This document shows, piece by piece, positions 1-64,000 of a stretch of 64,000 nt of DNA. This DNA is from a plasmid. The notes under the pieces were generated by a model. That model had not been told where the DNA came from, did not search any database, and worked only from the letters and a program-made list of their open reading frames with translations. Made by a program: the position numbers and the translations under genes. The stretch's first letter is position 1. Every line of letters begins with the position of its first letter. Location of the stretch: sequence record OW967251.1; one strand, given 5' to 3'.

Positions 1-1011
1 ATGACGAGCGAAAATAACAGCTTACTTCTGAACCTTCAGGAAGTTGATAAGACAACCGGCGAAGTTGTTAAGCTGGATGTCAACAGCACCAGTACCGTGC
101 AGCCAGTAGCGCTCATGAGACTCGGTCTCTTCGTCCCAACTCTGAAATCAACAGGGAAGAGCAAGGCGAACCGGAAAAACGTTACAGACGCGACTGAGGA
201 GCTTGTACAGCTGTCTATTGCCAAAAGCGAAGGGTACACTGACGTTAAGATCACCGGTTCGCGTCTTGATATGGACACGGATTTTAAAGTCTGGCTGGGG
301 ATAATTCGCTCCATGTCGGAGTATGGGGTAAAAAGTGACACCCTGGAACTGTCGTTCGTCGAATTCGTTAAGATGTGCGGATTTAACTCCCGTCGTTCAA
401 ACAAAAAAATGCGCGATCGCATCAGTAATTCCCTGTTTAAACTTGCCTCGGTTACGCTGAAGTTCCAGAGCGAGACCAAAGGATGGACCACCCATCTGGT
501 GCAGTCAGCCTATTATGACATCACCGAGGATATCGTTGAGATAAAGGCTGAACCTAAGCTGTTTGAGCTTTACCACATGGACAGAAGGGTACTGCTGCGG
601 CTGAAAGCCATTGACGCCCTGCAGCGCAAGGAATCAGCCCAGGCGCTTTATACCTACATCGAAAGTCTTCCCCAGAATCCTGCACCTATTTCCATGAAAC
701 GGATGCGTGACCGGCTGAATCTCACCTCAAATGTCTATACGCAGAACCACACGGTGCGTAAGGCGATGGAGCAGCTGCGGGATATTGGTTATCTGGATTA
801 CACCGAGTTTAAACGTGGCCGAGCCACCTATTTCAGCGTGCATTATCGCAACCCCAAACTCATCAGTGGTCCTGTGAAGGTTCCGCGCAAAGCGGAAGAA
901 GAGAAGGCGCCAGAGCAAAATTATGACGAAGTCATTAAGGCGCTGAAGGCTGCTGGCATCGATCCTCTTAAACTGGCTGAAGCCCTCTCAGCGATGAAGC
1001 CAGAAAATTGA
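1..1011 (+). CDS. repA: Plasmid replication initiator RepA (RepFIB / P1 RepA-like iteron-binding protein). The true start may lie at or before position 1.
   Basis: 336-aa ORF resembles RepFIB/P1 RepA; iteron array follows immediately. Confidence 0.75.
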
Positions 1012-1260
1012 CTGCGATATGCATATCATGACTGCCGTATGCCGCTAAGGACATTCCATTGACTGTGATATGCATCACGCATACCGCAGTCAATATTTAT
1101 TCTCTATCATCTCTGCCCGGATCGAACAATATTGACTGTAATATGTGATTTGGGGTCGTGATACGCAGATATTGACTACGGCATGCGGGTTAAATGGGGG
1201 TAATCCCTGGTCTGTTAACCATTCCATGGGTGATAACATGCCACAGTCAATTTTTCAGTA
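1008..1260. repeat. Iteron array downstream of repA (about 5-6 copies, two inverted)
   Basis: Repeated TTGACTG(T/C)(G/A)ATATG cores near 1012, 1062, 1133 and 1172. Inverted copies AGTCAAT near 1088 and 1245. Confidence 0.6.
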
Positions 1261-1727
1261 AAGCTCTATACCCCTTACGAAAATCTCAATCGGGTGCTGA
1301 GACGGTCATGTTACCTGACGGTATCCGTTCCCCTGTGTACTGCAGGTTTAGCCCGGCAGGATGAGACTGCAGCTGTCTGTATAACCCGGCGCCAGCTTCA
1401 CACTGCTAAATGCGATTAGGAAACGGGAGCCGGATGGCAGAAAGGTGTTGGCCACAGATGGTGAATGACTTTCGCGGTTAACGGGATGATTTGCTGAGCT
1501 TCCAGGAAAAACGCACAGTGGGATGCACGGCCAGTATGCCTGCATTGTGCCCTGTCTTGACTGCGGTATGTTGATGCCTGCAGGATTGCAGGTCACCGGG
1601 TAAGACCATGGCGGTTCAGTCATCAGCATGATGGCCTGGTGTGCTGGAGCAGGGAGGGGGCTGAATGCTCTCTGCTCCTGTATTCCGTATTAGCGGAATA
1701 CAGGACGTCATGCCAGGGCCGTCAATC

Positions 1728-2468
1728 TCAGCCGGCCGGGGGCAGGGAGCGAAGGATCTCCGCGGCATCTCGACCATCACCGGTAAAGGGAACGGCCAGG
1801 GTGGCAGCCATGTCCAGCGCAAATACCCGGGTATAGACTTCCATCGAGCGCGGATCCTTATGCCCGGCCAGTGCCTGGATGACCTTCCTGGGCTGCCGGT
1901 GATAAAGCATGTGCATAATATAGCTGTGACGGAAAGTATGCGGCGTCACGGGGATCGAAAAATGCACGCCGTCAGCTTCAGCCCGCTTCACCGCCTGTTT
2001 CAGCCAGTTGCGCATTGTCTCATCCGTGACCGGCCATAACGGCTCCCGCCGGCGGGGGCGGGTGGTCACCATCCAGCTCTCCATCTGACGCACAAAACTG
2101 GCATCCGTCAGCGGTACCAGACGCACTTCATCTTTTGGCGGCCGGCCACGACGTGCCCGCACTTTTTCCGACAGCACCCGAACAAAAGGGCGCAGACCAT
2201 CCAGGTCGAACGATTCCGGGGTGAGCGTCCGGGCTTCACCGATACGGATCCCGGTATTCCACATGGTGGCGAACAACATGTGGTGACGCTGGTCAGGCAT
2301 ATACCAGAGGAGGGCGCTCACTTCCGGCGCCAGGAGGTAAGCCGGCGTGGCACCTGTTGAGGTGGCCATCCGCCGGAGTGCCACCGCGGTCGCAAAATCA
2401 ACGCCCGGGGCGATCGGCAGCAGAGAGACGCGTTCTGGTGAATTCTGCAAGGGAATGATGCTGTTCAT
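1728..2468 (-). CDS. Tyrosine site-specific recombinase (ResD/Int-like plasmid multimer resolvase)
   Basis: 246-aa ORF with the C-terminal HTFRHSY...Y catalytic motifs of phage-integrase-family recombinases. Confidence 0.7.
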
Positions 2469-3602
2469 GAGTTATTTTTCACGTAGCGCACGCACTGTTT
2501 ATGGATACAGGTATTTTGCACCTGACGGGCCGATCCTGCCATGACAATAAATCGCAGCGCGCGGATCCTTTTGTTGTCTTATCCCGCATTATTGCGGGTA
2601 AAACCAAATGCGTAAAGGATCGTTTTTCTGCTCAGATCCTCCATGAAGCCAGTAATGACGCGGGTTGATGGCTGTTTTACGGTTTTTGGGAGAATTGGAG
2701 TAATGCCAGGATGTACATGTTAGGCAGGAAACAGAAGAGAAGAGAGCGCTACGCGATTTCCGGCCTGGTACACCCCTGTAACCTTGCGGGATTTCGCGTA
2801 ACGCTTTCATAAGTTTACAACAGAAGAGAAAAGATAATTGCTGAAAAATGAAGTCCGTAAGTTAAATAAAAAATCATGATCCGTCCGGCACTATGTACTT
2901 AGCTGTCGTTTAGGTCTTAGGTGTTTTTGCTAAATTACGATGGTATCCCTTGTAAGAGTAATCTGGCTTGTCCTGCACATCTTCAGGTGACAATTCAGTG
3001 CAATTTCAGGGATTAATCCTTTTGTCGTCTGCAGAATCTCTCTATAAACGGGCTGTTTGTTGGTTCGCCAGAAGGAAAAAATTTAGCGTCGCGCAGATTC
3101 AGGCTGTGTTGAACTTTTCTGTTCTGTATCAACAGTTCCTGTCTTAAGCTGATACAATATACCCTCAGTAGAAAATATTGGATAAGGAAACTATGTACCT
3201 TCCTGGACAATTTTCTTGAACCTTTCATGCCGTCTCGTCTTGTTCAGATTCAGAACTGCCATACGTTTCTTCAGCCACTGGTTTTCATAAGAAACCATGA
3301 AGATCAAGCATTAATGTCTTTACATTTATTTGAACAGATGCGCTTTAATTGTGCCACAAAAAATAAGTCATTGTAAGTTATGGCGATTTTTAATATACAA
3401 ATCATTATGCATTCTGAATACATGGAAGTGTATAATGAGCGCTTCAGGTCACAGATGATTAGATGTAACAGTTCACTATTCATCATGATTTATTGGAAAC
3501 TTGTTAAGTTTTATATGATTATGAGATATTGGGATTATTGAGTTCCAGGACAATTCTGATAAGATAGCGATAACCAACACTACCCTGCAATAACCACTCA
3601 AG

Positions 3603-4559
3603 ATGAAAATTATGACAAACCATAAAGAAGAGAACAGGTTATTATCATTATATTCTATGGGGATCCTTGATACAAAATATGAAGAACGATTTGACAGATT
3701 GACGAGGATTGCCACCAAACTCTTTGATGTACCAATAGCACTTGTTTCATTAATTGATAGAGACAGGCAATGGTTTAAGTCATGTTATGGGCTGAAGATA
3801 AAAGAGACAGATAGAAGTGATTCATTTTGTACAATAGCAGTAGATCTTAGTGAACCATTAATAGTGCCCGATGCAAGCCTTGATCCAAGATTCAAAGAAA
3901 ATAAATTAGTTAAAAATGATCCTTATATCCGGTTTTATGCAGGGCATCCCGTAAGACTGCCAGATGGTGAGATAGCTGGAACAATATGTATTATTGATAC
4001 AGAACCAAGAGTATTAACCAGAGATGACTTCTTATTGCTTAAAGATTTAGCAGAAATCGTAGAGGATGAGTTTAGAATAATAAACGAAGCAACTACTGAT
4101 CCTTTGACAGGTATATGTAACCGGCGTTCTTTCGCCCTAATGACGGATGAATCGTTAAGAAAAGCCAAAAAAAAGAAAAAAACATTCTGTGTTCTGATCA
4201 TAGATCTCGATAATTTTAAACCAATCAATGATAACTTCGGTCATTCAGAAGGTAATGAAGTACTTTGCAATTTTGCAGATATGCTGGAAGATCTTAGTAG
4301 TTCAAAAAGCGTTGTTGCAAGATTAGGAGGTGATGAATTTGGTGTTCTATTACCCGAGTCAACCTATAAAGAAGCAGAAGAATTCCTTCATAAATTGAGG
4401 GCCGGGATTACCAGCTACAATCTTAATTCTCAAAAAAAATACAACATAGATTTTTCTGCAGGGATTATTGAATATGATGAGAAAATTCATACTGAATGCT
4501 CTGCTATCATGCAGGATGCAGACGAAAGAATGTATGAAATTAAAAAGGGAAAACGATAG
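3603..4559 (+). CDS. GAF-GGDEF diguanylate cyclase
   Basis: N-terminal GAF-like region. Motif RLGGDEFGVLL, I-site-like RRSF and DLDNFKPINDNFGH are present. Confidence 0.8.
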   Translation: MKIMTNHKEENRLLSLYSMGILDTKYEERFDRLTRIATKLFDVPIALVSLIDRDRQWFKSCYGLKIKETDRSDSFCTIAVDLSEPLIVPDASLDPRFKENKLVKNDPYIRFYAGHPVRLPDGEIAGTICIIDTEPRVLTRDDFLLLKDLAEIVEDEFRIINEATTDPLTGICNRRSFALMTDESLRKAKKKKKTFCVLIIDLDNFKPINDNFGHSEGNEVLCNFADMLEDLSSSKSVVARLGGDEFGVLLPESTYKEAEEFLHKLRAGITSYNLNSQKKYNIDFSAGIIEYDEKIHTECSAIMQDADERMYEIKKGKR

Positions 4560-4588
4560 TATATGAAAAAATAGGACATACAGCCCTA

Positions 4589-4884
4589 TTTTTTTTGGCC
4601 CCTCAAAAAATCAATCAGTTGATCACCTGACAAAGGCTTCGAATAATAATAACCTTGAAATTCATCGCAATTCATATTTTTTAGCAATTCAAACTGTTCA
4701 TTATTTTCCACACCTTCTGCGACTATACCTAAACTGAAAGCTTTTCCAAGAGACACTATGCTTCTTACAATAGATAAGTCCCGTGCAACGTGGGCAATAC
4801 CACTAATGAATGTTCTGTCTAACTTAATCGCATCAAATGGAAATTCTCTTAGATAGTTGAGAGAGGAATATCCAGTCCCAAAAT
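4589..4884 (-). pseudogene. EAL-domain phosphodiesterase C-terminal remnant, 5' part deleted at the IS903 boundary
   Basis: Minus-strand translation FGTGYSSLNYLREFPFDAIKLDRTFISG...EGVENNEQFELLKNMNCDEFQGYYYSKPL matches an EAL C-terminus. The reading frame abuts the IS903 IR at 4885. Confidence 0.6.
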
Positions 4885-5941
4885 GGCTTTGTTGAATAAA
4901 TCGAACTTTTGCTGAGTTGAAGGATCAGATCACGTATCTTCCCGACAACGCAGACCGTTCCGTGGCAAAGCAAAAGTTCAAAATCACCAACTGGCCCACC
5001 TACAATAAAGCCCTCATCAACCGTGGCTCCATAACTTTCTGGCTGGATGATGAAGCTATTCAGGCCTGGTATGAGTCAGCAACACCTTCTTCACGAGGCA
5101 GACCTCAGCGCTATTCTGACCTTGCCATCACGACTGTGCTGGTCATTAAACGCGTATTCAGGCTGACCCTGCGCGCTGCGCAGGGCTTTATTGATTCCAT
5201 TTTTTCTCTGATGAACGTTCCGCTACGCTGCCCGGATTACAGCTGTGTCAGCAGGCAGGCAAAGTCGGTTAATGTCAGTTTCAAAACGCCCACCCGGGGT
5301 GAAATCGCACACCTGGTAATTGATTCCACCGGGCTGAAGGTCTTCGGTGAAGGCGAGTGGAAAGTCAAAAAGCATGGCCAGGAACGCCGCCGTATCTGGC
5401 GTAAGCTGCATCTCGCCGTTGACAGTAAAACACATGAAATCATCTGCGCTGACCTGTCGCTGAACAATGTGACGGACTCAGAAGCCTTCCCGGGTCTTAT
5501 CCGGCAGACTCACAGAAAAATCAGGGCAGCATCGGCAGACGGCGCTTACGACACCCGGCTCTGTCACGATGAACTGCGGCGTAAGAAAATCAGCGCGCTT
5601 ATCCCACCCCGAAAAGGTGCGGGTTACTGGCCCGGTGAATATGCAGACCGTAACCGTGCAGTGGCTAATCAGCAAATGACCGGGAGTAATGCGCGGTGGA
5701 AATGGACAACAGATTACAACCGTCGCTCGATAGCGGAAACGGCGATGTACCGGGTAAAACAGCTGTTCGGGGGGGCACTGACGCTGCGTGACTACGATGG
5801 TCAGGTTGCGGAGGCTATGGCCCTGGTACGAGCGCTGAACAAAATGACGAAAGCAGGTATGCCTGAAAGCGTGCGTATTGCCTGAAAACACAACCCGCTA
5901 CGGGGGAGACTTACCCGAAATCTGATTTATTCAACAAAGCC
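4885..5941 (+). mobile_element. IS903 (IS5 family, IS903 group), complete at 1057 bp, with no flanking direct repeat
   Basis: Terminal IRs GGCTTTGTTGAATAAATC at 4885 and GATTTATTCAACAAAGCC ending 5941. Flanks tcccaaaat and tataaaaga differ, implying an adjacent deletion. Confidence 0.85.
4962..5885 (+). CDS. tnpA: IS903 transposase (probable GTG start, VAKQKFKITNW...)
   Basis: 307-aa DDE transposase with the NWPTYNKALINRGS motif of the IS903 group. The ORF track extends it upstream to 4917. Confidence 0.8.
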   Translation: MAKQKFKITNWPTYNKALINRGSITFWLDDEAIQAWYESATPSSRGRPQRYSDLAITTVLVIKRVFRLTLRAAQGFIDSIFSLMNVPLRCPDYSCVSRQAKSVNVSFKTPTRGEIAHLVIDSTGLKVFGEGEWKVKKHGQERRRIWRKLHLAVDSKTHEIICADLSLNNVTDSEAFPGLIRQTHRKIRAASADGAYDTRLCHDELRRKKISALIPPRKGAGYWPGEYADRNRAVANQQMTGSNARWKWTTDYNRRSIAETAMYRVKQLFGGALTLRDYDGQVAEAMALVRALNKMTKAGMPESVRIA

Positions 5942-6557
5942 TATAAAAGAAATAAAGAAAAAGATGAAACTGGCTAGCACATATGAGTTGTATCAATTCG
6001 CGTATATGTTAAAATCACTCACGGACTCGACCTAATCTCCTTTTTTAATTGTTAACACAGGTATTTTTATGTTATTGTATGTTGTTTTGTCTATTTCGCT
6101 GGTTTTATTATATGGGATGATAATAAAATATAAAGTGAAGTCAAGGAAATCACAGGGTACTGTAAAAAAGCCTATGGCAATCAGAAATAATAGAAATCTA
6201 AAGTAGATTCAAAGAGAATAGCTTTCGGGTATAAATGTAGTTATTCCGTCTTCAGTAAGTTAATGATAAATGCTTTACTCTACCTGATGTTATACAGGAC
6301 GAGTTTTTCTCACTTTTATCTAATGTGTATATTGTTTTTTCTTTATATCTAAAACTGAAGTCATTGATTCCAGACAGGGCGCGATGACGGTAGTTATCCC
6401 GCCTTGTCATCGCACAAGAATACTGAAACTCTACGGCCAATCCGACTGACCAGAATAATCAGAATTATTATTGCACAACAAATTTCATTTTCCTCACGTC
6501 AGTGATTCCGGCGGGCGTTAAGTAAAAACGGAGATGTTCTGCCAAATAATTTATGAT

Positions 6558-6815
6558 TTAATGTAGCTCTATATTATTTTTCCCGGAAATTAGTTGCAAC
6601 AGATATATTCTGTCTTTCTCAATGAGAGCTGGAAATGTATCGCCAGCAGCTGCCAGCAGAGACCATACTTCCAGGATAGCATAGGCCTTTGTATATTCAA
6701 GTGCGAAACCTAACCCTTCCAGAGAACCTGCTCTGCGAATATGTTCACATATTGCATTTTCACATACCCGTGTTAAGGCTTCATAACTGAGCGAAAAATC
6801 ATATTTTTTATCCAT
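6558..6815 (-). CDS. Hypothetical 85-aa protein
   Basis: Isolated ORF in an AT-rich region; no recognisable motifs. Confidence 0.3.
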   Translation of the reverse strand: MDKKYDFSLSYEALTRVCENAICEHIRRAGSLEGLGFALEYTKAYAILEVWSLLAAAGDTFPALIEKDRIYLLQLISGKNNIELH

Positions 6816-7291
6816 CTTAAGCTATCTTCACCCAAATGCAGATATCCGGTTACACGTTGCAATGCGTAACATTATCAATAATAACCCGATTATAACATGA
6901 ATTTTCGTTTTGTAATGCCGATGTCACACAACATTTTACTCTGTTTTTTTCAAAAAAGAGTGTCTTTATTTTGGTGTACACCTTAGTGTGCGATCGCCCA
7001 GCAAGAAATGAATATTCGTTCTATACTAGTGGGTAAAAAACCGCATTACATGCATCGCTTAAAAGTTGCACCATGCATCTGGAGCCTTCACGAGGCTATT
7101 AATAACGCATGAATTATCTCTGTAAATCATAACCAGTATCTATCCGAACCATGTCACATTATTTGATTCATACCCGGGATGAGTAAGGCAAGAATAGGTA
7201 TACTGGAATAGTATGTTCAGTGCCAGCTAATCGGTCAGTGAAGTTGGCGAAAATATAGCTTTATATCTTTTCAATTTGAGGGGAGATCTGC

Positions 7292-8871
7292 ATGGTTAGT
7301 CGTAAGCTGGAACGTTTGATTAGCCCTGGAAAGTGGATACATAATCTATCAGTCCTCTCTTTATCGATTCTTTCAGCTGGTATATTTTTTTTGTATTATC
7401 TGAGAGCGTATCTTACCTGATTTTTCGGGATAAAATTAAAGACTATACTTCCGATGTGCTTGTTCGCTCTGAATCGCTCCTGGTTCAGACTGAATCTGTC
7501 AAGACTGCTGCAAAGTCACATTTGAATATAGGAGACAGTCCATGTACTAATGAAAATATCCTACATCTTCGGGTTGTAGTATGGCCCTATCCGTTGATTA
7601 AAGATGTTGGCTACATCATAAAAGGAGAATTAGCCTGTAGTGCTCTGTGGGGGAGTTTACGTCCCACCTTAAGTCTGGAACATTTTGATAAAAAATGGAC
7701 TTCGCGGGAAGGAGTGTGGCTTTTTGGTATTAAGCTTATGGATGATATATCCGTCAATGGATATATTTCTGAAGGTATTATGGTGACCCTATCACCATTT
7801 GTCTTCAGACGATTCGAAACTGATATGTATTCAAAAAACTTTAGCGCTGTTGTCGGAAATAGTAAGCATGACAGGCATTACTTCAATATAGGACCTGATG
7901 CTCCTCTTCTTGATCGGCATGATAGCGTTCCACTAAGGTTTAGAGTGTTTAGGGCATGTAGCCTACATTATGATCTCTGTGTTGCAGGAGGTGGGTATTT
8001 TACGGGGATATTTTCAGAGCACTGGAGCATACAAATGTTATTAGTAACAGTGTCACTACTTTCCGGTTTAATGATTTATATTATCATTATGAACAGAGCA
8101 GAACTCAATAGTTCACTATCTGCAAGGTTTGTAAAGGCTTTGAAAAATGAAGCCCTGTCGCTGGTCTATCAACCTATTTACAGAATTGAAGACGGACAGA
8201 TCTGCGGATTTGAGGCCTTGCTCAGATGGAAAGATGAAAGACTCGGGAATATTAGCCCTGAAGTATTTATACCGCTTTCTGAAAGGGAAGGGTTGCAGGA
8301 GGATGTGACTTTATTCGTCATTAACCATGCTATCCGAGAATTTATCCATACTGCTATTCAGAATGAAATATTTTTGAGCGTAAACATTAATCCAAGCGAT
8401 CTTGATTCAGAAAAATTCAGGGATAAACTACTAGGATTAATTTCTGAATATAACATCCCATATAAAACAATCCTTCTTGAAATTACGGAGCGTCAAGGAG
8501 GGGATTTTAAAGGTATGAAAATTCACATTGATAAATATAAAAATCATGGTGTCAGGTTTGCCATCGATGACTTTGGGACAGGATATTCTAATCTTAATCT
8601 GGTAACTGCGCTTGATGTAGATGAAATAAAAATAGACAAATCGCTAACTAGTGCTATTGGTACTGAATCTTTACGATATGATCTTCTTCCCGGACTGCAT
8701 GAGATGTTCCGCTCCATTGCAGATAAGATTGTGTTTGAGGGTGTAGAGACTCAGGAGCAGGTGAACTATCTGAAGACGTTCTGGCCACAGAGTTATGCTC
8801 AGGGCTGGTATTACTCCAGAGCGCTTCCGCTGGAAGAAGCGAGAAAACTTACCATCCGGGAATTGAACTGA
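7292..8871 (+). pseudogene. CSS-motif-domain EAL c-di-GMP phosphodiesterase (PdeC/YjcC-like), apparently frameshifted in a T8 run at 7385-7392
   Basis: N-terminal TM segment MVSRKLERLISPGKWIHNLSVLSLSILSAGIFF is in frame 2 from 7292. CSS domain (ELACSALWGS), second TM and EAL domain (FEALLRW, DDFGTGYSNL) are in frame 1 to 8871. T9 instead of T8 would restore a single ~526-aa ORF. Confidence 0.6.
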
Positions 8872-9853
8872 CCGGCACTTTCAGCGCAAACACTCAGCAA
8901 TTGCTTGCCGATCAGCTGGTAGAAATTGAAGGGCAGTGTAATCACCTGCTGCTGGCGCAGGGGAAAGCGTTACTGAAAAGTCGTTCTGAACTGCTTAAAT
9001 AACAGAGAAACCAGGATGTGATTTGATGCAAAACACGGAACAGCGAATGTAATATTTACTGAGATGAGCGAGCTTTGTCTCATAGTACAGAGGAGTCGGG
9101 GCTGCCAGTATCCGGTAGACAGCATTATTCGTCTGCAACATAACTCTGCTGGTTGCTGCGGATAACTACTCAGCGCCTTCCAGAGATGGCATTGATGAAA
9201 GTAGTAGAAAAAACCTGGAATCTTTGAAGATGTGTCCCTACCTCAGGGGGCTGGAGTGCCATCTGGCCCTAATTCAGCACAGTGCTGCAGATATGTGTTA
9301 TGTACAAGTAGACACTGTCTTGAAAATCAGAAGTCGTTGAGGGTTGAATGCAATTCCAATATTTGCTTCAGCAGATAACGAGGACCTCTATCTATTGCAT
9401 CTAGTGAATAGGAAGCCGTTTCCATTTTTCTCTAAAGCAACTGGTGTTGACATCCTGAATTCCTTCAAATGTCTGATATTCCTTTTTTCAAAGCACTAGA
9501 AAAATACCCGAAAGCTGTTAATCTAATACATTGACTGACCATACAGTACAGCGTTATTTTGTTGGGTTTACTTCACGTACTTTTTATTGTCGGATACTGT
9601 TGGGAAAAGACACAAAGAAGCAAGCCATTAAGCGGAATACTGCGTAGGGTTAGAATATACAATTAACTTTTCCGTGATAGGACTAGTGATAACAATATTT
9701 CCAGCATGGGCTGACAGGAGTATAGATGGAACTGCTCTCCATAGGTTAATACATCTCGCAATTAACACGCCCGCATATGCCACAAAACTGACGCCCATTC
9801 TCGGAATTTTTTTTGCCATTATCTTTCCTGCGGCCTAATTACTTTCCCCACAA

Positions 9854-11131
9854 CTATGGTTTTTTATTAGAGTCTTCACCACTAAATAAATTATAATAAA
9901 TTGATTTTATTAGACATCTGTCAGAATCTATATGGTCAGCACGTATTGCATGCTCTAATGTTTCAAATGCTAAATTATGCGCGGCCTCAGAAAATATCCC
10001 AGGCCAACCCTTACTCAGCATAGACAGTCCTTTAAGGACTCTTATCTGTATCTCCCTCATACCGGCACCATCGCGCGCGACAGGTGAGAAAAAGTCTTCC
10101 AGTAGATCGTTATTCTGAAGTGGTGCAACATGAACTGAAGGATATTTCACTTCTATTTCATCAGATTTATTCTGCGCGTAAGTGGAAAGTATACGAACAC
10201 CTCTGCCAATGACATCAATGGCGGTTCCAGGATCGTTCACTGCGGGGGAAAGTGCCCGGCAGGCTATTTCGGCCATGACGCTAAGACAAAATCGGGGATC
10301 CTGAGCAAATGAACGTACATCCGAGACAATAATCGTCTCAAGTAAATCGGCGCTGATTGATGACTCCTGGCCTTGACTCAGGTACAAAACGGGCATGGAT
10401 GGATGGATGAAACTGCCTGGCTGCGCCACGAGGTATACATGACGGGGATCATTGGTCAGCAGCTTGCTAAGTTTCACCATATTAATATATTCAACATAGC
10501 CAATCTTCTTCGGATAAACTGCAACCGTTCCTTTCGGCTGTTCATTGTTCTCAAGCCATGGATATCCGCCGAGACAGGGATTTCTTGCTCTCGCAATAAA
10601 TGTTTCGATGGCCGCCTGTTCTACTTTTGCCGTTGTCTCACCTACCCTTCCCAGAGAGGTCAAATGCTGTATCCAGCGAAGCAATGTGATGAGGATTAAG
10701 GCAATGACAACCAGTGTGACAATGAATAAAATGACTCTCCCCCTTTCTCCATAAGCTCCCATACTGAGGGCAATAATCCCTACCAGACTGAAGAGAAAAG
10801 AACCGATGAAGGTGGCCAGTACATTTTGTGTGGTTACGTCTTCAACAACTAAACGCGTAGCTCTGGGAGTCACATTAGTAGTGGCTGAACCGTAGGCTGT
10901 GACCATGATACTCAACGAAAAAGTGGTCACTGCCAGCATACTCGATGCCAGTATGTTCAGAATGTTATCGACTGCTTCCGCACCAACCTTCACGGAAACC
11001 GACTCAGGTATCATTGATTTAAAAAGAATTGATAAAAGGGCCGTTATTATCGCGACAATGGCGAATAACGTTGCCCTGAACCATAGCTTTTTAACTGTCT
11101 GCTTCAGAATCCATTTCCAGCGTGAAATCAT
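9854..11131 (-). CDS. DUF2254-family membrane protein
   Basis: 425 aa with N-terminal multi-TM region and soluble C-terminal domain. Lies 62 bp downstream of the BCCT gene on the same strand. Confidence 0.55.
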   Translation of the reverse strand: MISRWKWILKQTVKKLWFRATLFAIVAIITALLSILFKSMIPESVSVKVGAEAVDNILNILASSMLAVTTFSLSIMVTAYGSATTNVTPRATRLVVEDVTTQNVLATFIGSFLFSLVGIIALSMGAYGERGRVILFIVTLVVIALILITLLRWIQHLTSLGRVGETTAKVEQAAIETFIARARNPCLGGYPWLENNEQPKGTVAVYPKKIGYVEYINMVKLSKLLTNDPRHVYLVAQPGSFIHPSMPVLYLSQGQESSISADLLETIIVSDVRSFAQDPRFCLSVMAEIACRALSPAVNDPGTAIDVIGRGVRILSTYAQNKSDEIEVKYPSVHVAPLQNNDLLEDFFSPVARDGAGMREIQIRVLKGLSMLSKGWPGIFSEAAHNLAFETLEHAIRADHIDSDRCLIKSIYYNLFSGEDSNKKP

Positions 11132-11193
11132 TCTGCATTCCTCATATTGCGGCCGGGATAAATAATTGCCGCCCCCAGGACGGCATGTTGCTA

Positions 11194-13197
11194 TTAACGA
11201 ACGAGGTGCAGGAAGTGCAGATGTTTTTCGTACTGGTCCAGTATGTCATTAATCAGCTGCTCCTGGTTCCAGCCCATCACATCATAATTTTGACCGCCTT
11301 CTTTGAGATATACCTCAGCGCGATAATATCTATGTTGTTCAGTCTGCTGCTCATTATTATCCATCGCGGCGAGCGCGAAGGTCGGTGAGCTATACCCGCG
11401 AAGCCTCACTTCATATATAAAATTCAGCTCGTTACCCAAATCGACTTCAAGACGAATACGATCCTCGACTGCGTCACTGATGTGGCTTATCGTCCCCTGC
11501 TTGTTCAGCTCTTCCTGAACCAGCGTCATGGCGGGCTGGATGACGTCGTCCATAAAACGTTTCACAAGAGATCGCTTCGGCAGATACGCGATATTGCGTA
11601 ACCTTCTCTGCCAGGGAATTGGGTTACGTGCAGCCGTAGGAGCAATTGTCGCCATGCTCAGGCTTTCACGCTTGGTCAAATCCCGGCGCAAAGCTTTTAA
11701 AAGTCCGTATATGGATATCAGTAAGATCACTGAGAAAGGCAATGCACTCGCTATTGTCACTGTTTGCAGCGCACTTAGCCCTCCGGCAAGGAGAAGCGCA
11801 ATTGCGACAATGCCCATGAGCGAGGCCCAAAATATTCGCTGCCAGACGGGTGTGTTTGCCACTCCACCTGTTGCCAGAGTATCAACTACCATTGCCCCCG
11901 AGTCAGCAGACGTGACAAAGAAGACGATGACCATCGCCATTGCGATGAATGACAGCACGGAAGAGAACGGGAAATGCTCCAGGAAATTAAACAGGGCCAG
12001 CGCCACATCCTGCTGAACAGTATTGGCGAGGTCTGTGGCCCCCTGGTTCATAATGAGATAGATCGCGCTGTTACCAAACACTGTCATCCACATTAGCGTA
12101 AAACCCGCGGGAACAAACAGCACGCCGGTGACAAACTCGCGAATGGTTCGCCCGCGGGAGACCCGTGCGATGAACATCCCCACAAACGGCGACCATGAAA
12201 GCCACCATCCCCAGTACAGTAATGTCCAGCCCCCCAGCCATTTGCTCGACTTAGGCTCATACGCGTAAAGGTTGAACGTTTTACTCACCAGTTCCGAAAG
12301 ATAACCGCCCGTATTTTCCACAAATGACTTCAGCAGAAGCACGGTTGGTCCCAGACACAGGACCAGCGCCAGGAGCAACAACGCCAGACCCAGATTGAGC
12401 TCAGACAGGATACGTATTCCCTTATCCAGGCCGGACACCACTGAAATCGTCGCTAACCCCGTGATGACCACGATCAGAATAACCTGCACCGTTTCATTGA
12501 TGGGCACCCCGAAAAGATGGTTCAAACCGGCATTCACCTGCAAAACGCCGTAACCCAGCGATGTCGCGACGCCAAAGACCGTGCCTATAACAGCGAAAAT
12601 ATCAACCGCATGGCCTACAGGCCCGTATATGCGATCGCCAATAATGGGATAGAGTGCGGAGCGCAGAGTTAAAGGCAGACCGTGACGGTAACTGAAGAAC
12701 GCCAGAATCAGCGCCACAATGGCATAAATTGCCCATGCGTGCAGTCCCCAGTGGAAGAAGGTCAGACGCATTGCTTCCTTGGCTGCCGCAACGGTTTCTG
12801 GCGTGCCAACGGGAGGCGAAAGATAATGCATTACAGGTTCGGCAACGCCAAAGAACATCAGGCCGATCCCCATCCCTGCCGAAAAAAGCATCGCAAACCA
12901 GGAATGGTAGCTGAAATCAGGCTGCGCATGGTCCGGGCCCAGCTTGATATCACCGTAGCGTGAGAGTCCAAGGAACGTGACACTTAGTAAAATCAGGGCC
13001 ACAGCAAGGATGTAGAACCAGCTGGCATTCGTGAAGATTTGTTGCTGTAGTAGTTTAAAATTTTTGTCGGCGACATCCGGGAATACGGCGGCAAAGGCGA
13101 CAAGAAGGAAAATTAGCAAAGCAGATGTAAAGAATACCGCTTTGTTAATCTGGCTTGTAGACTTCTTCGGGATTGTATCATTATCACTCATAATCAT
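11194..13197 (-). CDS. betT: BCCT-family betaine/choline/carnitine transporter (BetT-like)
   Basis: 667-aa 12-TM protein with BCCT signature (GIGLMFFGVAEP, WTLLYWGWW). Confidence 0.85.
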   Translation of the reverse strand: MIMSDNDTIPKKSTSQINKAVFFTSALLIFLLVAFAAVFPDVADKNFKLLQQQIFTNASWFYILAVALILLSVTFLGLSRYGDIKLGPDHAQPDFSYHSWFAMLFSAGMGIGLMFFGVAEPVMHYLSPPVGTPETVAAAKEAMRLTFFHWGLHAWAIYAIVALILAFFSYRHGLPLTLRSALYPIIGDRIYGPVGHAVDIFAVIGTVFGVATSLGYGVLQVNAGLNHLFGVPINETVQVILIVVITGLATISVVSGLDKGIRILSELNLGLALLLLALVLCLGPTVLLLKSFVENTGGYLSELVSKTFNLYAYEPKSSKWLGGWTLLYWGWWLSWSPFVGMFIARVSRGRTIREFVTGVLFVPAGFTLMWMTVFGNSAIYLIMNQGATDLANTVQQDVALALFNFLEHFPFSSVLSFIAMAMVIVFFVTSADSGAMVVDTLATGGVANTPVWQRIFWASLMGIVAIALLLAGGLSALQTVTIASALPFSVILLISIYGLLKALRRDLTKRESLSMATIAPTAARNPIPWQRRLRNIAYLPKRSLVKRFMDDVIQPAMTLVQEELNKQGTISHISDAVEDRIRLEVDLGNELNFIYEVRLRGYSSPTFALAAMDNNEQQTEQHRYYRAEVYLKEGGQNYDVMGWNQEQLINDILDQYEKHLHFLHLVR

Positions 13198-13342
13198 TTA
13201 TTCCATTAATTAAATCCGCACTGGATAGACGGTACTACCTTTCACAGAGTAGCAAAGTTCAACTGGCTATGCGGCGTTAATCGGAACGCATGGTGTAATG
13301 AGTTCCGATACAAATCATCCGATATTCGGTAATGACTCCAAC

Positions 13343-13846
13343 TTACTGATAGTGTTTTATGTTCAGATAATGCCCGATGACCTTGTCATACAGCTCCACC
13401 GATTTTGAGAACGACAGTGACTTCCGTCCCAGCCTTGCCAGATGTTGTCGCAGATTCAGGTTATGTCGCTCAATGCGCTGAGTGTAACGCTTGCTGATAA
13501 CGTGCAGCTTTCCCTTCAGGCGGGATTCATACAGCGGCCAGCCATCCGTCATCCATACCACGACCTCAAAGGCCGACAGCAGGCTCAGAAGACGCTCCAG
13601 TGTGGCCAGAGTGCGTTCACCGAAGACGTGCGCCACAACCGTCCTCCGTATCCTGTCATACGCGTAAAACAGCCAGCGCTGACGTGATTTAGCACCGACG
13701 TAGCCCCACTGTTCGTCCATTTCAGCGCAGACAATCACATCACTGCCCGGTTGTATGCGCGAGGTTACCGACTGCGGCCTGAGTTTTTTAAGTGACGTAA
13801 AACCGTGTTGAGGCCAACGCCCATAATGCGTGCACTGGCGCGACAT
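13343..13846 (-). CDS. insB: IS1 InsB
   Basis: 167-aa ...[28 protein letters not shown]... canonical InsB. Confidence 0.9.
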
Positions 13847-14040
13847 CCGACGCCATTCATGGCCATATCAATGATTTTCTGGTGCGTACCGGGCTGAGAG
13901 GCGGTGTAAGTGAACTGTAGTTGCCATGTTTTACGGCAATGAGAGCAGAGATAGCGCTGATGTCCGGCAGTGCTTTTGCCGTTACGCACCACGCCTTCAG
14001 TAGCGGAGCAGGAAGGACATCTGATGGAAATGGAAGCCAC
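13765..14040 (-). CDS. insA: IS1 InsA
   Basis: 91-aa [43 protein letters not shown]. Confidence 0.9.
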
Positions 14041-14230
14041 GCAAGCACCTTAAAATCACCATCATACACTAAATCAGTAAGTTGGCAGCATTACCAATCA
14101 TCTGTTCTCCAATGACTGGTCTAAAAACTAGTATTAAGACTATCACTTATTTAAGTGATATTGGTTGTCTGGAGATTCAGGGGGCCAGTCTAGTGATCTT
14201 GACCCTCCATCTCCGAACAGCTTTTGTATC

Positions 14231-15112
14231 TTAAGTTAACGATGTCCGCTGCCGCCGGTATTCCCTCGGGGAGTGATATCCCAGCGCGCTGTGCGGGTGG
14301 TTTTCATTGTAATGCGTGAACGCTACTGCAAGGTTTCGCAGTGCTGTTCTCACATCCGGTTTTGGCATGAACGCGATATAGTCTTCTTTCATCGTTTTCA
14401 CGAACCGTTCGGCCATGCCATTACTCTGCGGGCTGCTCACCGCTGTTGTGCAGGGCTCCAGATTCAGCTCTCTCGCGAACCTCCACGTTTCATACGCGGT
14501 ATACGCTGAACCGTTGTCCGTCAGCCACTGCACCGCTGTATCGGGCAACCTGTCGCCGAAGCGCTTTTCCACCGACCTCAGCATCACATCCTGCACGGTT
14601 GAACTGTCATAGCCTCCCGTGCTTGCTGCCCAGTCTATGGCCTCACGGTCGCAGCAGTCCAGCGCGAACGTTACCCGCAGTTTTTCGCCGTTGTCGCAGC
14701 CGAACTCGAAGCCATCTGAACACCAGCGCATATCGCTTTCTGCCACCGCTATCTTGCCCTTATGTTCACGCTTCGGTCGCTCTGGTTTGTCATGCAACAA
14801 CAACAGGTTATGCTCGCTCATTATCCTGTAGAGCCGTTTGGCGTTCACAGGTGGCTGTCCCTCTGTGCGACGTTGCTTGCGCAGGATGCCCCACACGCGT
14901 CGATAACCATAACTCGGCATATCGCTGATGATGTCGAGGATAGCCGACAGTATTTCTTCGTCTGCTTCGTCATTACGCCGGTTACAGCGCTTGTCCTGCC
15001 AGTCGGCAGAACGGTTAATCCGCAGTGACAGCTGCGCACGCGACACGCCCATGGTGCGGCTGACCAGGGCTATTCCCCGTCCTTTGGCAACAAGGGCGCG
15101 TGCGCTATCCAT
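14231..15112 (-). CDS. IS2-group OrfB (DDE integrase core)
   Basis: [19 protein letters not shown]...[29 protein letters not shown]...HSALGY resembles IS2 InsD. It overlaps orfA in the typical frameshift window. Confidence 0.8.
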
Positions 15113-15465
15113 TTTCGCGACTGGCCGTACTCCACGGCTTCTTTCAGGATCTCAACTTCCATCGTCTTCTTGCCCAGAAGGCGCTGAAGTTCCCGGACCT
15201 GCTTCAGAGCAGCAGTAAGCTCAGAAGCAGGAACGACTTCCTCTCCGGCCGCAACGGCGGTGAGGCTGCCTTCCTGATATTGCTTCTTCCACTTAAACAG
15301 CAGGCTGGGCTGGATACCATGCAGGCGGGCGACATGGGAGACATTCATGCCCGGCTCCATCGTCTGCTGGATAATGGCGATCTTCTCCTGAGGAGTTTTA
15401 CGTTTACGGGCTTCTTGCCCTAACAGGATCCCGGTCATCTCAAAATTGGCGTTAGTGTTAGACAT
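15070..15465 (-). CDS. IS2-group OrfA (HTH)
   Basis: ...[58 protein letters not shown]... resembles IS2 InsC. Confidence 0.8.
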
Positions 15466-15523
15466 ATATTCAAGCCTATCTCTTATCTGGAGATACAGCT
15501 ACTGTCCGGTGTTTCAGGGGGCT

Positions 15524-16037
15524 ACATCATTATGGGCGTTGGCCTCAACACGGTTTTACGTCACTTAAAAAACTCAGGCCGCAGTCGGTAACCTCGCGCA
15601 TACAACCGGGCAGTGATGTGATTGTCTGCGCTGAAATGGACGAACAGTGGGGCTACGTCGGTGCTAAATCACGTCAGCGCTGGCTGTTTTACGCGTATGA
15701 CAGGATACGGAGGACGGTTGTGGCGCACGTCTTCGGTGAACGCACTCTGGCCACACTGGAGCGTCTTCTGAGCCTGCTGTCGGCCTTTGAGGTCGTGGTA
15801 TGGATGACGGATGGCTGGCCGCTGTATGAATCCCGCCTGAAGGGAAAGCTGCACGTTAACAGCAAGCGTTACACTCAGCGCATTGAGCGACATAACCTGA
15901 ATCTGCGACAACATCTGGCAAGGCTGGGACGGAAGTCACTGTCGTTCTCAAAATCGGTGGAGCTGCATGACAAGGTCATCGGGCATTATCTGAACATAAA
16001 ACACTATCAGTAAGTTGGGGTCATTACCCAGGCACAG
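15524..16037 (+). mobile_element. Partial IS1, 5'-truncated (missing about 250 bp)
   Basis: Sequence from the internal IS1 site CATTATGGGCGTTGGCCTCAAC to the terminal IR ...GTTGGGGTCATTACC ending 16037. The IS2-like element abuts its truncation point. Confidence 0.8.
15618..16013 (+). CDS. insB: IS1 InsB from the truncated copy
   Basis: 131-aa ORF identical in pattern to InsB residues 37-167. Confidence 0.7.
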
Positions 16038-16571
16038 TTAAGCAAAGAAGATCGCATTTACGTCAAAAAGTCCATTCGCTGGCTTACCCTGAAGCGACCC
16101 GGCAACCTGACGCCCGCAGAGCAAAAGGCGCTGGAGGTTGTAAAGCAGGCGATCCCAGCACTTGCCATGGCCTATGACTTCAAGGAAGCCTTCTTCTGCA
16201 TCTACGACGAACCCGACAAGCAGAGTGCTCAGAACGCCTTTGAGGCTTGGAAGAACAGCCTGCCGCCTTATGGCATGGAGCCTTTCAAAAAACTGGTAAA
16301 AACGGTACACAACCATTACGACGACATCTTTGCCTACTGGGATGCGCCGTTCTCACTCACCAATGGCTATACCGAAGGGCTCAACGGTTTGATCAAGATG
16401 TCCAACCGGTTAGGTCGGGGTTATAGCTATGAGATCATCCGTGCAAAGACGTTGTACTCCAAAGAAGCCCGCAAGGTTGGCAGTGGTATTCGAGCAGGAC
16501 GAGGCAAGGTCGAGTATGGACCGCACATTCCGACATTGTTGAAGCAGGCAGAAGGTGGAGAGTTGGATTAA
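16038..16571 (+). pseudogene. ISL3-family transposase C-terminal fragment, N-terminus removed by the IS1 insertion
   Basis: Frame is open from the IS1 end: ...IRWLTLKRPGNLTPAEQKALEVVKQAIPALAMAYDFKEAF...TNGYTEGLNGLIKMSNRLGRGYSYEIIRAKTLY, typical ISL3 C-terminus. Confidence 0.7.
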
Positions 16572-16774
16572 CGCGAGAGAGGGCGCGTCTGAGAATCCAA
16601 CCAATGTTAGATTTTCGCAGGGTGGTGAAAAACAGAAAAATCCAACCAGAAGCAGCTTTTTGTCCGACTAAGAATCAAGGGTTAGAATGGATGAATTCCA
16701 ACCCTAGAATGCAAATAGCCCATATAATAATTCCTTTCAGACAGGTACCGGTTAAGTGTAGCTGAGTCAGACAA

Positions 16775-16808
16775 AAAAGCCCCCTGACGGGGGGCAAAAA
16801 TGTAGCAA
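16775..16808 (-). terminator. Rho-independent terminator downstream of silE
   Basis: Minus-strand stem GCCCCCCGTCAGGGGGC followed by TTTTTTG. Confidence 0.5.
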
Positions 16809-16866
16809 CGTTGTTTCAGGAAAATCTATCAGGGAAAAGGTAACAGCACGGATACTACCGTCGCAT

Positions 16867-17298
16867 TCAGCCTGCATTGATCATGCGGCGGTGCGCTTCG
16901 GCCATGGCCTGATGTGGGCCGGATTGCCCGTTATTCATGAATTCATGAGCAACCGCTGCTCTTTCATGCTCATTCATCGCCGCGTAAGACGTTGACGGGA
17001 CGGTCGTGGATACCGTGTTATTTCCCATCATCTTCTGATGACTTTCCACCATTTTCTGGTGAGCATCCGCCGAGCCGTTCGTCATGGTTTCATGAGCAAT
17101 AATGGCCTGTTCATGCTGGTCCATACCGGTCATACGAGGAGCAGTCCCCTGGATCCCGACAGGAGCCTCAGCAGACTGCATCTGGTGAGCAGGAGCCTGT
17201 GCATTGTTGACGCGATCATGGATATTCACGGTTTCAGTGGCCCAGGCCGATGAAATTAAACCAAAGCCCAGCAAAGATGCTAATACGATATTTTTCAT
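16867..17298 (-). CDS. silE: Periplasmic silver-binding protein SilE
   Basis: 143-aa MKNIVLASLLGFGLISSAWA signal peptide, then His/Met-rich repeats (AHQMQS, MNEHERAAVAHEF). RBS AGGAGG precedes the ATG at 17298. Confidence 0.9.
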   Translation of the reverse strand: MKNIVLASLLGFGLISSAWATETVNIHDRVNNAQAPAHQMQSAEAPVGIQGTAPRMTGMDQHEQAIIAHETMTNGSADAHQKMVESHQKMMGNNTVSTTVPSTSYAAMNEHERAAVAHEFMNNGQSGPHQAMAEAHRRMINAG

Positions 17299-17516
17299 GA
17301 TAACTCTCCATTTCTGAATTAGTGATGTCCGGGGAAGTACAACCGGTGTTTTCAGTTCCATAACTGAAACAAGTTCGGCAGCGTTTATTTCTCCGGAAGA
17401 GGGCTGGATATTCATTTCCTGGCGTACTCTGACGCCGGGTATTGATGAAGCAATCCAGCCTTCCTGATAAGTTGCACTAATTATATCGAATGGCTTCTGT
17501 TTGCTGCATGACAGGC

Positions 17517-17537
17517 TAATGACATCTTTGTCATTTA
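17517..17537. promoter_or_regulatory. SilR/CusR-type cop box upstream of silE
   Basis: Palindrome ATGACATCTTTGTCAT at 17519-17534. Confidence 0.55.
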
Positions 17538-17548
17538 CATCTTTATTT

Positions 17549-19024
17549 TCAGCATTGGGTTTCCGGGATCATTTTCTCCAGTCTGGGCACGGATAAGATA
17601 AAACGCGTGGAGCGTACGTCTGATTCCACCTGCACTCTTCCGTGATGTGCTTCCACGATTGACTTCACAATCGCAAGGCCGATGCCGCTGCCTTCTCCTT
17701 TTCGTTGTCTGGATGGATCCACCCGATAAAAACGGTCAAACAGCCTTGATAAATGTTCTTCAGGGATCGGTTTCCCCGGATTTTCAATCACAAGGTCAAA
17801 AAAGCTCTCCTGCTCTCTTATTGAGACGGTGATTGCCTGTCCCTCCGGGGTATAACGCAGGGCATTGGATAACAGATTATTGATCGCCCTTCTGAACATT
17901 TGTGGATCTCCCTCAACCAGGCAGGGCATCCCGTTAAATTTGAGCGTGATATTGCGTTCTTCGGCCCAGGCTTCGAAAAACTCGAAGACTTTCATGACTT
18001 CCGCTCTGAGGTCAAACATGACCCTGTCAGGTATCAGCTGATTATTATCTGCCTGTGCCAGGAACAGCATATCGCTGACCATTTTGGTCATCCGGTTATA
18101 CTCTTCAAGACTGGAATAGAGGACATCCTCAAGTTCCCTCTGTGTTCGATCCTGACTCAGTGCGATTTCAGTCTGCGTCACCAGATTGGTGATGGGCGTT
18201 CTGATCTCATGCGCGATATCGGCAGAGAAATTGGCCTGGCGGGTAAAGACATCCTCAATCTTTCCAATCATATGATTGAACGAGATAACCAGTTGCTCCA
18301 GCTCAATGGGAACGCGTGTCGGTTCCAGTCGCGCATCAAGATTCTCGGAGGTGATGTTTTTAATGGCATTGCTGACATTACGAAGGGGCAGGTGCCCCTG
18401 ACGGACAGCGATTCGAATGATCAGAACAATCAACAGGCTTATCACGACGGCAATCGCAATCAGGTTCTTTTTCAGCGCATCGAGGTAATGGAGATGGAAA
18501 TTAATGGATAGGCCAGTCAGCATGACATAGTTCTGCTGTTTGCCCTGAAATATCGCCTGACCAGAGGAGGCGATAATCCTGTATGTTTCCATCTTCATTT
18601 CGGACCCGGTATCCATCGGTCCCGCAGGATCCTCCACCGTCCAGAGAAAGACATCCCGTGCGCGGCTGTGCTCGCTAAAATCTGCTGAATTCACTGCCGG
18701 GCGTAGTGCCGCCCCCTGAGCTGAGCTAAAGAGCACTTCACCCCTGGGATTGAGGAGCAAAAGGGCAACGTTGCGGTAGCTGGCAATTGATTCCTTTATT
18801 TTGCTTACTTTTTTTTCATCCGGATCTGCCGGGGACTGGAGTATACGGCTCAGTGTGGTGCTGATTTGTTGCAGATCGCTGACATCCTGCTCGGCAAAAT
18901 GCTTTTCAACAGAATGCAGCATAAACCAGGTGAAGGCGATAAACGCCAGTATTGTGGACAGGCTGATAAAAAAGGTCAGCCGCAGAGCGAGTGAGAAAGG
19001 TCGTCTGGACGGTTTGCTATGCAT
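17549..19024 (-). CDS. silS: Two-component sensor histidine kinase SilS
   Basis: 491 aa with two TMs, a HAMP region and HisKA H-box [10 protein letters not shown]. Its start overlaps the silR stop. Confidence 0.9.
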
Positions 19025-19697
19025 CCGGGATCTCCAGCATGTAGCCCACGCCCCGCACTGTCTGGATCAGTTTTGTCCCGTAATCGTTGTCTATTTTAGC
19101 GCGGAGTCGCTTTACTGCGACATCAATCGCGTTAGTGTCGCTGTCAAAATTCATGTCCCAGACCTGAGAGGCAATCAGGGAGCGGGGAAGAACTTCTCCC
19201 TGATGGCGAATGAAGAATTCCAGCAAGCTGAACTCTTTACTGGTGAGCACAATGCGGTTCCCGGCGCGGCTGACTTTTCTGGATACGAGATCAACCGAGA
19301 GGTCAGCCACTTTAAGCTGGCTTTCCGTGATCATCGTGTTTCCCCGCCTGAGGAGGGTTCTTACCCGGGCGAGCAGTTCAGCAAACGCAAAGGGCTTCAC
19401 CAGATAATCGTCCGCACCCAGCTCAAGTCCTTTGACCCTGTGTTCAATCGTGCCAAGGGCCGTCAGCAGTAATACCGGCATCCCCTTTCCGGCACTGCGC
19501 AGCATACGGATGATATCCCAGCCGTTTACATCAGGCAGCATGATATCCAGGATGACTAAATCATACTCGGCTGTCATGGCAAGATGATATCCGGTCAGAC
19601 CATTATCAGCGTGATCCACGACGAACCCCGCCTCTGTCAGCCCCTTGCTGAGATATTCACCTGTTTTAATTTCGTCTTCAACGATTAATATTTTCAT
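19017..19697 (-). CDS. silR: Response regulator SilR (OmpR family)
   Basis: [16 protein letters not shown]... receiver domain plus winged-helix domain. Confidence 0.9.
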
Positions 19698-19763
19698 CAT
19701 GCTCCCCGGCTGGCTGCTAATGTCATTTTATTGCGCCCACGATCGTTATCAACGGATTACAGC

Positions 19764-19786
19764 AAAAATGACAACATTGTCATTAT
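19764..19786. promoter_or_regulatory. Cop box (SilR/CusR box) in the silR-silC divergent promoter region
   Basis: AAAAATGACAACATTGTCATTAT matches the CusR box AAAATGACAANNTTGTCATTTT. Confidence 0.6.
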
Positions 19787-19886
19787 CCTGTCACCCGGCA
19801 AACAGAGAGCGTTCGGTAAAGTATCCCTATCAATACTCTGGATTTCGTTTGAACCATTTACCAGGTCTGCCTGTACGAGAAGCGTT

Positions 19887-21272
19887 ATGTTCAAATTAAA
19901 ATTACTCAGCATCAGTACCATATTCATCCTGGCTGGTTGTGTTTCTCTGGCACCTGAATATCAGCGTCCGCCAGCTCCGGTTCCCCAGCAGTTTTCATTG
20001 TCTAAAAACAGTCTGACGCCTGCGGTAAACAGCTATCAGGATACGGGCTGGCGAAACTTTTTTGTCGATCCCCAGGTCAGCAGGCTGATCGGTGAAGCCC
20101 TGAATAATAACCGTGATTTGAGAATGGCTGCCCTGAAGGTTGAAGAGGCCCGGGCCCAGTTCAACGTCACGGATGCAGATCGTTATCCCCAACTGAATGC
20201 CTCATCCGGGATCACATACAACGGTGGTCTGAAAGGTGACAAGCCGACCACACAGGAGTACGACGCGGGTCTGGAGCTCAGCTATGAGCTCGATTTTTTT
20301 GGCAAACTTAAGAACATGAGTGAGGCTGATCGCCAGAACTACTTTGCCAGCGAAGAAGCCCGTCGTGCCGTACACATCCTGCTGGTCTCCAACGTTTCAC
20401 AGAGCTATTTCAGCCAGCAACTGGCGTACGAACAACTCCGTATTGCGCGGGAAACGCTGAAAAATTATGAACAGTCCTATGCTTTCGTTGAGCAACAGCT
20501 CGTGACCGGGAGTACGAACGTTCTGGCACTTGAACAGGCGAGAGGACAAATCGAAAGTACCCGCGCCGAAATAGCCAAACGAGAAGGCGATCTGGCTCAG
20601 GCAAACAATGCCCTGCAACTGGTGCTGGGAACGTACCGCGCACTTCCGTCAGAAAAAGGGATGAAAGGCGGGGAGATCGCACCAGTAAAATTGCCACCAA
20701 ATCTATCTTCACAAATTTTGCTGCAGCGACCGGATATTATGGAAGCGGAATATCAGCTGAAAGCGGCTGATGCCAATATTGGCGCAGCGCGAGCGGCCTT
20801 TTTCCCCTCCATTACCCTGACCAGTGGTCTTTCCGCAAGCAGTACGGAGCTGTCAAGCCTGTTTACGTCAGGAAGTGGAATGTGGAATTTTATCCCTAAA
20901 ATTGAAATTCCTATTTTTAATGCTGGCAGGAATAAAGCCAATCTGAAGCTGGCTGAAATTCGCCAGCAACAATCGGTGGTTAATTACGAACAAAAAATTC
21001 AGTCAGCCTTTAAGGATGTTTCCGACACGCTTGCGCTGCGCGACAGTCTTAGCCAGCAACTTGAGTCACAGCAGCGTTATCTTGATTCACTTCAGATAAC
21101 TCTCCAGCGTGCCAGAGGATTATATGCAAGTGGTGCTGTCAGTTACATCGAAGTGCTGGATGCAGAACGTTCCCTCTTCGCTACGCAGCAAACCATTCTC
21201 GATCTTACCTATTCCCGACAGGTTAACGAAATTAATCTGTTTACCGCGCTGGGTGGCGGTTGGGTAGAGTAA
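19887..21272 (+). CDS. silC: Outer-membrane factor SilC (CusC-like)
   Basis: 461-aa MFKLKLLSISTIFILAGC lipoprotein signal, OMF family. The ORF-track upstream extension to 19731 was rejected. Confidence 0.9.
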   Translation: MFKLKLLSISTIFILAGCVSLAPEYQRPPAPVPQQFSLSKNSLTPAVNSYQDTGWRNFFVDPQVSRLIGEALNNNRDLRMAALKVEEARAQFNVTDADRYPQLNASSGITYNGGLKGDKPTTQEYDAGLELSYELDFFGKLKNMSEADRQNYFASEEARRAVHILLVSNVSQSYFSQQLAYEQLRIARETLKNYEQSYAFVEQQLVTGSTNVLALEQARGQIESTRAEIAKREGDLAQANNALQLVLGTYRALPSEKGMKGGEIAPVKLPPNLSSQILLQRPDIMEAEYQLKAADANIGAARAAFFPSITLTSGLSASSTELSSLFTSGSGMWNFIPKIEIPIFNAGRNKANLKLAEIRQQQSVVNYEQKIQSAFKDVSDTLALRDSLSQQLESQQRYLDSLQITLQRARGLYASGAVSYIEVLDAERSLFATQQTILDLTYSRQVNEINLFTALGGGWVE

Positions 21273-21300
21273 ATTTATTTAATTAATCAGGAAATTAAAA

Positions 21301-21654
21301 ATGCGTAATTCACTTAAAGCCGTTTTATTTGGTGCCTTCTCTGTCATGTTTTCTGCCGGTCTTCATGCTGAAACACATCAGCATGGCGATATGAATGCTG
21401 CCAGTGATGCTTCGGTACAGCAGGTTATCAAGGGCACCGGTGTCGTTAAAGACATTGATATGAATAGTAAAAAGATTACCATTTCGCACGAAGCAATCCC
21501 TGCTGTGGGCTGGCCTGCAATGACCATGCGCTTCACTTTTGTTAATGCAGACGACGCTATCAATGCCCTGAAAACCGGCAACCATGTCGATTTCTCGTTT
21601 ATTCAGCAGGGCAATATCTCCTTACTCAAAAGCATTAACGTTACGCAATCCTGA
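21301..21654 (+). CDS. silF: Periplasmic Ag/Cu chaperone SilF (CusF-like)
   Basis: 117 aa with signal peptide and CusF-like metal-binding residues (H...M.M). Confidence 0.9.
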   Translation: MRNSLKAVLFGAFSVMFSAGLHAETHQHGDMNAASDASVQQVIKGTGVVKDIDMNSKKITISHEAIPAVGWPAMTMRFTFVNADDAINALKTGNHVDFSFIQQGNISLLKSINVTQS

Positions 21655-21767
21655 TTATCAGTCCGGAGCGAATACATCCAGTGCGCCTGAACATTCATTA
21701 AGGGATTACTGTGAATGAATGATCGGGCGCATATGCCAGGTGTTTTGATTTTTCAGCGAGAAATTGT

Positions 21768-23060
21768 ATGGCTTCTTTAAAGATAAAATATGCTGCAATA
21801 ATTATCAGCAGCCTCATAGCAGGGGGGCTGATATCGGTTACTGCCTGGCAGTATGTAAACTCATCACAAAAAACAGTACAAACCGAACAAAAGGCACCGG
21901 AGCGAAAGGTACTTTTCTGGTATGACCCGATGAAACCGGATACCAAATTTGATAAACCCGGAAAATCTCCCTTTATGGATATGGACCTGGTGCCGAAATA
22001 TGCTGATGAAAGTGGCGATGAAAGCAGTGGCGGGATCCGTATCGATCCAACGCAGGTTCAGAATCTGGGATTAAAAACGCAAAAAGTCACGCGAGGAATG
22101 CTGAATTATTCCCAGACAATCCCGGCTAATGTCAGTTACAACGAGTATCAGTTTGTCATTGTGCAGGCGCGCTCTGACGGTTTCGTCGAAAAAGTGTATC
22201 CCCTGACGATTGGCGATCATGTGAAGAAAGGCACTCCGCTTATCGATATCACCATTCCTGAATGGGTTGAGGCACAAAGTGAGTTCCTGCTGTTATCCGG
22301 TACAGGCGGTACGTCAACCCAGATAAAAGGGGTTCTGGAGCGACTTCGTCTGGCTGGTATGCCGGAAGAGGATATTCAAAGGCTGCGTTCAACCCGCACA
22401 ATCCAGACCCGTTTTACCATTAAAGCACCTATTGATGGTGTCATTACTGCGTTTGACCTGCGCACCGGCATGAATATTTCGAAAGATAAAGTAGTGGCTC
22501 AGATTCAGGGGATGGACCCGGTCTGGATCAGCGCTGCAGTGCCAGAATCTATCGCATATCTGCTGAAAGATACGTCGCAGTTTGAAATTTCGGTACCGGC
22601 TTATCCGGATAAAACATTCCATGTCGAAAAATGGAACATTCTTCCCAGCGTGGATCAGACAACCCGTACGCTTCAGGTCCGTCTCCAGGTTTCTAATAAG
22701 GATGAGTTTCTCAAGCCGGGCATGAATGCCTATCTGAAACTGAATACCAAGAGCCAGGAGATGCTGCTGATACCAAGCCAGGCCGTTATCGATACCGGCA
22801 AAGAACAGCGCGTGATTACTGTTGATGATGAAGGCAAGTTTGTGCCGAAACAGATCCACGTTCTGCATGAATCACAGCAACAGTCCGGCATCGGTTCCGG
22901 CCTGAATGAAGGCGATACCGTGGTGGTCAGTGGCCTGTTCCTCATTGACTCCGAAGCCAATATTACGGGCGCGCTGGAACGTATGCGCCACCCTGAAAAA
23001 ACAGAAAGCAGTATGCCAGCAATGTCTGACCAGCCTGTAAATATGCATTCAGGGCACTGA
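21768..23060 (+). CDS. silB: Membrane fusion protein SilB (CusB-like)
   Basis: 430-aa RND adaptor. Confidence 0.9.
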
Positions 23061-23070
23061 GGAGACGACG

Positions 23071-26000
23071 ATGATTGAATGGATTATCCGGCGCTCTGTC
23101 GCCAACCGTTTCCTGGTCATGATGGGGGCCCTGTTTCTCAGCATCTGGGGTACATGGACGATTATTAACACGCCGGTCGATGCCTTGCCTGACCTGTCAG
23201 ATGTACAGGTCATTATCAAAACCAGCTATCCCGGCCAGGCCCCGCAGATTGTAGAAAACCAGGTCACCTATCCACTTACCACCACCATGCTGTCCGTACC
23301 TGGCGCAAAAACCGTGCGTGGTTTTTCACAGTTCGGGGATTCGTATGTGTATGTCATTTTTGAAGACGGCACCGATCTGTACTGGGCCCGTTCCCGCGTG
23401 CTGGAATATCTGAATCAGGTTCAGGGAAAACTGCCTGCCGGTGTGAGTTCTGAAATCGGTCCTGATGCCACGGGTGTGGGCTGGATTTTTGAATATGCCC
23501 TTGTCGATCGCAACGGAAAACACGACCTTTCAGAACTGCGCTCTCTGCAGGACTGGTTCCTGAAATTTGAGCTGAAAACCATCCCGAACGTGGCTGAGGT
23601 CGCTTCGGTTGGCGGCGTGGTGAAACAGTACCAGATTCAGGTCAATCCGGTAAAACTGTCCCAGTACGGTATCAGCCTGCCCGAAGTGAAACAGGCACTT
23701 GAATCGTCTAACCAGGAGGCCGGTGGCTCATCCGTTGAAATGGCCGAAGCGGAGTATATGGTCCGTGCCAGCGGTTATCTTCAGAGCATTGATGATTTTA
23801 ATAACATCGTCCTGAAAACAGGTGAGAACGGCGTGCCGGTTTATCTGCGGGATGTTGCCCGCGTGCAGACCGGGCCCGAAATGAGGCGTGGTATTGCCGA
23901 GCTGAACGGCCAGGGAGAAGTCGCTGGCGGCGTGGTGATCCTGCGGTCGGGTAAAAATGCGCGCGACGTTATCACGGCAGTGAGGGATAAACTGGAGACG
24001 CTGAAGGCCAGCCTGCCGGAAGGCGTTGAAATCGTGACCACCTACGATCGCAGCCAGTTAATCGACCGGGCGATTGATAACCTCAGTTACAAGCTTCTTG
24101 AAGAGTTTATCGTTGTTGCTGTCGTTTGCGCACTGTTCCTCTGGCATGTCCGTTCTGCCCTGGTGGCGATTATTTCTCTGCCACTTGGCCTGTGTATCGC
24201 CTTTATCGTCATGCACTTCCAGGGACTGAACGCCAATATCATGTCGCTGGGAGGGATAGCGATTGCCGTCGGTGCGATGGTGGATGCCGCCATTGTGATG
24301 ATTGAAAATGCGCACAAACGGCTTGAGGAGTGGGATCATCAGCATCCGGGTGAGCAGATTGACAACGCCACCCGCTGGAAGGTGATTACCGACGCCTCCG
24401 TGGAAGTGGGACCCGCGTTGTTCATTAGCCTGCTGATCATCACCCTGTCCTTTATTCCTATCTTTACCCTGGAAGGGCAGGAAGGTCGTCTGTTTGGCCC
24501 GCTGGCATTCACGAAAACGTACTCCATGGCGGGAGCGGCCGCACTGGCCATCATCGTCATTCCTATTCTGATGGGATTCTGGATCCGGGGGAAAATTCCT
24601 GCCGAGACAAGTAACCCCCTGAACCGGGTGCTGATCAAAGCGTATCATCCTTTGCTGCTGCGGGTCCTCCACTGGCCAAAAACAACCCTGCTGGTTGCGG
24701 CCTTGTCCATTTTCACGGTTATCTGGCCACTGAGTCAGGTGGGCGGTGAATTTCTGCCGAAGATTAACGAGGGCGATCTGCTGTATATGCCGTCGACCTT
24801 GCCTGGCGTCTCTCCGGCAGAAGCTGCAGCGCTCCTGCAGACAACAGACAAGTTAATCAAAAGCGTTCCTGAAGTGGCTTCTGTATTTGGCAAGACCGGT
24901 AAAGCAGAGACCGCAACGGATTCCGCGCCGCTCGAAATGGTGGAAACCACGATCCAGCTCAAACCTGAGGATCAGTGGCGTCCCGGCATGACAATTGACA
25001 AGATTATTGATGAACTCGACAGGACAGTCCGTTTACCGGGTCTGGCAAACCTCTGGGTGCCGCCTATCCGTAACCGTATTGATATGCTCTCAACCGGGAT
25101 CAAAAGCCCGATAGGTATCAAAGTGTCCGGGACTGTTCTGTCCGATATCGACGCGACGGCGCAGAGTATCGAGGCGGTAGCCAAAACCGTGCCTGGCGTG
25201 GTGTCTGTCCTGGCTGAGCGACTTGAGGGCGGGCGCTACATCGATATCGATATCAACCGGGAGAAAGCTTCCCGGTACGGGATGACTGTGGGCGACGTCC
25301 AGCTGTTCGTCTCTTCAGCAATCGGTGGGGCTATGGTGGGTGAGACGGTTGAAGGCGTGGCCCGGTACCCTATTAACATTCGCTATCCGCAGGATTACCG
25401 TAACAGTCCGCAGGCGTTGAGAGAGATGCCAATCCTGACCCCAATGAAGCAGCAAATTACGCTGGGCGATGTTGCCGATATTAAGGTCGTTTCCGGACCA
25501 ACCATGCTGAAAACCGAAAATGCCCGGCCAGCCAGCTGGATTTATGTTGATGCCCGCGGCAGGGACATGGTGTCGGTGGTGAACGATATTAAGACGGCCA
25601 TCAGTGAGAAAGTGAAACTGAGACCGGGGACCAGTGTGGCATTCTCAGGACAGTTTGAATTACTCGAGCACGCCAATAAGAAATTAAAACTGATGGTACC
25701 GATGACGGTGATGATCATCTTCATCCTGTTATATCTGGCATTCCGCCGGGCTGATGAGGCCTTACTTATTCTGATGAGCCTGCCGTTTGCCCTGGTTGGC
25801 GGGATATGGTTCCTGTACTGGCAGGGCTTCCATATGTCAGTGGCGACCGGAACCGGGTTTATCGCCCTGGCCGGGGTGGCAGCAGAGTTTGGCGTGGTCA
25901 TGCTGATGTATCTGCGTCATGCCATTGAAGCGCACCCGGAATTGTCCCGTAAAGAGACGTTCACACCGGAAGGCCTTGATGAAGCCCTCTATCATGGTGC

Positions 26001-26217
26001 CGTACTGCGTGTCCGGCCGAAAGCCATGACCGTGGCGGTGATCATTGCGGGTCTGCTGCCAATACTCTGGGGAACCGGTGCAGGTTCAGAAGTCATGAGC
26101 CGTATCGCGGCACCCATGATTGGTGGGATGATCACGGCTCCGCTGCTGTCCCTGTTCATTATTCCTGCCGCCTACAAATTAATCTGGCTGCGCAGACATA
26201 AAAAAAGCGTGTCCTGA
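23071..26217 (+). CDS. silA: RND efflux pump SilA (CusA-like, HME family)
   Basis: 1048 aa, 12-TM RND pump with the Met-rich periplasmic cleft. Confidence 0.95.
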
Positions 26218-26303
26218 ACCTGAAAGGGCACCCCCTGTGGGTGTCCTTCTTTACTGATTCACCCTGACGTCAGGGTTTATATCGATAATATACAGAGGTG
26301 AGT

Positions 26304-26744
26304 ATGAAAAAAGTGGTTCTAATGGCGCTGGCTCTCGGCCTTTCACTACCCGCGATGGCGAGTGAAAAAGTGATTGATATGTACAAATCTGAAAACTGTG
26401 GCTGTTGTTCCCTGTGGGGCAAAGCGATGGAAAAAGACGGGTTTGAAGTACGAACTCACGTCATGAATGATCAGGCGCTGTCAGCCCTGAAAGAAAAGCA
26501 TGCTATTCCTGCAGGACTACGAAGTTGTCATACCGCGGTTGCCGGTAATTTGATCATTGAAGGCCATGTGCCTGCGACAACGATACATAAGGCAATGCAG
26601 TCTGGTTCGGGTATATACGGTCTCGCCACCCCCGGTATGCCAGCAGGAAGTCCTGGAATGGAGATGGGAGCCCGAAAAGAGGCTTACGATGTTATCGCAT
26701 TCTCACCGGATGGAAGTAAAAAAGTCTTCCAGCGAATCGAATAG
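26304..26744 (+). CDS. DUF411 periplasmic metal-binding protein (silG / ORF105)
   Basis: Signal peptide; CGCC and Met-rich motif GMPAGSPGMEMG. Sits in the conserved position between silA and silP. Confidence 0.8.
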   Translation: MKKVVLMALALGLSLPAMASEKVIDMYKSENCGCCSLWGKAMEKDGFEVRTHVMNDQALSALKEKHAIPAGLRSCHTAVAGNLIIEGHVPATTIHKAMQSGSGIYGLATPGMPAGSPGMEMGARKEAYDVIAFSPDGSKKVFQRIE

Positions 26745-26870
26745 TCAGCGGAACGGCTGATAACGGGACGCCGGTAGCAGGCACTCCTGTGCCGGCGATA
26801 TTCGTGGTAATCGCATCCATGACATACCCTGAAGACAGAAGATGCTTCGGTATGCATAAGGAGAGTTACT

Positions 26871-29318
26871 GTGAAAAATGACAATGCAGTGCAACACAAC
26901 AACCAGACTGCTTCTGAGCAGACATTATCCCCGGACGAGGGCCACGTATTGCATAAGGTGAGAGATCCCGTGTGCGGGATGGCCATCCTGCCCGACAGGG
27001 CGCACAGCAGCATTCGATACCAGGACCACCAACTTTATTTCTGCTCCGCCAGCTGTGAGAGTAAATTTAAAGCCCATCCCGATCGTTATCTTACCGAAGA
27101 TGCCAGTGAACATTCCCATCACCATCACCACGATCATCACGAAGTCAGCCCTGATCAGATAAAACAGCCTCACAACCAGGCGGAAAAAGAGAATTCTGAA
27201 GGTGTGTGGACATGTCCGATGCACCCGGAGATACGCCGCAGTGGTCCCGGAAGCTGTCCTGTCTGTGGAATGGCACTGGAGCCGCTCGTAGCTACGGCAT
27301 CCACGGGGCCGAGTGATGAACTTCACGACATGACAAGACGCTTCTGGCTGGGGTTGTTGCTGGCGTTTCCGGTTCTGGTACTCGAAATGGGATCTCATCT
27401 GTTTCCCGACTTGAGGAATACAGTACCGCCACAGTACAACACATGGCTGCAGTTGCTTCTGGCCTCCCCTGTCGTGTTGTGGTGTGGCTGGCCATTCTTC
27501 GCCCGGGCCGGAATGTCGTTACGTAACCGCTCCCTGAATATGTTTACCCTTGTTGCAATGGGGACCGGCGTAGCCTGGGTTTACAGCGTCATTGCAACCG
27601 TCTTCCCCTCCTGGTTTCCTGCATCGTTCAGAAACATGGATGGCCTGGTGGCCGTTTATTTTGAAGCCGCAGCAGTTATTACGGTGCTTGTTCTGCTGGG
27701 ACAGGTTCTTGAGCTGCGGGCACGGGAACAAACCTCAGGCGCCATTACTGCGCTTCTGAACCTTGCCCCCAAAACCGCCAGACGGCTGGATCATGACGGT
27801 CATGAAACGGATATTAATGCGGAAGATGTCCTGCCTGGCGATAAGCTCCGCATCAGACCTGGAGAGAGTATTCCGGTCGACGGTATCGTGATCGAAGGCA
27901 AAACAACCGTTGATGAATCGATGGTGACCGGGGAGTCTATGCCGGTTACCAAAACGAAGGGTGACCCTGTCATTGGGGGGACGATTAATCAGACAGGTAG
28001 TCTTATCATCCGTGCAGAGAAAGTCGGTGATGAAACGATGCTCTCACGAATTGTTCAGATGGTCGCTGATGCACAGCGTTCGCGTGCCCCCATCCAGAGA
28101 ATGGCAGACAGCGTTTCAGGCTGGTTTGTTCCTCTGGTGATACTTATCGCGGTTGTTGCTTTCTTGATCTGGTCTGTCTGGGGGCCCGAGCCCAGGATGG
28201 CGCACGGTCTCATTGCGGCTGTGTCGGTCCTGATTATTGCCTGTCCCTGCGCGCTGGGACTGGCCACGCCGATGTCGATAATGGTGGGGGTGGGCAAAGG
28301 CGCCCAGGCCGGGGTGTTAATCAAGAATGCCGAAGCCCTTGAGCGTCTTGAAAAAGTGGACACGCTGGTTGTCGACAAAACAGGCACGCTCACGGAAGGT
28401 TCGCCTACGGTGACAGGGATTATCAGTCTCAGTCCGGGTGGGGAAATATCTCTTTTACGTGTAACAGCTGCAGTGGAAAAAGGTTCGCAGCATCCGTTGG
28501 GTATGGCTGTTGTCAGAGCCGCGCATGAAAAGGGGATCGTGATACCTGCCGTCAGTAATTTCAATGCCCCGTCGGGGAAAGGTGTCTCAGGCGATGTCGA
28601 AGGTCAACGGGTTGTTATTGGTAATGAACTGGCTATGCAGGAAAACAGTATCGTTATTGATAATCAAAAGGCCGTTGCGGATACGTTGCGGATGGAAGGC
28701 GCTACCGTTATCTATGTGGCCACAGACGGGAACCTTGCAGGCCTGATAGCTATCTCGGATCCCGTGAAAGCAACCACGCCGGATGCGCTTAAAGCTTTGC
28801 GTCAGGCGGGGATCCGCATTGTTATGCTCACCGGGGATAACCAGCTTACTGCTGAAGCAGTCGCACGGAAACTGGGAATAGATGAGGTTGAAGCCGGGAT
28901 TCTGCCGGATGGCAAAAAAGCAGTGATAACCCGACTGAAAGCGTCTGGCCATGTGGTTGCGATGGCCGGAGACGGTGTGAATGATGCCCCGGCGCTGGCA
29001 GCGGCTGACGTGGGTATAGCCATGGGAACGGGTACAGATGTGGCAATAGAAAGTGCTGGCGTTACCCTTCTCAAAGGCGATTTGATGATACTCAACAGGG
29101 CCCGTCATCTGTCAGAAATCACCATGAAAAATATCCGGCAGAATCTGTTTTTTGCGTTTATCTACAATGCTCTTGGGGTGCCTGTAGCTGCAGGTCTGCT
29201 TTATCCTGTGTATGGAATACTGCTGTCGCCAGTTATTGCGGCGGCGGCTATGGCCCTTTCCTCCGTTAGCGTCATTGCAAATGCGTTGCGTCTGAAAAGT
29301 GTCAGGCTCGGGAAATAA
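26871..29318 (+). CDS. silP: P1B-type Ag+/Cu+ exporting ATPase SilP
   Basis: 815 aa with CPC motif ([11 protein letters not shown]), DKTGTLT and GDGVNDAP. His-rich N-terminus [10 protein letters not shown]. Confidence 0.9.
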
Positions 29319-29358
29319 CCCTGAATGAAGGGTCTGTTACTAACAGAAGGAGTCCGGT

Positions 29359-29556
29359 ATGAAAAGTACCACCTATGCGCTTATTGCTGTCGCCGCGATT
29401 GCGGCATTTGCCCTCCTGCGCGAACACTGGTCACATGTGGCAGGTTACTGGCCATATCTGTTATTGCTGGTCTGCCCGCTAATGCATCTTTTCCACGGCC
29501 ACGGAGGGCATGGAGATCATCAACATCAAGGAAGTGAAAACGATAAAAAAAATTAA
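29359..29556 (+). CDS. Small His-rich membrane protein (DUF2933-like) downstream of silP
   Basis: 65 aa, one TM, C-terminal HLFHGHGGHGDHQHQ. Confidence 0.55.
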   Translation: MKSTTYALIAVAAIAAFALLREHWSHVAGYWPYLLLLVCPLMHLFHGHGGHGDHQHQGSENDKKN

Positions 29557-29566
29557 TCCGGCAGAC

Positions 29567-29585
29567 GGGGCCGCGTCGCGGCCCC
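29567..29585. terminator. GC-rich hairpin between convergent silP-region and M23 peptidase genes (bidirectional terminator)
   Basis: GGGGCCGCGTCGCGGCCCC perfect inverted repeat. Confidence 0.5.
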
Positions 29586-29589
29586 GTTA

Positions 29590-30327
29590 TCAGTCCAGGT
29601 ATCGTTCGTAGTCTCTGGCATGCGCAAAGGCATGCTGTTCAAGTTTGTTATCAGCGGGTGCCGCTGCCCGGAACGCCAGTGAGTTAACAGGATTGTTATT
29701 GATGACCAGCTCGTAATGCAGATGAGGACCGGATGAACGTCCGCTGTTACCGGATAACGCAATAGCGTCTCCCCGGGTAACCCTGGCCCCTTTAGTAACG
29801 AGTATTTTATTGAGGTGGAGATAGCGAGTTTTAACACCGGCTTTTCCCGTTACTTCAACAAAATATCCCATGGTACTGTTGTATTCGGCCCGGGTGATTT
29901 TTCCGTCGATGACGCTGACTATTTTCGTGTTCATGGGCATGGAATAATCAATGCCATTATGGGGACTCACTTTTCCCGATACCGGGTTAAGTCTTGCAGG
30001 ATTGAAAGGCGAACTGAGTCTTGCTGTGGCCGGTAACGGATAATCGAGACTGCCTTTCCCGGAAGTATCGGAAAGGTTATAGAACTTTTTATCTGATATA
30101 CGATACGCCGTGTAATTAAATGAACCGGACGTAAATTTATAGGCCACGACACGTGATTTTCCCGCTTTCTTTTGCAGTACGAGTTTTAATGATTCATTTT
30201 TTTTCAAATGCCGCAGATTAAACCGGGAAGGCAAGGAGCGCTGAAGAGTAGCGATCTCGTTCGATTCCAGCCCCGAGCGGGTGGCTGAAAGGTAGGCATT
30301 TTCTTTTACGACATCGGTAGAATACAT
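29590..30327 (-). CDS. M23-family metallopeptidase (pcoG-like gene in the sil-pco linker)
   Basis: HNGIDYSMP...GNSGRSSGPHLHYEL motifs of M23B peptidases. Confidence 0.8.
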   Translation of the reverse strand: MYSTDVVKENAYLSATRSGLESNEIATLQRSLPSRFNLRHLKKNESLKLVLQKKAGKSRVVAYKFTSGSFNYTAYRISDKKFYNLSDTSGKGSLDYPLPATARLSSPFNPARLNPVSGKVSPHNGIDYSMPMNTKIVSVIDGKITRAEYNSTMGYFVEVTGKAGVKTRYLHLNKILVTKGARVTRGDAIALSGNSGRSSGPHLHYELVINNNPVNSLAFRAAAPADNKLEQHAFAHARDYERYLD

Positions 30328-30615
30328 TTACTGGAATTCGCCGTTAGCATGAACACTGCGGCGTATGCTAGGGGTTTTCAGGAGGCGTGTCATCTGTCAG
30401 TTAATCGGGAGCACCGTTGATGGTCGTCATTTTTGTAACATATCTTGTTTCCCGTTTGCTCCTGAAGCTCTGGGAACTGTATGACCAGCCCGACGGTGAT
30501 GATTAACGGGACTGAAACAGGTTACGGCAGAGCAATATGGGGCTCATGTCCTGCTACGTAACCCGTCAGTAAAGCCCTGCTGCGCACCTGACGCTAAGCA
30601 CTAACCCGCCTGCAG

Positions 30616-31065
30616 TTACCTGGTCGAATACAGCCCGCGAAGCTTTCTTGCCTGCGTCTGATGTGCTTCCGCACCGGCATTATTGACCTGCTCATGCACG
30701 AGAGCGGCTTTTTCTCCGGCATTCAGTTCGTTAAAAGAAGAAGACGAGGTCTTTGAATTTGCATCACTGCCGGACAGCATTTTTTTATGTTCCTCAATCA
30801 TTTTCTGATGCGCATAGGACGCGCTGTTGTTCATAAATGAATGAGCAACAATGGCCCTTTCATGTTCATTCATTTCAGAGAATGAGGGCGTGTTGTTTTT
30901 ATTAACCCTGTCCGGTAAGTTTTCATGCGTCGAGGAGTTCACATGACTGACGGCTGAGGCATTATTAACAAATCGATGTGCTTCATGGGCAATATCACTG
31001 GACTGAGCAAAAGCTGCCCCACAAAATAAAGCTGTAAACGCAGTGGTCGTGATTAATATATTCAT
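30616..31065 (-). CDS. pcoE: PcoE/SilE-family periplasmic metal-binding protein (pcoE1-like)
   Basis: 149 aa, signal peptide, His/Met-rich (MNEHERAIVAHSFMNN). Confidence 0.8.
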   Translation of the reverse strand: MNILITTTAFTALFCGAAFAQSSDIAHEAHRFVNNASAVSHVNSSTHENLPDRVNKNNTPSFSEMNEHERAIVAHSFMNNSASYAHQKMIEEHKKMLSGSDANSKTSSSSFNELNAGEKAALVHEQVNNAGAEAHQTQARKLRGLYSTR

Positions 31066-31164
31066 GTGTAATTACCTTCTGAGGTACATAAAAGATGTCC
31101 TTATGATCATATATAAAAAAATCAACCTGTGGGGAAGATGACGTAAATGTAATACAGCCACGTA

Positions 31165-31182
31165 CATTACACGATTGTAATG
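31165..31182. promoter_or_regulatory. Palindromic copper-box-like operator in the pcoE1-pcoA divergent region
   Basis: CATTACACGATTGTAATG, perfect 7-bp arms. Confidence 0.45.
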
Positions 31183-31298
31183 AATTTGTTTCTTAAGGTG
31201 TGCTAGATTCATTTCATTGTAAGTGGATGAACCAGTAATTTAATTTAAATCGGTTCTCGAATTCTGTCAGTAACCATACTTTAAATAAGGGAATGCGC

Positions 31299-33116
31299 AT
31301 GCTGTTGAAAACGTCTCGACGAACTTTCCTGAAGGGGTTAACCCTCTCTGGCGTAGCCGGAAGTCTTGGCGTATGGAGTTTCAATGCGCGTTCCAGTCTG
31401 AGCCTGCCAGTTGCCGCATCCCTGCAGGGTACTCAGTTTGACCTGACCATTGGTGAAACGGCCGTCAATATCACGGGCAGTGAGCGTCAGGCCAAAACAA
31501 TCAATGGAGGCCTGCCGGGGCCCGTTCTTCGCTGGAAAGAAGGTGACACCATTACCCTGAAGGTCAAAAACCGTCTTAATGAACAGACGTCCATTCACTG
31601 GCACGGCATTATTCTTCCGGCCAATATGGATGGTGTTCCGGGGCTGAGTTTTATGGGCATAGAGCCTGATGATACCTACGTTTACACCTTTAAGGTTAAG
31701 CAGAACGGGACTTACTGGTACCACAGCCATTCCGGTCTGCAGGAACAGGAGGGGGTATACGGTGCCATTATCATCGATGCTAGGGATCCAGAACCGTTTG
31801 CTTACGATCGTGAGCATGTGGTCATGTTGTCTGACTGGACCGATGAAAATCCTCACAGCCTGCTGAAAAAATTAAAAAAACAGTCGGATTACTACAATTT
31901 CAATAAACCAACCGTTGGCTCTTTTTTCCGCGACGTGAATACCAGGGGGCTGTCAGCCACCATTGCCGATCGGAAAATGTGGGCTGAAATGAAAATGAAT
32001 CCGACTGACCTCGCGGATGTCAGTGGCTACACCTACACCTATCTCATGAACGGGCAGGCCCCGCTGAAAAACTGGACCGGACTGTTCCGTCCCGGTGAAA
32101 AGATACGCTTACGGTTTATCAACGGCTCGGCAATGACCTATTTCGATATCCGTATCCCCGGGCTGAAAATGACGGTCGTGGCTGCAGATGGCCAGTATGT
32201 AAACCCGGTTACCGTTGACGAATTCAGGATTGCCGTTGCCGAAACCTATGATGTCATTGTGGAGCCTCAGGGTGAGGCCTATACCATCTTCGCACAATCC
32301 ATGGACAGGACCGGTTACGCTCGAGGGACACTGGCCACGAGAGAAGGGTTAAGTGCTGCCGTTCCCCCCCTCGATCCCCGTCCTCTGTTGACCATGGAAG
32401 ATATGGGTATGGGGGGAATGGGACATGATATGGCAGGAATGGACCACAGCCAGATGGGAGGCATGGATAACAGCGGAGAGATGATGTCTATGGACGGTGC
32501 TGACCTTCCGGATAGCGGGACATCCTCCGCGCCCATGGATCACAGCAGCATGGCCGGTATGGATCATTCCCGGATGGCCGGAATGCCGGGTATGCAAAGT
32601 CATCCTGCGTCAGAAACGGATAACCCACTGGTTGATATGCAGGCGATGAGCGTCTCTCCGAAATTAAATGATCCGGGTATTGGTCTTCGAAATAACGGAA
32701 GAAAGGTTCTCACGTACGCGGATTTGAAAAGCCGCTTTGAGGATCCTGACGGACGTGAACCTGGCCGTACCATAGAACTGCATTTAACCGGCCACATGGA
32801 AAAGTTTGCCTGGTCATTTAACGGAATCAAGTTTTCAGATGCCGCACCGGTGCTGCTGAAATACGGTGAGCGGCTCAGGATCACGCTGATCAACGATACC
32901 ATGATGACTCACCCCATTCACCTGCATGGTATGTGGAGCGATCTGGAAGATGAAAACGGTAATTTCATGGTTCGTAAACACACAATAGATGTTCCCCCTG
33001 GTACAAAACGCAGTTACAGAGTGACAGCAGATGCGCTTGGCCGCTGGGCGTATCACTGCCATTTGCTCTATCACATGGAAATGGGAATGTTTCGTGAAGT
33101 CCGGGTGGAGGAATGA
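31299..33116 (+). CDS. pcoA: Multicopper oxidase PcoA
   Basis: Tat signal SRRTFLKG; cupredoxin His motifs HWHG and [12 protein letters not shown]; Met-rich insert [16 protein letters not shown]. Confidence 0.9.
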
Positions 33117-34012
33117 TGCGAATGAAGAGAAATTTGAAGGCCATACCTGTTCTGGTCGCCGGTTTGTTTACCTCACAGCTTTCTATTGCGGCGGGCTCCG
33201 TCTCTGCAGATCCCCACGCCGGGCACGACATGTCTGCCATGCAGATGCCAGCAGATGAGAATTTCACTGAGATGACGTCAATGGAGCCCATTGTAACTGA
33301 GAGCAGAACGCCAATTCCGCCTGTTACCGATGCCGACCGGAAGGCTGCATTCGGCAATTTACAGGGGCATGCGATTCACGACAGTGCGATTAATTATCTG
33401 GTTCTGCTGGATCAACTGGAATGGCAACGGTCGGATAACACCAACAATTTCAGCTGGAGTGTTAACAGCTGGATTGGAGGCGACACAGATCGGATTTGGC
33501 TAAAGAGTGAAGGTGAACGAAGCAATGGGGAAACGGAGGCGGCTGAAGCGCAGTTACTCTGGGGACATGCGGTTGGCCCATGGTGGGATTTGGTTGCGGG
33601 TGTCAGGCAGGATTTCAGACCTGCTTCTGCCCGGACCTGGGCTGCTGTCGGTTTTCAGGGGCTGGCACTCTATAATTTTGAGTCTGAAATTACGGGTTTT
33701 GTCAGTAATGGCGGAAAAGCAGCCCTTCGTCTGGGAGGAGAATACGACGTTTTACTGACTAACCGGCTCATACTCCAGCCATCCTATGAGGTGAATTTCT
33801 ACAGTCAGGATGATGAATCGCGGGGTCGCGGCAGGGGACTGACTGACACAGAGCTGGGGCTCCGGCTGCGCTATGAAATACGCCGTGAGTTTGCACCCTA
33901 TATAGGCGTTTCCTGGAATCAACTTTACGGGAAAACATCCGATATGGCGAAAAGAGAAGGTGAGAAAGACCATCAGGTAGTATTCCTGGCGGGAGCCAGA
34001 ATCTGGTTTTAA
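33113..34012 (+). CDS. pcoB: Outer-membrane copper resistance protein PcoB
   Basis: About 296 aa with signal peptide. Start overlaps the pcoA stop (ATGA). Confidence 0.9.
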
Positions 34013-34051
34013 CGCACTGATATAAAACACTCAACTAAACAGGTAAATAAA

Positions 34052-34432
34052 ATGTCGATTTTAAATAAAGCCATTCTTACAGGTGGCCTCGTTATGGGCG
34101 TTGCTTTCTCTGCTATGGCCCATCCGGAATTAAAAAGCTCTGTGCCACAGGCTGATTCAGCCGTAGCGGCCCCGGAAAAGATTCAGCTTAATTTCTCGGA
34201 AAATCTGACCGTGAAATTCTCAGGTGCAAAATTAACGATGACGGGTATGAAAGGCATGTCATCACATTCTCCGATGCCGGTCGCGGCAAAAGTGGCGCCA
34301 GGCGCTGACCCTAAATCGATGGTCATTATTCCGCGAGAGCCTTTACCCGCTGGCACTTATCGTGTTGACTGGCGCGCGGTTTCTTCAGATACGCACCCTA
34401 TTACCGGTAATTACACCTTTACAGTGAAGTAA
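34052..34432 (+). CDS. pcoC: Periplasmic copper-binding protein PcoC
   Basis: 126-aa CopC fold with the Met-rich loop [13 protein letters not shown]. Confidence 0.9.
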
Positions 34433-34436
34433 TATT

Positions 34437-35366
34437 ATGAACGACCTGATTATGATTGTTATTCGTTTTCTTCTTTATCTGGATTTGATGGTAATATTTG
34501 GATTGCCATTTTTTCAGATATATGGAATAAGCGGTGTCAGACATGAAACCTATAACCTGACTAATTTCAGGTCGTTTATAACCTTTGCTGTTGTTACAGG
34601 CATCATTCTTACTGGCATTAATATGCTCCTGGTATCTAATGCCATGAGTGGAGTAACTGACCTCAGAGAATTATCCATCCATGTTATCGAGATGGTGATA
34701 GAAGAAACTGATGTGGGTATTAGCTGGATTGTCAGACTCTGTGCCCTGTTTACCACACTCGGTGCTTTGTTCCTTTACACTAATAAGAGAGTATTGTCCT
34801 GCCTGCTGATGACGATGAGTGGGGGCGTGGCGCTGGCTACACTTGCCTGGGGAGGACACGCCGTTATGCATGACGGTCTGCATTACTATCTCCATTTACT
34901 GAGCGATCTGACCCATCTCGGCGCTGCAGGTGCCTGGACAGGTGCTCTGGTTGCATTTGCTATCCTGCTGATGCGCAGAAACGAGCATAATGCACAGAGC
35001 GTCATTGTGATATCTGACTCCCTGGCAAAATTTGCCACGGCAGGAACGGTGATTGTTGTAGCCCTGATCCTGAGTGCGCTGGTCAACTATCTGTATATTG
35101 CTGAGGGTAACTTAACTCCCTTATTCAACAGTTCCTGGGGGAGGATATTGCTTGCCAAGACGGCTCTGTTTGTTCTGATGCTTCTTCTGGCTGCAGCAAA
35201 CCGGTTTCACCTGGGTCCCCGGCTTGAAGTTATGGTCAGGGAAGGGAATTATGATCGCAGCGTTGCCCTGATGCGAAACAGCATCCTGACAGAATTCGTT
35301 GTTGCGATTATCATTCTGGGCGCCGTAGCGTGGCTTGGAATGCTTGCTCCGTCTCAGATCAGCTAG
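34437..35366 (+). CDS. pcoD: Inner-membrane copper transport protein PcoD
   Basis: 309-aa, 8-TM CopD family. Confidence 0.9.
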
Positions 35367-35414
35367 GGGACAGCCAAAGCTCATGCGTGAGATTTTTACT
35401 TTCATATCAGCGAG

Positions 35415-36101
35415 TTGACCATGCAGCGTATTTTAATCGTTGAAGACGAACAAAAAACAGGTCGTTACCTGCAGCAGGGACTGGTTGAGGAAGGCTATCA
35501 GGCCGATCTCTTTAATAATGGCCGCGATGGTCTCGGGGCCGCGTCGAAGGGACAGTATGATTTGATAATACTGGACGTGATGCTGCCTTTCCTCGACGGG
35601 TGGCAAATCATCAGCGCACTGAGGGAGTCCGGGCACGAAGAACCGGTCCTGTTTTTAACCGCAAAGGACAACGTGCGGGACAAAGTGAAAGGACTGGAGC
35701 TTGGCGCAGATGACTACCTGATTAAGCCCTTTGATTTTACGGAGCTGGTTGCACGTGTAAGAACCCTACTGCGCCGGGCACGCTCGCAGGCCGCAACAGT
35801 CTGCACCATCGCCGATATGACCGTTGATATGGTGCGCCGGACCGTGATCCGTTCGGGGAAGAAGATCCATCTCACCGGTAAAGAATACGTTCTGCTTGAG
35901 TTGCTGCTGCAACGCACCGGAGAAGTGTTACCCAGGAGTCTTATCTCGTCCCTGGTCTGGAACATGAATTTTGACAGTGATACGAATGTGATTGATGTCG
36001 CCGTGAGACGTCTGAGAAGTAAAATTGATGATGACTTTGAGCCAAAACTGATCCATACCGTTCGCGGTGCCGGATATGTCCTGGAGATCAGAGAAGAGTG
36101 A
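35415..36101 (+). CDS. pcoR: Response regulator PcoR (start may be the Met at 35421)
   Basis: [21 protein letters not shown]... OmpR family. Confidence 0.9.
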
Positions 36102-37498
36102 GGTTCAAAATTTCCCTGACCACACGCCTGAGCCTGATTTTTTCTGCGGTGATGCTTACGGTATGGTGGTTATCAAGTTTTATCCTGATTAGCACCCTGA
36201 ATGGCTATTTCGATAATCAGGACCGCGATTTTCTGACAGGTAAACTTCAGCTCACCGAAGAGTTTCTTAAAACAGAGACGTTCAGGAACAAAACGGATAT
36301 TAAGTCATTATCAGAAAAAATAAACGATGCGATGGTGGGGCACAATGGCTTATTCATTTCTATAAAAAACATGGAAAATGAAAAAATTGTTGAACTCTAT
36401 GCCAAAAATTCTGTTGTTCCAGCGGTCCTGCTTAATAAGTCGGGTGATATTCTCGACTATATGATCCAGACGGAAGAAAATAACACCGTGTACCGCAGTA
36501 TCTCGCGGCGGGTTGCCGTGACGCCGGAACAGGGTAAAAGCAAACATGTCATCATTACGGTTGCCACGGATACTGGGTATCACACCCTGTTTATGGACAA
36601 ACTCAGTACCTGGCTGTTCTGGTTCAATATCGGTCTGGTCTTTATTTCTGTTTTTCTGGGCTGGCTGACCACACGTATTGGTCTGAAACCGCTACGGGAA
36701 ATGACCAGTCTGGCTTCCTCCATGACCGTACACAGCCTGGATCAGCGTCTAAATCCCGATCTGGCTCCGCCGGAAATCTCTGAGACCATGCAGGAGTTCA
36801 ATAATATGTTTGATCGCCTGGAGGGGGCATTCCGGAAACTGTCAGATTTCTCGTCTGACATCGCGCATGAGCTGCGCACACCAGTCAGTAATCTGATGAT
36901 GCAGACGCAGTTTGCACTGGCTAAGGAAAGGGATGTTTCGCATTACCGCGAAATTTTATTCGCTAACCTGGAAGAACTGAAAAGGTTGTCACGAATGACC
37001 AGTGACATGCTTTTTCTGGCACGTTCAGAGCATGGTCTGCTGCGGCTGGATAAACATGATGTGGATCTGGCAGCCGAACTGAATGAATTACGTGAGTTGT
37101 TCGAGCCCCTGGCAGACGAAACAGGAAAGACAATCACGGTTGAAGGAGAGGGCGTTGTTGCCGGAGACAGCGATATGCTCCGACGTGCTTTCAGTAACCT
37201 GCTTTCCAATGCAATCAAGTATTCTCCCGATAACACCTGTACAGCGATACACATTGAGCGTGACAGTGACTGTGTGAACGTGATGATTACGAATACGATG
37301 TCCGGCCAGGTTCCCGCTAATCTGGAACGTTTGTTTGACCGGTTCTATCGCGCAGACTCATCAAGGTTCTACAACACGGAAGGCGCGGGGCTGGGATTAT
37401 CAATTACAAGGTCGATCATTCATGCTCACGGCGGCGAGCTGTCAGCAGAACAGCAGGGGCGGGAAATTGTGTTCAGTGTGCGTCTGTTAATGGATTAA
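36098..37498 (+). CDS. pcoS: Sensor histidine kinase PcoS
   Basis: 466 aa with two TMs and H-box [12 protein letters not shown]. Confidence 0.9.
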
Positions 37499-37526
37499 TA
37501 CCGTTATTCAGGAGAAACCCGGAAGG

Positions 37527-37540
37527 TGACAAAAATGTCA
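37527..37540. promoter_or_regulatory. Cop box upstream of pcoE
   Basis: TGACAAAAATGTCA palindrome. Confidence 0.5.
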
Positions 37541-37714
37541 TCGTTCAGTCACGCGATAAACAGAGGCGGTTTTTTATAATCAGCCATAAATCAGGACAGC
37601 GTGATAATTCAATCGCCCGGTTCCTGGCGTGATGATCAACCAGCCCTGAGATCAAATGCTTTCTCTGTTATAAGCCGTTGATTGTTTGGGTATGAAAACA
37701 CCGGAGACCCAACC

Positions 37715-38149
37715 ATGAAAAAGATCCTTGTATCATTTGTTGCCATTATGGCTGTCGCTTCATCCGCCATGGCTGCAGAGACAATGAACATGCATGACCA
37801 GGTAAATAATGCCCAGGCACCCGCCCATCAGATGCAGTCAACCTCTGAAAAAAGCGCTGTTCAGGGAGACAGTATGACAATGATGGATATGAGTGGTCAC
37901 GATCAGGCTGCAATGACCCATGAAATGATGCAAAACGGCAACGCTTCTGCCCATCAGGACATGGCTGAAATGCATAAAAAAATGATGAAATCCAAGCCAG
38001 CAGCTTCTAACGAAACAGCAAAATCATTTTCCGAAATGAACGAGCATGAGAAAGCCGCTGTTGTACACGAGAAGGCGAATAATGGTCAGTCTTCAGTGAT
38101 TCATCAGCAGCAGGCTGAAAAGCATCGCAGCCAGATCACCCAGAATTAA
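37715..38149 (+). CDS. pcoE: Periplasmic copper-binding protein PcoE
   Basis: 144-aa MKKILVSFVAIMAVASSAMA signal, Met/His-rich. Confidence 0.9.
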   Translation: MKKILVSFVAIMAVASSAMAAETMNMHDQVNNAQAPAHQMQSTSEKSAVQGDSMTMMDMSGHDQAAMTHEMMQNGNASAHQDMAEMHKKMMKSKPAASNETAKSFSEMNEHEKAAVVHEKANNGQSSVIHQQQAEKHRSQITQN

Positions 38150-38202
38150 CCCGCAGCTCCACTTGTCAGACCCTCATTTGACGCCGAAGTCACTGGCTTA
38201 CG

Positions 38203-38227
38203 CTCCCGCCGGGAGCGTTTTTTTTCG
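38203..38227 (+). terminator. Rho-independent terminator after pcoE
   Basis: GCTCCCGCCGGGAGCG followed by a T8 run. Confidence 0.55.
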
Positions 38228-38620
38228 TAATTAATAAGTGTCATCAAAAGCATCCATCACCATTATCATAATTGGCCCTGATCAAATAAAATTTAACTTA
38301 TGTTGCGCGAGAATTCAGTTCATGAAAAAAATATCAGTATCATATTGTTTTTAATTATTATTTTCGTTCCCGGTTATATCCTATATCCAGGGTTCATGCC
38401 GCGCCGTATCCTGAGACTGGCTGAGAATACGAATGATCGTAACCACCGAATGTGATGACACAAAATAGATCATGTGCTGTTCCACCGGCAGCGAGCAGAT
38501 ATTGTCTCCCAGCTCCGCGCGATGCGTGCCTATGTCATGCATGGCCAGAACGTCAAACACCGCTGCTATACTGTTACCAACGGTGCAAAACTGGGTCTTC
38601 CGCAACTTAGGTGGAGTTGT

Positions 38621-39418
38621 TTAAGCCAGAGGGCTCATGACTCGTCGTCGCAGTAACTCGAAGCCAGCTCGACCGTACATCTGCCGTTTCAGCATCTTCA
38701 GGCGGTTTACATGGCCTTCCACAACGCCATTACTCCATCTGCTGCTTATCGCTTCGTGTATTGCTGTTGCATCCGCTTCCATACCGGCCGCAACACGCTG
38801 AAGGTCAATGAGCCCACTTTGACTGACGTCAGAGAACCATTGATTTAACTGCGATTTATTCTTCGTTTTCAACATTCGATAGAAGTCGAGCGACAGCTGT
38901 TGCGCCATTTTCAGTTGCGGTTCTTTCTGGCACATCGATTCGATGAAGCGGGATGCATAGTTTTCTTCTCCTCTGATCATTCGCCAGGGCATTAACCAGC
39001 GGCTTACTCTGGATGCTGAGGGGAGTCGAACTGGGGCGATAACGGGACTGTTAACCTGCTTACGCCACTTAGCCACAGCATCCCTGACCGTCGTTTCGCT
39101 CCCGGTGAAGCCAGCATTTACCATCTCCCGCCATAGCTGCCCGGCATTATGGTTACCGTTTATCCGTTGTTCTTCCAGCCATTCCTGCCATGGTTCAAGT
39201 AACCCGGGTCTGGGTGGCTTAGTTGATATTTCAGGGAACGCTTTTGACTGTATCCACCGGCGAACCGTCACCCGGGACAGTCCGGTGATACGCGATATTT
39301 CTCTTATCCCACAACCCTTTTTATGAAGAGAGTCTACCTCAGCCCAGCGCTGATACCGTTTGTCACGTTGCTCTCGTTTAATACGTTCAGGGCGACGTAA
39401 CGTTGACGTTGGCACCAA
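38621..39418 (-). CDS. ISL3 transposase C-terminal part
   Basis: 265 aa ending ...WSNGVVEGHVNRLKMLKRQMYGRAGFELLRRRV. The split from the N-terminal ORF occurs near a T6G6 run at 39437-39448. Confidence 0.7.
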   Translation of the reverse strand: MVPTSTLRRPERIKREQRDKRYQRWAEVDSLHKKGCGIREISRITGLSRVTVRRWIQSKAFPEISTKPPRPGLLEPWQEWLEEQRINGNHNAGQLWREMVNAGFTGSETTVRDAVAKWRKQVNSPVIAPVRLPSASRVSRWLMPWRMIRGEENYASRFIESMCQKEPQLKMAQQLSLDFYRMLKTKNKSQLNQWFSDVSQSGLIDLQRVAAGMEADATAIHEAISSRWSNGVVEGHVNRLKMLKRQMYGRAGFELLRRRVMSPLA

Positions 39419-39425
39419 AGACGCT

Positions 39426-40241
39426 TCAGCATTCTGTTTTTTGGGGGGATAACTCGGTGGCCACCAGTCGTATCAATGGCATGTGTCTGTACATCATGCG
39501 CTCCAGCGCATCACCAATATTCTTCAGCAGATGCCAGCGATCGGCCACCTGTATTGCCTGCGGTGCACCATCGCGAGCAGCTAACGCATAGATCCCCCCA
39601 CGATCGCGTGAGACGACCTGTATTTCTGGGTATTTTTTGAACCATGCCGCCAGAGTGCGTTGCTCCCGGCCTGGCAGTAACACCAGGGGGCGATGGGTAT
39701 CAAGATTTACGATCAGTGTGCCGTACCTGTGGCCCCGATGCCATGCCCACTCGTCAATACCAACATGCCTGGTCCGGTTCTCTGTTTGTTCCGGAGCTTG
39801 AACCACTCTGCGCAGTAAAGTATCCGCGCTGATCTGTATTCCTGAAGCTACTGCAGCTCGTCTCCCTGCTTCACCACCTGCGATAAGCCCCAGCTGATGC
39901 TGCAGATTTTTCAGCAATGCAGAAGACTGCTGCTGCGGGCCTGCAAAGGGAGCAAGCGATTCAGCAAAAATTTTACGTGAACAGGAAGGGTTACGACAGT
40001 ACCAGTGCCGGATGGCGAAGACTAACCAGAGGGCCTGGCCTGAGCATGGAAGATGCTGTACTCGCCTCCGCCGGCAACTATGAACAGAATGACTGTGCGT
40101 GAGGCACTCAGGACATGATGCCGTTTTACGTGTGGCGCGGAGATGGAGGGTTATTCCATCAGTACCAGTAATCTGTCGGCAGGTTTGCCACCCGCGCGGT
40201 AGCTGTAAAAGTCTCTTAAGTGAGGCCATTTTGTTATACAT
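39426..40241 (-). CDS. ISL3 transposase N-terminal part (zinc finger plus DDE start)
   Basis: 271 aa with CPEC...H.H zinc ribbon and DEWAWHRGHRYGTLIVNLDTHRPL. Confidence 0.7.
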   Translation of the reverse strand: MYNKMASLKRLLQLPRGWQTCRQITGTDGITLHLRATRKTASCPECLTHSHSVHSCRRRRVQHLPCSGQALWLVFAIRHWYCRNPSCSRKIFAESLAPFAGPQQQSSALLKNLQHQLGLIAGGEAGRRAAVASGIQISADTLLRRVVQAPEQTENRTRHVGIDEWAWHRGHRYGTLIVNLDTHRPLVLLPGREQRTLAAWFKKYPEIQVVSRDRGGIYALAARDGAPQAIQVADRWHLLKNIGDALERMMYRHMPLIRLVATELSPQKTEC

Positions 40242-40336
40242 AACTTAAAACAGCTTAGATCCTTGTTAACTAAAAAGTTTCATCAATTTTTGTCCACCTA
40301 AGTTGCGGAAGACCCACTTTTTACCCGTTGTTGACA

Positions 40337-40812
40337 GCGGAGCACACCTTAACCCCGTGGTAAGCCTGATTTTTTATCTGATCGGGGCCTGCTCTTTCAG
40401 GGCAACCATGAATTACATCGTGGCTCAGTTGTTAGGGGCCGGCGCTGCTGCACTGTGCCTGAAGGCTGTCTTTGGCCACTCCCTGCTGGCCGGGGTGACC
40501 CGGGTCCATATGGGGGTATCACTGTACAATGCCTTTTTCATCGAAGGTGTCATGACTTTTATTCTGATTATGAGCATCCTAACGACCAGAAACCCCGCGA
40601 TTATCAGCATTGCTGTTTTTCTTGATGCTTTTATTGGCGGGCCGCTGACGGGGGCAAGCATGAACCCGGCCCGTAGCTTCGGGCCGGCATTGGCCATGGG
40701 ATACTGGGATAATCAGTGGCTGTACTGGGCCGCTCCGCTGTCTGGCGGGCTTGCAGCTGTTGCGTGCTGCCAGCTGTTTATGCCGCAACTGAAGTCACCC
40801 TCACCGGAATAA
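40337..40812 (+). pseudogene. MIP-family aquaglyceroporin (AqpS/GlpF-like), 5'-truncated by the ISL3 element
   Basis: Frame begins inside the ISL3 IR. Two NPA boxes (SGAHLNPVVS, GASMNPARS) but about 60 N-terminal residues are absent. Terminator hairpin follows at 40826-40860. Confidence 0.7.
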
Positions 40813-40861
40813 AGTCCCTTCCAGGACAGAATGCCTCTGATGAACAGAGGCATTCTTTTTT

Positions 40862-41389
40862 TCAGCAACCCACTGTCCGGCTACGCCTTTCCAGAATGAG
40901 AACATCTCTCCATTTTCCGTTCATTTCACCCACATTTTCCCGGCAGCCGACTTCCCTGAATCCCTGGCTGCGATGTAAAGCAACACTGGCCTGGTTTTCC
41001 GGAAAGATGCCAGCAAGTAGCGTCCAGAAACCCGCACTTTCCGAGCCCTTTATCAGCCCGGAGAGCAAAGCCCTGCCCGCGCCTTTTCCCTGAAAATGAG
41101 TACTGACATAAATGCTCAGCTCTGCGACACCGCGGTATGCATGCCGGCGGGAAAAAGGAGATAGCGCAGCCCATCCCACCACTCTGTTATCAACAGTGGC
41201 GACGTAGCGGCAGTCCTGAAGATGCCCTTCATTCCATTCCAGCCACTCAGGTGCTGCGGTCTGAAAGGTGGCGTTCCCTGTTGCAATTCCTTCCTGATAA
41301 ATTTCCCTGACTGCACACCAGTCCTCTTCGTGCATTTTTCTAATGATGATCTCTGCCATTTCTCTGTACCGTATGTTTGCTGTATTCAT
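40862..41389 (-). CDS. GNAT N-acetyltransferase, PAT (phosphinothricin acetyltransferase) family, ArsN1-like
   Basis: 175 aa; PAT-like ATVDNRVVGWAAL...YRGVAELSIYV...QGKGAGRALL. Divergent from arsR2. Confidence 0.7.
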   Translation of the reverse strand: MNTANIRYREMAEIIIRKMHEEDWCAVREIYQEGIATGNATFQTAAPEWLEWNEGHLQDCRYVATVDNRVVGWAALSPFSRRHAYRGVAELSIYVSTHFQGKGAGRALLSGLIKGSESAGFWTLLAGIFPENQASVALHRSQGFREVGCRENVGEMNGKWRDVLILERRSRTVGC

Positions 41390-41690
41390 AGGCAGTCAGA
41401 AAACGAGCCTGCCTGGGCTTCCCGGCGGCGGGACATAATGCGCCCGTCAGCAAAGGATGAAGGTCATTTTATTTTTAGCGGGAATCGGTTTCTACTGTGA
41501 CGGATTCATATGCATTTTTCCATATATATTGTGACGTACCTCATTTCTGAGAGGTATAAACACCGATCATGTTTTCTCCATGCCGCGTAAGTGTAAGGCC
41601 CCGGAGATGGAGTCATATTATGGACGTGGTTGCGCTCACTATATATTTCTATTATTCTGGAAATATAGAAATAAAATTACGAGGAATGGG

Positions 41691-42017
41691 ATGGAGCTGA
41701 AAATCGCCGCGATGGTGCTGAAAGAACTTGGCCACACCACTCGTCTCGATATTTACAAAACACTCGTTAAGGCCGGACGTCAGGGACTGCCCGTGGGGGA
41801 ACTGCAGCAACATCTCGCCATTCCGGCCTCGACCCTGAGTCATCATCTTTCATCGCTGATATCCGTCTCACTGGTTCGCCAGGAAAGGCAGGGGAGAACA
41901 CTGTTCTGCCACGCCTGTTATGACAACCTTGCTGCATTGATTGCCTTTCTGACAGAAGAGTGCTGTGCAGACGAATATGCCCCGCCTGGTTTTATGTCAC
42001 CACCGGAGAAAAAATGA
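41691..42017 (+). CDS. arsR: ArsR/SmtB-family repressor, atypical: lacks the ELCVCDL site and has C-terminal Cys73/76/91/92
   Basis: 108 aa; [23 protein letters not shown]; FCHAC...EECC. Confidence 0.7.
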
Positions 42018-42727
42018 TTGCTGAACTGAAAAATGTTGTTCCTGAGCTGTTTGATACAGGTCGCACCGGGGTCCGCCTGGGTGTAAAGACAGTTGACCAT
42101 CCTCCCCGGATCCTGATGTTGTACGGTTCCGTTCGAGAGCGGTCCTACAGCCGTCTGGCCACCGAAGAGGCTGCCCGGCTTCTTACCGCCATGGGTGCGG
42201 ATGTCCGCATCTTTAATCCTTCCGGTCTCCCTCTGCCGGATGATGCAGCGGATACGCATCCCAGGGTTATGGAACTTCGCGAAATGGTGCGCTGGTCTGA
42301 AGGGATGGTATGGTGCTCTCCTGAACGTCATGGTGCGATGACCGGCATTATGAAAGCCCAGATTGACTGGATACCACTATCAGAGGGCGCAGTACGCCCT
42401 TCTCAGGGAAAAACCCTGGCCGTCATGCAGGTCTGCGGAGGCTCCCAGTCTTTCAATGCGGTAAACCAGATGCGTATTCTTGGCCGCTGGATGCGAATGA
42501 TTACTATACCTAATCAATCCTCGGTAGCGAAAGCCTGGCAGGAGTTTGATGAAGACGGACGGATGAAACCATCCCCGTACTACGACCGTATTGTGGATGT
42601 AATGGAAGAGCTGATGAAGTTTACCCTGCTGACCCGGGAGTATGCAGCGTATCTCGTCGATCGCTACAGTGAACGTAAAGAGTCGGCAGAAGCACTTTCC
42701 CGGCGGGTGAATCAGAGCAAAATCTGA
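42014..42727 (+). CDS. arsH: ArsH (NADPH-dependent FMN reductase / organoarsenical oxidase)
   Basis: 237 aa with [15 protein letters not shown] motif. Start overlaps the arsR2 stop. Confidence 0.85.
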
Positions 42728-42735
42728 GGGCTGGT

Positions 42736-43281
42736 ATGAGTGATGTAACGGCATTCAACAACTGCATGAGCGTGTTCTGGCAACAGCATGAAGCAGAGCT
42801 CTCCCGTTTTCTGGCATCAAGGACAGGCGATCGGGAGCAGGCAGCCGATCTGCTTCAGGAAGTCTTCCTGCGCGCCCGGGCCTGTGCAGACCGCTTCTGT
42901 GAAATGGAGAACCCGCGGGCCTGGCTGTACCGGACGGCGAGGAATCTGCTGACGGATGAGTACCGTGCCGCCAGAGACGTCGTGGTGCTGGAAGACGAGA
43001 TCCCGCTGCCTGACGCCTTCCATGAGGCGGTTTCAACGCTGGAGATTTGCCTGCCTGAAACCCTGCAGGCCTTACCTGACGAGGAAAGATGGCTGATAGA
43101 AGAGGCCGATCTGAACCGGCGTCCCCAGCAGCGCCTGGCCGACGAGCTGGGGATCACGCTGACGGCGTTTAAGTCGCGCCTGCTTCGCGCCCGGAAACAT
43201 CTGAAGAAGACGATGACGGAACTCTGCCAGGTGGAAGTGGATGATGCGTCTTCCGTCTGCTGCCATAAAAAAATGGATTAA
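42736..43281 (+). CDS. ECF-type sigma-70 family factor with a C-terminal Cys-containing tail
   Basis: Region 2 (AADLLQEVFLRA...RAWLYRTARNLLTDEYR) and region 4 (LPDEERWLIEEADLNRRPQQRLADELGITLTAFKSRLLRARKHL), then tail TMTELCQVEVDDASSVCCHKKMD. No anti-sigma ORF adjacent. Confidence 0.7.
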   Translation: MSDVTAFNNCMSVFWQQHEAELSRFLASRTGDREQAADLLQEVFLRARACADRFCEMENPRAWLYRTARNLLTDEYRAARDVVVLEDEIPLPDAFHEAVSTLEICLPETLQALPDEERWLIEEADLNRRPQQRLADELGITLTAFKSRLLRARKHLKKTMTELCQVEVDDASSVCCHKKMD

Positions 43282-43356
43282 CCGCGCATCTTTTTCCCGC
43301 CTCACTCGTTTACCTCAGTGTAAAGCCCCATCATTCAACACTGAGGTAAACAGTCC

Positions 43357-43719
43357 ATGTCAAAAATTGAGATCTTTGAAGCCGCAGGCTGCTGTGCGAC
43401 CAGCAGCGTCGTGGTCAGCGATGAAGCCGTCAAATGGAACGCCAGCGCCGAATGGGCGAAAAAGCATGGTGTGAATATTCAGCGTTACAGCCTGGCAAAG
43501 AACCCGCAGCAGTTCCTGAATACGCCCGTCATCAGGGCCTTCCTGAACACGTCAGGAATGGAGTCCCTTCCCGCTACCCTGCTTGACGGCCAGCTGGTGA
43601 TGGCGGGCAAGCTCCCGTCCCGGGAAGATATCGCCCGCTGGGCCGGTATTTCCCTCACGCAGGACTGGAATGAAGACAGCACGCAGCCGCGCTGCTGCAG
43701 CATTCCCCGTATGCCTTAA
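43357..43719 (+). CDS. arsD: Divergent ArsD-like metallochaperone paralog
   Basis: 120 aa; thioredoxin-like ArsD architecture. Keeps the N-terminal CC (GCCATSS) and a C-terminal CC (PRCCSIP) but not Cys18. Confidence 0.6.
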   Translation: MSKIEIFEAAGCCATSSVVVSDEAVKWNASAEWAKKHGVNIQRYSLAKNPQQFLNTPVIRAFLNTSGMESLPATLLDGQLVMAGKLPSREDIARWAGISLTQDWNEDSTQPRCCSIPRMP

Positions 43720-43737
43720 TCCCGGAGGAGCTCAACA

Positions 43738-45494
43738 ATGACGATGCCATTTTTACAGAATATCCCCCCGTTTATCTTCTTCACCGGCAAAGGCGGCGTG
43801 GGGAAAACCTCTCTGGCCTGCGCGACGGCGGTATGGCTGGCTGACCAGGGCCGGAGAACGCTTCTGGTCAGTACCGATCCGGCCTCCAATGTCGGTCAGG
43901 TCTTCAGCCAGACTGTGGGCCACCGGATCACTGGTATCCGCACCGTGGAAAACCTTGCGGCAATGGAAGTTGACCCGATGGCGGCCGCGCAGGCTTACCG
44001 CGATCGCGTGCTCGATCCTGTTCGTGAACTGATGCCTGCCGATGTCATCAGCAACATTGAAGAACAGCTTTCCGGTTCATGTACCACGGAGATCGCGGCG
44101 TTTGATGAATTTACCGCGCTGCTGACCAGTCATGAACTGCGCGAAAAATATGATCATATCGTCTTTGATACTGCACCAACCGGACACACCATCCGTATGC
44201 TTGAGCTGCCGGGCGCCTGGAGCGGGTACCTCGATGCACATCCTGATGCTGCGGCGAACCTCGGCCCTCTGGTGGGGCTGGAGAAACAACAGGACCAGTA
44301 CGCTGACGCAGTGAAAGCCCTCTCTGATACGGCACTCACGCGACTGGTTCTGGTTGCCCGCGCACAGGCGTCGACCCTGAAAGAGGTCTCCCATACCCAC
44401 GAGGAGCTGTCGGCTATCGGTCTGCAGCATCAGCACCTTGCCATCAATGGCGTGCTGCCTCCCTTTGCCGGTGAACAGGATCCGCTGGCGCACAGTATTC
44501 TGGCGCGGGAGGAACGGGCCTTACGGGCCATGCCTGAAAACCTCGCGCATCTTCCCCGGTCGATGCTGTATCTGAAGCCTTTTAATCTGGTTGGTCTGGA
44601 AGCCCTGAGGGCGCTGTTTACAGAGAGCACACTTGTTCTGCCGGATCCGGGAGCCACGCTCACGACGGTCGATTTACCGGAGCTTGCCTCCCTGGTGGAG
44701 GACCTCAGCCGAGCGGGAAAAGGGCTGGTCATGACGATGGGAAAAGGGGGCGTGGGGAAAACCACGGTGGCGGCTGCGGTCGCGGTCTCGCTGGCCAGAC
44801 GCGGTCATAAAGTCCACCTGACCACCTCCGATCCGGCAGCCACCTGTCTTACACCCTGGATGGCTCGCTGCCAGGCCTTCAGGTCAGCCGTATCGATCCA
44901 AAAGCAGAGACTGAGCGCTATCGTCGCTTTGTGCTGGAAAATCAGGGAAAAGGTCTGGATGAAGAGGGACTGGCGGTACTGGAGGAAGATCTCCGTTCCC
45001 CCTGCACCGAAGAGATTGCCGTGTTTCAGGCATTCTCCCGGATCATCAAAGAGGCCAACGACCATTTTGTCATTATAGACACTGCGCCCACCGGGCATAC
45101 GCTGCTGTTGCTGGATGCAACCGGGGCCTATCACCGGGAAATGGTGCGCCAGATGGGGCAGGCTCACGATCACGTGATAACGCCAATGATGCAGCTGCAG
45201 GATCCGGAGAAGACCAGAGTCATTATCGTGACGCTTGCCGAAACCACGCCGGTACTGGAAGCGGCCGGGCTGCAGCAGGACTTACGCCGGGCCGGGATTG
45301 AACCCTGGGCGTGGGTCATCAATAACAGCCTCGCGGCCGCGAAGCCGTCCTCCCCGTTCCTGGTCACCCGTGCCCGTCGCGAACTGCCGCTGATCGACGA
45401 CGTTGCCGGGCATTATGCACAGCGCATTGCCCTGACGCCACTGCTGAAGGACGACCCGGTAGGCGTGGACCTGCTGGCTGAAATGGCGGGCTGA
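43738..45494 (+). pseudogene. arsA: ArsA arsenite-stimulated ATPase paralog with a frameshift near 44836-44846
   Basis: N-terminal half with GKGGVGKTS P-loop reads to about 44838. The second half (HLSYTLDGSLPGLQVSRIDP..., second P-loop at 44750) continues in another frame to 45494. GCAGCCACCTG versus expected GCAGCCCACCTG. Confidence 0.75.
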
Positions 45495-45615
45495 CAGGTG
45501 GGGCGACGCCCTACCTCCACTTAAAACATTTCCTTATACAGGTCATAAGATGAAGCGCTTAATCTGCCGTCGCGAATTCCGGTAGTGTGTCAGTCAACGT
45601 CACAGGAGTCATACA

Positions 45616-46152
45616 ATGCACATTATCAATGCTGAAGAGCAGCACATTCCCGCCATACGGCGCATTTACGCCCATCATGTCCTGCACGGCACAGGCAGCT
45701 TCGAGACGGAACCCCCGGACACGCAGGAAATGCTTGCCCGGGTGAAAAATGTTCAGTCACGTGGATTTCCCTGGTATATCGCCCTGCAGGGGGAGACGGT
45801 CATCGGCTACTGTTATCTCTCCCGCTACCGCGAACGCCATGCCTACCGGTTTACGGTTGAAAATTCGGTGTACATCGATCCGGCTTATCAGCGGCAGGGG
45901 GGCGGAAAAGCCTTACTCGATCATGCCTTAACATGGGCCCGGTCTCAGGGATACCGCCAGATGATAGCGGTTGTGGGGGACAGTGCGAACGTCGCGTCTG
46001 TAGCGCTGCATCTTCGCGCCGGATTTACTGAAATCGGCACGCTGAAGGACATCGGTTTCAAGCATGGCCGCTGGCTGGACACGGTGTTGCTGCAGCGTCA
46101 GCTGGGAAAAGGGAGCTGTACGCTGCCGGACAGTCCGGTACCCGGACGCTGA
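45616..46152 (+). CDS. PAT-family GNAT acetyltransferase (ArsN1-like)
   Basis: 178 aa; ALQGETVIGYCYL...YRFTVENSVYIDPAYQRQGGGKALL. Confidence 0.7.
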   Translation: MHIINAEEQHIPAIRRIYAHHVLHGTGSFETEPPDTQEMLARVKNVQSRGFPWYIALQGETVIGYCYLSRYRERHAYRFTVENSVYIDPAYQRQGGGKALLDHALTWARSQGYRQMIAVVGDSANVASVALHLRAGFTEIGTLKDIGFKHGRWLDTVLLQRQLGKGSCTLPDSPVPGR

Positions 46153-46160
46153 GGCAGGAG

Positions 46161-46182
46161 AAAGGGGGCATCGCCCCCTTTC
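46161..46182. terminator. Bidirectional terminator between the arsN-like gene and arsC
   Basis: AAAGGGGGCATCGCCCCCTTTC. Confidence 0.55.
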
Positions 46183-46184
46183 GG

Positions 46185-46610
46185 TTATTTCAGCCGTTTC
46201 CCTGCCTCATCTACTACTTTCTCGCCGTCTTCCTTAGCAAATGCGCCTTTTTGCGCATCCGGAAGAATATCCAGTACCACTTCGGAAGGGCGGCACAGAC
46301 GCGTTCCCAACGGTGTCACCACAATCGGACGGTTAATCAGGATCGGATGCTGAAGCATAAAATCGATTAACTGATCGTCAGTAAACTTATCTTCCTCAAG
46401 CCCCAGTTCTTCATAAGGCTCGACGTTTTTGCGCAGCAAAGCCCGGACTGAAATGCCCATATCTGCAATGAGTTTGACCAGCTCATCGCGTGACGGTGGA
46501 TTTTCAAGGTAATGAATAACGGTCGGTTCATTACCACTGTTGCGGATCATCTCCAGCGTATTACGCGACGTGCCGCAGGCCGGGTTGTGATAAATGGTGA
46601 TGTTGCTCAT
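46185..46610 (-). CDS. arsC: Arsenate reductase ArsC (glutaredoxin-coupled, R773 type)
   Basis: 141-aa MSNITIYHNPACGTSRNTL with catalytic Cys12. Confidence 0.9.
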   Translation of the reverse strand: MSNITIYHNPACGTSRNTLEMIRNSGNEPTVIHYLENPPSRDELVKLIADMGISVRALLRKNVEPYEELGLEEDKFTDDQLIDFMLQHPILINRPIVVTPLGTRLCRPSEVVLDILPDAQKGAFAKEDGEKVVDEAGKRLK

Positions 46611-46622
46611 ATCAGTATCTCA

Positions 46623-47912
46623 TTACAAAGTGAAAGAGAGACGTAGCGCCAGCGCTGCCAGCGTTACAAACAGCACAGGCAGAGTCATGACGATCCCGGT
46701 GCGGAAATAGTATCCCCAGGTGATGGTCATATTCTTCTGTGAAAGGACATGCAGCCAGAGCAGCGTTGCCAGGCTACCAATAGGTGTAATTTTAGGTCCC
46801 AGATCGCAGCCAATCACGTTGGCGTAGATCATCGCTTCTTTGATAACGCCTGTTGCGGTGCTTCCATCGATAGAAAGAGCGCCAACCAGCACGGTAGGCA
46901 TGTTGTTCATGATGGAAGACAGGAAAGCCGTCAGGAAGCCAGTACCCAGCGTTGCAGCCCAGAGTCCTTTATCCGCAAGTACATTCAGCACACCTGAAAG
47001 GTATTCGGTTAGCCCGGCGTTGCGCAGACCGTAGACCACCAGGTACATCCCCAATGAGAAGATGACGATCTGCCATGGCGCACCGCGCAGCACTTTGCCA
47101 GTTTTAATGGCATGGCCTCGTTTAGCTACTGCAAACAGGATCACAGCTCCAACAGCCGCAATCGCGCTAACGGGAATACCAAGCGGCTCAAGGACAAAGA
47201 ACCCAACCAGCAGAAGTATTAAAACTATCCAGCCGGTTCTGAAGGTTGCCAGATCTTTAATCGCTTTTGCCGGTGCTTTCAGAAGAGCCAGGTCGTAAGT
47301 CGGTGGGATATCCTTGCGGAAGAACAAATGCAGCATAACCAACGTGGCAACAATGGCTGCAATATCCACCGGCACCATTACCGACGCATACTCGGTGAAG
47401 CCCAGTCCAAAGAAGTCTGCAGAAACGATGTTAACCAGGTTGGACACGATAAGCGGCAGGCTGGCTGTATCGGCAATAAACCCGGCAGCCATGACGAATG
47501 CCAGTGTCGTGCCTTTGCTGAACCCTAATGCCAGCAGCATGGCGATGACTATCGGCGTCAGAATAAGTGCCGCACCATCGTTGGCAAACAGTGCCGCCAC
47601 CGCTGCACCAAGCAGAACGATATACGTAAAGAGCAAACGGCCACGACCGTTACCCCAGCGCGAAACATGCAATGCCGCCCATTCGAAAAAGCCGGACTCA
47701 TCAAGCAGCAGGCTGATAATAATCACGGCAATAAAGGTCGCCGTCGCGTTCCAGACGATATTCCACACCACCGGAATATCGCCCACATGCACAACGCCAG
47801 ATATCAGAGCCAGTCCCGCGCCCAGCATTGCACTCCAGCCGATCCCTAATCCCTTTGGTTGCCAGATAACCAAAACAATGGTCAGGACAAAAATAGCGCC
47901 TGCCAGTAACAT
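46623..47912 (-). CDS. arsB: Arsenite efflux permease ArsB
   Basis: 429-aa, 12-TM. Confidence 0.9.
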
Positions 47913-47959
47913 AAAACCTCCTGACAGGGCGACTTTGTCGCCCTGTAGATGTCAAAAAA

Positions 47960-49711
47960 TTAACTCATCAACTCTCTGAGCTTTTCAATACCGGCGGGCT
48001 CTGACGCCAGCACCGGAACAAGCGCTATACGGTCAGCATGCTGATTCTTAACAGCCTCAATCTGAGGCAGTTCCTGTTGAGCACGCTGACAAAGCAACGG
48101 AGAACGCGTATCCGCAATGGAAAGGCTGTTATTGATAATCCAGCCCCACGGATGAATCCCCGCTCTTTCAAGGTCAGCCTGCAGGTTTGCCGCTTCCAGC
48201 ACCGGTGTGGTTTCAGGAAGCGTAACCAGCAGAACTTTGGTTCTATCCGGGTCCTGAAGCTGCATCATGGGGGTAGTAAAATGACCTTTACTCCCCATTT
48301 TTTTGGCAATCTCTCGGTGATAAGCCCCGGTCGCATCCAGCAACAGCAGCGTGTGTCCGGTAGGGGCGGTATCCATGACAACAAAGCGCTTACCCGCTTC
48401 ACGAATCACACGGGAGAAGGCCTGAAACACGGCAATTTCTTCAGTACAGGGAGAGCGTAAATCCTCTTCCAGTAACCGTTTCCCTGCTTCGTCCAGATCT
48501 CTTCCCTTCGTCTCAAGAACATGCTGGCGATAGCGTTCGGTTTCATCGTGAGGGTTGATGCGGCTGACCTGCAGGTTTTTGAGGCTGCCGTTCAGCGTTG
48601 TACTCAGGTGCGCAGCAGGATCAGAGGTCGTGAGATGCACGTCAAATCCCATGTCGGCCAGCCTGACGGCGATGGCGGCAGCCATCGTGGTTTTCCCTAC
48701 ACCACCTTTGCCCATCAGCATAATCAGGCCGTGTTCACTGCGAGCGATATCATCGACCAGGCCAGAGAGTGATAAGTTTTCAGGCGTGTACAGGATGTTC
48801 GTTACCGGGAGCGGTAATGCCTCAGAACGGGTAGCCAGCAGTCCCTTCAATGCTGAAACACCAACCATATTGACTGGCTGGAGTAACAGGGTATCTGTCG
48901 GTAGCTCAGATAAACCGGCAGGAAGATTTGCCAGTGCCTCCTGCTCACGTTGCCATATCGCCGCGGCCAGGGCGTCATGTTCAGCTTCGGCTTCAGGCAG
49001 CACACCATTAATCACCAGATATTGATTTTTCAGGCCAATCTCAGCCAGTTCCTCATGAGTGCGGGCGACTTCCTGCAGCGTAGAATTTTGCAGTCGTGCA
49101 ACCAGAACCAAGCGGGTACGTTCAGGGTCGGATAACGCCTCTACCGCATGAGCATACTGCTCACGCTGCTTTTCCAGCCCGGCCATCGGGCCAAGACAGG
49201 AGGCACCATCTGGATTGCTTTCAATAAAGCTACTCCAGGCACCAGGAAGCTGGAGAAGGCGAATCGTGTGGCCCGTCGGCGCGGTATCAAAAATGATGTG
49301 ATCGAAACGGGTCAGCAGGGAAGCGTCTGTCAATAAGCCGGTGAACTCATCAAACGCCGCAATCTCAGTGGTGCAGGCTCCTGAAAGCTGCTCGCTGATA
49401 CTGTTAACAACGTCATCAGGCAGAAGACCTTTGATAGGATCAACGATTCTGGCCCGATATTGCCGGGCGGCTTCCTGCGGGTCAATCTCCAGAGCAGAAA
49501 GCCCAGGAACTGCTGTCACAGGGCGAATCGTGTTACCGATAGCCAGATCGAATACCTGACCGACATTGGAGGCCGGGTCGGTACTGACCAGCAAAACCCG
49601 CTTACCCTGTTCGGCAAGGTGGATAGCCGTCGCGCAGGAAATGGAAGTTTTTCCTACACCACCCTTGCCAGTAAAAAACAGGTAAGGCGGGATATTCTGT
49701 AATAATTTCAT
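47960..49711 (-). CDS. arsA: Arsenite-stimulated ATPase ArsA
   Basis: 583 aa from MKLLQNIPPYLFFTGKGGVGKTS. Two P-loops and metalloid-binding Cys. RBS AGGAGG is 7 nt upstream. Confidence 0.9.
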   Translation of the reverse strand: MKLLQNIPPYLFFTGKGGVGKTSISCATAIHLAEQGKRVLLVSTDPASNVGQVFDLAIGNTIRPVTAVPGLSALEIDPQEAARQYRARIVDPIKGLLPDDVVNSISEQLSGACTTEIAAFDEFTGLLTDASLLTRFDHIIFDTAPTGHTIRLLQLPGAWSSFIESNPDGASCLGPMAGLEKQREQYAHAVEALSDPERTRLVLVARLQNSTLQEVARTHEELAEIGLKNQYLVINGVLPEAEAEHDALAAAIWQREQEALANLPAGLSELPTDTLLLQPVNMVGVSALKGLLATRSEALPLPVTNILYTPENLSLSGLVDDIARSEHGLIMLMGKGGVGKTTMAAAIAVRLADMGFDVHLTTSDPAAHLSTTLNGSLKNLQVSRINPHDETERYRQHVLETKGRDLDEAGKRLLEEDLRSPCTEEIAVFQAFSRVIREAGKRFVVMDTAPTGHTLLLLDATGAYHREIAKKMGSKGHFTTPMMQLQDPDRTKVLLVTLPETTPVLEAANLQADLERAGIHPWGWIINNSLSIADTRSPLLCQRAQQELPQIEAVKNQHADRIALVPVLASEPAGIEKLRELMS

Positions 49712-49728
49712 ATGTCCTCCTGACATAT

Positions 49729-50091
49729 TCAGCAACAGGAAGTATTACCACCACAGCAACTGGTGGGAGCTAACCCTACCTTCTCCAGCGGAATACCGAA
49801 CCAGCGAGCCAGCTCAGCGCGTTTTGGGTATCGCCCAGCCATCACCGTTTCGCCGTCCAGCAACAGCAGCGGAAGCCCTTCTGCGCCGGATGCATCGAGG
49901 AAGGCTTTCGCTTTCTCATTGTGAACAAAGCTCATGGGCTGCTGCGCCAGGTTGTAACGTTCAACCTGTACGCCACGTCCTTTCAGCCACTGCATATCAG
50001 CAGAAAAATCAACCAGAACCTGATCGACATCTGAACCACATACACCGGTACTGCAGCACATTGCCGGGTCAAACACCGTTAACGTCTTCAT
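49729..50091 (-). CDS. arsD: Arsenic metallochaperone and repressor ArsD
   Basis: 120-aa MKTLTVFDPAMCCSTGVCG...CCGGNTSCC. Confidence 0.9.
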   Translation of the reverse strand: MKTLTVFDPAMCCSTGVCGSDVDQVLVDFSADMQWLKGRGVQVERYNLAQQPMSFVHNEKAKAFLDASGAEGLPLLLLDGETVMAGRYPKRAELARWFGIPLEKVGLAPTSCCGGNTSCC

Positions 50092-50140
50092 TCTGAATAC
50101 CTCATACATTCGAAAAAACACATATGTTCAGGCAAATTTT

Positions 50141-50491
50141 TTAGATGCAAACAGCCTTACCGCTACCAGAGCAGTTTGCCGATGCCAGCTTACGGGCGAT
50201 GGCCTGTACGTCGTCCTGTTGGCTTAACCAGGCCTGCTCAATCACCTGAGCAGCCCAGGAAGGAATATGCGGGGATAAGCGATAATGAACCCATTTCCCC
50301 TGCTTGCGATCCAGCAATAGACCGCTTTCCCGGAGCATTGCCAGATGACGGGAGATCTTGGGCTGGGACTCATCCAGCGCCGTGCAGAAATCGCAGACGC
50401 ACAGTTCTCCCAGCTCCCTGAGCAGCAGGACAATACCCAGACGGGTTTCATCGGACAGGTTTTTGAAAAGCTTAAGGGCTGTAAGGGGCAT
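50141..50491 (-). CDS. arsR: Arsenical resistance repressor ArsR (canonical ELCVCDF site)
   Basis: 117-aa MPLTALKLFKNLSDETRLGIVLLLRELGELCVCDFC. RBS AGGAGG. Confidence 0.9.
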   Translation of the reverse strand: MPLTALKLFKNLSDETRLGIVLLLRELGELCVCDFCTALDESQPKISRHLAMLRESGLLLDRKQGKWVHYRLSPHIPSWAAQVIEQAWLSQQDDVQAIARKLASANCSGSGKAVCI

Positions 50492-50694
50492 TATTCCTCC
50501 TGTTCGGTTGCGTAAAGCATACGCCCGAAGACAAAAAAAACAACCATATATTCGGAAAATCGAATGTGTGAAAGTGTCAGATGACGCTGTCACGCTGGTA
50601 TACGTCCATTACTTTCCGGGGAAAATACATGTGTGTTACAGAGATCCGACTTAGCCAGAAATCGGATCTGCGCGGCGGGAAACCGGTAAGTGAT

Positions 50695-50825
50695 ATGATA
50701 ATTAAGTCACACTCACAAAATCATACTTGATATGATATTTATCATTAACCGCATAATAATATCTGATATGATGTTTAAATGATGAATAACAAATCATATA
50801 TGATATGATTTATCTTCTTTAATCA
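50695..50825. repeat. Four direct repeats with a 36-37-bp period and TGATATGAT core, upstream of the 50849 operon
   Basis: Cores at 50701, 50738, 50774 and 50811; flanking bases partly conserved (TCATA..TGATATGAT.TTTA). Confidence 0.6.
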
Positions 50826-50848
50826 CATAATCAGACGGAGCGTGCAGG

Positions 50849-51118
50849 ATGGATGAGAAAGTATTCTTTCACCTGAGTTATGAAACCATGCTTGGCGACA
50901 CGGAAGATTTTATTAACGCGTGTCTTGAACGGGCAAACCGTGCGGACTGCAATGATGCCGATGCGGAGATTGCCCGGGCACGCAGCGCGATCGAACTCTG
51001 GTACCACCTGGCGATGGCGGGCCGTGCCCCGGAAGACGTCGCCGACAGGGACCATCTGCGCCTCACCGGAATGCTCCTGCGCGCTCCCACAGCAGAACAA
51101 CGTTCATGGCAGCAGTAA
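50849..51118 (+). CDS. Hypothetical 89-aa protein (first gene of a GC-rich operon)
   Basis: RBS GGAG upstream; overlaps the next ORF by 13 bp. Confidence 0.5.
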   Translation: MDEKVFFHLSYETMLGDTEDFINACLERANRADCNDADAEIARARSAIELWYHLAMAGRAPEDVADRDHLRLTGMLLRAPTAEQRSWQQ

Positions 51119-51681
51119 CAACCTCCCGCAGGCCGTCGCCGCTGCAGCGACGGGTACTGATTGTGCTGGCCGCCCTCGATGCGAAACGTCCGGGGCCGGT
51201 GGCGACGCGGGATATCGAGCGGGTGCTGGAGCAGGGCGGGGACGCCCCGGTGTACGGACCGAACCTGCGCGCCTCCTGCCGGCGCATGGAAGCCGCGGGC
51301 TGGCTGCGCACCCTGCGCGCGCCGAACCTGCAGCTGGCCGTCGAGCTGACGGAGGCCGGTCGCGGCATTGCAGAACCGCTCTTCCAGGCAGAACGCGAGG
51401 CTGAAACGGCACGACAACGACTGACCGACGTCCGGCGTCTGCCGTTACGCCAGACGGCTGCCGGTGACGCGGTGGAGCTGCAGCTGGGTGACGGCCATTA
51501 CACCATCAGGGAAGCGGCCTACGTGATCCGTCTGGACGGTACCACCTGCCTGCAGCTGACGGATGCCGGCGGCATACGCCGGATAAAAGAGGGCGATCCC
51601 CTGCAGGTGGCCAGCTGGTATCAGGCCTGTTTTGATGCAGGCCTGCCGGTCATCGTTCAGGTGAATGAGAGCCGGGACTGA
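51106..51681 (+). CDS. Hypothetical 191-aa protein with possible N-terminal winged-helix region
   Basis: RRVLIVLAALDAKRPGPVATRDIERVL; about 70% GC. Confidence 0.5.
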   Translation: MAAVTTSRRPSPLQRRVLIVLAALDAKRPGPVATRDIERVLEQGGDAPVYGPNLRASCRRMEAAGWLRTLRAPNLQLAVELTEAGRGIAEPLFQAEREAETARQRLTDVRRLPLRQTAAGDAVELQLGDGHYTIREAAYVIRLDGTTCLQLTDAGGIRRIKEGDPLQVASWYQACFDAGLPVIVQVNESRD

Positions 51682-51711
51682 TCGCCACCACACAAGGAAC
51701 AGGAGCATAAA

Positions 51712-52206
51712 ATGAAAGTCACTGAACCCGGACTGAATACGCTGATCGATAACCTGAACACCCTGATTTGTGAGGACAGCCTGCTCACGCGCCAGGAGCG
51801 TGAAACCCTGGTGCGGGCCGTGGCGGCCATCGGCGCCATGAAAGCACGCGTCAGCATGAAAAAAGGCGAAGCGCCGACCGTTGCCAGACGGGAAAAAAGG
51901 GAGAAAAAAGACCGCCAGCCTGATCCGCGTTTTCCGCGAGCCGGTCATCCCTGGCAGGAAGACGAAAAAACCTTACTGAGTGATGCGCTTGAACCGGTCC
52001 CGGATGAAGAGATCGGTACGCATCTTTTCTGGCTTTCCGAGAAACTGGGCAGAACGCCTTTCAGTGTTGCTTTCCAGATCGCGGCAATCAGGGAGCTGCA
52101 GGACGGCTGGGAGGAGCAGTTCAGGGAGATTTCGGATAAAATTCGCTTGTCCGGCCTGAGCATCAGTGATTATCTGAAGCAGAACGGCACGGGCCATAAC
52201 GCCTGA
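51712..52206 (+). CDS. Hypothetical 164-aa protein
   Basis: Third co-oriented ORF, 30 bp after the previous one. Confidence 0.5.
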   Translation: MKVTEPGLNTLIDNLNTLICEDSLLTRQERETLVRAVAAIGAMKARVSMKKGEAPTVARREKREKKDRQPDPRFPRAGHPWQEDEKTLLSDALEPVPDEEIGTHLFWLSEKLGRTPFSVAFQIAAIRELQDGWEEQFREISDKIRLSGLSISDYLKQNGTGHNA

Positions 52207-52246
52207 AGAAATTTGCGTTACAGAAAAATTATATAACTGAGGGGCA

Positions 52247-52618
52247 GTGATGAAAACAGCGATATGGGTGGTGGTGTATTTCACGATGTGTTTTCTGCTT
52301 TTCACAGGCTGGATTTTCGCCTTTGCGCAGTATGCGCCCTATAACGGGCAGGAACACGCGTTTTCTCTGACGTATCTGCTTAATTTATTTTTTCTTCATG
52401 TAGTGATGGTACCTTACTACGAGTTTTTTCAGACTGAAATATACAGCAATGTATTAATGAGTCTGGCAGATGAATCCGGTCAGATGATACGTTTTCATCA
52501 CGTGGTACCTGTTCTAGGGATATATAGTCTGTCCGCACTCTTAACTTTTGTAGGTTACATCATATATGCAAAATGGTTCACTCATAACCGGCTGAAAGGA
52601 AATCTTCTTCCAAAATGA
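52247..52618 (+). CDS. Hypothetical 123-aa integral membrane protein
   Basis: Four predicted TM segments; immediately upstream of the hha-like gene. Confidence 0.45.
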   Translation: MMKTAIWVVVYFTMCFLLFTGWIFAFAQYAPYNGQEHAFSLTYLLNLFFLHVVMVPYYEFFQTEIYSNVLMSLADESGQMIRFHHVVPVLGIYSLSALLTFVGYIIYAKWFTHNRLKGNLLPK

Positions 52619-52698
52619 AATTACCGGGACACCTCAGGATATAAAAAACCAATGACGAAACAGGAATGGATTTTAAGACTACGCCGCTGTACATCTAA

Positions 52699-53894
<1,196 letters not shown>

Positions 53895-54103
53895 CTAAGG
53901 AAACTCTGGAAAGGATAATAGAAAAAAATAAATATTCCCTGACGGATGACGAACTTGAGCACTTTAATGCCGCAGTGGATCACCGGCTGGCGGAAATGGC
54001 AATGGGGAAGTTTTATGATAAAATTCCTGCAGGCGTCTGGAAATATGTTAAATAAAACAGCCAGCATCAGTCTGTTCGCAGTTATCTCACCTGGAGCGCA
54101 ATC

Positions 54104-54361
54104 ATGAATATGATATTTGAACTGATTGGATTGTTACTTGTAGTCGGATGCGCATTCTTCACCACTTTTTTCTTAGCCGCAGTAGCAGGCACTATGGTAG
54201 TTATTTTTGGGTGGGGAATTTCTATTGTCACCCCGAAGTTGGTTACCTGTACTAATGATTGCATCACTACTGTTTTTGATGCCAAACCCTTTGGCTGGCT
54301 TCTGATTGTGTTTTCATTAACCATGATGTTCTTTATTATCAGAGGTATGATTAAACGTTAG
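54104..54361 (+). CDS. Hypothetical small two-TM membrane protein (85 aa)
   Basis: Hydrophobic segments LIGLLLVVGCAFFTTFFLAAVAG and WLLIVFSLTMMFFII. Confidence 0.4.
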   Translation: MNMIFELIGLLLVVGCAFFTTFFLAAVAGTMVVIFGWGISIVTPKLVTCTNDCITTVFDAKPFGWLLIVFSLTMMFFIIRGMIKR

Positions 54362-54418
54362 ATTGCCTTTAGTGTGTAGTTAAATCATCATCATAACAGC
54401 GTTAATCTGAAACTGATA

Positions 54419-54691
54419 TTGCCGGAGGGGATCATCATGACGGGAAGAGGCATTAACACAGTACGTATCGGCGATGAAGTGAAGCACATCACCGAGCTCG
54501 ATGCACTAACACTCATGCATGAATGGTCAAAGCTTAAAAAAGAAAATGCAGACCTGTATGACTATAACGGTCAGGTTAACCGGGGGTGGCGCGGCTTTAT
54601 TCTTCGCATGATGGGTATCCATTTGCCTGATAACGACCGTGTTCGTCTTCAGGGCATTAATGCCAGAAAAGACTCCATCTATCCAGAATGA
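54419..54691 (+). CDS. Hypothetical 90-aa protein
   Basis: ORF with no recognised motifs; the start could be 54437. Confidence 0.35.
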   Translation: MPEGIIMTGRGINTVRIGDEVKHITELDALTLMHEWSKLKKENADLYDYNGQVNRGWRGFILRMMGIHLPDNDRVRLQGINARKDSIYPE

Positions 54692-54866
54692 AGCCACGCC
54701 TGCAGCGATAATGAGCTGACTATTGCAGAAGATCAGCCATCATTTTTCATTAAATGTATGATATTTAACATAAAACGCATTATCGGTACTTTGAAGTGTA
54801 TAGCATTTGCTATACGTTCGTGTTGTGTTATTCTTGTATATCAATTGCTATACAAGAGAGGTGTGT

Positions 54867-55603
<737 letters not shown>

Positions 55604-55719
55604 CTGGTTGCTGGAATGGGAAAGTAGCTGGTTACCGTCTTAACATATTGATTTTTATGTTATTTATTTTAATATTTAACATAATCTTTGTTATGCGCAC
55701 CTGTATTGTAACTCCAATA

Positions 55720-57590
55720 TTCTGATGTCACTTTTAACCCATTTAGTGATGTCACTTTTTCTGGCATAAAGGATCCAATCCTCAGGCCATGGAGACATCA
55801 GGATGCTTGTGACCATGTCAGATAAAGAACTCAGTCGGATCAACATCATTCAGTCAGTTGTTGAAAAGCGCATGCGCCGTCGCGACGCTGCTCATCAGCT
55901 TGCTTTGACCGAACGTCAGACACAGCGTTTGATGAACCGCTTTCGTGAATCTGGTGCTGCAGGTCTGGCAAACCTTCGACGAGGACGCCCCGGTAATCAC
56001 AGACTTCCTGAGTCACTGAAGCTGCGTGTACTTTCTTTACTTCACGATCATTACAGCGACTTTGGACCAACGCTGGCCGCAGAAAAATTGCGCGAACGCC
56101 ATAACATCACGGTGTCTGTTGAAACACTGAGAAAATGGATGACGGCTGATGGACTCTGGGTCCCATACTCACGTCGCAGGCCACGTGTTCATCAACCCAG
56201 ATACCGGCGTGACTGCCTTGGAGAACTTGTTCAGATCGATGGTTCCCCGCATGACTGGTTTGAAGGACGTGCCCCCAAATGCTGCCTGCTCGTCTTCATT
56301 GATGATGCTACTGGGCGCCTGATGCACCTCCGTTTCGGCGAGACTGAATCAGCCTTTGATTACATGATGGCCACCCGCGCGTATCTTGAACAGCATGGCA
56401 AACCACTGGCGTTCTACAGCGATAAGCACGGCATTTTCAGGGTCAATAATGGTGGCACTACCACAACTGGAATCACTCAGTTCGGCCGGGTGCTTTCCGA
56501 ACTGGGGATCGAGTTGATATGCGCCAACAGCCCGCAAGCTAAAGGTCGCGTTGAGCGCGCAAACCAGACTCTTCAGGATCGACTTATCAAAGAAATGCGG
56601 CTTGAAGGCATCAGCAGCATCGAGGATGCCAATGCCTGGCTGGATTCCTTCATTATTGACTTCAATCGTCGTTTTGCCAGACCAGCAAAATATCCCAAAG
56701 ACCTGCATCGACCGGTGCTTGAAAGCTCTGAAGATCTGGATGATATCTTTGCTTGGCAGGAATCACGAAAACTCTCGAAAACACTGACTTTCCGTTACGA
56801 TAAGATGATATATCTCGTTGAACCTACGGAAGAAAATACCAGAATTGCAGGTGAAAAAATCACAGTTTACGACTACCCAAATGGTACGCTGGCGTTTAAA
56901 TATGGCTACCGATCACTCAATTATCAGGTCTTCGATAAACTGGAATGCATCGACCAGGGGCAAATCGTTGATAACAAACGGCTCGGTGCTGTACTGAAAC
57001 TGGCTCAGGACAAGATGGATGAATTGGATCGAGAGGGAAAGCGAGATAGGAGTAAAAAAATGCCCAAACGACGTGCACAAGCCCGGGTTCAGGAGCAACT
57101 CAGAGCCATCAACCCCGTACTGGCTAATCCTGAAGAGTTCCGAGCCAGTCTGAAACGCTAGCCCCCTGCTCTGTTCTGTTTTTTTACCTTTAGCAGTGTG
57201 ATGGAGTGCAAGCTTCTGAAAACACGTCAGTTGGTTTTATAACCATGAACCCTCATTTCATATTTGGCATTACTGCCACAGTTCGTAAATATGAATCTGT
57301 TTGTCACTCAAGGAGATTTTTATGGGTATTAAACCTGGCCCAAAGCCGATTGCTGAATCAACTGGCAAAGAAGATAAAAGAAGGCGTGTCACTCCGGAAA
57401 ACAAGCCAAAGCATCCCGGACTGAAGGAACACGACCATAAAAAAGGGGAATAACAGCTTATTGGTATAGCCTCTCATCACAGGCATGGACGTCATTCATG
57501 CCTGCTTTCCTCTGACATAAACCAACTTCTCTCTCTTCACATCTCTTAAGGTGACATTTCTAACTGGCTGAATTTGGTGACATTTTAAGC
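55720..57590 (+). mobile_element. Insertion sequence (ISNCY IS1202-group / IS481-like), about 1.87 kb
   Basis: Paired terminal and subterminal repeats: TGATGTCAC at 55723 and 55747, GTGACAT at 57551 and 57577 (inverted). They flank the 452-aa DDE transposase. Confidence 0.6.
55803..57161 (+). CDS. DDE transposase (N-terminal HTH plus integrase core)
   Basis: 452 aa; ...VQIDGSPHDWFEGRAPKCCLLVFIDDATGR...YSDKHGIF...NSPQAKGRVERANQTLQDRL. Confidence 0.75.
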   Translation: MLVTMSDKELSRINIIQSVVEKRMRRRDAAHQLALTERQTQRLMNRFRESGAAGLANLRRGRPGNHRLPESLKLRVLSLLHDHYSDFGPTLAAEKLRERHNITVSVETLRKWMTADGLWVPYSRRRPRVHQPRYRRDCLGELVQIDGSPHDWFEGRAPKCCLLVFIDDATGRLMHLRFGETESAFDYMMATRAYLEQHGKPLAFYSDKHGIFRVNNGGTTTTGITQFGRVLSELGIELICANSPQAKGRVERANQTLQDRLIKEMRLEGISSIEDANAWLDSFIIDFNRRFARPAKYPKDLHRPVLESSEDLDDIFAWQESRKLSKTLTFRYDKMIYLVEPTEENTRIAGEKITVYDYPNGTLAFKYGYRSLNYQVFDKLECIDQGQIVDNKRLGAVLKLAQDKMDELDREGKRDRSKKMPKRRAQARVQEQLRAINPVLANPEEFRASLKR

Positions 57591-57599
57591 TTGCAATAA

Positions 57600-58860
57600 C
57601 ATGTATTGTAGGGGCTCAATGCTAATGTCTATTAGGGGGCTGCGGATGTTTTCCTGGACTGTTATGTTGTGATCCCAAGATGCTGCCGGTACTTCACAGG
57701 ACTCATTGCACCTAATGATAGCTTGATACGTTTCTCGTTATACCAGCGTATGTACCTGTCCAGGAAGCAGATAAATTTTTCCAGCGTGATACCCGCCCAG
57801 TCTCTGCCATAGAACATTTCGTTTTTGATACGCCCGAAGAAGCCTTCACACGCAGCATTATCCGACGAGCATCCTTTGCGCGACATGGACCTTATAAGTC
57901 CGGAGGTGTTGATACGCTCGAGCCAGCCCGGCCACCGGTAATGGCCACCACGATCGCTGTGTATCACTGGTTTATCATGTTCGTTGAGCGTATCGAGTGC
58001 GTCATCGAGCATCGTATTCACCAGCGTCGCGTCCGGGCGTGTTCCTATCGACCAGCTTACAACCAGGCCATCAAAGCAGTCGATAACCGGCGACAGATAG
58101 ACTTTTCCAGCCGGAAGCTGGAACTCCGTAATATCGGTCAGCCACTTCTCATTTGGCCTGCAGGAACTAAAATCCCGGGCGAGTAAATTTTCCGGTGCCG
58201 GGCCGATTTCGCCACAGTAAGAGTTGTATCGTCGTCGCCTGGTGCGCTTAACAACGAGCTGCTCTTCTGCCATCAGTCTGCGGACAACCTTTTCAGAAAT
58301 AACCCTGTTGTTACCGCGAAGCATCGCGTGAAGGCGCCGATAGTCGTAACAGCGGTAATTCTCCTCAAAGATATCGGCCATGATCACGCGTATTTCCGCA
58401 TACTTATCGTACAGACGTTTTGGTAAAAATAACAGCTGCGGGCAAGTTGCAGAACGCTTAGCAACTCAGCAACGGGGTACTTTTTCTTAAGGGCATCAAC
58501 TATCAGGGTTTTCTCCCTGTTTTTCAGTTTCAGAAAGCTGACGCCCAGATCTTTTTTTATCAGTTCATTCGCCTTTGTCAGTATGTCACGTTCGAGCTGC
58601 AGCTGATGAACCTGCTTCCTGAGACGCTGGATTTCACCGAGTAAAGCATCCTGATTTTTATCCTGAGGGGCTGACTTTCGTTTGCGCATGGATTGATAAG
58701 CCTCGTCACTGATAAGGTCTTTCTTCCATTTGTACAGGACCGGGACGCTGACGCCTATGCTTTGTGCAACTTTACGCGCGGTTCCACGTCGGTTACAGAG
58801 CTCCCGGACGGCCTGAGACCTCTCTTCCGGGCTGAAGCATTTGTTTCGTGGGGACTGAAC
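57600..58860 (-). mobile_element. IS3-family element, left end apparently truncated or abutting GC-rich DNA; boundaries approximate
   Basis: orfA and orfB with overlap. The orfA reading frame runs on into GC-rich flanking DNA, so the IRL is not identifiable. Confidence 0.55.
57662..58387 (-). CDS. IS3-family OrfB (DDE integrase)
   Basis: 241 aa; ...WLTDITEF...SDRGGHYRW... DDE core. Confidence 0.7.
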   Translation of the reverse strand: MIMADIFEENYRCYDYRRLHAMLRGNNRVISEKVVRRLMAEEQLVVKRTRRRRYNSYCGEIGPAPENLLARDFSSCRPNEKWLTDITEFQLPAGKVYLSPVIDCFDGLVVSWSIGTRPDATLVNTMLDDALDTLNEHDKPVIHSDRGGHYRWPGWLERINTSGLIRSMSRKGCSSDNAACEGFFGRIKNEMFYGRDWAGITLEKFICFLDRYIRWYNEKRIKLSLGAMSPVKYRQHLGITT

Positions 58861-58890
58861 CAGGCTTCGATGGCGGGCAGGAACTGCCAC
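58384..58890 (-). CDS. IS3-family OrfA (HTH); N-terminal extension probably not native
   Basis: ...FSPEERSQAVRELCNRRGTARKVAQSIGVSVPVLYKWKKDL...leucine zipper. Confidence 0.65.
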   Translation of the reverse strand: MAVPARHRSLVQSPRNKCFSPEERSQAVRELCNRRGTARKVAQSIGVSVPVLYKWKKDLISDEAYQSMRKRKSAPQDKNQDALLGEIQRLRKQVHQLQLERDILTKANELIKKDLGVSFLKLKNREKTLIVDALKKKYPVAELLSVLQLARSCYFYQNVCTISMRKYA

Positions 58891-59003
58891 AGCAGCATGA
58901 GTGCGGCGATGCAGCCAGTGATGACGAGCCAGCGCCGGATGAATCGATCCGGCTCCGGGCGGCTGTAGGGGTCGGGTAGGTCACGTCATTCTCCATGTTG
59001 AAA

Positions 59004-59966
59004 TCAGCGCCAAAGGCCGCCAGTGCGCCAGCGTGGCGGACGTGGTGATACGGTCACTTCGGGGTCGAAACGGGCCGATGGAAACGGCGGCATCGCGGGC
59101 GGCGGAGCTAGTTCTAGCAAGCGCTCAATGCGTTCAGCCGTCGCTGGATGCGTGCGCAACCAGGAGGGTTCCGGATTGCCCCATCCGGGCAGCAGCCAGG
59201 CGCGCCAGGAGCGGCTCACCCGCTCGATCTTGGCGAGCGCTGAGGCCAGCCCGTGCGGGTCGCCGGTCAATTCGGCAGCGAGCCGGTCGGCGTCGAATTC
59301 GCGCACCCTGGACAAGCCCAACTGAGCCAGCAAGGCCAGCTGTGGCGCGACCGCAAGTAGAAGCAACGCGGGCCAATTGACTTCCGTGACTCCAAGCAAT
59401 AGCGTTGGCAAACTGAGCACGATCGCAAGCTGCCCCAACAAGGCCAGAAGATGGGTGAGCCGGCTGATGGAATCGGCCAAGCCCATGACACGCAAATCCT
59501 CGTTCGCAATATGCGCGATTTCGTGGCCGAGCACGCCGGTCAACTCGCGGGGCGTGAGGCTACGCAGCAGGCCGTCGGTCAGCGCGATGGCCGCGTGATG
59601 CTTCGAACCGGTGGCGAAGGCGTTGACGACCCCGCTGGGCACGTAGTGCGGTACCGGCACGGTAGGCAGCCCGGCCCGCGCCGCCAGTTCGCGCAACACA
59701 GCCCAAAGATCGGGCGCTTCATCCGGGTGCAGGGGGCGTGCGCCATACAGCCGCAAGGTCAGCCCGGAGGCGGCCGCCGGTTCAAGCAGCAGGGTGAACC
59801 CCGCAGCCGCAAGCGCCAGCCAAAGCCCGCCGTCACCCAACAGCAGGCTGCCAGCGACGGCGGCAATTCCGAGCAGGGTCAGCACCAACAGCACGGTTTG
59901 CAGGCGATTGTGCCAGCGATGCCGCGCGCCGACATTCTGCGCGTGGCGCAGATCACGACTGATCAT
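59004..59966 (-). CDS. M48-family Zn metalloprotease (HtpX-like) of the heat-resistance locus
   Basis: HEIAHIANED zinc motif. Start chosen at MISRDL (59966), 8 bp after the psiE stop; the ORF track extends it to 60047. Confidence 0.7.
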   Translation of the reverse strand: MISRDLRHAQNVGARHRWHNRLQTVLLVLTLLGIAAVAGSLLLGDGGLWLALAAAGFTLLLEPAAASGLTLRLYGARPLHPDEAPDLWAVLRELAARAGLPTVPVPHYVPSGVVNAFATGSKHHAAIALTDGLLRSLTPRELTGVLGHEIAHIANEDLRVMGLADSISRLTHLLALLGQLAIVLSLPTLLLGVTEVNWPALLLLAVAPQLALLAQLGLSRVREFDADRLAAELTGDPHGLASALAKIERVSRSWRAWLLPGWGNPEPSWLRTHPATAERIERLLELAPPPAMPPFPSARFDPEVTVSPRPPRWRTGGLWR

Positions 59967-60441
59967 CTGAGCTTTCCCCGGCTGTCCGGTCATCGCGCTC
60001 GCGCAGCAGCCAGTAAGTCGCCCCGAGGGCCAGTGTCGCGCCTGCAAGCGCCGCGACCTTGGCGGGGCCGGTCTCCGGGTCGAGGATCACGAATTTACGC
60101 GCCAGGGCGATCAGCCCGATCAGGATCACCGTCTTGACCTGGATGATGCTGTCGCGCCGCAAGGCCACCCTCACGATGGAATGCTTGAACTCCATGGCAA
60201 TGAGCAGCGTCATGATCATGCCGAACACGGTCTGGAAGACCTTGTGATCGAGCGGATTGAATGCATCAATGATCAGCAGGCTGAAGACGATCGAGATCAG
60301 CTGCAGCAGCGAGACCACGATGATAACGGCAATGATTGCGGACAGCGCGAGCGCGATCACCTGTTCAAAGCGCTCGTAGAACGTCATCACTGCCCATTGG
60401 GCGCGAAATGTTTTGATCGGGTCTGCTTGCTTTTCCTTCAT
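59953..60441 (-). CDS. psiE: PsiE-family membrane protein
   Basis: 163 aa from MKEKQADPIKTFRAQWAVMTFYERFEQVIALALSAIIAVIIVVSLL... with four TMs. Confidence 0.65.
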   Translation of the reverse strand: MKEKQADPIKTFRAQWAVMTFYERFEQVIALALSAIIAVIIVVSLLQLISIVFSLLIIDAFNPLDHKVFQTVFGMIMTLLIAMEFKHSIVRVALRRDSIIQVKTVILIGLIALARKFVILDPETGPAKVAALAGATLALGATYWLLRERDDRTAGESSDDQS

Positions 60442-61136
60442 CGCCACTCCTCTCAATTCTGAAATACTTGTGCGCCCACAACTTGGTTGCACCCTTGTCT
60501 TTTTTGCCTGGTAGAGCGCGCTGTCCGCCTGCAGCATCACCTGCTCGACAGAGTGCAAACGGGGGTCAAGGAGAGCCCCCCCCATGCTGGCGCTATAGCT
60601 GATCGACACCTCTCCACACACCACCGCTGTCGCCGCAGTGTCCTGACGAAATCGCTCCGCCCATACTTGGGCGCCTTCTATCGATGCCGCTTCCAACAAC
60701 ACAGCGAATTCCTCCCCCCAATCCGGGCAGCCATGTCGGTTGCGCGAACATGTTCCCTCAACCGTGAAGCAAAGGGGTCGGTGATCACCATACGCAGCAA
60801 CTGCTGCTCTATTTCCTTGCGAGAAGAGATGTCGAACAGAGTACCGACTATCAGTTGCCTGCCCGCGTCACCCAGCCATGGGCCTTGTTCCTCGAAAGTC
60901 GAGTTGCCAGAGGATCAGGTGAACAGATGGGCCGCGCCGTCACGCGAACGGATGGCCAGCGAGCGGGAGGGCAGTGCCGCCGCTGATGAGCAGTCCCCAC
61001 GGCGTGGCCGACTGCTCATCACGCTTGTAGACGCCCGCGTGACCTGCGGCCACGACCGCCACCGCGATCGAGGCCAGGGAGGCTGCCCATGCCAGTGCCA
61101 GGCCGATGGGGTCGGACACGGCAGCCTCGCCCGCCA
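60442..61136 (-). pseudogene. Decayed GGDEF-domain (diguanylate cyclase) gene remnant between clpK and psiE
   Basis: Minus-strand ...RLREHVRATDMAARIGG then, after a 1-nt shift at a C6/G6 run (60714-60719), EEFAVLLEAASIEGAQVWAERFRQ...LYQAKKTRV. The region between the conserved blocks is far too short for an intact domain. Confidence 0.45.
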
Positions 61137-63932
61137 TCAAGATGCGTCGCTCGCCTTCGCGGCATCCGGCTGCTCCGGCTCGGCCGGGGTCTGCGGTGGC
61201 TCTTTGCGTTCGAACACCACGCGTTCGGCCTTGTCGTCCCAGCGTGCGCTGGCGTGATCGCCCTTGCCGATGCCGCCGCCGAGCATCTCGCGCGCCAGCG
61301 CAGTTTCCAGCTCGCTGCGGATCAGGCGCTTGAGTTCACGCGCACCGAACTCGGGCTTGTAGCCTTCTTCCGCGAAATGGTCGATCAGCGTCTGATCGAA
61401 AGTGAGCGTCACGCCCTGGCTGGCGGCGCTGCGCGCCACGCGATCGAGCTGCAGGCCGACGATGTGGCGGATCTCCTCCTTGCCCAGCGCATGGAAGACG
61501 ATGATCTCGTCGATGCGGTTGAGGAACTCGGGCCGGAAATGGCCGCGCAGCACGTCCATGACTCCGGCCTTGGTCTTTTCGTACTCCTCGCCGGCCGCCC
61601 CGCGCGCCTTCAGCCGTCGCTGGATGATGTCCGAACCCAGGTTGGACGTGGCGATGATGATGGTGTTGGTGAAATCCACCACCCGGCCCTTGCCGTCGGT
61701 GAGGCGACCGTCGTCGAACACTTGCAGCAGGATGTTGTATACGTCAGGGTGTGCCTTCTCGATCTCGTCGAGCAGCAGCACGCTGTAGGGCTTGCGCCGC
61801 ACCTTCTCGGTGAGCTGACCGCCTTCGTCGTAACCGACATAGCCCGGAGGCGCGCCCACCAATCGCGCCACGGTATGGCGTTCGCCATATTCCGACATGT
61901 CGATGCGCAACAGGGCGTGCTCATCGCCGTAGATCGATTCGGCCAATGCCTTGGCGAGCTCGGTCTTGCCCACCCCGGTCGGGCCCAGAAACAGGAAGGT
62001 AGCCACCGGTTTGCTGCCTTCACGCAGGCCGGCGCGGGACAGCCGCACGGCATCGGCCACGGCACGGACCGCCTCGTCTTGTCCCACCAGGCGCTCGTGC
62101 AGCCGTTGTTCCAAGTGCAGCAGCTTTTCGCGCTCTTCCACCGTCAACTCGTTGACCGGGATGCCGGTCAGGCGCGAGACGATCTGCGCCACGTGTTCCG
62201 CCTTGACCTCGGCACTGCCGGAGGCCCGCTCCCGCTCCCAGTCCTCGACGAGCTTCTTGAGCTCGGCCTCCTTGGCTTCGATGCGCTTCCCGAGCTCGGC
62301 GGCCTGGTCGTACTGCTTGCGCGCGGCCACGTAATCCTGTTCACGCCGCAGCTGGTGCAGTTCGGACTCCAGCTCCTGCACGGCCACCGGCCGGGCCGTG
62401 GCCGACAGCTTCACGCGCGCGGCCGCCTGGTCGAGCAAGTCGATCGCCTTGTCCGGCAGGAAGCGCGCCGTGATGTAGCGGTCGGACAACTCGGCCGCCG
62501 CGATGATCGCGTCCTCGGAGATGCTGACCTTGTGGTGCGCCTCGAAGGTGTCGCGCAGGCCGCGCAGAATCATGATGGCCTGGGCCACCGTCGGCTCGGG
62601 TACCGTCACCGGCTGGAAGCGCCGCTCCAGTGCGGCATCCTTCTCGATGTATTTCTGGTACTCGTTCAGCGTCGTGGCGCCGATCAGGTTGAGTTCACCG
62701 CGCGCCATCATCGGTTTGAACACGTTGGCCACGTCCAGCCCGCCTTCGCCACCGCCCTGGCCGGCACCGACGATGGTGTGCACCTCGTCGATGAACAAAA
62801 TCAGCTCGCCCTGGTGCTCGGTCACCTCCTTCAGCACCTTCTGCACGCGCTCCTCGAACTCGCCGCGATATTTGGCGCCGGCCACCATGGCGTTGATGTT
62901 GAGTTCCACCAGGCGCTTGTCGCGCAAGGTCTCGGGCACTTCACCCGCCACCATGCGCTGCGCCAGCCCTTCGACGATGGCGGTCTTGCCCACACCCGGC
63001 TCGCCGATCAGCACCGGGTTGTTCTTCTTGCGCCGGGCCAGCACCTCGATGGTGGTTTCGATCTCCTGCGCGCGGCCGATCACCGGGTCGAGCTTGCCGT
63101 CGCGCGCCATCTTGGTCAGGTCGCGCGAGTACTTGTCGAGTTCTGGCGTGTTGGTCGGCGTCTCAGCGCGGCCATCCTCGGCGCCCTTGCCGACCACCTT
63201 GCTGACCTGTTGGCGCAGCGCCTGCGGCGTCAGGCCGTAGCGGCGCAGCAGGTTGGCGGCCAGCCCTTCGCCTTCCTCAGCCAGACCGATCAGGAAATGC
63301 TCTGGACCGACATAAGAATGGCCGAGTTCATTGGAGGCCACGAAGGCGCGGCTGAGCGCATCCTTCACGCGCGGCGACACGCCGATCTCGCCCTCGAAGG
63401 GCTTGTCCCCGCGCTTGGCCTCAGACTCGATCTGCCGCTTGAGGTCATCGACCTTGATCTTGAACTGACCCAGGATGGTCTTGACCACGTCGCTGTCGGC
63501 CAGCGCCAGCAGCAGATGTTCGGTATCCACCTCGGAGCGGCCAAATTCGGCAGCGTGTTTGGCGGCCTCCTGCAGCAAGGCTTCCGACTGTTCGCTGATG
63601 CGGCTGGCCAGCCCACTGCCGCGACGGCGCGGCGCACCCGAACCTGCGGCGGCGGGCTCGCCAAACGAGGCATCGACCACGTCATCGGTATCGGCGGCAA
63701 CTGGCGTCGCGTCGTCGCCGATGCGGAAGAAGTCACTGCCGAGGAAGTCCTCGAACAGGCCGCTGCGCGAGCCGAACAAGGCTTCCAGCGGCGAAACGGT
63801 GCGCTTTTGCTGGCGCACTAATTGCCGGTAATGGTCGTCGCACAACAGCATGGTGCTGTGACGACCGTTGAGATTGGCTTCCACCCGCACGGTGGCGGGT
63901 TGGCCGCAGACCTGGCATTGTTTTCTGGCCAT
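61137..63932 (-). CDS. clpK: Clp ATPase ClpK (ClpG), disaggregase of heat-resistance loci
   Basis: 931 aa from [17 protein letters not shown] (N-terminal zinc-finger domain). Two AAA+ modules ([18 protein letters not shown]). RBS AGGAGC. Confidence 0.9.
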
Positions 63933-63947
63933 GCTGATGCTCCTGAG

Positions 63948-63974
63948 AAGGTTGACAAGGTTGACAAGGTTGAG
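63948..63974. repeat. Three tandem 9-bp repeats (AAGGTTGAC x2, AAGGTTGAG) in the clpK 5' leader
   Basis: Read directly; on the clpK strand they are GTCAACCTT x3, ending 15 nt before the start codon. Confidence 0.6.
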
Positions 63975-64000
63975 GCGACGAGGCATCGCGAACCGCGACT

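Follow-up and report, generated by a model that had tools for sequence, protein, structure and literature searches.

The region considered here raises the question of why a second set of arsenic genes lies beside a complete arsRDABC operon, and of how that set, which has an ECF sigma factor gene in its interior, might be controlled. The window, a stretch of 64,000 nt from a Klebsiella plasmid (record OW967251.1), carried on its plus strand the order arsR2-arsH-ECF sigma-arsD2-arsA2-GNAT. These identities, proposed in the initial annotation, were borne out by matches to Pfam and NCBIfam profiles, and ArsH in particular was a bona fide equivalog, scoring above its cut-off. The annotation was also right that the cluster faces the classic operon tail to tail and that a hairpin separates the two: the gap between the GNAT and arsC stops was 32 bp and contained a G+C-rich stem (Table 1). 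Likewise, the regulators and chaperones were duplicated in divergent form, with 29% identity between ArsR1 and ArsR2, 41% between ArsD1 and ArsD2, and 62% between ArsA1 and ArsA2.

Table 1. Features of the two convergent arsenic clusters and their upstream flank
Feature	Position	Strand	Details
ISL3-family element	38621-40241		adjoins MIP remnant; transposase split into two ORFs
MIP/aquaporin gene remnant, 5'-truncated	40303-40812	plus	PF00230 match covers profile positions 65-219 only
Terminator-like hairpin	40828-40856		12-bp stem; between MIP remnant and convergent GNAT
GNAT acetyltransferase, ArsN1 family A-like	40862-41359	minus	NF040503 147.6 bits, cut-off 170
Putative ArsR2 operator	41644-41673		14-2-14 imperfect dyad TATTTCTATTATTC / GAAATATAGAAATA
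arsR2, AfArsR-type ArsR/SmtB repressor	41691-42017	plus	ArsR/SmtB HTH; NF033788 62 bits
arsH, NADPH-dependent FMN reductase / organoarsenical oxidase family	42014-42727	plus	TIGR02690 401.5 bits, cut-off 292
ECF sigma factor, SigZ/ECF238-like	42736-43281	plus	Sigma70_r2 + r4_2
ECF-type promoter	43283-43317	plus	in 75-bp spacer 5' of arsD2
-35 region	43286-43295	plus	GCATCTTTTT; GCATCT at 43286
-10 region	43306-43311	plus	TCGTTT
Inverted repeat	43308-43351	plus	perfect, 14 nt, GTTTACCTCAGTGT / ACACTGAGGTAAAC; 16-nt loop
arsD2, ArsD-family protein	43357-43719	plus	PF06953 100 bits; NF033727 80.6, cut-off 90
arsA2 pseudogene, ArsA_ATPase	43738-45494	plus	ORFs 43738-45078 and 44931-45494
GNAT acetyltransferase, ArsN1 family B/PAT-like	45616-46152	plus	NF040504 147 bits, cut-off 210
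Shared convergent terminator-like hairpin	46160-46182		10-bp stem, 7 G-C pairs, loop ATC
Canonical arsRDABC operon	46185-50491	minus	
arsC	46185-46610	minus	
arsB	46623-47912	minus	
arsA	47960-49711	minus	
arsD	49729-50091	minus	
arsR	50141-50491	minus	

The limits of the block required revision. The start of arsR2 given as 41580 was a product of ORF calling. Homologs share a start at 41691, and positions 41580-41690 contain the putative operator and promoter region of the gene. Arsenic-related genes also reached further upstream than had been described, to a second ArsN1-like GNAT gene on the minus strand and an aquaporin gene whose 5' end was truncated by the ISL3-family element; homology of this remnant to the intact 220-aa allele of locus L086 begins at 40336. 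Both GNATs scored below the curated ArsN1 and PAT cut-offs, so that the label of arsinothricin acetyltransferase amounts to no more than a resemblance at the family level. Relatives of the upstream GNAT in the PDB were PAT-family enzymes, and the best solved relative of the downstream one was 9igk, a 'phosphinothricin N-acetyltransferase' (2e-51), with the ArsN1 entries 5jtf/6m7g at 4.6e-22.

The block was 100% identical in approximately 1000 pKPN3-type Klebsiella plasmids; counted by source, some 1000 PLSDB plasmids and roughly 100 genomes of E. coli contain it. Copies with approximately 80% identity, their arsA2 generally intact, were found in E. coli, Hafnia, Citrobacter, Kluyvera, Serratia, and Cedecea, each convergent with an arsR(DA)BC operon. 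The same gene order with the same tail-to-tail partner recurred in E. coli, Hafnia, Klebsiella, Citrobacter, Kluyvera, and Serratia at 57-92% protein identity, indicating that this is not a chance juxtaposition. There were several variants: the Cedecea loci had sigma-arsD2-arsA2 opposite arsRBC only, C. amalonaticus had acr3 inserted 3' of the sigma gene with the promoter present twice, one E. coli variant had an ArsP_1 gene divergent from arsR2, and locus L004 had a deletion between its two arsA paralogs. The initial annotation did not recognize this architecture, and no description of this regulatory layout was found in the searchable literature, but the arrangement itself is frequent and receives routine annotation. 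The second arsenic module beside the classic operon is widespread but uncharacterized.

The sigma factor was most similar to the NCBIfam family SigZ (138 bits, below the cut-off of 168.65). Its conserved residues were C55, C105, C164, and C175-C176-H177, and its Cys-rich C-terminal tail was not confidently placed in an AlphaFold model (pLDDT <50 for residues 172-181, pTM 0.44). There was no anti-sigma gene adjoining the sigma gene. Distant relatives (35-49% identity) from Beta- and Gammaproteobacteria were likewise located within ars clusters, with Acr3, ArsA, or ArsP encoded on the upstream side and ArsP_1 on the downstream side, and no anti-sigma family figured in the top 25 families listed for either flank. 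The initial annotation had allowed that the sigma-like gene might prove unrelated to ars functions; these neighborhoods, and a sigma-associated promoter that mostly precedes ArsP_1, show instead that it is part of the ars system rather than a bystander.

That promoter was recognized as a conserved motif, TGCATCC-TTTT-N10-TTCGTCT, directly downstream of the sigma genes. The corresponding regular expression had 65 matches in 1.23 Mb of loci versus 0-3 in shuffled sequence (approximately 0.35 expected), mostly 8-250 nt 3' of the sigma stop and on the same strand, and the ORF downstream of the motif was ArsP_1 in 43 of 54 cases. It matched once in the window. A position weight matrix trained on 55 non-enterobacterial sites only gave this site 26.4 bits, while the next best in the window had 13.0; the motif was defined post hoc, a concern lessened by this distant-only matrix and by hold-out loci. 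The motif was at the expected position in every enterobacterial copy, and the spacer was 97% conserved, whereas coding DNA of the same loci was approximately 80% identical to the window. Generic ECF promoter geometry predicts a transcription start near 43317-43320. In RNA-seq of pBIC1a without arsenic (PMC6286996), RPKM values were 21 for arsR2, 39 for arsH, and 47 for the sigma gene, then 9 for arsD2, 4 and 4 for arsA2, and 12 for the GNAT; the drop coincides with the spacer between the sigma gene and arsD2, and could equally mark a processing or termination site.

Upstream of arsR2, the putative operator dyad, which ends 18 nt 5' of the ATG, was the only block kept in ten enterobacterial loci whose flanks were otherwise unalignable. 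The reading frames of arsR2 and arsH share 4 nt at the arsR2 stop. ArsR2 was AfArsR-like, with a C-terminal Cys pair. Comparison across homologs showed that the third C-terminal Cys is missing from this ArsR2, which has an additional Cys73 and Cys76 that could complete a three-coordinate site; the orthologs in E. coli, Hafnia, and Kluyvera retain the CC-x5-C triad.

The cysteines of the chaperone and ATPase were also reduced. ArsD2 had Cys12-Cys13 and a conserved C-terminal CCxIPRxP motif but not Cys18, and the ArsA2 family kept Cys113 and Cys422 with Cys172 replaced by Asn, both losses being fixed across the ArsD2/ArsA2 family. These two-cysteine variants, together with this ArsR2, are compatible with organoarsenical specificity but do not prove it. 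The specialized organoarsenical module first proposed was overstated; it is an inference from ArsH, the two-Cys variants, and the ArsP-family regulon seen with distant relatives of the sigma factor. No arsP gene was present in the 64-kb window. The pair may instead handle inorganic arsenite only, as an As(III)/Sb(III) pair of lower affinity or under different regulation, for ArsB or Acr3, whose two-cysteine sites have no substrate meaning. ArsA2 retains His148, His453, and Ser420 as well as its two cysteines, the ArsD/ArsA pairs adjoining the distant sigma homologs are canonical three-cysteine proteins, the partner pumps ArsB or Acr3 are arsenite carriers, and some ArsR2 orthologs keep the third Cys. 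We nevertheless regard an arsenite-only role as rather unlikely, given the fixed Cys18 and Cys172 losses, the presence of ArsH in the majority of the enterobacterial copies examined (absent from Cedecea L088, L089, and L092), and a distant regulon consisting of an ArsP-family permease, the family of the methylarsenite permease.

The promoter overlaps a second element. The left arm of a perfect inverted repeat extends over the -10 region, and its right arm includes the arsD2 Shine-Dalgarno sequence (GAGG); as RNA it is predicted to form a stem-loop with a dG of -24.6 kcal/mol (z -5.5). Serratia, Cedecea, and Citrobacter keep the stem-loop, with compensatory changes. The covariation is thin, amounting to two pairs with compensatory GC to AU changes among 8 sequences, and would suit a palindromic site for protein binding as well. 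The repeat might accordingly be a DNA operator for a repressor dimer, whether ArsR2, ArsD2, or some other protein, that blocks the -10 region and start site of the sigma promoter. The repeat is a perfect dyad over the -10 region, symmetrical changes in both arms would also be expected of a palindromic operator, and the ArsD of R773 was originally described as a weak trans-acting repressor. However, C-G to U-G changes (in two sequences) and the bulged forms seen in Cedecea and Citrobacter preserve the RNA fold and break the DNA symmetry, the half-sites would be separated by an unusually wide 16 nt, the repeat was found nowhere else in the window, and the dyad upstream of arsR2 differs in sequence. 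A DNA operator at this position is doubtful for these reasons.

The reading that we prefer, and consider reasonably probable, is that the conserved enterobacterial accessory ars module is a two-tier transcriptional cascade with stem-loop gating. In the first tier, ArsR2 would bind the dyad upstream of its gene and control arsR2-arsH-sigma. In the second, the sigma factor, which has no anti-sigma partner, would steer RNA polymerase to the ECF promoter present in the spacer, from which arsD2-arsA2-GNAT would be transcribed as far as the shared hairpin. Transcripts initiated by sigma would be free of the left arm and open to translation, while in read-through RNA that began at the arsR2 promoter the stem would form and hide the arsD2 ribosome-binding site. 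ArsD2-ArsA2 most likely energize the ArsB pump of the convergent operon, the likely source of a membrane pump for ArsA2, and ArsH and the GNAT may contribute enzymatic detoxification. The two-cysteine sites suggest trivalent organoarsenicals, such as methylarsenite, as preferred ligands, and the Cys-rich sigma factor may itself sense an arsenical.

This copy is partly decayed. The aquaporin gene is truncated, and arsA2, listed as a gene in the initial annotation, is a pseudogene: compared with an intact allele of 99% identity it has a 1-bp deletion at 44839/44840 that shifts the frame after codon ~367. The other ORFs from arsR2 to the downstream GNAT, like that of the upstream GNAT, remain uninterrupted. 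The arsA2 gene was inactivated in 953 of approximately 1000 close plasmid copies, indicating that the ATPase arm is dispensable in clinical Klebsiella, and was intact in the chromosomal copies inspected except L088. That the whole module is a redundant, decaying inorganic-As(III) duplicate which arrived with the island, its sigma factor having no ars-specific target in enterobacteria, would suit these lesions, the GNAT frameshift in L086, the deletion in L004, and the low expression without inducer, but is quite improbable because order and orientation are kept across genera, chromosomal arsA2 is generally intact, conservation is higher in the spacer than in the genes, every enterobacterial copy has the promoter motif in place, and the deletion shared by the Klebsiella plasmids is one clonal event rather than repeated decay.

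Parts of this cascade resemble known systems. CorE and CorE2 of Myxococcus xanthus and SigZ of Bacillus subtilis, which belong to ECF238 (formerly ECF44 and ECF24; PMC7826278, PMC8999054), share the minimal sigma2-sigma4 form, a short Cys-rich C-terminal extension, and the lack of an adjoining anti-sigma gene, and SigZ is the top NCBIfam match of the plasmid factor. The latter differs in scoring below the SigZ cut-off, in having a single conserved linker Cys (C105) where a CXC motif defines the CorE-like ECF44 set, and in being embedded in ars operons; arsenic was not reported for the CorE/CorE2/SigZ group in the literature found (PMC7826278, PMC8999054). ArsR2 aligned best to AfArsR (6J05, type 2 site), with Cys91-Cys92 on Cys95-Cys96, and like SpArsR, which without Cys102 responds to MAs(III) only (PMC11868830), it lacks the Cys102 equivalent; it differs from both in having Cys73 and Cys76, and several of its orthologs keep the triad. 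The arsH/arsP/arsN1 organoarsenical detoxification genes, such as those in the ars operons of Pseudomonas putida, Campylobacter, and Shewanella, are matched by the ArsH equivalog, the two PAT/ArsN1-like GNATs, the ArsP_1 permeases putatively driven by distant sigma homologs, and the ArsP_1 gene of the E. coli variant, but the window has no arsP, its GNATs are below the ArsN1 cut-offs, and those systems as described have no sigma-factor regulation, unlike the plasmid module. With the R773-type arsRDABC operon the module shares an ArsR/SmtB repressor gene at its head and the adjacency of arsD and arsA, encoding a thioredoxin-fold chaperone and a two-domain P-loop ATPase. It differs in that the plus-strand cluster has neither pump nor reductase gene, ArsD2 and ArsA2 are without Cys18 and Cys172, arsH and the sigma gene intervene between the repressor gene and arsD, and arsD2-arsA2 do not immediately follow the ArsR-controlled promoter but have an ECF promoter ahead of them.

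The segment at 40250-46180 of the window was found with 100% identity, and at the same record positions, in complete IncFIB(K)/IncFII(K) Klebsiella pneumoniae plasmids such as NZ_CP024193.1, and the window coordinates are those of several such plasmid records. The surroundings are those of a pKPN3-type metal island: repB, sil, pco and the ars region, followed by the clpK/hsp20 heat-resistance locus. In the matching plasmid record, this last locus is the counterpart of the high-G+C (~65%) segment at 59000-64000. An IS5-family transposase (DDE_Tnp_1 plus DUF772) at 52767-53747 is missing at that position in NZ_CP024193.1, so the window plasmid differs slightly from its best-matching records. A patch of 64% G+C adjoining the canonical arsR, at 50849-51681, contained a pair of overlapping ORFs, of 89 and 191 aa, which had no Pfam match and are labeled hypothetical proteins in plasmid records.

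Genes were called from six-frame ORFs and Pfam/NCBIfam scans (Table; the numeral 2 marks the plus-strand paralogs and 1 the canonical ones). Each of the families that the initial annotation had placed in series on the plus strand was confirmed, although arsA2 proved to be dead, and the start assigned at 41580 was an ORF artifact: the conserved arsR2 start is at 41691, and the preceding stretch contains the operator. Neither GNAT protein reached the cut-off of 300 of the PAT model (110 for the module GNAT and 81 for the second). Arsenic-related genes run on upstream of arsR2 with this second GNAT and an aquaporin gene, the first ~60 codons of which have been lost to an ISL3-family element. The transposase of the ISL3 family at 38621-40241 (minus strand) is encoded as two adjacent ORFs of 265 and 271 aa, representing Zn_ribbon_ISL3 and DDE_Tnp_ISL3 halves, and the insertion responsible for the aquaporin truncation is therefore probably no longer active. 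At the other end of the module, 32 bp separate the GNAT stop (46152) from the arsC stop (46185). These contain a 10-bp G+C-rich stem (46160-46182, 7 G-C pairs), a candidate bidirectional intrinsic terminator, with a weak T-run on the plus strand (GGTTATTTCA) and none on the minus strand.

Table. Genes of the plus-strand module and its neighbors, with the family evidence for each (model scores in bits).
Feature	Coordinates	Strand	Evidence
ArsR/SmtB regulator (arsR2)	start 41691	+	Pfam/NCBIfam
ArsH		+	TIGR02690 equivalog 401.5, above cut-off 292.25; FMN_red PF03358 111
ECF sigma	42736-43281	+	two-domain; best family SigZ, below cut-off
ArsD-family protein (arsD2)	start 43357	+	PF06953 100; NF033727 80.6, below cut-off 90
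ArsA (arsA2, broken)	43738-45078 and 44931-45494	+	TIGR04291 fragments 575 and 280
PAT/ArsN1-like GNAT	45616-46152	+	ArsN1b model (NF040504) 147.3, below cut-off 210
Second ArsN1-like GNAT	40862-41359	-	ArsN1a model (NF040503) 147.6, below cut-off 170
arsRDABC	46185-50491	-	ORFs, matching plasmid records

Against an intact allele of 99% identity (from NZ_CP132225.1, fetched locus L086), arsA2 in the window is missing one C at 44839/44840, and this 1-bp deletion splits the gene into two ORFs. Both fragments scored below the TIGR04291 cut-off of 650, and an intact two-domain ArsA2 was not found in the window. Intact alleles are present elsewhere: a 40-nt probe across the deletion matched 953 PLSDB plasmids, 947 of them from Klebsiella, and the intact version of the probe matched 45. 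A sequencing error and a programmed frameshift were both rejected: the change, CCC to CC, lies in a non-slippery context, and each allele recurs at the counts given. The split arsA2 is a real, clonally inherited pseudogene, and the window copy of the module is a partly decayed example.

The block was 100% identical in ~1000 plasmids. Copies at ~81% nucleotide identity were found in E. coli chromosomes and plasmids, and also in Hafnia, Klebsiella, Citrobacter, and Kluyvera genomes; in these copies arsR2-arsH-sigma-arsD2-arsA2 was intact and tail to tail with arsRDABC, and the GNAT gene was optional. Serratia fonticola had the same layout, with ArsD2 at ~59% identity. In Cedecea, sigma-arsD2-arsA2 was opposite arsRBC only, so that ArsD2/ArsA2 is the sole chaperone/ATPase pair there and ArsB the sole ars pump. 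In the Cedecea neteri locus (L089, 6100-6900), sigma-arsD2-arsA2 was found directly 3' of repeated tRNA-like sequences and without arsR2-arsH, which points to a tRNA locus as the probable insertion site and to another mode of control of the sigma gene. Citrobacter amalonaticus had acr3 inserted directly 3' of the sigma gene, and one E. coli chromosome had an ArsP_1 permease gene divergent from arsR2. In E. coli CUWW06 (locus L005, 10469-11724), genes for a winged-helix regulator and a TauE/SafE exporter were inserted between arsA2 and the GNAT gene. On the E. coli plasmid NZ_CP129243.1 (locus L004, 9099-11614), arsA2 and the convergent arsA1 were both truncated and abutted one another, and arsB, arsC, and the GNAT gene were missing. 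The pattern resembles the product of a deletion between the arsA paralogs, which are inverted and 62% identical.

The sigma factor in the module is 181 aa long and contains only the sigma2 and sigma4 domains (PF04542 and PF08281); it scored below the cut-offs of both SigZ equivalogs (TIGR02959, 138.3 vs 168.65; NF007215, 119.4 vs 212). A phmmer search of a representative library returned 1071 family representatives at E ≤ 1e-10 and 18 at E ≤ 1e-30. When one genome per species was scanned, homologs at 34-49% identity were found at 76 loci from Beta- and Gammaproteobacteria, about half of which had recognizable ArsR, ArsD, ArsA, ArsB, ArsH, or ArsC genes no more than 9 kb away. The gene immediately 3' of the distant sigma genes encoded an ArsP_1 permease in 17 of 52 cases; the gene immediately 5' encoded Acr3 in 12 of 55, ArsP_1 in 4, a thioredoxin-like protein in 4, and ArsA in 3. 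In the window the neighbors are arsH and arsD2. An anti-sigma family was absent from the 25 most frequent flanking-gene families listed for these 52-55 distant loci. Judged from gene neighborhoods and promoter comparisons, the sigma factor is assigned to the ars system.

The spacers 3' of the distant sigma genes contained a common ECF-type motif, TGCATCC-TTTT-N10-TTCGTCT. A degenerate pattern of this motif had 65 copies in the 1.23 Mb of fetched loci, compared to 0-3 in block shuffles. Most copies were on the strand of the sigma gene, 8-250 nt beyond its stop codon, and copies were also present in loci that were uninspected when the pattern was written. A motif-anchored ORF search showed that the first ORF 3' of the motif was an ArsP_1 permease in 43 of the 54 non-enterobacterial cases. 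With a weight matrix made from only the 55 non-enterobacterial sites, one window position scored 26.4 bits (43283-43317) and the next best 13.0. The promoter site, with GCATCTTTTT at 43286 and TCGTTT at 43306, is in the 75-bp spacer that separates arsD2 from the sigma gene, and this spacer was 97% conserved across ten enterobacterial loci in which the coding DNA was ~80% identical to the window. C. amalonaticus had two copies of the promoter, one before acr3 and one before arsD2. On this strong comparative evidence, the sigma factor is predicted to drive arsD2-arsA2(-GNAT) in Enterobacterales and arsP elsewhere. Most ECF systems autoregulate, and there was no sign of sigma autoregulation through this motif. 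Several of the distant loci (L012, L029, L033, L042, L060, L078, and L080) contained second or third copies of the motif 0.6-8 kb from the sigma gene. This suggests a small regulon made up largely of additional ArsP_1 permeases, with an ArsH-like FMN reductase, an FGE-sulfatase-like protein, and a thioredoxin-like protein each occurring once.

The same spacer contained a perfect 14-nt inverted repeat (43308-43321 and 43338-43351), for which a fold computation as RNA gave -24.6 kcal/mol (z = -5.5). The left arm begins within the -10 element, and the arsD2 Shine-Dalgarno sequence, GAGG, is inside the right arm. Among close copies the arms were invariant and the loop variable, and the stem was kept in Serratia, Cedecea, and Citrobacter, where two G-C pairs had become A-U by compensatory change and two C-G pairs had become U-G. 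An Rfam scan of 40200-46400 (E ≤ 1) returned only two chance-level eukaryotic matches, so the stem-loop corresponds to no known RNA family. That the inverted repeat is instead a palindromic operator, acting as DNA, is a live alternative. If it acts as an RNA stem-loop, two transcripts would be affected differently. The generic ECF start site is 6-9 nt past the -10 element, a geometry that predicts a sigma-dependent start at ~43317-43320. RNA initiated there would be without the left arm, and read-through RNA from arsR2 would fold and mask the arsD2 ribosome-binding site. In RNA-seq of the near-identical plasmid pBIC1a without arsenic, the RPKM values were 21 for arsR2, 39 for arsH, and 47 for sigma, and 9 for arsD2, 4 and 4 for the arsA2 fragments, and 12 for the GNAT gene (PMC6286996). 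The step-down in expression coincides with the spacer.

Upstream of arsR2, the sole block conserved in all enterobacterial copies was a 14-2-14 dyad (41644-41673) ending 18 nt 5' of the start codon. It is shaped as an ArsR/SmtB operator would be and is a putative binding site of this type. ArsR2 is a winged-helix ArsR/SmtB protein whose best PDB match was 6J05 (AfArsR), with Cys91-Cys92 aligned to Cys95-Cys96. The third ligand, equivalent to Cys102, is absent in the window ArsR2 and present in some orthologs and in nearly all distant homologs. SpArsR, which is also without the third cysteine, responds to methylarsenite and not to arsenite (PMC11868830).

ArsD2 has kept Cys12-Cys13 and a conserved C-terminal CCxIPRxP motif, and Cys18 was absent in all members of its family examined, down to 58% identity. 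ArsA2 has kept Cys113 and Cys422, and position 172 was Asn instead of Cys in all copies. In other words, one thiol of the three-thiol arsenite site has been lost from ArsD2 and ArsA2 in every copy, and from ArsR2 in this copy and several others. The ArsD/ArsA pairs adjoining distant sigma homologs were canonical. The lost thiols, the presence of ArsH, and the regulon of ArsP permeases in the wider sigma clade fit a module tuned to trivalent organoarsenicals; an organoarsenical module is what the initial annotation had proposed. This role is plausible but unproven, and both GNAT proteins scored below the ArsN1 cut-offs. The two-cysteine ArsD/ArsA subfamilies could show adaptation of an ATP-driven pump to organoarsenicals such as methylarsenite or roxarsone metabolites.

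The suggestion that this gene order, with a sigma factor inside, was new held only in part. No description of a sigma factor in ars clusters, of its promoter, or of the ArsD2/ArsA2 subfamilies was found in the literature searched, which had most subscription journals outside its reach. The block is named in published gene lists with no discussion of it, and many database entries contain this DNA, annotated under generic names. Every protein family in the module is already known, and what appears to be new is the ECF tier added to an ars system. The ars-dedicated sigma/promoter pair and the stem-loop are better supported, and more interesting, than the organoarsenical idea. To our knowledge and in the literature searched, control of arsenic resistance genes has been ascribed to ArsR-family repressors; if ars clusters also contain a sigma factor and a conserved promoter dedicated to it, regulation would have a further, unrecognized tier. 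The pair would also provide ready-made, orthogonal, and possibly arsenical-responsive parts for biosensors. The module accompanies sil/pco on pKPN3-type plasmids as well as on pESI of Salmonella Infantis (PMC12504007), and is therefore relevant to how arsenicals, in animal husbandry and in the environment, co-select multidrug plasmids.

A tentative model, which we regard as possible but doubtful, is that this ars-dedicated, Cys-rich ECF sigma clade is a second, activating regulatory layer. Release from ArsR repression would supply the sigma factor, which would bind As(III) or methylarsenite via C55, C105, C164, C175, and C176, and only then would the dedicated promoter fire before arsP in most Proteobacteria or before arsD2-arsA2 in Enterobacterales. 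If true, it would be the first sigma factor to sense arsenicals, and a repressor-plus-activator AND gate for organoarsenical efflux would be present on ~1000 clinical Klebsiella plasmids.

Among sigma homologs down to ~35% identity, Cys55 in region 2 and Cys105 in the linker were conserved and Cys164 was invariant, and the C-terminal Cys175-Cys176-His177 was kept in most of the 29 homologs compared. An AlphaFold2 model made with 29 homologs (pTM 0.44) had a confident core, and pLDDT was below 50 in the Cys-rich tail (172-181), making the model uninformative on any cysteine cluster. The published group ECF238, to which SigZ and CorE2 belong, is characterized by the lack of an anti-sigma factor and by a C-terminal extension that is short (~20 aa) and contains Cys; in CorE2, this domain mediates activation by Cd/Zn (PMC7826278, PMC8999054). 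The sigma factor of the ars module resembles ECF238 as published in having sigma2 and sigma4 only, a Cys-containing C-terminal extension, and no anti-sigma gene nearby. The CorE-like set (former ECF44) has a CXC in the linker between sigma2 and sigma4 (PMC8999054), whereas this sigma factor has a single conserved Cys105 (CLP) instead.

Follow-up and report, generated by a model that had tools for sequence, protein, structure and literature searches.

The gene at positions 42,736 to 43,281 (plus strand) of the 64,000-nucleotide window, the whole stretch of DNA analysed, from a pKPN3-like K. pneumoniae plasmid, encodes a SigZ/ECF238-like protein of 181 amino acids. The reading favoured here, to which we give a probability of about 0.6, is that of an anti-sigma-independent ECF sigma factor, belonging to a clade of arsenic islands within or sister to group ECF238 and working through a cascade in which an arsenical-derepressed operon supplies the sigma factor and this in turn serves a promoter of its own. 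The regulation of arsenic resistance is taught as repression by ArsR (and ArsD). In the window the arsenic genes probably have a second regulatory tier beside the ArsR repressor, because the arsenic-linked sigma factor has its own conserved promoter directly downstream.

Identity of the Sigma Factor

The open reading frame starts with ATG and its product ends in ...TELCQVEVDDASSVCCHKKMD, the tail end being CQVEVDDASSVCCHKKMD. Pfam models for Sigma70_r2 (residues 15–80, 49 bits) and Sigma70_r4_2 (residues 105–156, 37 bits) matched the protein, the NCBIfam ECF superfamily model TIGR02937 gave 70.6 bits (cut-off 42.9), and a PDB profile search returned ECF sigma factors only, none of the structures being that of a relative with such a tail. 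These matches assign the protein to the ECF (group 4) sigma-70 factors; the corresponding RefSeq entry (WP_004182005.1) is named "sigma-70 family RNA polymerase sigma factor". The best NCBIfam model was that of SigZ (TIGR02959), which scored 138.3 bits in a match over residues 15–179 that includes the tail. This score is below the equivalog cut-off of 168.65, as that of NF007215 is below its own (119.4 against 212), and orthology to SigZ was rejected; by sequence comparison SigZ is the nearest family, though the protein is not a SigZ ortholog.

Full-length orthologues of 181 residues were found in Klebsiella, Salmonella, E. coli, Citrobacter, Enterobacter, Pluralibacter and Cedecea. Judged from these sequences, this is a real gene under purifying selection, since its dN/dS against two orthologues was 0.12. 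In the AlphaFold model (pTM 0.49) the two domains were well modelled, with a mean pLDDT of 82.8, and the tail, at a pLDDT of about 40, has no confident predicted fold.

Gene Neighbourhood

The sigma gene lies between arsH (42,014–42,727, plus strand; NADPH-dependent FMN reductase family, from RefSeq and PF03358 FMN_red in orthologous neighbours) and an arsD paralogue, with 8 nt between the end of arsH and the sigma ATG, and the coordinates agree with the arrangement described in the sequence-only reading. Upstream, the arsR2 gene (41,691–42,017, plus strand) encodes an ArsR/SmtB metalloregulator (NCBIfam HTH_metalloreg, 63 bits, above the 55-bit cut-off) with the C-terminal cysteines FCHAC...EECCAD, and its stop codon overlaps the arsH start (42,014/42,017). 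These junctions, one overlapping and one of 8 nt, show arsR2-arsH-sigma to be one transcription unit headed by arsR2, which we infer to be kept low under ArsR2 and derepressed by arsenicals. An imperfect AT-rich palindrome 18 nt 5′ of arsR2 (41,644–41,673, no strand assigned; arms 41,644–41,657 and 41,660–41,673, 86% complementary) is a candidate ArsR2 operator. Within 41,300–43,800, a terminator scan found no intrinsic terminator 3′ of the sigma gene, and the only match to a generic sigma-70 promoter lay on the minus strand (41,494–41,466).

RNA-seq values reported for uninduced E. coli with the near-identical plasmid pBIC1a were 21 for arsR, 39 for arsH and 47 for the sigma gene, and downstream 9 for arsD and 4 and 4 for arsA (PMC6286996). 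This profile fits co-transcription of arsR, arsH and the sigma gene with a silent downstream promoter.

The gene following the sigma factor, arsD2 (43,357–43,719, plus strand), encodes an ArsD-family metallochaperone paralogue, for which the ArsD chaperone model gave 80.6 bits, under its 90-bit cut-off. It is followed by the ArsA ATPase pseudogene arsA2 (43,738–45,494, plus strand), in which a 1-nt deletion near 44,840 leaves two open reading frames (43,738–45,078 and 44,931–45,494); at E. coli, Salmonella and Citrobacter loci the orthologue codes for an uninterrupted protein of 585 aa. With arsA2 frameshifted, the output of the module is partly broken in the plasmid lineage, and since arsA2 is a pseudogene the module may be decaying in the plasmid. 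After a gap of 121 nt comes a gene for an ArsN1-like GNAT acetyltransferase (45,616–46,152, plus strand; ArsN1 family B, 147 bits, under the 210-bit cut-off), which has the same position in an E. coli locus (L086) and possibly closes the sigma-dependent unit.

All genes within 5 kb of the sigma gene are ars-related (those for ArsR, ArsH, ArsD, the ArsA pseudogene, two ArsN1-like GNATs, and arsCBADR), and no anti-sigma gene was recognisable among them; anti-sigma families were likewise absent among the top Pfam families of the neighbours at 32 clade loci. The initial description of an ECF sigma factor without an anti-sigma gene was thereby upheld.

The Predicted Target Promoter

A predicted cognate ECF-type promoter (43,286–43,311, plus strand), recognised as a conserved motif and by a weight matrix, begins 5 nt past the sigma stop codon. 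It consists of a –35 element GCATCT (43,286–43,291), a 15-nt spacer and a –10 element CGTTT (43,307–43,311), from which transcription would start near 43,319–43,320. In 23 loci the same two-block motif, with the consensus GCATCY-N15-CGTYT, was found 3′ of the sigma gene, 4–130 nt past its stop codon; in most taxa the gene following it encodes an ArsP-family permease, and in Enterobacterales it is the arsD of an arsD-arsA pair. The weight matrix was built from 18 non-enterobacterial loci only, and it scored 25.1 bits at 43,286–43,311, the next best site on both strands of the 64 kb reaching 17.3 bits and the maximum over 30 shuffles 16.9 bits. The site is the sole strong match in the window, and the motif was also found at the enterobacterial loci held out from the matrix. 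An ECF promoter, suggested earlier for arsD2/arsA2 or the PAT genes, was thus located at a single place in the window, directly 5′ of arsD2, with none before the PAT genes.

The position of the motif was unchanged in six loci (L002, L083, L086–L089), Citrobacter has two copies, one 5′ of acr3 and one 5′ of arsD, and where the target gene is displaced the motif moves with it (L006, L020, L089). At six loci an ATG lies 7–8 nt past the –10 element, as leaderless transcripts would have. The –10 element of the window reads CGTTT instead of the wider consensus CGTCT, which counts against the favoured reading; CGTTT is common to all Enterobacterales examined. In Vibrio salinus, one locus (L084) had no matrix match of at least 17 bits and the sister contig (L085) had a weak site of 17.3 bits, so the promoter of that module is less clear. 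The promoter is shown by its conservation and its pairing with the sigma factor is deduced; that the GCATCY-N15-CGTYT motif is the promoter of the 181-aa protein is very probable.

Autoregulation via the own promoter is usual for ECF sigma factors. No copy of the motif was found upstream of the sigma gene or arsR in the window and the enterobacterial loci, which indicates that the sigma factor of the ars clade is not autoregulated; distant SigZ-like relatives have the same motif 5′ of their own gene.

A perfect 14-bp inverted repeat (43,308–43,351, plus strand; arms 43,308–43,321 and 43,338–43,351) lies ahead of arsD2, its left arm overlapping the –10 element together with the predicted start of transcription and its right arm holding the arsD2 ribosome-binding site (GAGG, 43,343–43,346). 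The hairpin has a folding energy of –24.6 kcal/mol (z = –4.4), and its pairs are preserved in seven sequences through U·G wobbles and two double changes. Speculatively, this hairpin would form solely in read-through mRNA, and arsD2 translation would therefore need initiation at the sigma-dependent promoter.

The Arsenic-Linked Clade

A clade sample of 32 loci was compiled with sigma factors of at least 38% identity, from Rhodocyclaceae, Rhodoferax, Azoarcus, Pseudomonas, Mangrovitalea, Halofilum and others. Genes of ars or arr clusters were present within seven genes of the sigma gene at 29 of the 32, in distant taxa, which bears out the functional tie to arsenic genes postulated at the outset. 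Among the 32 loci, an ArsP_1 permease was found at 20, an MTH895/ArsE-type thioredoxin at 15, ArsR at 12, Acr3 at 9, ArsA at 7 and ArrA/ArrB-like proteins at 6. About 20 of them have no ArsR gene near the sigma gene. Stand-alone sigma-permease-thioredoxin modules lacking ArsR occur in Vibrio salinus, Mangrovitalea and Rhodoferax, among others. Nine of the 29 linked loci have an ArsP-family permease only, with or without a thioredoxin-like gene, and such modules are not proof of arsenic specificity because the permease family PF03773 also includes Cu/Zn and other efflux proteins. From these comparisons the sigma factor appears to belong to a distinct, previously undescribed, arsenic-linked clade of beta- and gammaproteobacteria, and some form of response of the module to arsenic is likely. 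A literature search gave nothing relevant on an ars-linked ECF sigma factor or on the promoter motif; an ECF24 match in a Cupriavidus paper was merely the prefix of ECF243, and in a Herminiimonas paper sigma-E is the sole sigma factor mentioned.

Conserved Cysteines

The 18-aa tail contains C164, C175, C176 and H177 in the pattern C-x10-CC-H. The S3 site that classically binds As(III) is made of a vicinal cysteine pair and a third cysteine a few residues off, and a bare vicinal pair is a known type of MAs(III) ligand. The sequence-only reading had taken the vicinal pair as the main feature and made its case dependent on conservation of the cysteines. Conservation holds for the tail cysteines in all enterobacterial orthologues, but C175-C176 is kept in about two thirds of the clade, the remaining third or so having S-D, A-G or E-G at these positions. 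Better conserved are C10, C55, C105 and C164, which are near-invariant across the clade. Members lacking the vicinal pair still adjoin ars/arr genes and have the same promoter, so the pair is not essential to clade function, and it is unlikely to be the key ligand.

C10 and C55 co-occur, both being present in 113 sequences, neither in 91 and one only in 11; like C175/C176 they behave as a pair. The linker holds the single cysteine C105 (…LEICLPE…). A CxC motif was found in no clade member, and an H-x3-C-x2-C motif in the style of zinc-binding anti-sigma factors (ZAS) is absent from the sigma sequence. By analogy, the sigma factor itself might bind a metalloid, which we propose tentatively; alternatively, the role of the four invariant cysteines could be structural, as ligands of a zinc ion.

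Proposed Regulation and Alternative Explanations

Once the arsR2-arsH-sigma unit is derepressed, the sigma factor with core RNA polymerase would initiate at GCATCT-N15-CGTTT and transcribe arsD2-arsA2 and possibly the ArsN1-like gene. Its activity is probably also gated by the conserved cysteines, as in CorE/CorE2, in two apparent groups: the sigma-2 pair C10 and C55 beside the –10-recognition loop, and C105, C164, C175, C176 and H177 on sigma-4 and the tail. Family precedent and the sigma-permease modules without ArsR make such gating plausible. The most likely ligand would be trivalent arsenicals. A stronger form, in which the clade comprises self-contained metalloid-sensing sigma factors that bind trivalent arsenicals directly at two cysteine sites and so turn on a dedicated promoter, is somewhat doubtful; the sites would be C10/C55 by the –10-recognition loop and C105/C164/C175/C176 on sigma-4 and the tail, and the ligand may be methylarsenite or other organoarsenicals, since ArsH, ArsP-family permeases and ArsN1-like acetyltransferases accompany the sigma factor. 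In this form an activator tier would be added to an otherwise ArsR-repressor-based arsenic regulation.

The regulatory logic had been conceived as separate from ArsR. At the enterobacterial loci with the upstream flank recovered, Cedecea excepted, the sigma gene instead ends an arsR-arsH-sigma or arsR-sigma unit, with arsR upstream on the same strand, and given an ArsR gene heading the operon, arsenic control there could be entirely transcriptional. ArsR2 would then sense arsenite and derepress the unit, and a sigma factor without a sensor, active once made and with its cysteines holding structural zinc, would merely amplify or delay arsD2-arsA2. The missing autoregulation, with no motif 5′ of the sigma gene or arsR, agrees with such a purely transcriptional cascade, as do the four invariant cysteines, a set often seen where Zn(Cys)4 has a structural role, and the dispensability of the vicinal pair in a third of the clade. 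It is nevertheless rather unlikely, since the loci without a nearby ArsR, about 20 of the 32, include several modules with the sigma factor as the only regulator, and since in the characterised relatives CorE and CorE2 metals govern the activity but not the expression (PMC6851896).

A thiol/redox switch, with cysteine pairs forming disulfides or being modified under arsenical thiol stress and the co-regulated MTH895/ArsE-type thioredoxin resetting the sigma factor, in the manner of thioredoxin acting on RsrA in the SigR system, is improbable. It would account for the thioredoxin-like gene found with the permease 3′ of the sigma-dependent promoter at 15 of the 32 loci and for the pair-like C10/C55 and C175/C176, and conserved cysteine pairs of ECF18/19 have been reported as disulfide sensors (PMC7826278). 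The enterobacterial module, however, has no thioredoxin gene, vicinal cysteines give strained disulfides, and the context is specifically arsenical, not one of general oxidative stress. That the second ars cluster of the pKPN3 type is a decaying remnant whose sigma factor has no current role in the host is very improbable: the frameshifted arsA2, an aquaporin gene truncated beside an IS (40,303–40,812), the complete arsRDABC operon adjoining the cluster and the very low downstream values in the E. coli RNA-seq point that way, but the sigma gene, arsR2, arsH, arsD2 and the promoter are intact and identical across the approximately 990 plasmids that carry the locus at no less than 99% identity, the dN/dS of 0.12 reflects the longer term, and relatives with an intact arsA2 share the architecture.

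A sigma factor and promoter inside ars/arr islands would form a positive promoter-specificity tier and could explain permease, ArsDA or Acr3 modules expressed apart from the core operon. The pair is compact and well defined (a 181-aa protein and a 26-nt site) and could serve as an orthogonal arsenical-responsive switch or biosensor; the clinical Klebsiella plasmids that bear the gene are very common. Within the clade, members with and without the vicinal and the sigma-2 pair also form a natural set of cysteine variants for tail gating of sigma activity.

Comparison with Known Systems

Group ECF238, to which SigZ and CorE2 belong, lacks an anti-sigma factor and has a short extension, about 20 aa long and rich in cysteine (PMC7826278). 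By these published traits the clade would lie within or sister to the SigZ/CorE2 group: its 18-aa Cys-rich tail is conserved in homologues, and neither the ars genes of the window nor the top Pfam families at the 32 loci include an anti-sigma factor. The extensions of ECF41/ECF42, to which the tail had been likened, share anti-sigma-independent control (PMC8999054) but are domains of about 100–200 aa (SnoaL-like, TPR), in contrast to 18 aa, cysteine-based and without an extra Pfam domain, and regulation of that type was rejected; the apt comparison is ECF238. As ECF238 already has metal-responsive Cys-tail sigma factors without anti-sigma factors, the one-component principle is not the new regulatory logic claimed for it (PMC7826278, PMC8999054, PMC4937300); the arsenic link would be new.

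CorE and CorE2 of Myxococcus xanthus (ECF44, CorE2 now ECF238) have in common with the ars sigma factor the missing anti-sigma factor, a short Cys-rich C-terminal extension with cysteine(s) at the sigma-2/sigma-4 junction, a sigma gene that is not autoregulated, and adjoining metal-resistance genes as targets (PMC4937300, PMC6851896). CorE2 is activated by Cd/Zn through its Cys-rich tail (PMC4937300). The ars sigma factor differs in its context, arsenic as against Cu/Cd/Zn, in its 18-aa tail of the pattern C-x10-CC-H, and in a single linker cysteine (C105) in place of the CxC that defines CorE, by which CorE-like/ECF44 membership was rejected (PMC4937300, PMC6851896). The C10/C55 pair conserved in the ars clade is absent from both CorE-type and SigZ-type proteins.

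SigZ of Bacillus subtilis (TIGR02959, ECF238 subgroup 9) aligns end to end with the ars sigma factor, tail included, and shares C105, C164 and a hairpin-like motif C-x-[VIF]-x-x-D-x-x-G; its relatives share the promoter motif. Restricted to the SigZ type are CC at positions 163–164 and a terminal CxxC, as well as apparent autoregulation, which the ars clade lacks. With the ArsR/SmtB repressors, which have vicinal-Cys As(III)/MAs(III) sites, and with ArsD the sigma factor shares the type of vicinal cysteines and the genomic neighbourhood, but it is a protein of another class, a promoter-specificity subunit and not a repressor.

Results

The ORF at 42736–43281 (plus strand) encodes a protein of 181 amino acids (WP_004182005.1, "sigma-70 family RNA polymerase sigma factor" in RefSeq) with the C-terminal end CQVEVDDASSVCCHKKMD, which contains the Pfam domains Sigma70_r2 and Sigma70_r4_2 and passed the NCBIfam ECF superfamily model. 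Between the arsH stop and its start codon lie 8 nt, and the next gene, an ArsD-family member, begins 75 nt after its end. The second ars cluster has operon-like junctions and runs on the plus strand as arsR2 (41691–42017), arsH (42014–42727), the sigma gene, arsD2 (43357–43719) and a frameshifted arsA2 (43738–45494), beside the canonical arsRDABC on the minus strand (46188–50491). No anti-sigma candidate was found in the local gene map around the sigma gene (40303–50491); ORF, domains and map thus bore out the sequence-only reading of an ECF sigma factor inside an ars cluster without an anti-sigma gene. The host replicon is a Klebsiella pneumoniae plasmid of the pKPN3-like IncFIB/FII type, and the 4.7-kb region around the sigma gene matched 1,523 plasmid records, of which 992 were at least 99% identical.

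GNAT genes lie on both sides of the module, at 40862–41359 (minus strand) and 45616–46152 (plus strand). The best NCBIfam score of each is on an arsinothricin-resistance ArsN1 model, that of family A for the first and of family B for the second, and stays below cut-off. With arsH, these two ArsN1-like genes would lend the cluster an organoarsenical flavour. An aquaporin-family gene (40303–40812, plus strand; 169 amino acids) is apparently 5′-truncated and, because two adjacent transposase ORFs (38621–39418 and 39426–40241, minus strand) adjoin it, was probably disrupted by an IS insertion. A RelE/ParE toxin fragment is present at 38381–38560.

The best NCBIfam model for the sigma protein was SigZ (TIGR02959), at 138 bits against a cut-off of 168.65 bits. 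Since the match spans residues 15 to 179, the tail belongs to the family model and is not an add-on.

In the 32 loci of the clade (beta- and gammaproteobacterial relatives at 38% identity or more), genes were called around sigma, scanned with Pfam and clustered, and representatives were named with NCBIfam. An ArsP_1 permease (PF03773), usually the first gene after sigma, was found at 20 loci, an MTH895/ArsE-type thioredoxin-like protein at 15, ArsR at 12, Acr3 at 9, ArsA at 7, a low-molecular-weight phosphatase-type ArsC at 6, an ArrA-like molybdoenzyme with an ArrB-like subunit at 6 and a TorD-type chaperone at 4; further neighbours were ArsD and ArsH. At least one of the listed arsenic-type genes lay within seven genes of sigma at 29 of the 32 loci, and nine of these 29 had the permease alone, with or without the thioredoxin-like gene. 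The order arsR-arsH-sigma-arsD-arsA is common to E. coli, Salmonella and Citrobacter; in Cedecea the order is sigma-arsD-arsA, and Vibrio salinus carries a bare sigma-permease-thioredoxin module.

On the ArrA model the ArrA-like molybdoenzyme reached 1,025 bits, below the NCBI strict cut-off; the next family reached 236. ArrA-like, ArrB-like and TorD-like genes adjoin sigma at six loci (L008, L009, L018, L026, L030 and L036), in the order arrA-arrB-chaperone-sigma at L018, L030 and L036, and then the permease at L018 and L030; they resemble a respiratory arsenate reductase or an enzyme closely related to it (ArrA or ArxA). A SigZ-type sigma of 29% identity directly follows arsA-arsD-arsR-arsD in an Acetobacterium MAG (L054), and a link to arsenic may have evolved more than once among the sigmas of this group.

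The intergenic DNA 3′ of the sigma stop contained a two-block motif with the consensus GCATCC-TTTT-N11-TCGTCT, in which 15 nt separate GCATCC from CGTCT. Its layout is that of ECF promoters generally: between the −35 block and a −10 block that contains CGT lies a spacer without conservation. When the whole window was scanned on both strands with a weight matrix built from 18 non-enterobacterial sites, one strong match was obtained, at 43286–43311 upstream of arsD2 (25.1 bits; next best 17.3; maximum in 30 shuffles 16.9), so that the ECF-type promoter which the sequence-only reading had proposed to look for was indeed found. The motif occupied the same position in held-out loci of Klebsiella sp. 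I138, Cedecea, E. coli, Salmonella, Citrobacter and one metagenomic contig, and it accompanied the target gene where this was displaced from sigma (L006, L020, L089). Two copies, before acr3 (5551–5576) and before arsD (6860–6885), in Citrobacter amalonaticus (L088) point to a small multi-promoter regulon. At six loci (L008, L009, L014, L030, L036, L038) the permease ATG lies 7–8 nt 3′ of the −10 block, which suggests leaderless permease mRNAs and would indirectly fix the transcription start.

No copy was found upstream of sigma or arsR in the clade. In distant SigZ-like relatives the same motif stands 60–300 nt before the sigma gene itself, as is usual in ECF autoregulation. Such relatives at 30–37% identity, from Chloroflexi, Verrucomicrobia and others, are found at L039, L040, L042, L043, L045, L049 and L055, and GCATCC...CGTCT may be a candidate promoter consensus of the wider SigZ-like part of ECF238. 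The −10 block reads CGTTTAC in the Enterobacterales examined (L002, L083, L086–L089), whereas it is CGTCT(T/C)C in other taxa (L004–L038); likewise, the −10-reading loop of sigma is FCEMENP in the former and FCxLDNP in the latter, which may reflect co-evolution of sigma and promoter. The motif at 43286–43311 is very probably the cognate promoter of the sigma factor, and very probably serves arsD2-arsA2 and perhaps the ArsN1-like gene too.

A database search returned 112 sigma homologues. In a first alignment of 58 sequences, down to 34% identity, C55, C105 and C164 were conserved in 54 to 58 and C10, C175, C176 and H177 in 51 to 52; C50 was unconserved. After sigma genes from 80 genomic loci had been added, C10, C55, C105 and C164 were invariant or nearly so in the clade. 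The expectation that orthologues keep the tail cysteines held for C164 and only in part for the vicinal pair C175-C176, which is present in about two thirds of the clade; the other members, among them Rhodoferax and further Burkholderiales, have S-D, A-G or E-G in its place. When 1.84 billion cluster representatives were searched exhaustively with phmmer, 18 proteins reached E ≤ 1e-30 and 1,071 reached E ≤ 1e-10. Among the full-length proteins (160–260 amino acids) of the best 150 matches, 21 had the four core cysteines with the vicinal pair, 11 had them without it, 65 were SigZ-type (a CC at 163-164 and a terminal CxxC, instead of the C10/C55 of the clade) and 27 had other patterns. In raw counts, which ignore kinship, C10 and C55 occurred together in 113 sequences, singly in 11 and not at all in 91, and C163 and C10/C55 were mutually exclusive.

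By homology to other ECF sigmas, C55 would stand where the loop that joins regions 2.2 and 2.3 begins (FCEMENPRAWLY); this loop reads the −10 element. In the AlphaFold secondary structure, C105, the only cysteine of the linker, is predicted to open σ4.1 and C164 to close the recognition helix (mean pLDDT 82.8, pTM 0.49, tail pLDDT about 40); a PDB profile search found no solved structure of a tail-bearing relative. We infer two cysteine sites, one in σ2 and one in σ4 plus the tail.

Discussion

The sigma-promoter pair is concrete and easily testable and would add an activator tier to arsenic regulation. ArsR2 would control arsR2-arsH-sigma, and the sigma factor, once made, would activate the downstream promoter. 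A candidate operator for ArsR2 is an AT-rich imperfect palindrome (41644–41673) that ends 18 nt before arsR2. The classical CVC site near the N terminus is absent from ArsR2, whose C-terminal part contains cysteines (FCHAC, EECC). For the near-identical plasmid pBIC1a, RNA-seq in E. coli without induction gave values of 21 for arsR, 39 for arsH, 47 for sigma (listed as "hypothetical"), 9 for arsD and 4 for each arsA fragment (PMC6286996), which fits a single unit upstream and a promoter downstream that is silent.

An inverted repeat with perfect 14-bp arms (43308–43321 and 43338–43351) overlaps both the −10 block and the ribosome-binding site of arsD2. The folding energy of its RNA is −24.6 kcal/mol (z = −4.4), and across seven enterobacterial loci its pairing is kept through three U·G wobbles at one pair, a fourth at a different pair and two double changes. 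A transcript from the predicted start would lack most of the left arm, so the hairpin would form only in read-through RNA, where it might mask the ribosome-binding site and block arsD2 translation.

Binding of a trivalent arsenical by the cysteines could add post-translational control of the sigma factor. This sensing step is argued by analogy with CorE/CorE2, because no partner gene is present and because many clade modules have no ArsR, which would leave sigma otherwise without a signal input. A pure ArsR-to-sigma cascade, with the conserved cysteines holding structural zinc, is the strongest rival. Alternatively, the cysteines might form a thiol or redox switch that is reset by the co-regulated thioredoxin. 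That the vicinal pair itself is the sensor is argued against by the third of the clade that lacks it and retains context and promoter. As to the third rival, sigma as a decaying passenger, arsA2 has a 1-nt deletion near 44840, compared with the intact gene of Klebsiella sp. I138, that gives two overlapping ORFs (the orthologue is intact, at 585 amino acids, in the E. coli, Salmonella and Citrobacter loci, and arsA is split the same way in the pBIC1a annotation; PMC6286996), so that module output is partly broken in the window plasmid lineage; the sigma gene has a dN/dS of 0.12, indicating that it is under purifying selection.

A search of the literature outside most subscription journals and the ECF Hub subgroup descriptions brought up no account of a clade tied to arsenic, of the cysteine pattern of the clade or of its promoter. 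The principle of an anti-sigma-free ECF sigma factor with a Cys-rich tail is known: SigZ and CorE2 both belong to group ECF238 of the ECF reclassification (PMC7826278), and activation of CorE2 by Cd and Zn acts via its Cys-rich tail (PMC7826278; PMC8999054; PMC4937300; PMC6851896). The idea of a sigma factor that responds to metals as a single component is therefore established already, and of the regulatory logic that the sequence-only reading had put forward as new, only the arsenic link would be so. The likeness proposed to ECF41/42 fails because those groups have large C-terminal domains, whereas the window sigma has a short tail.
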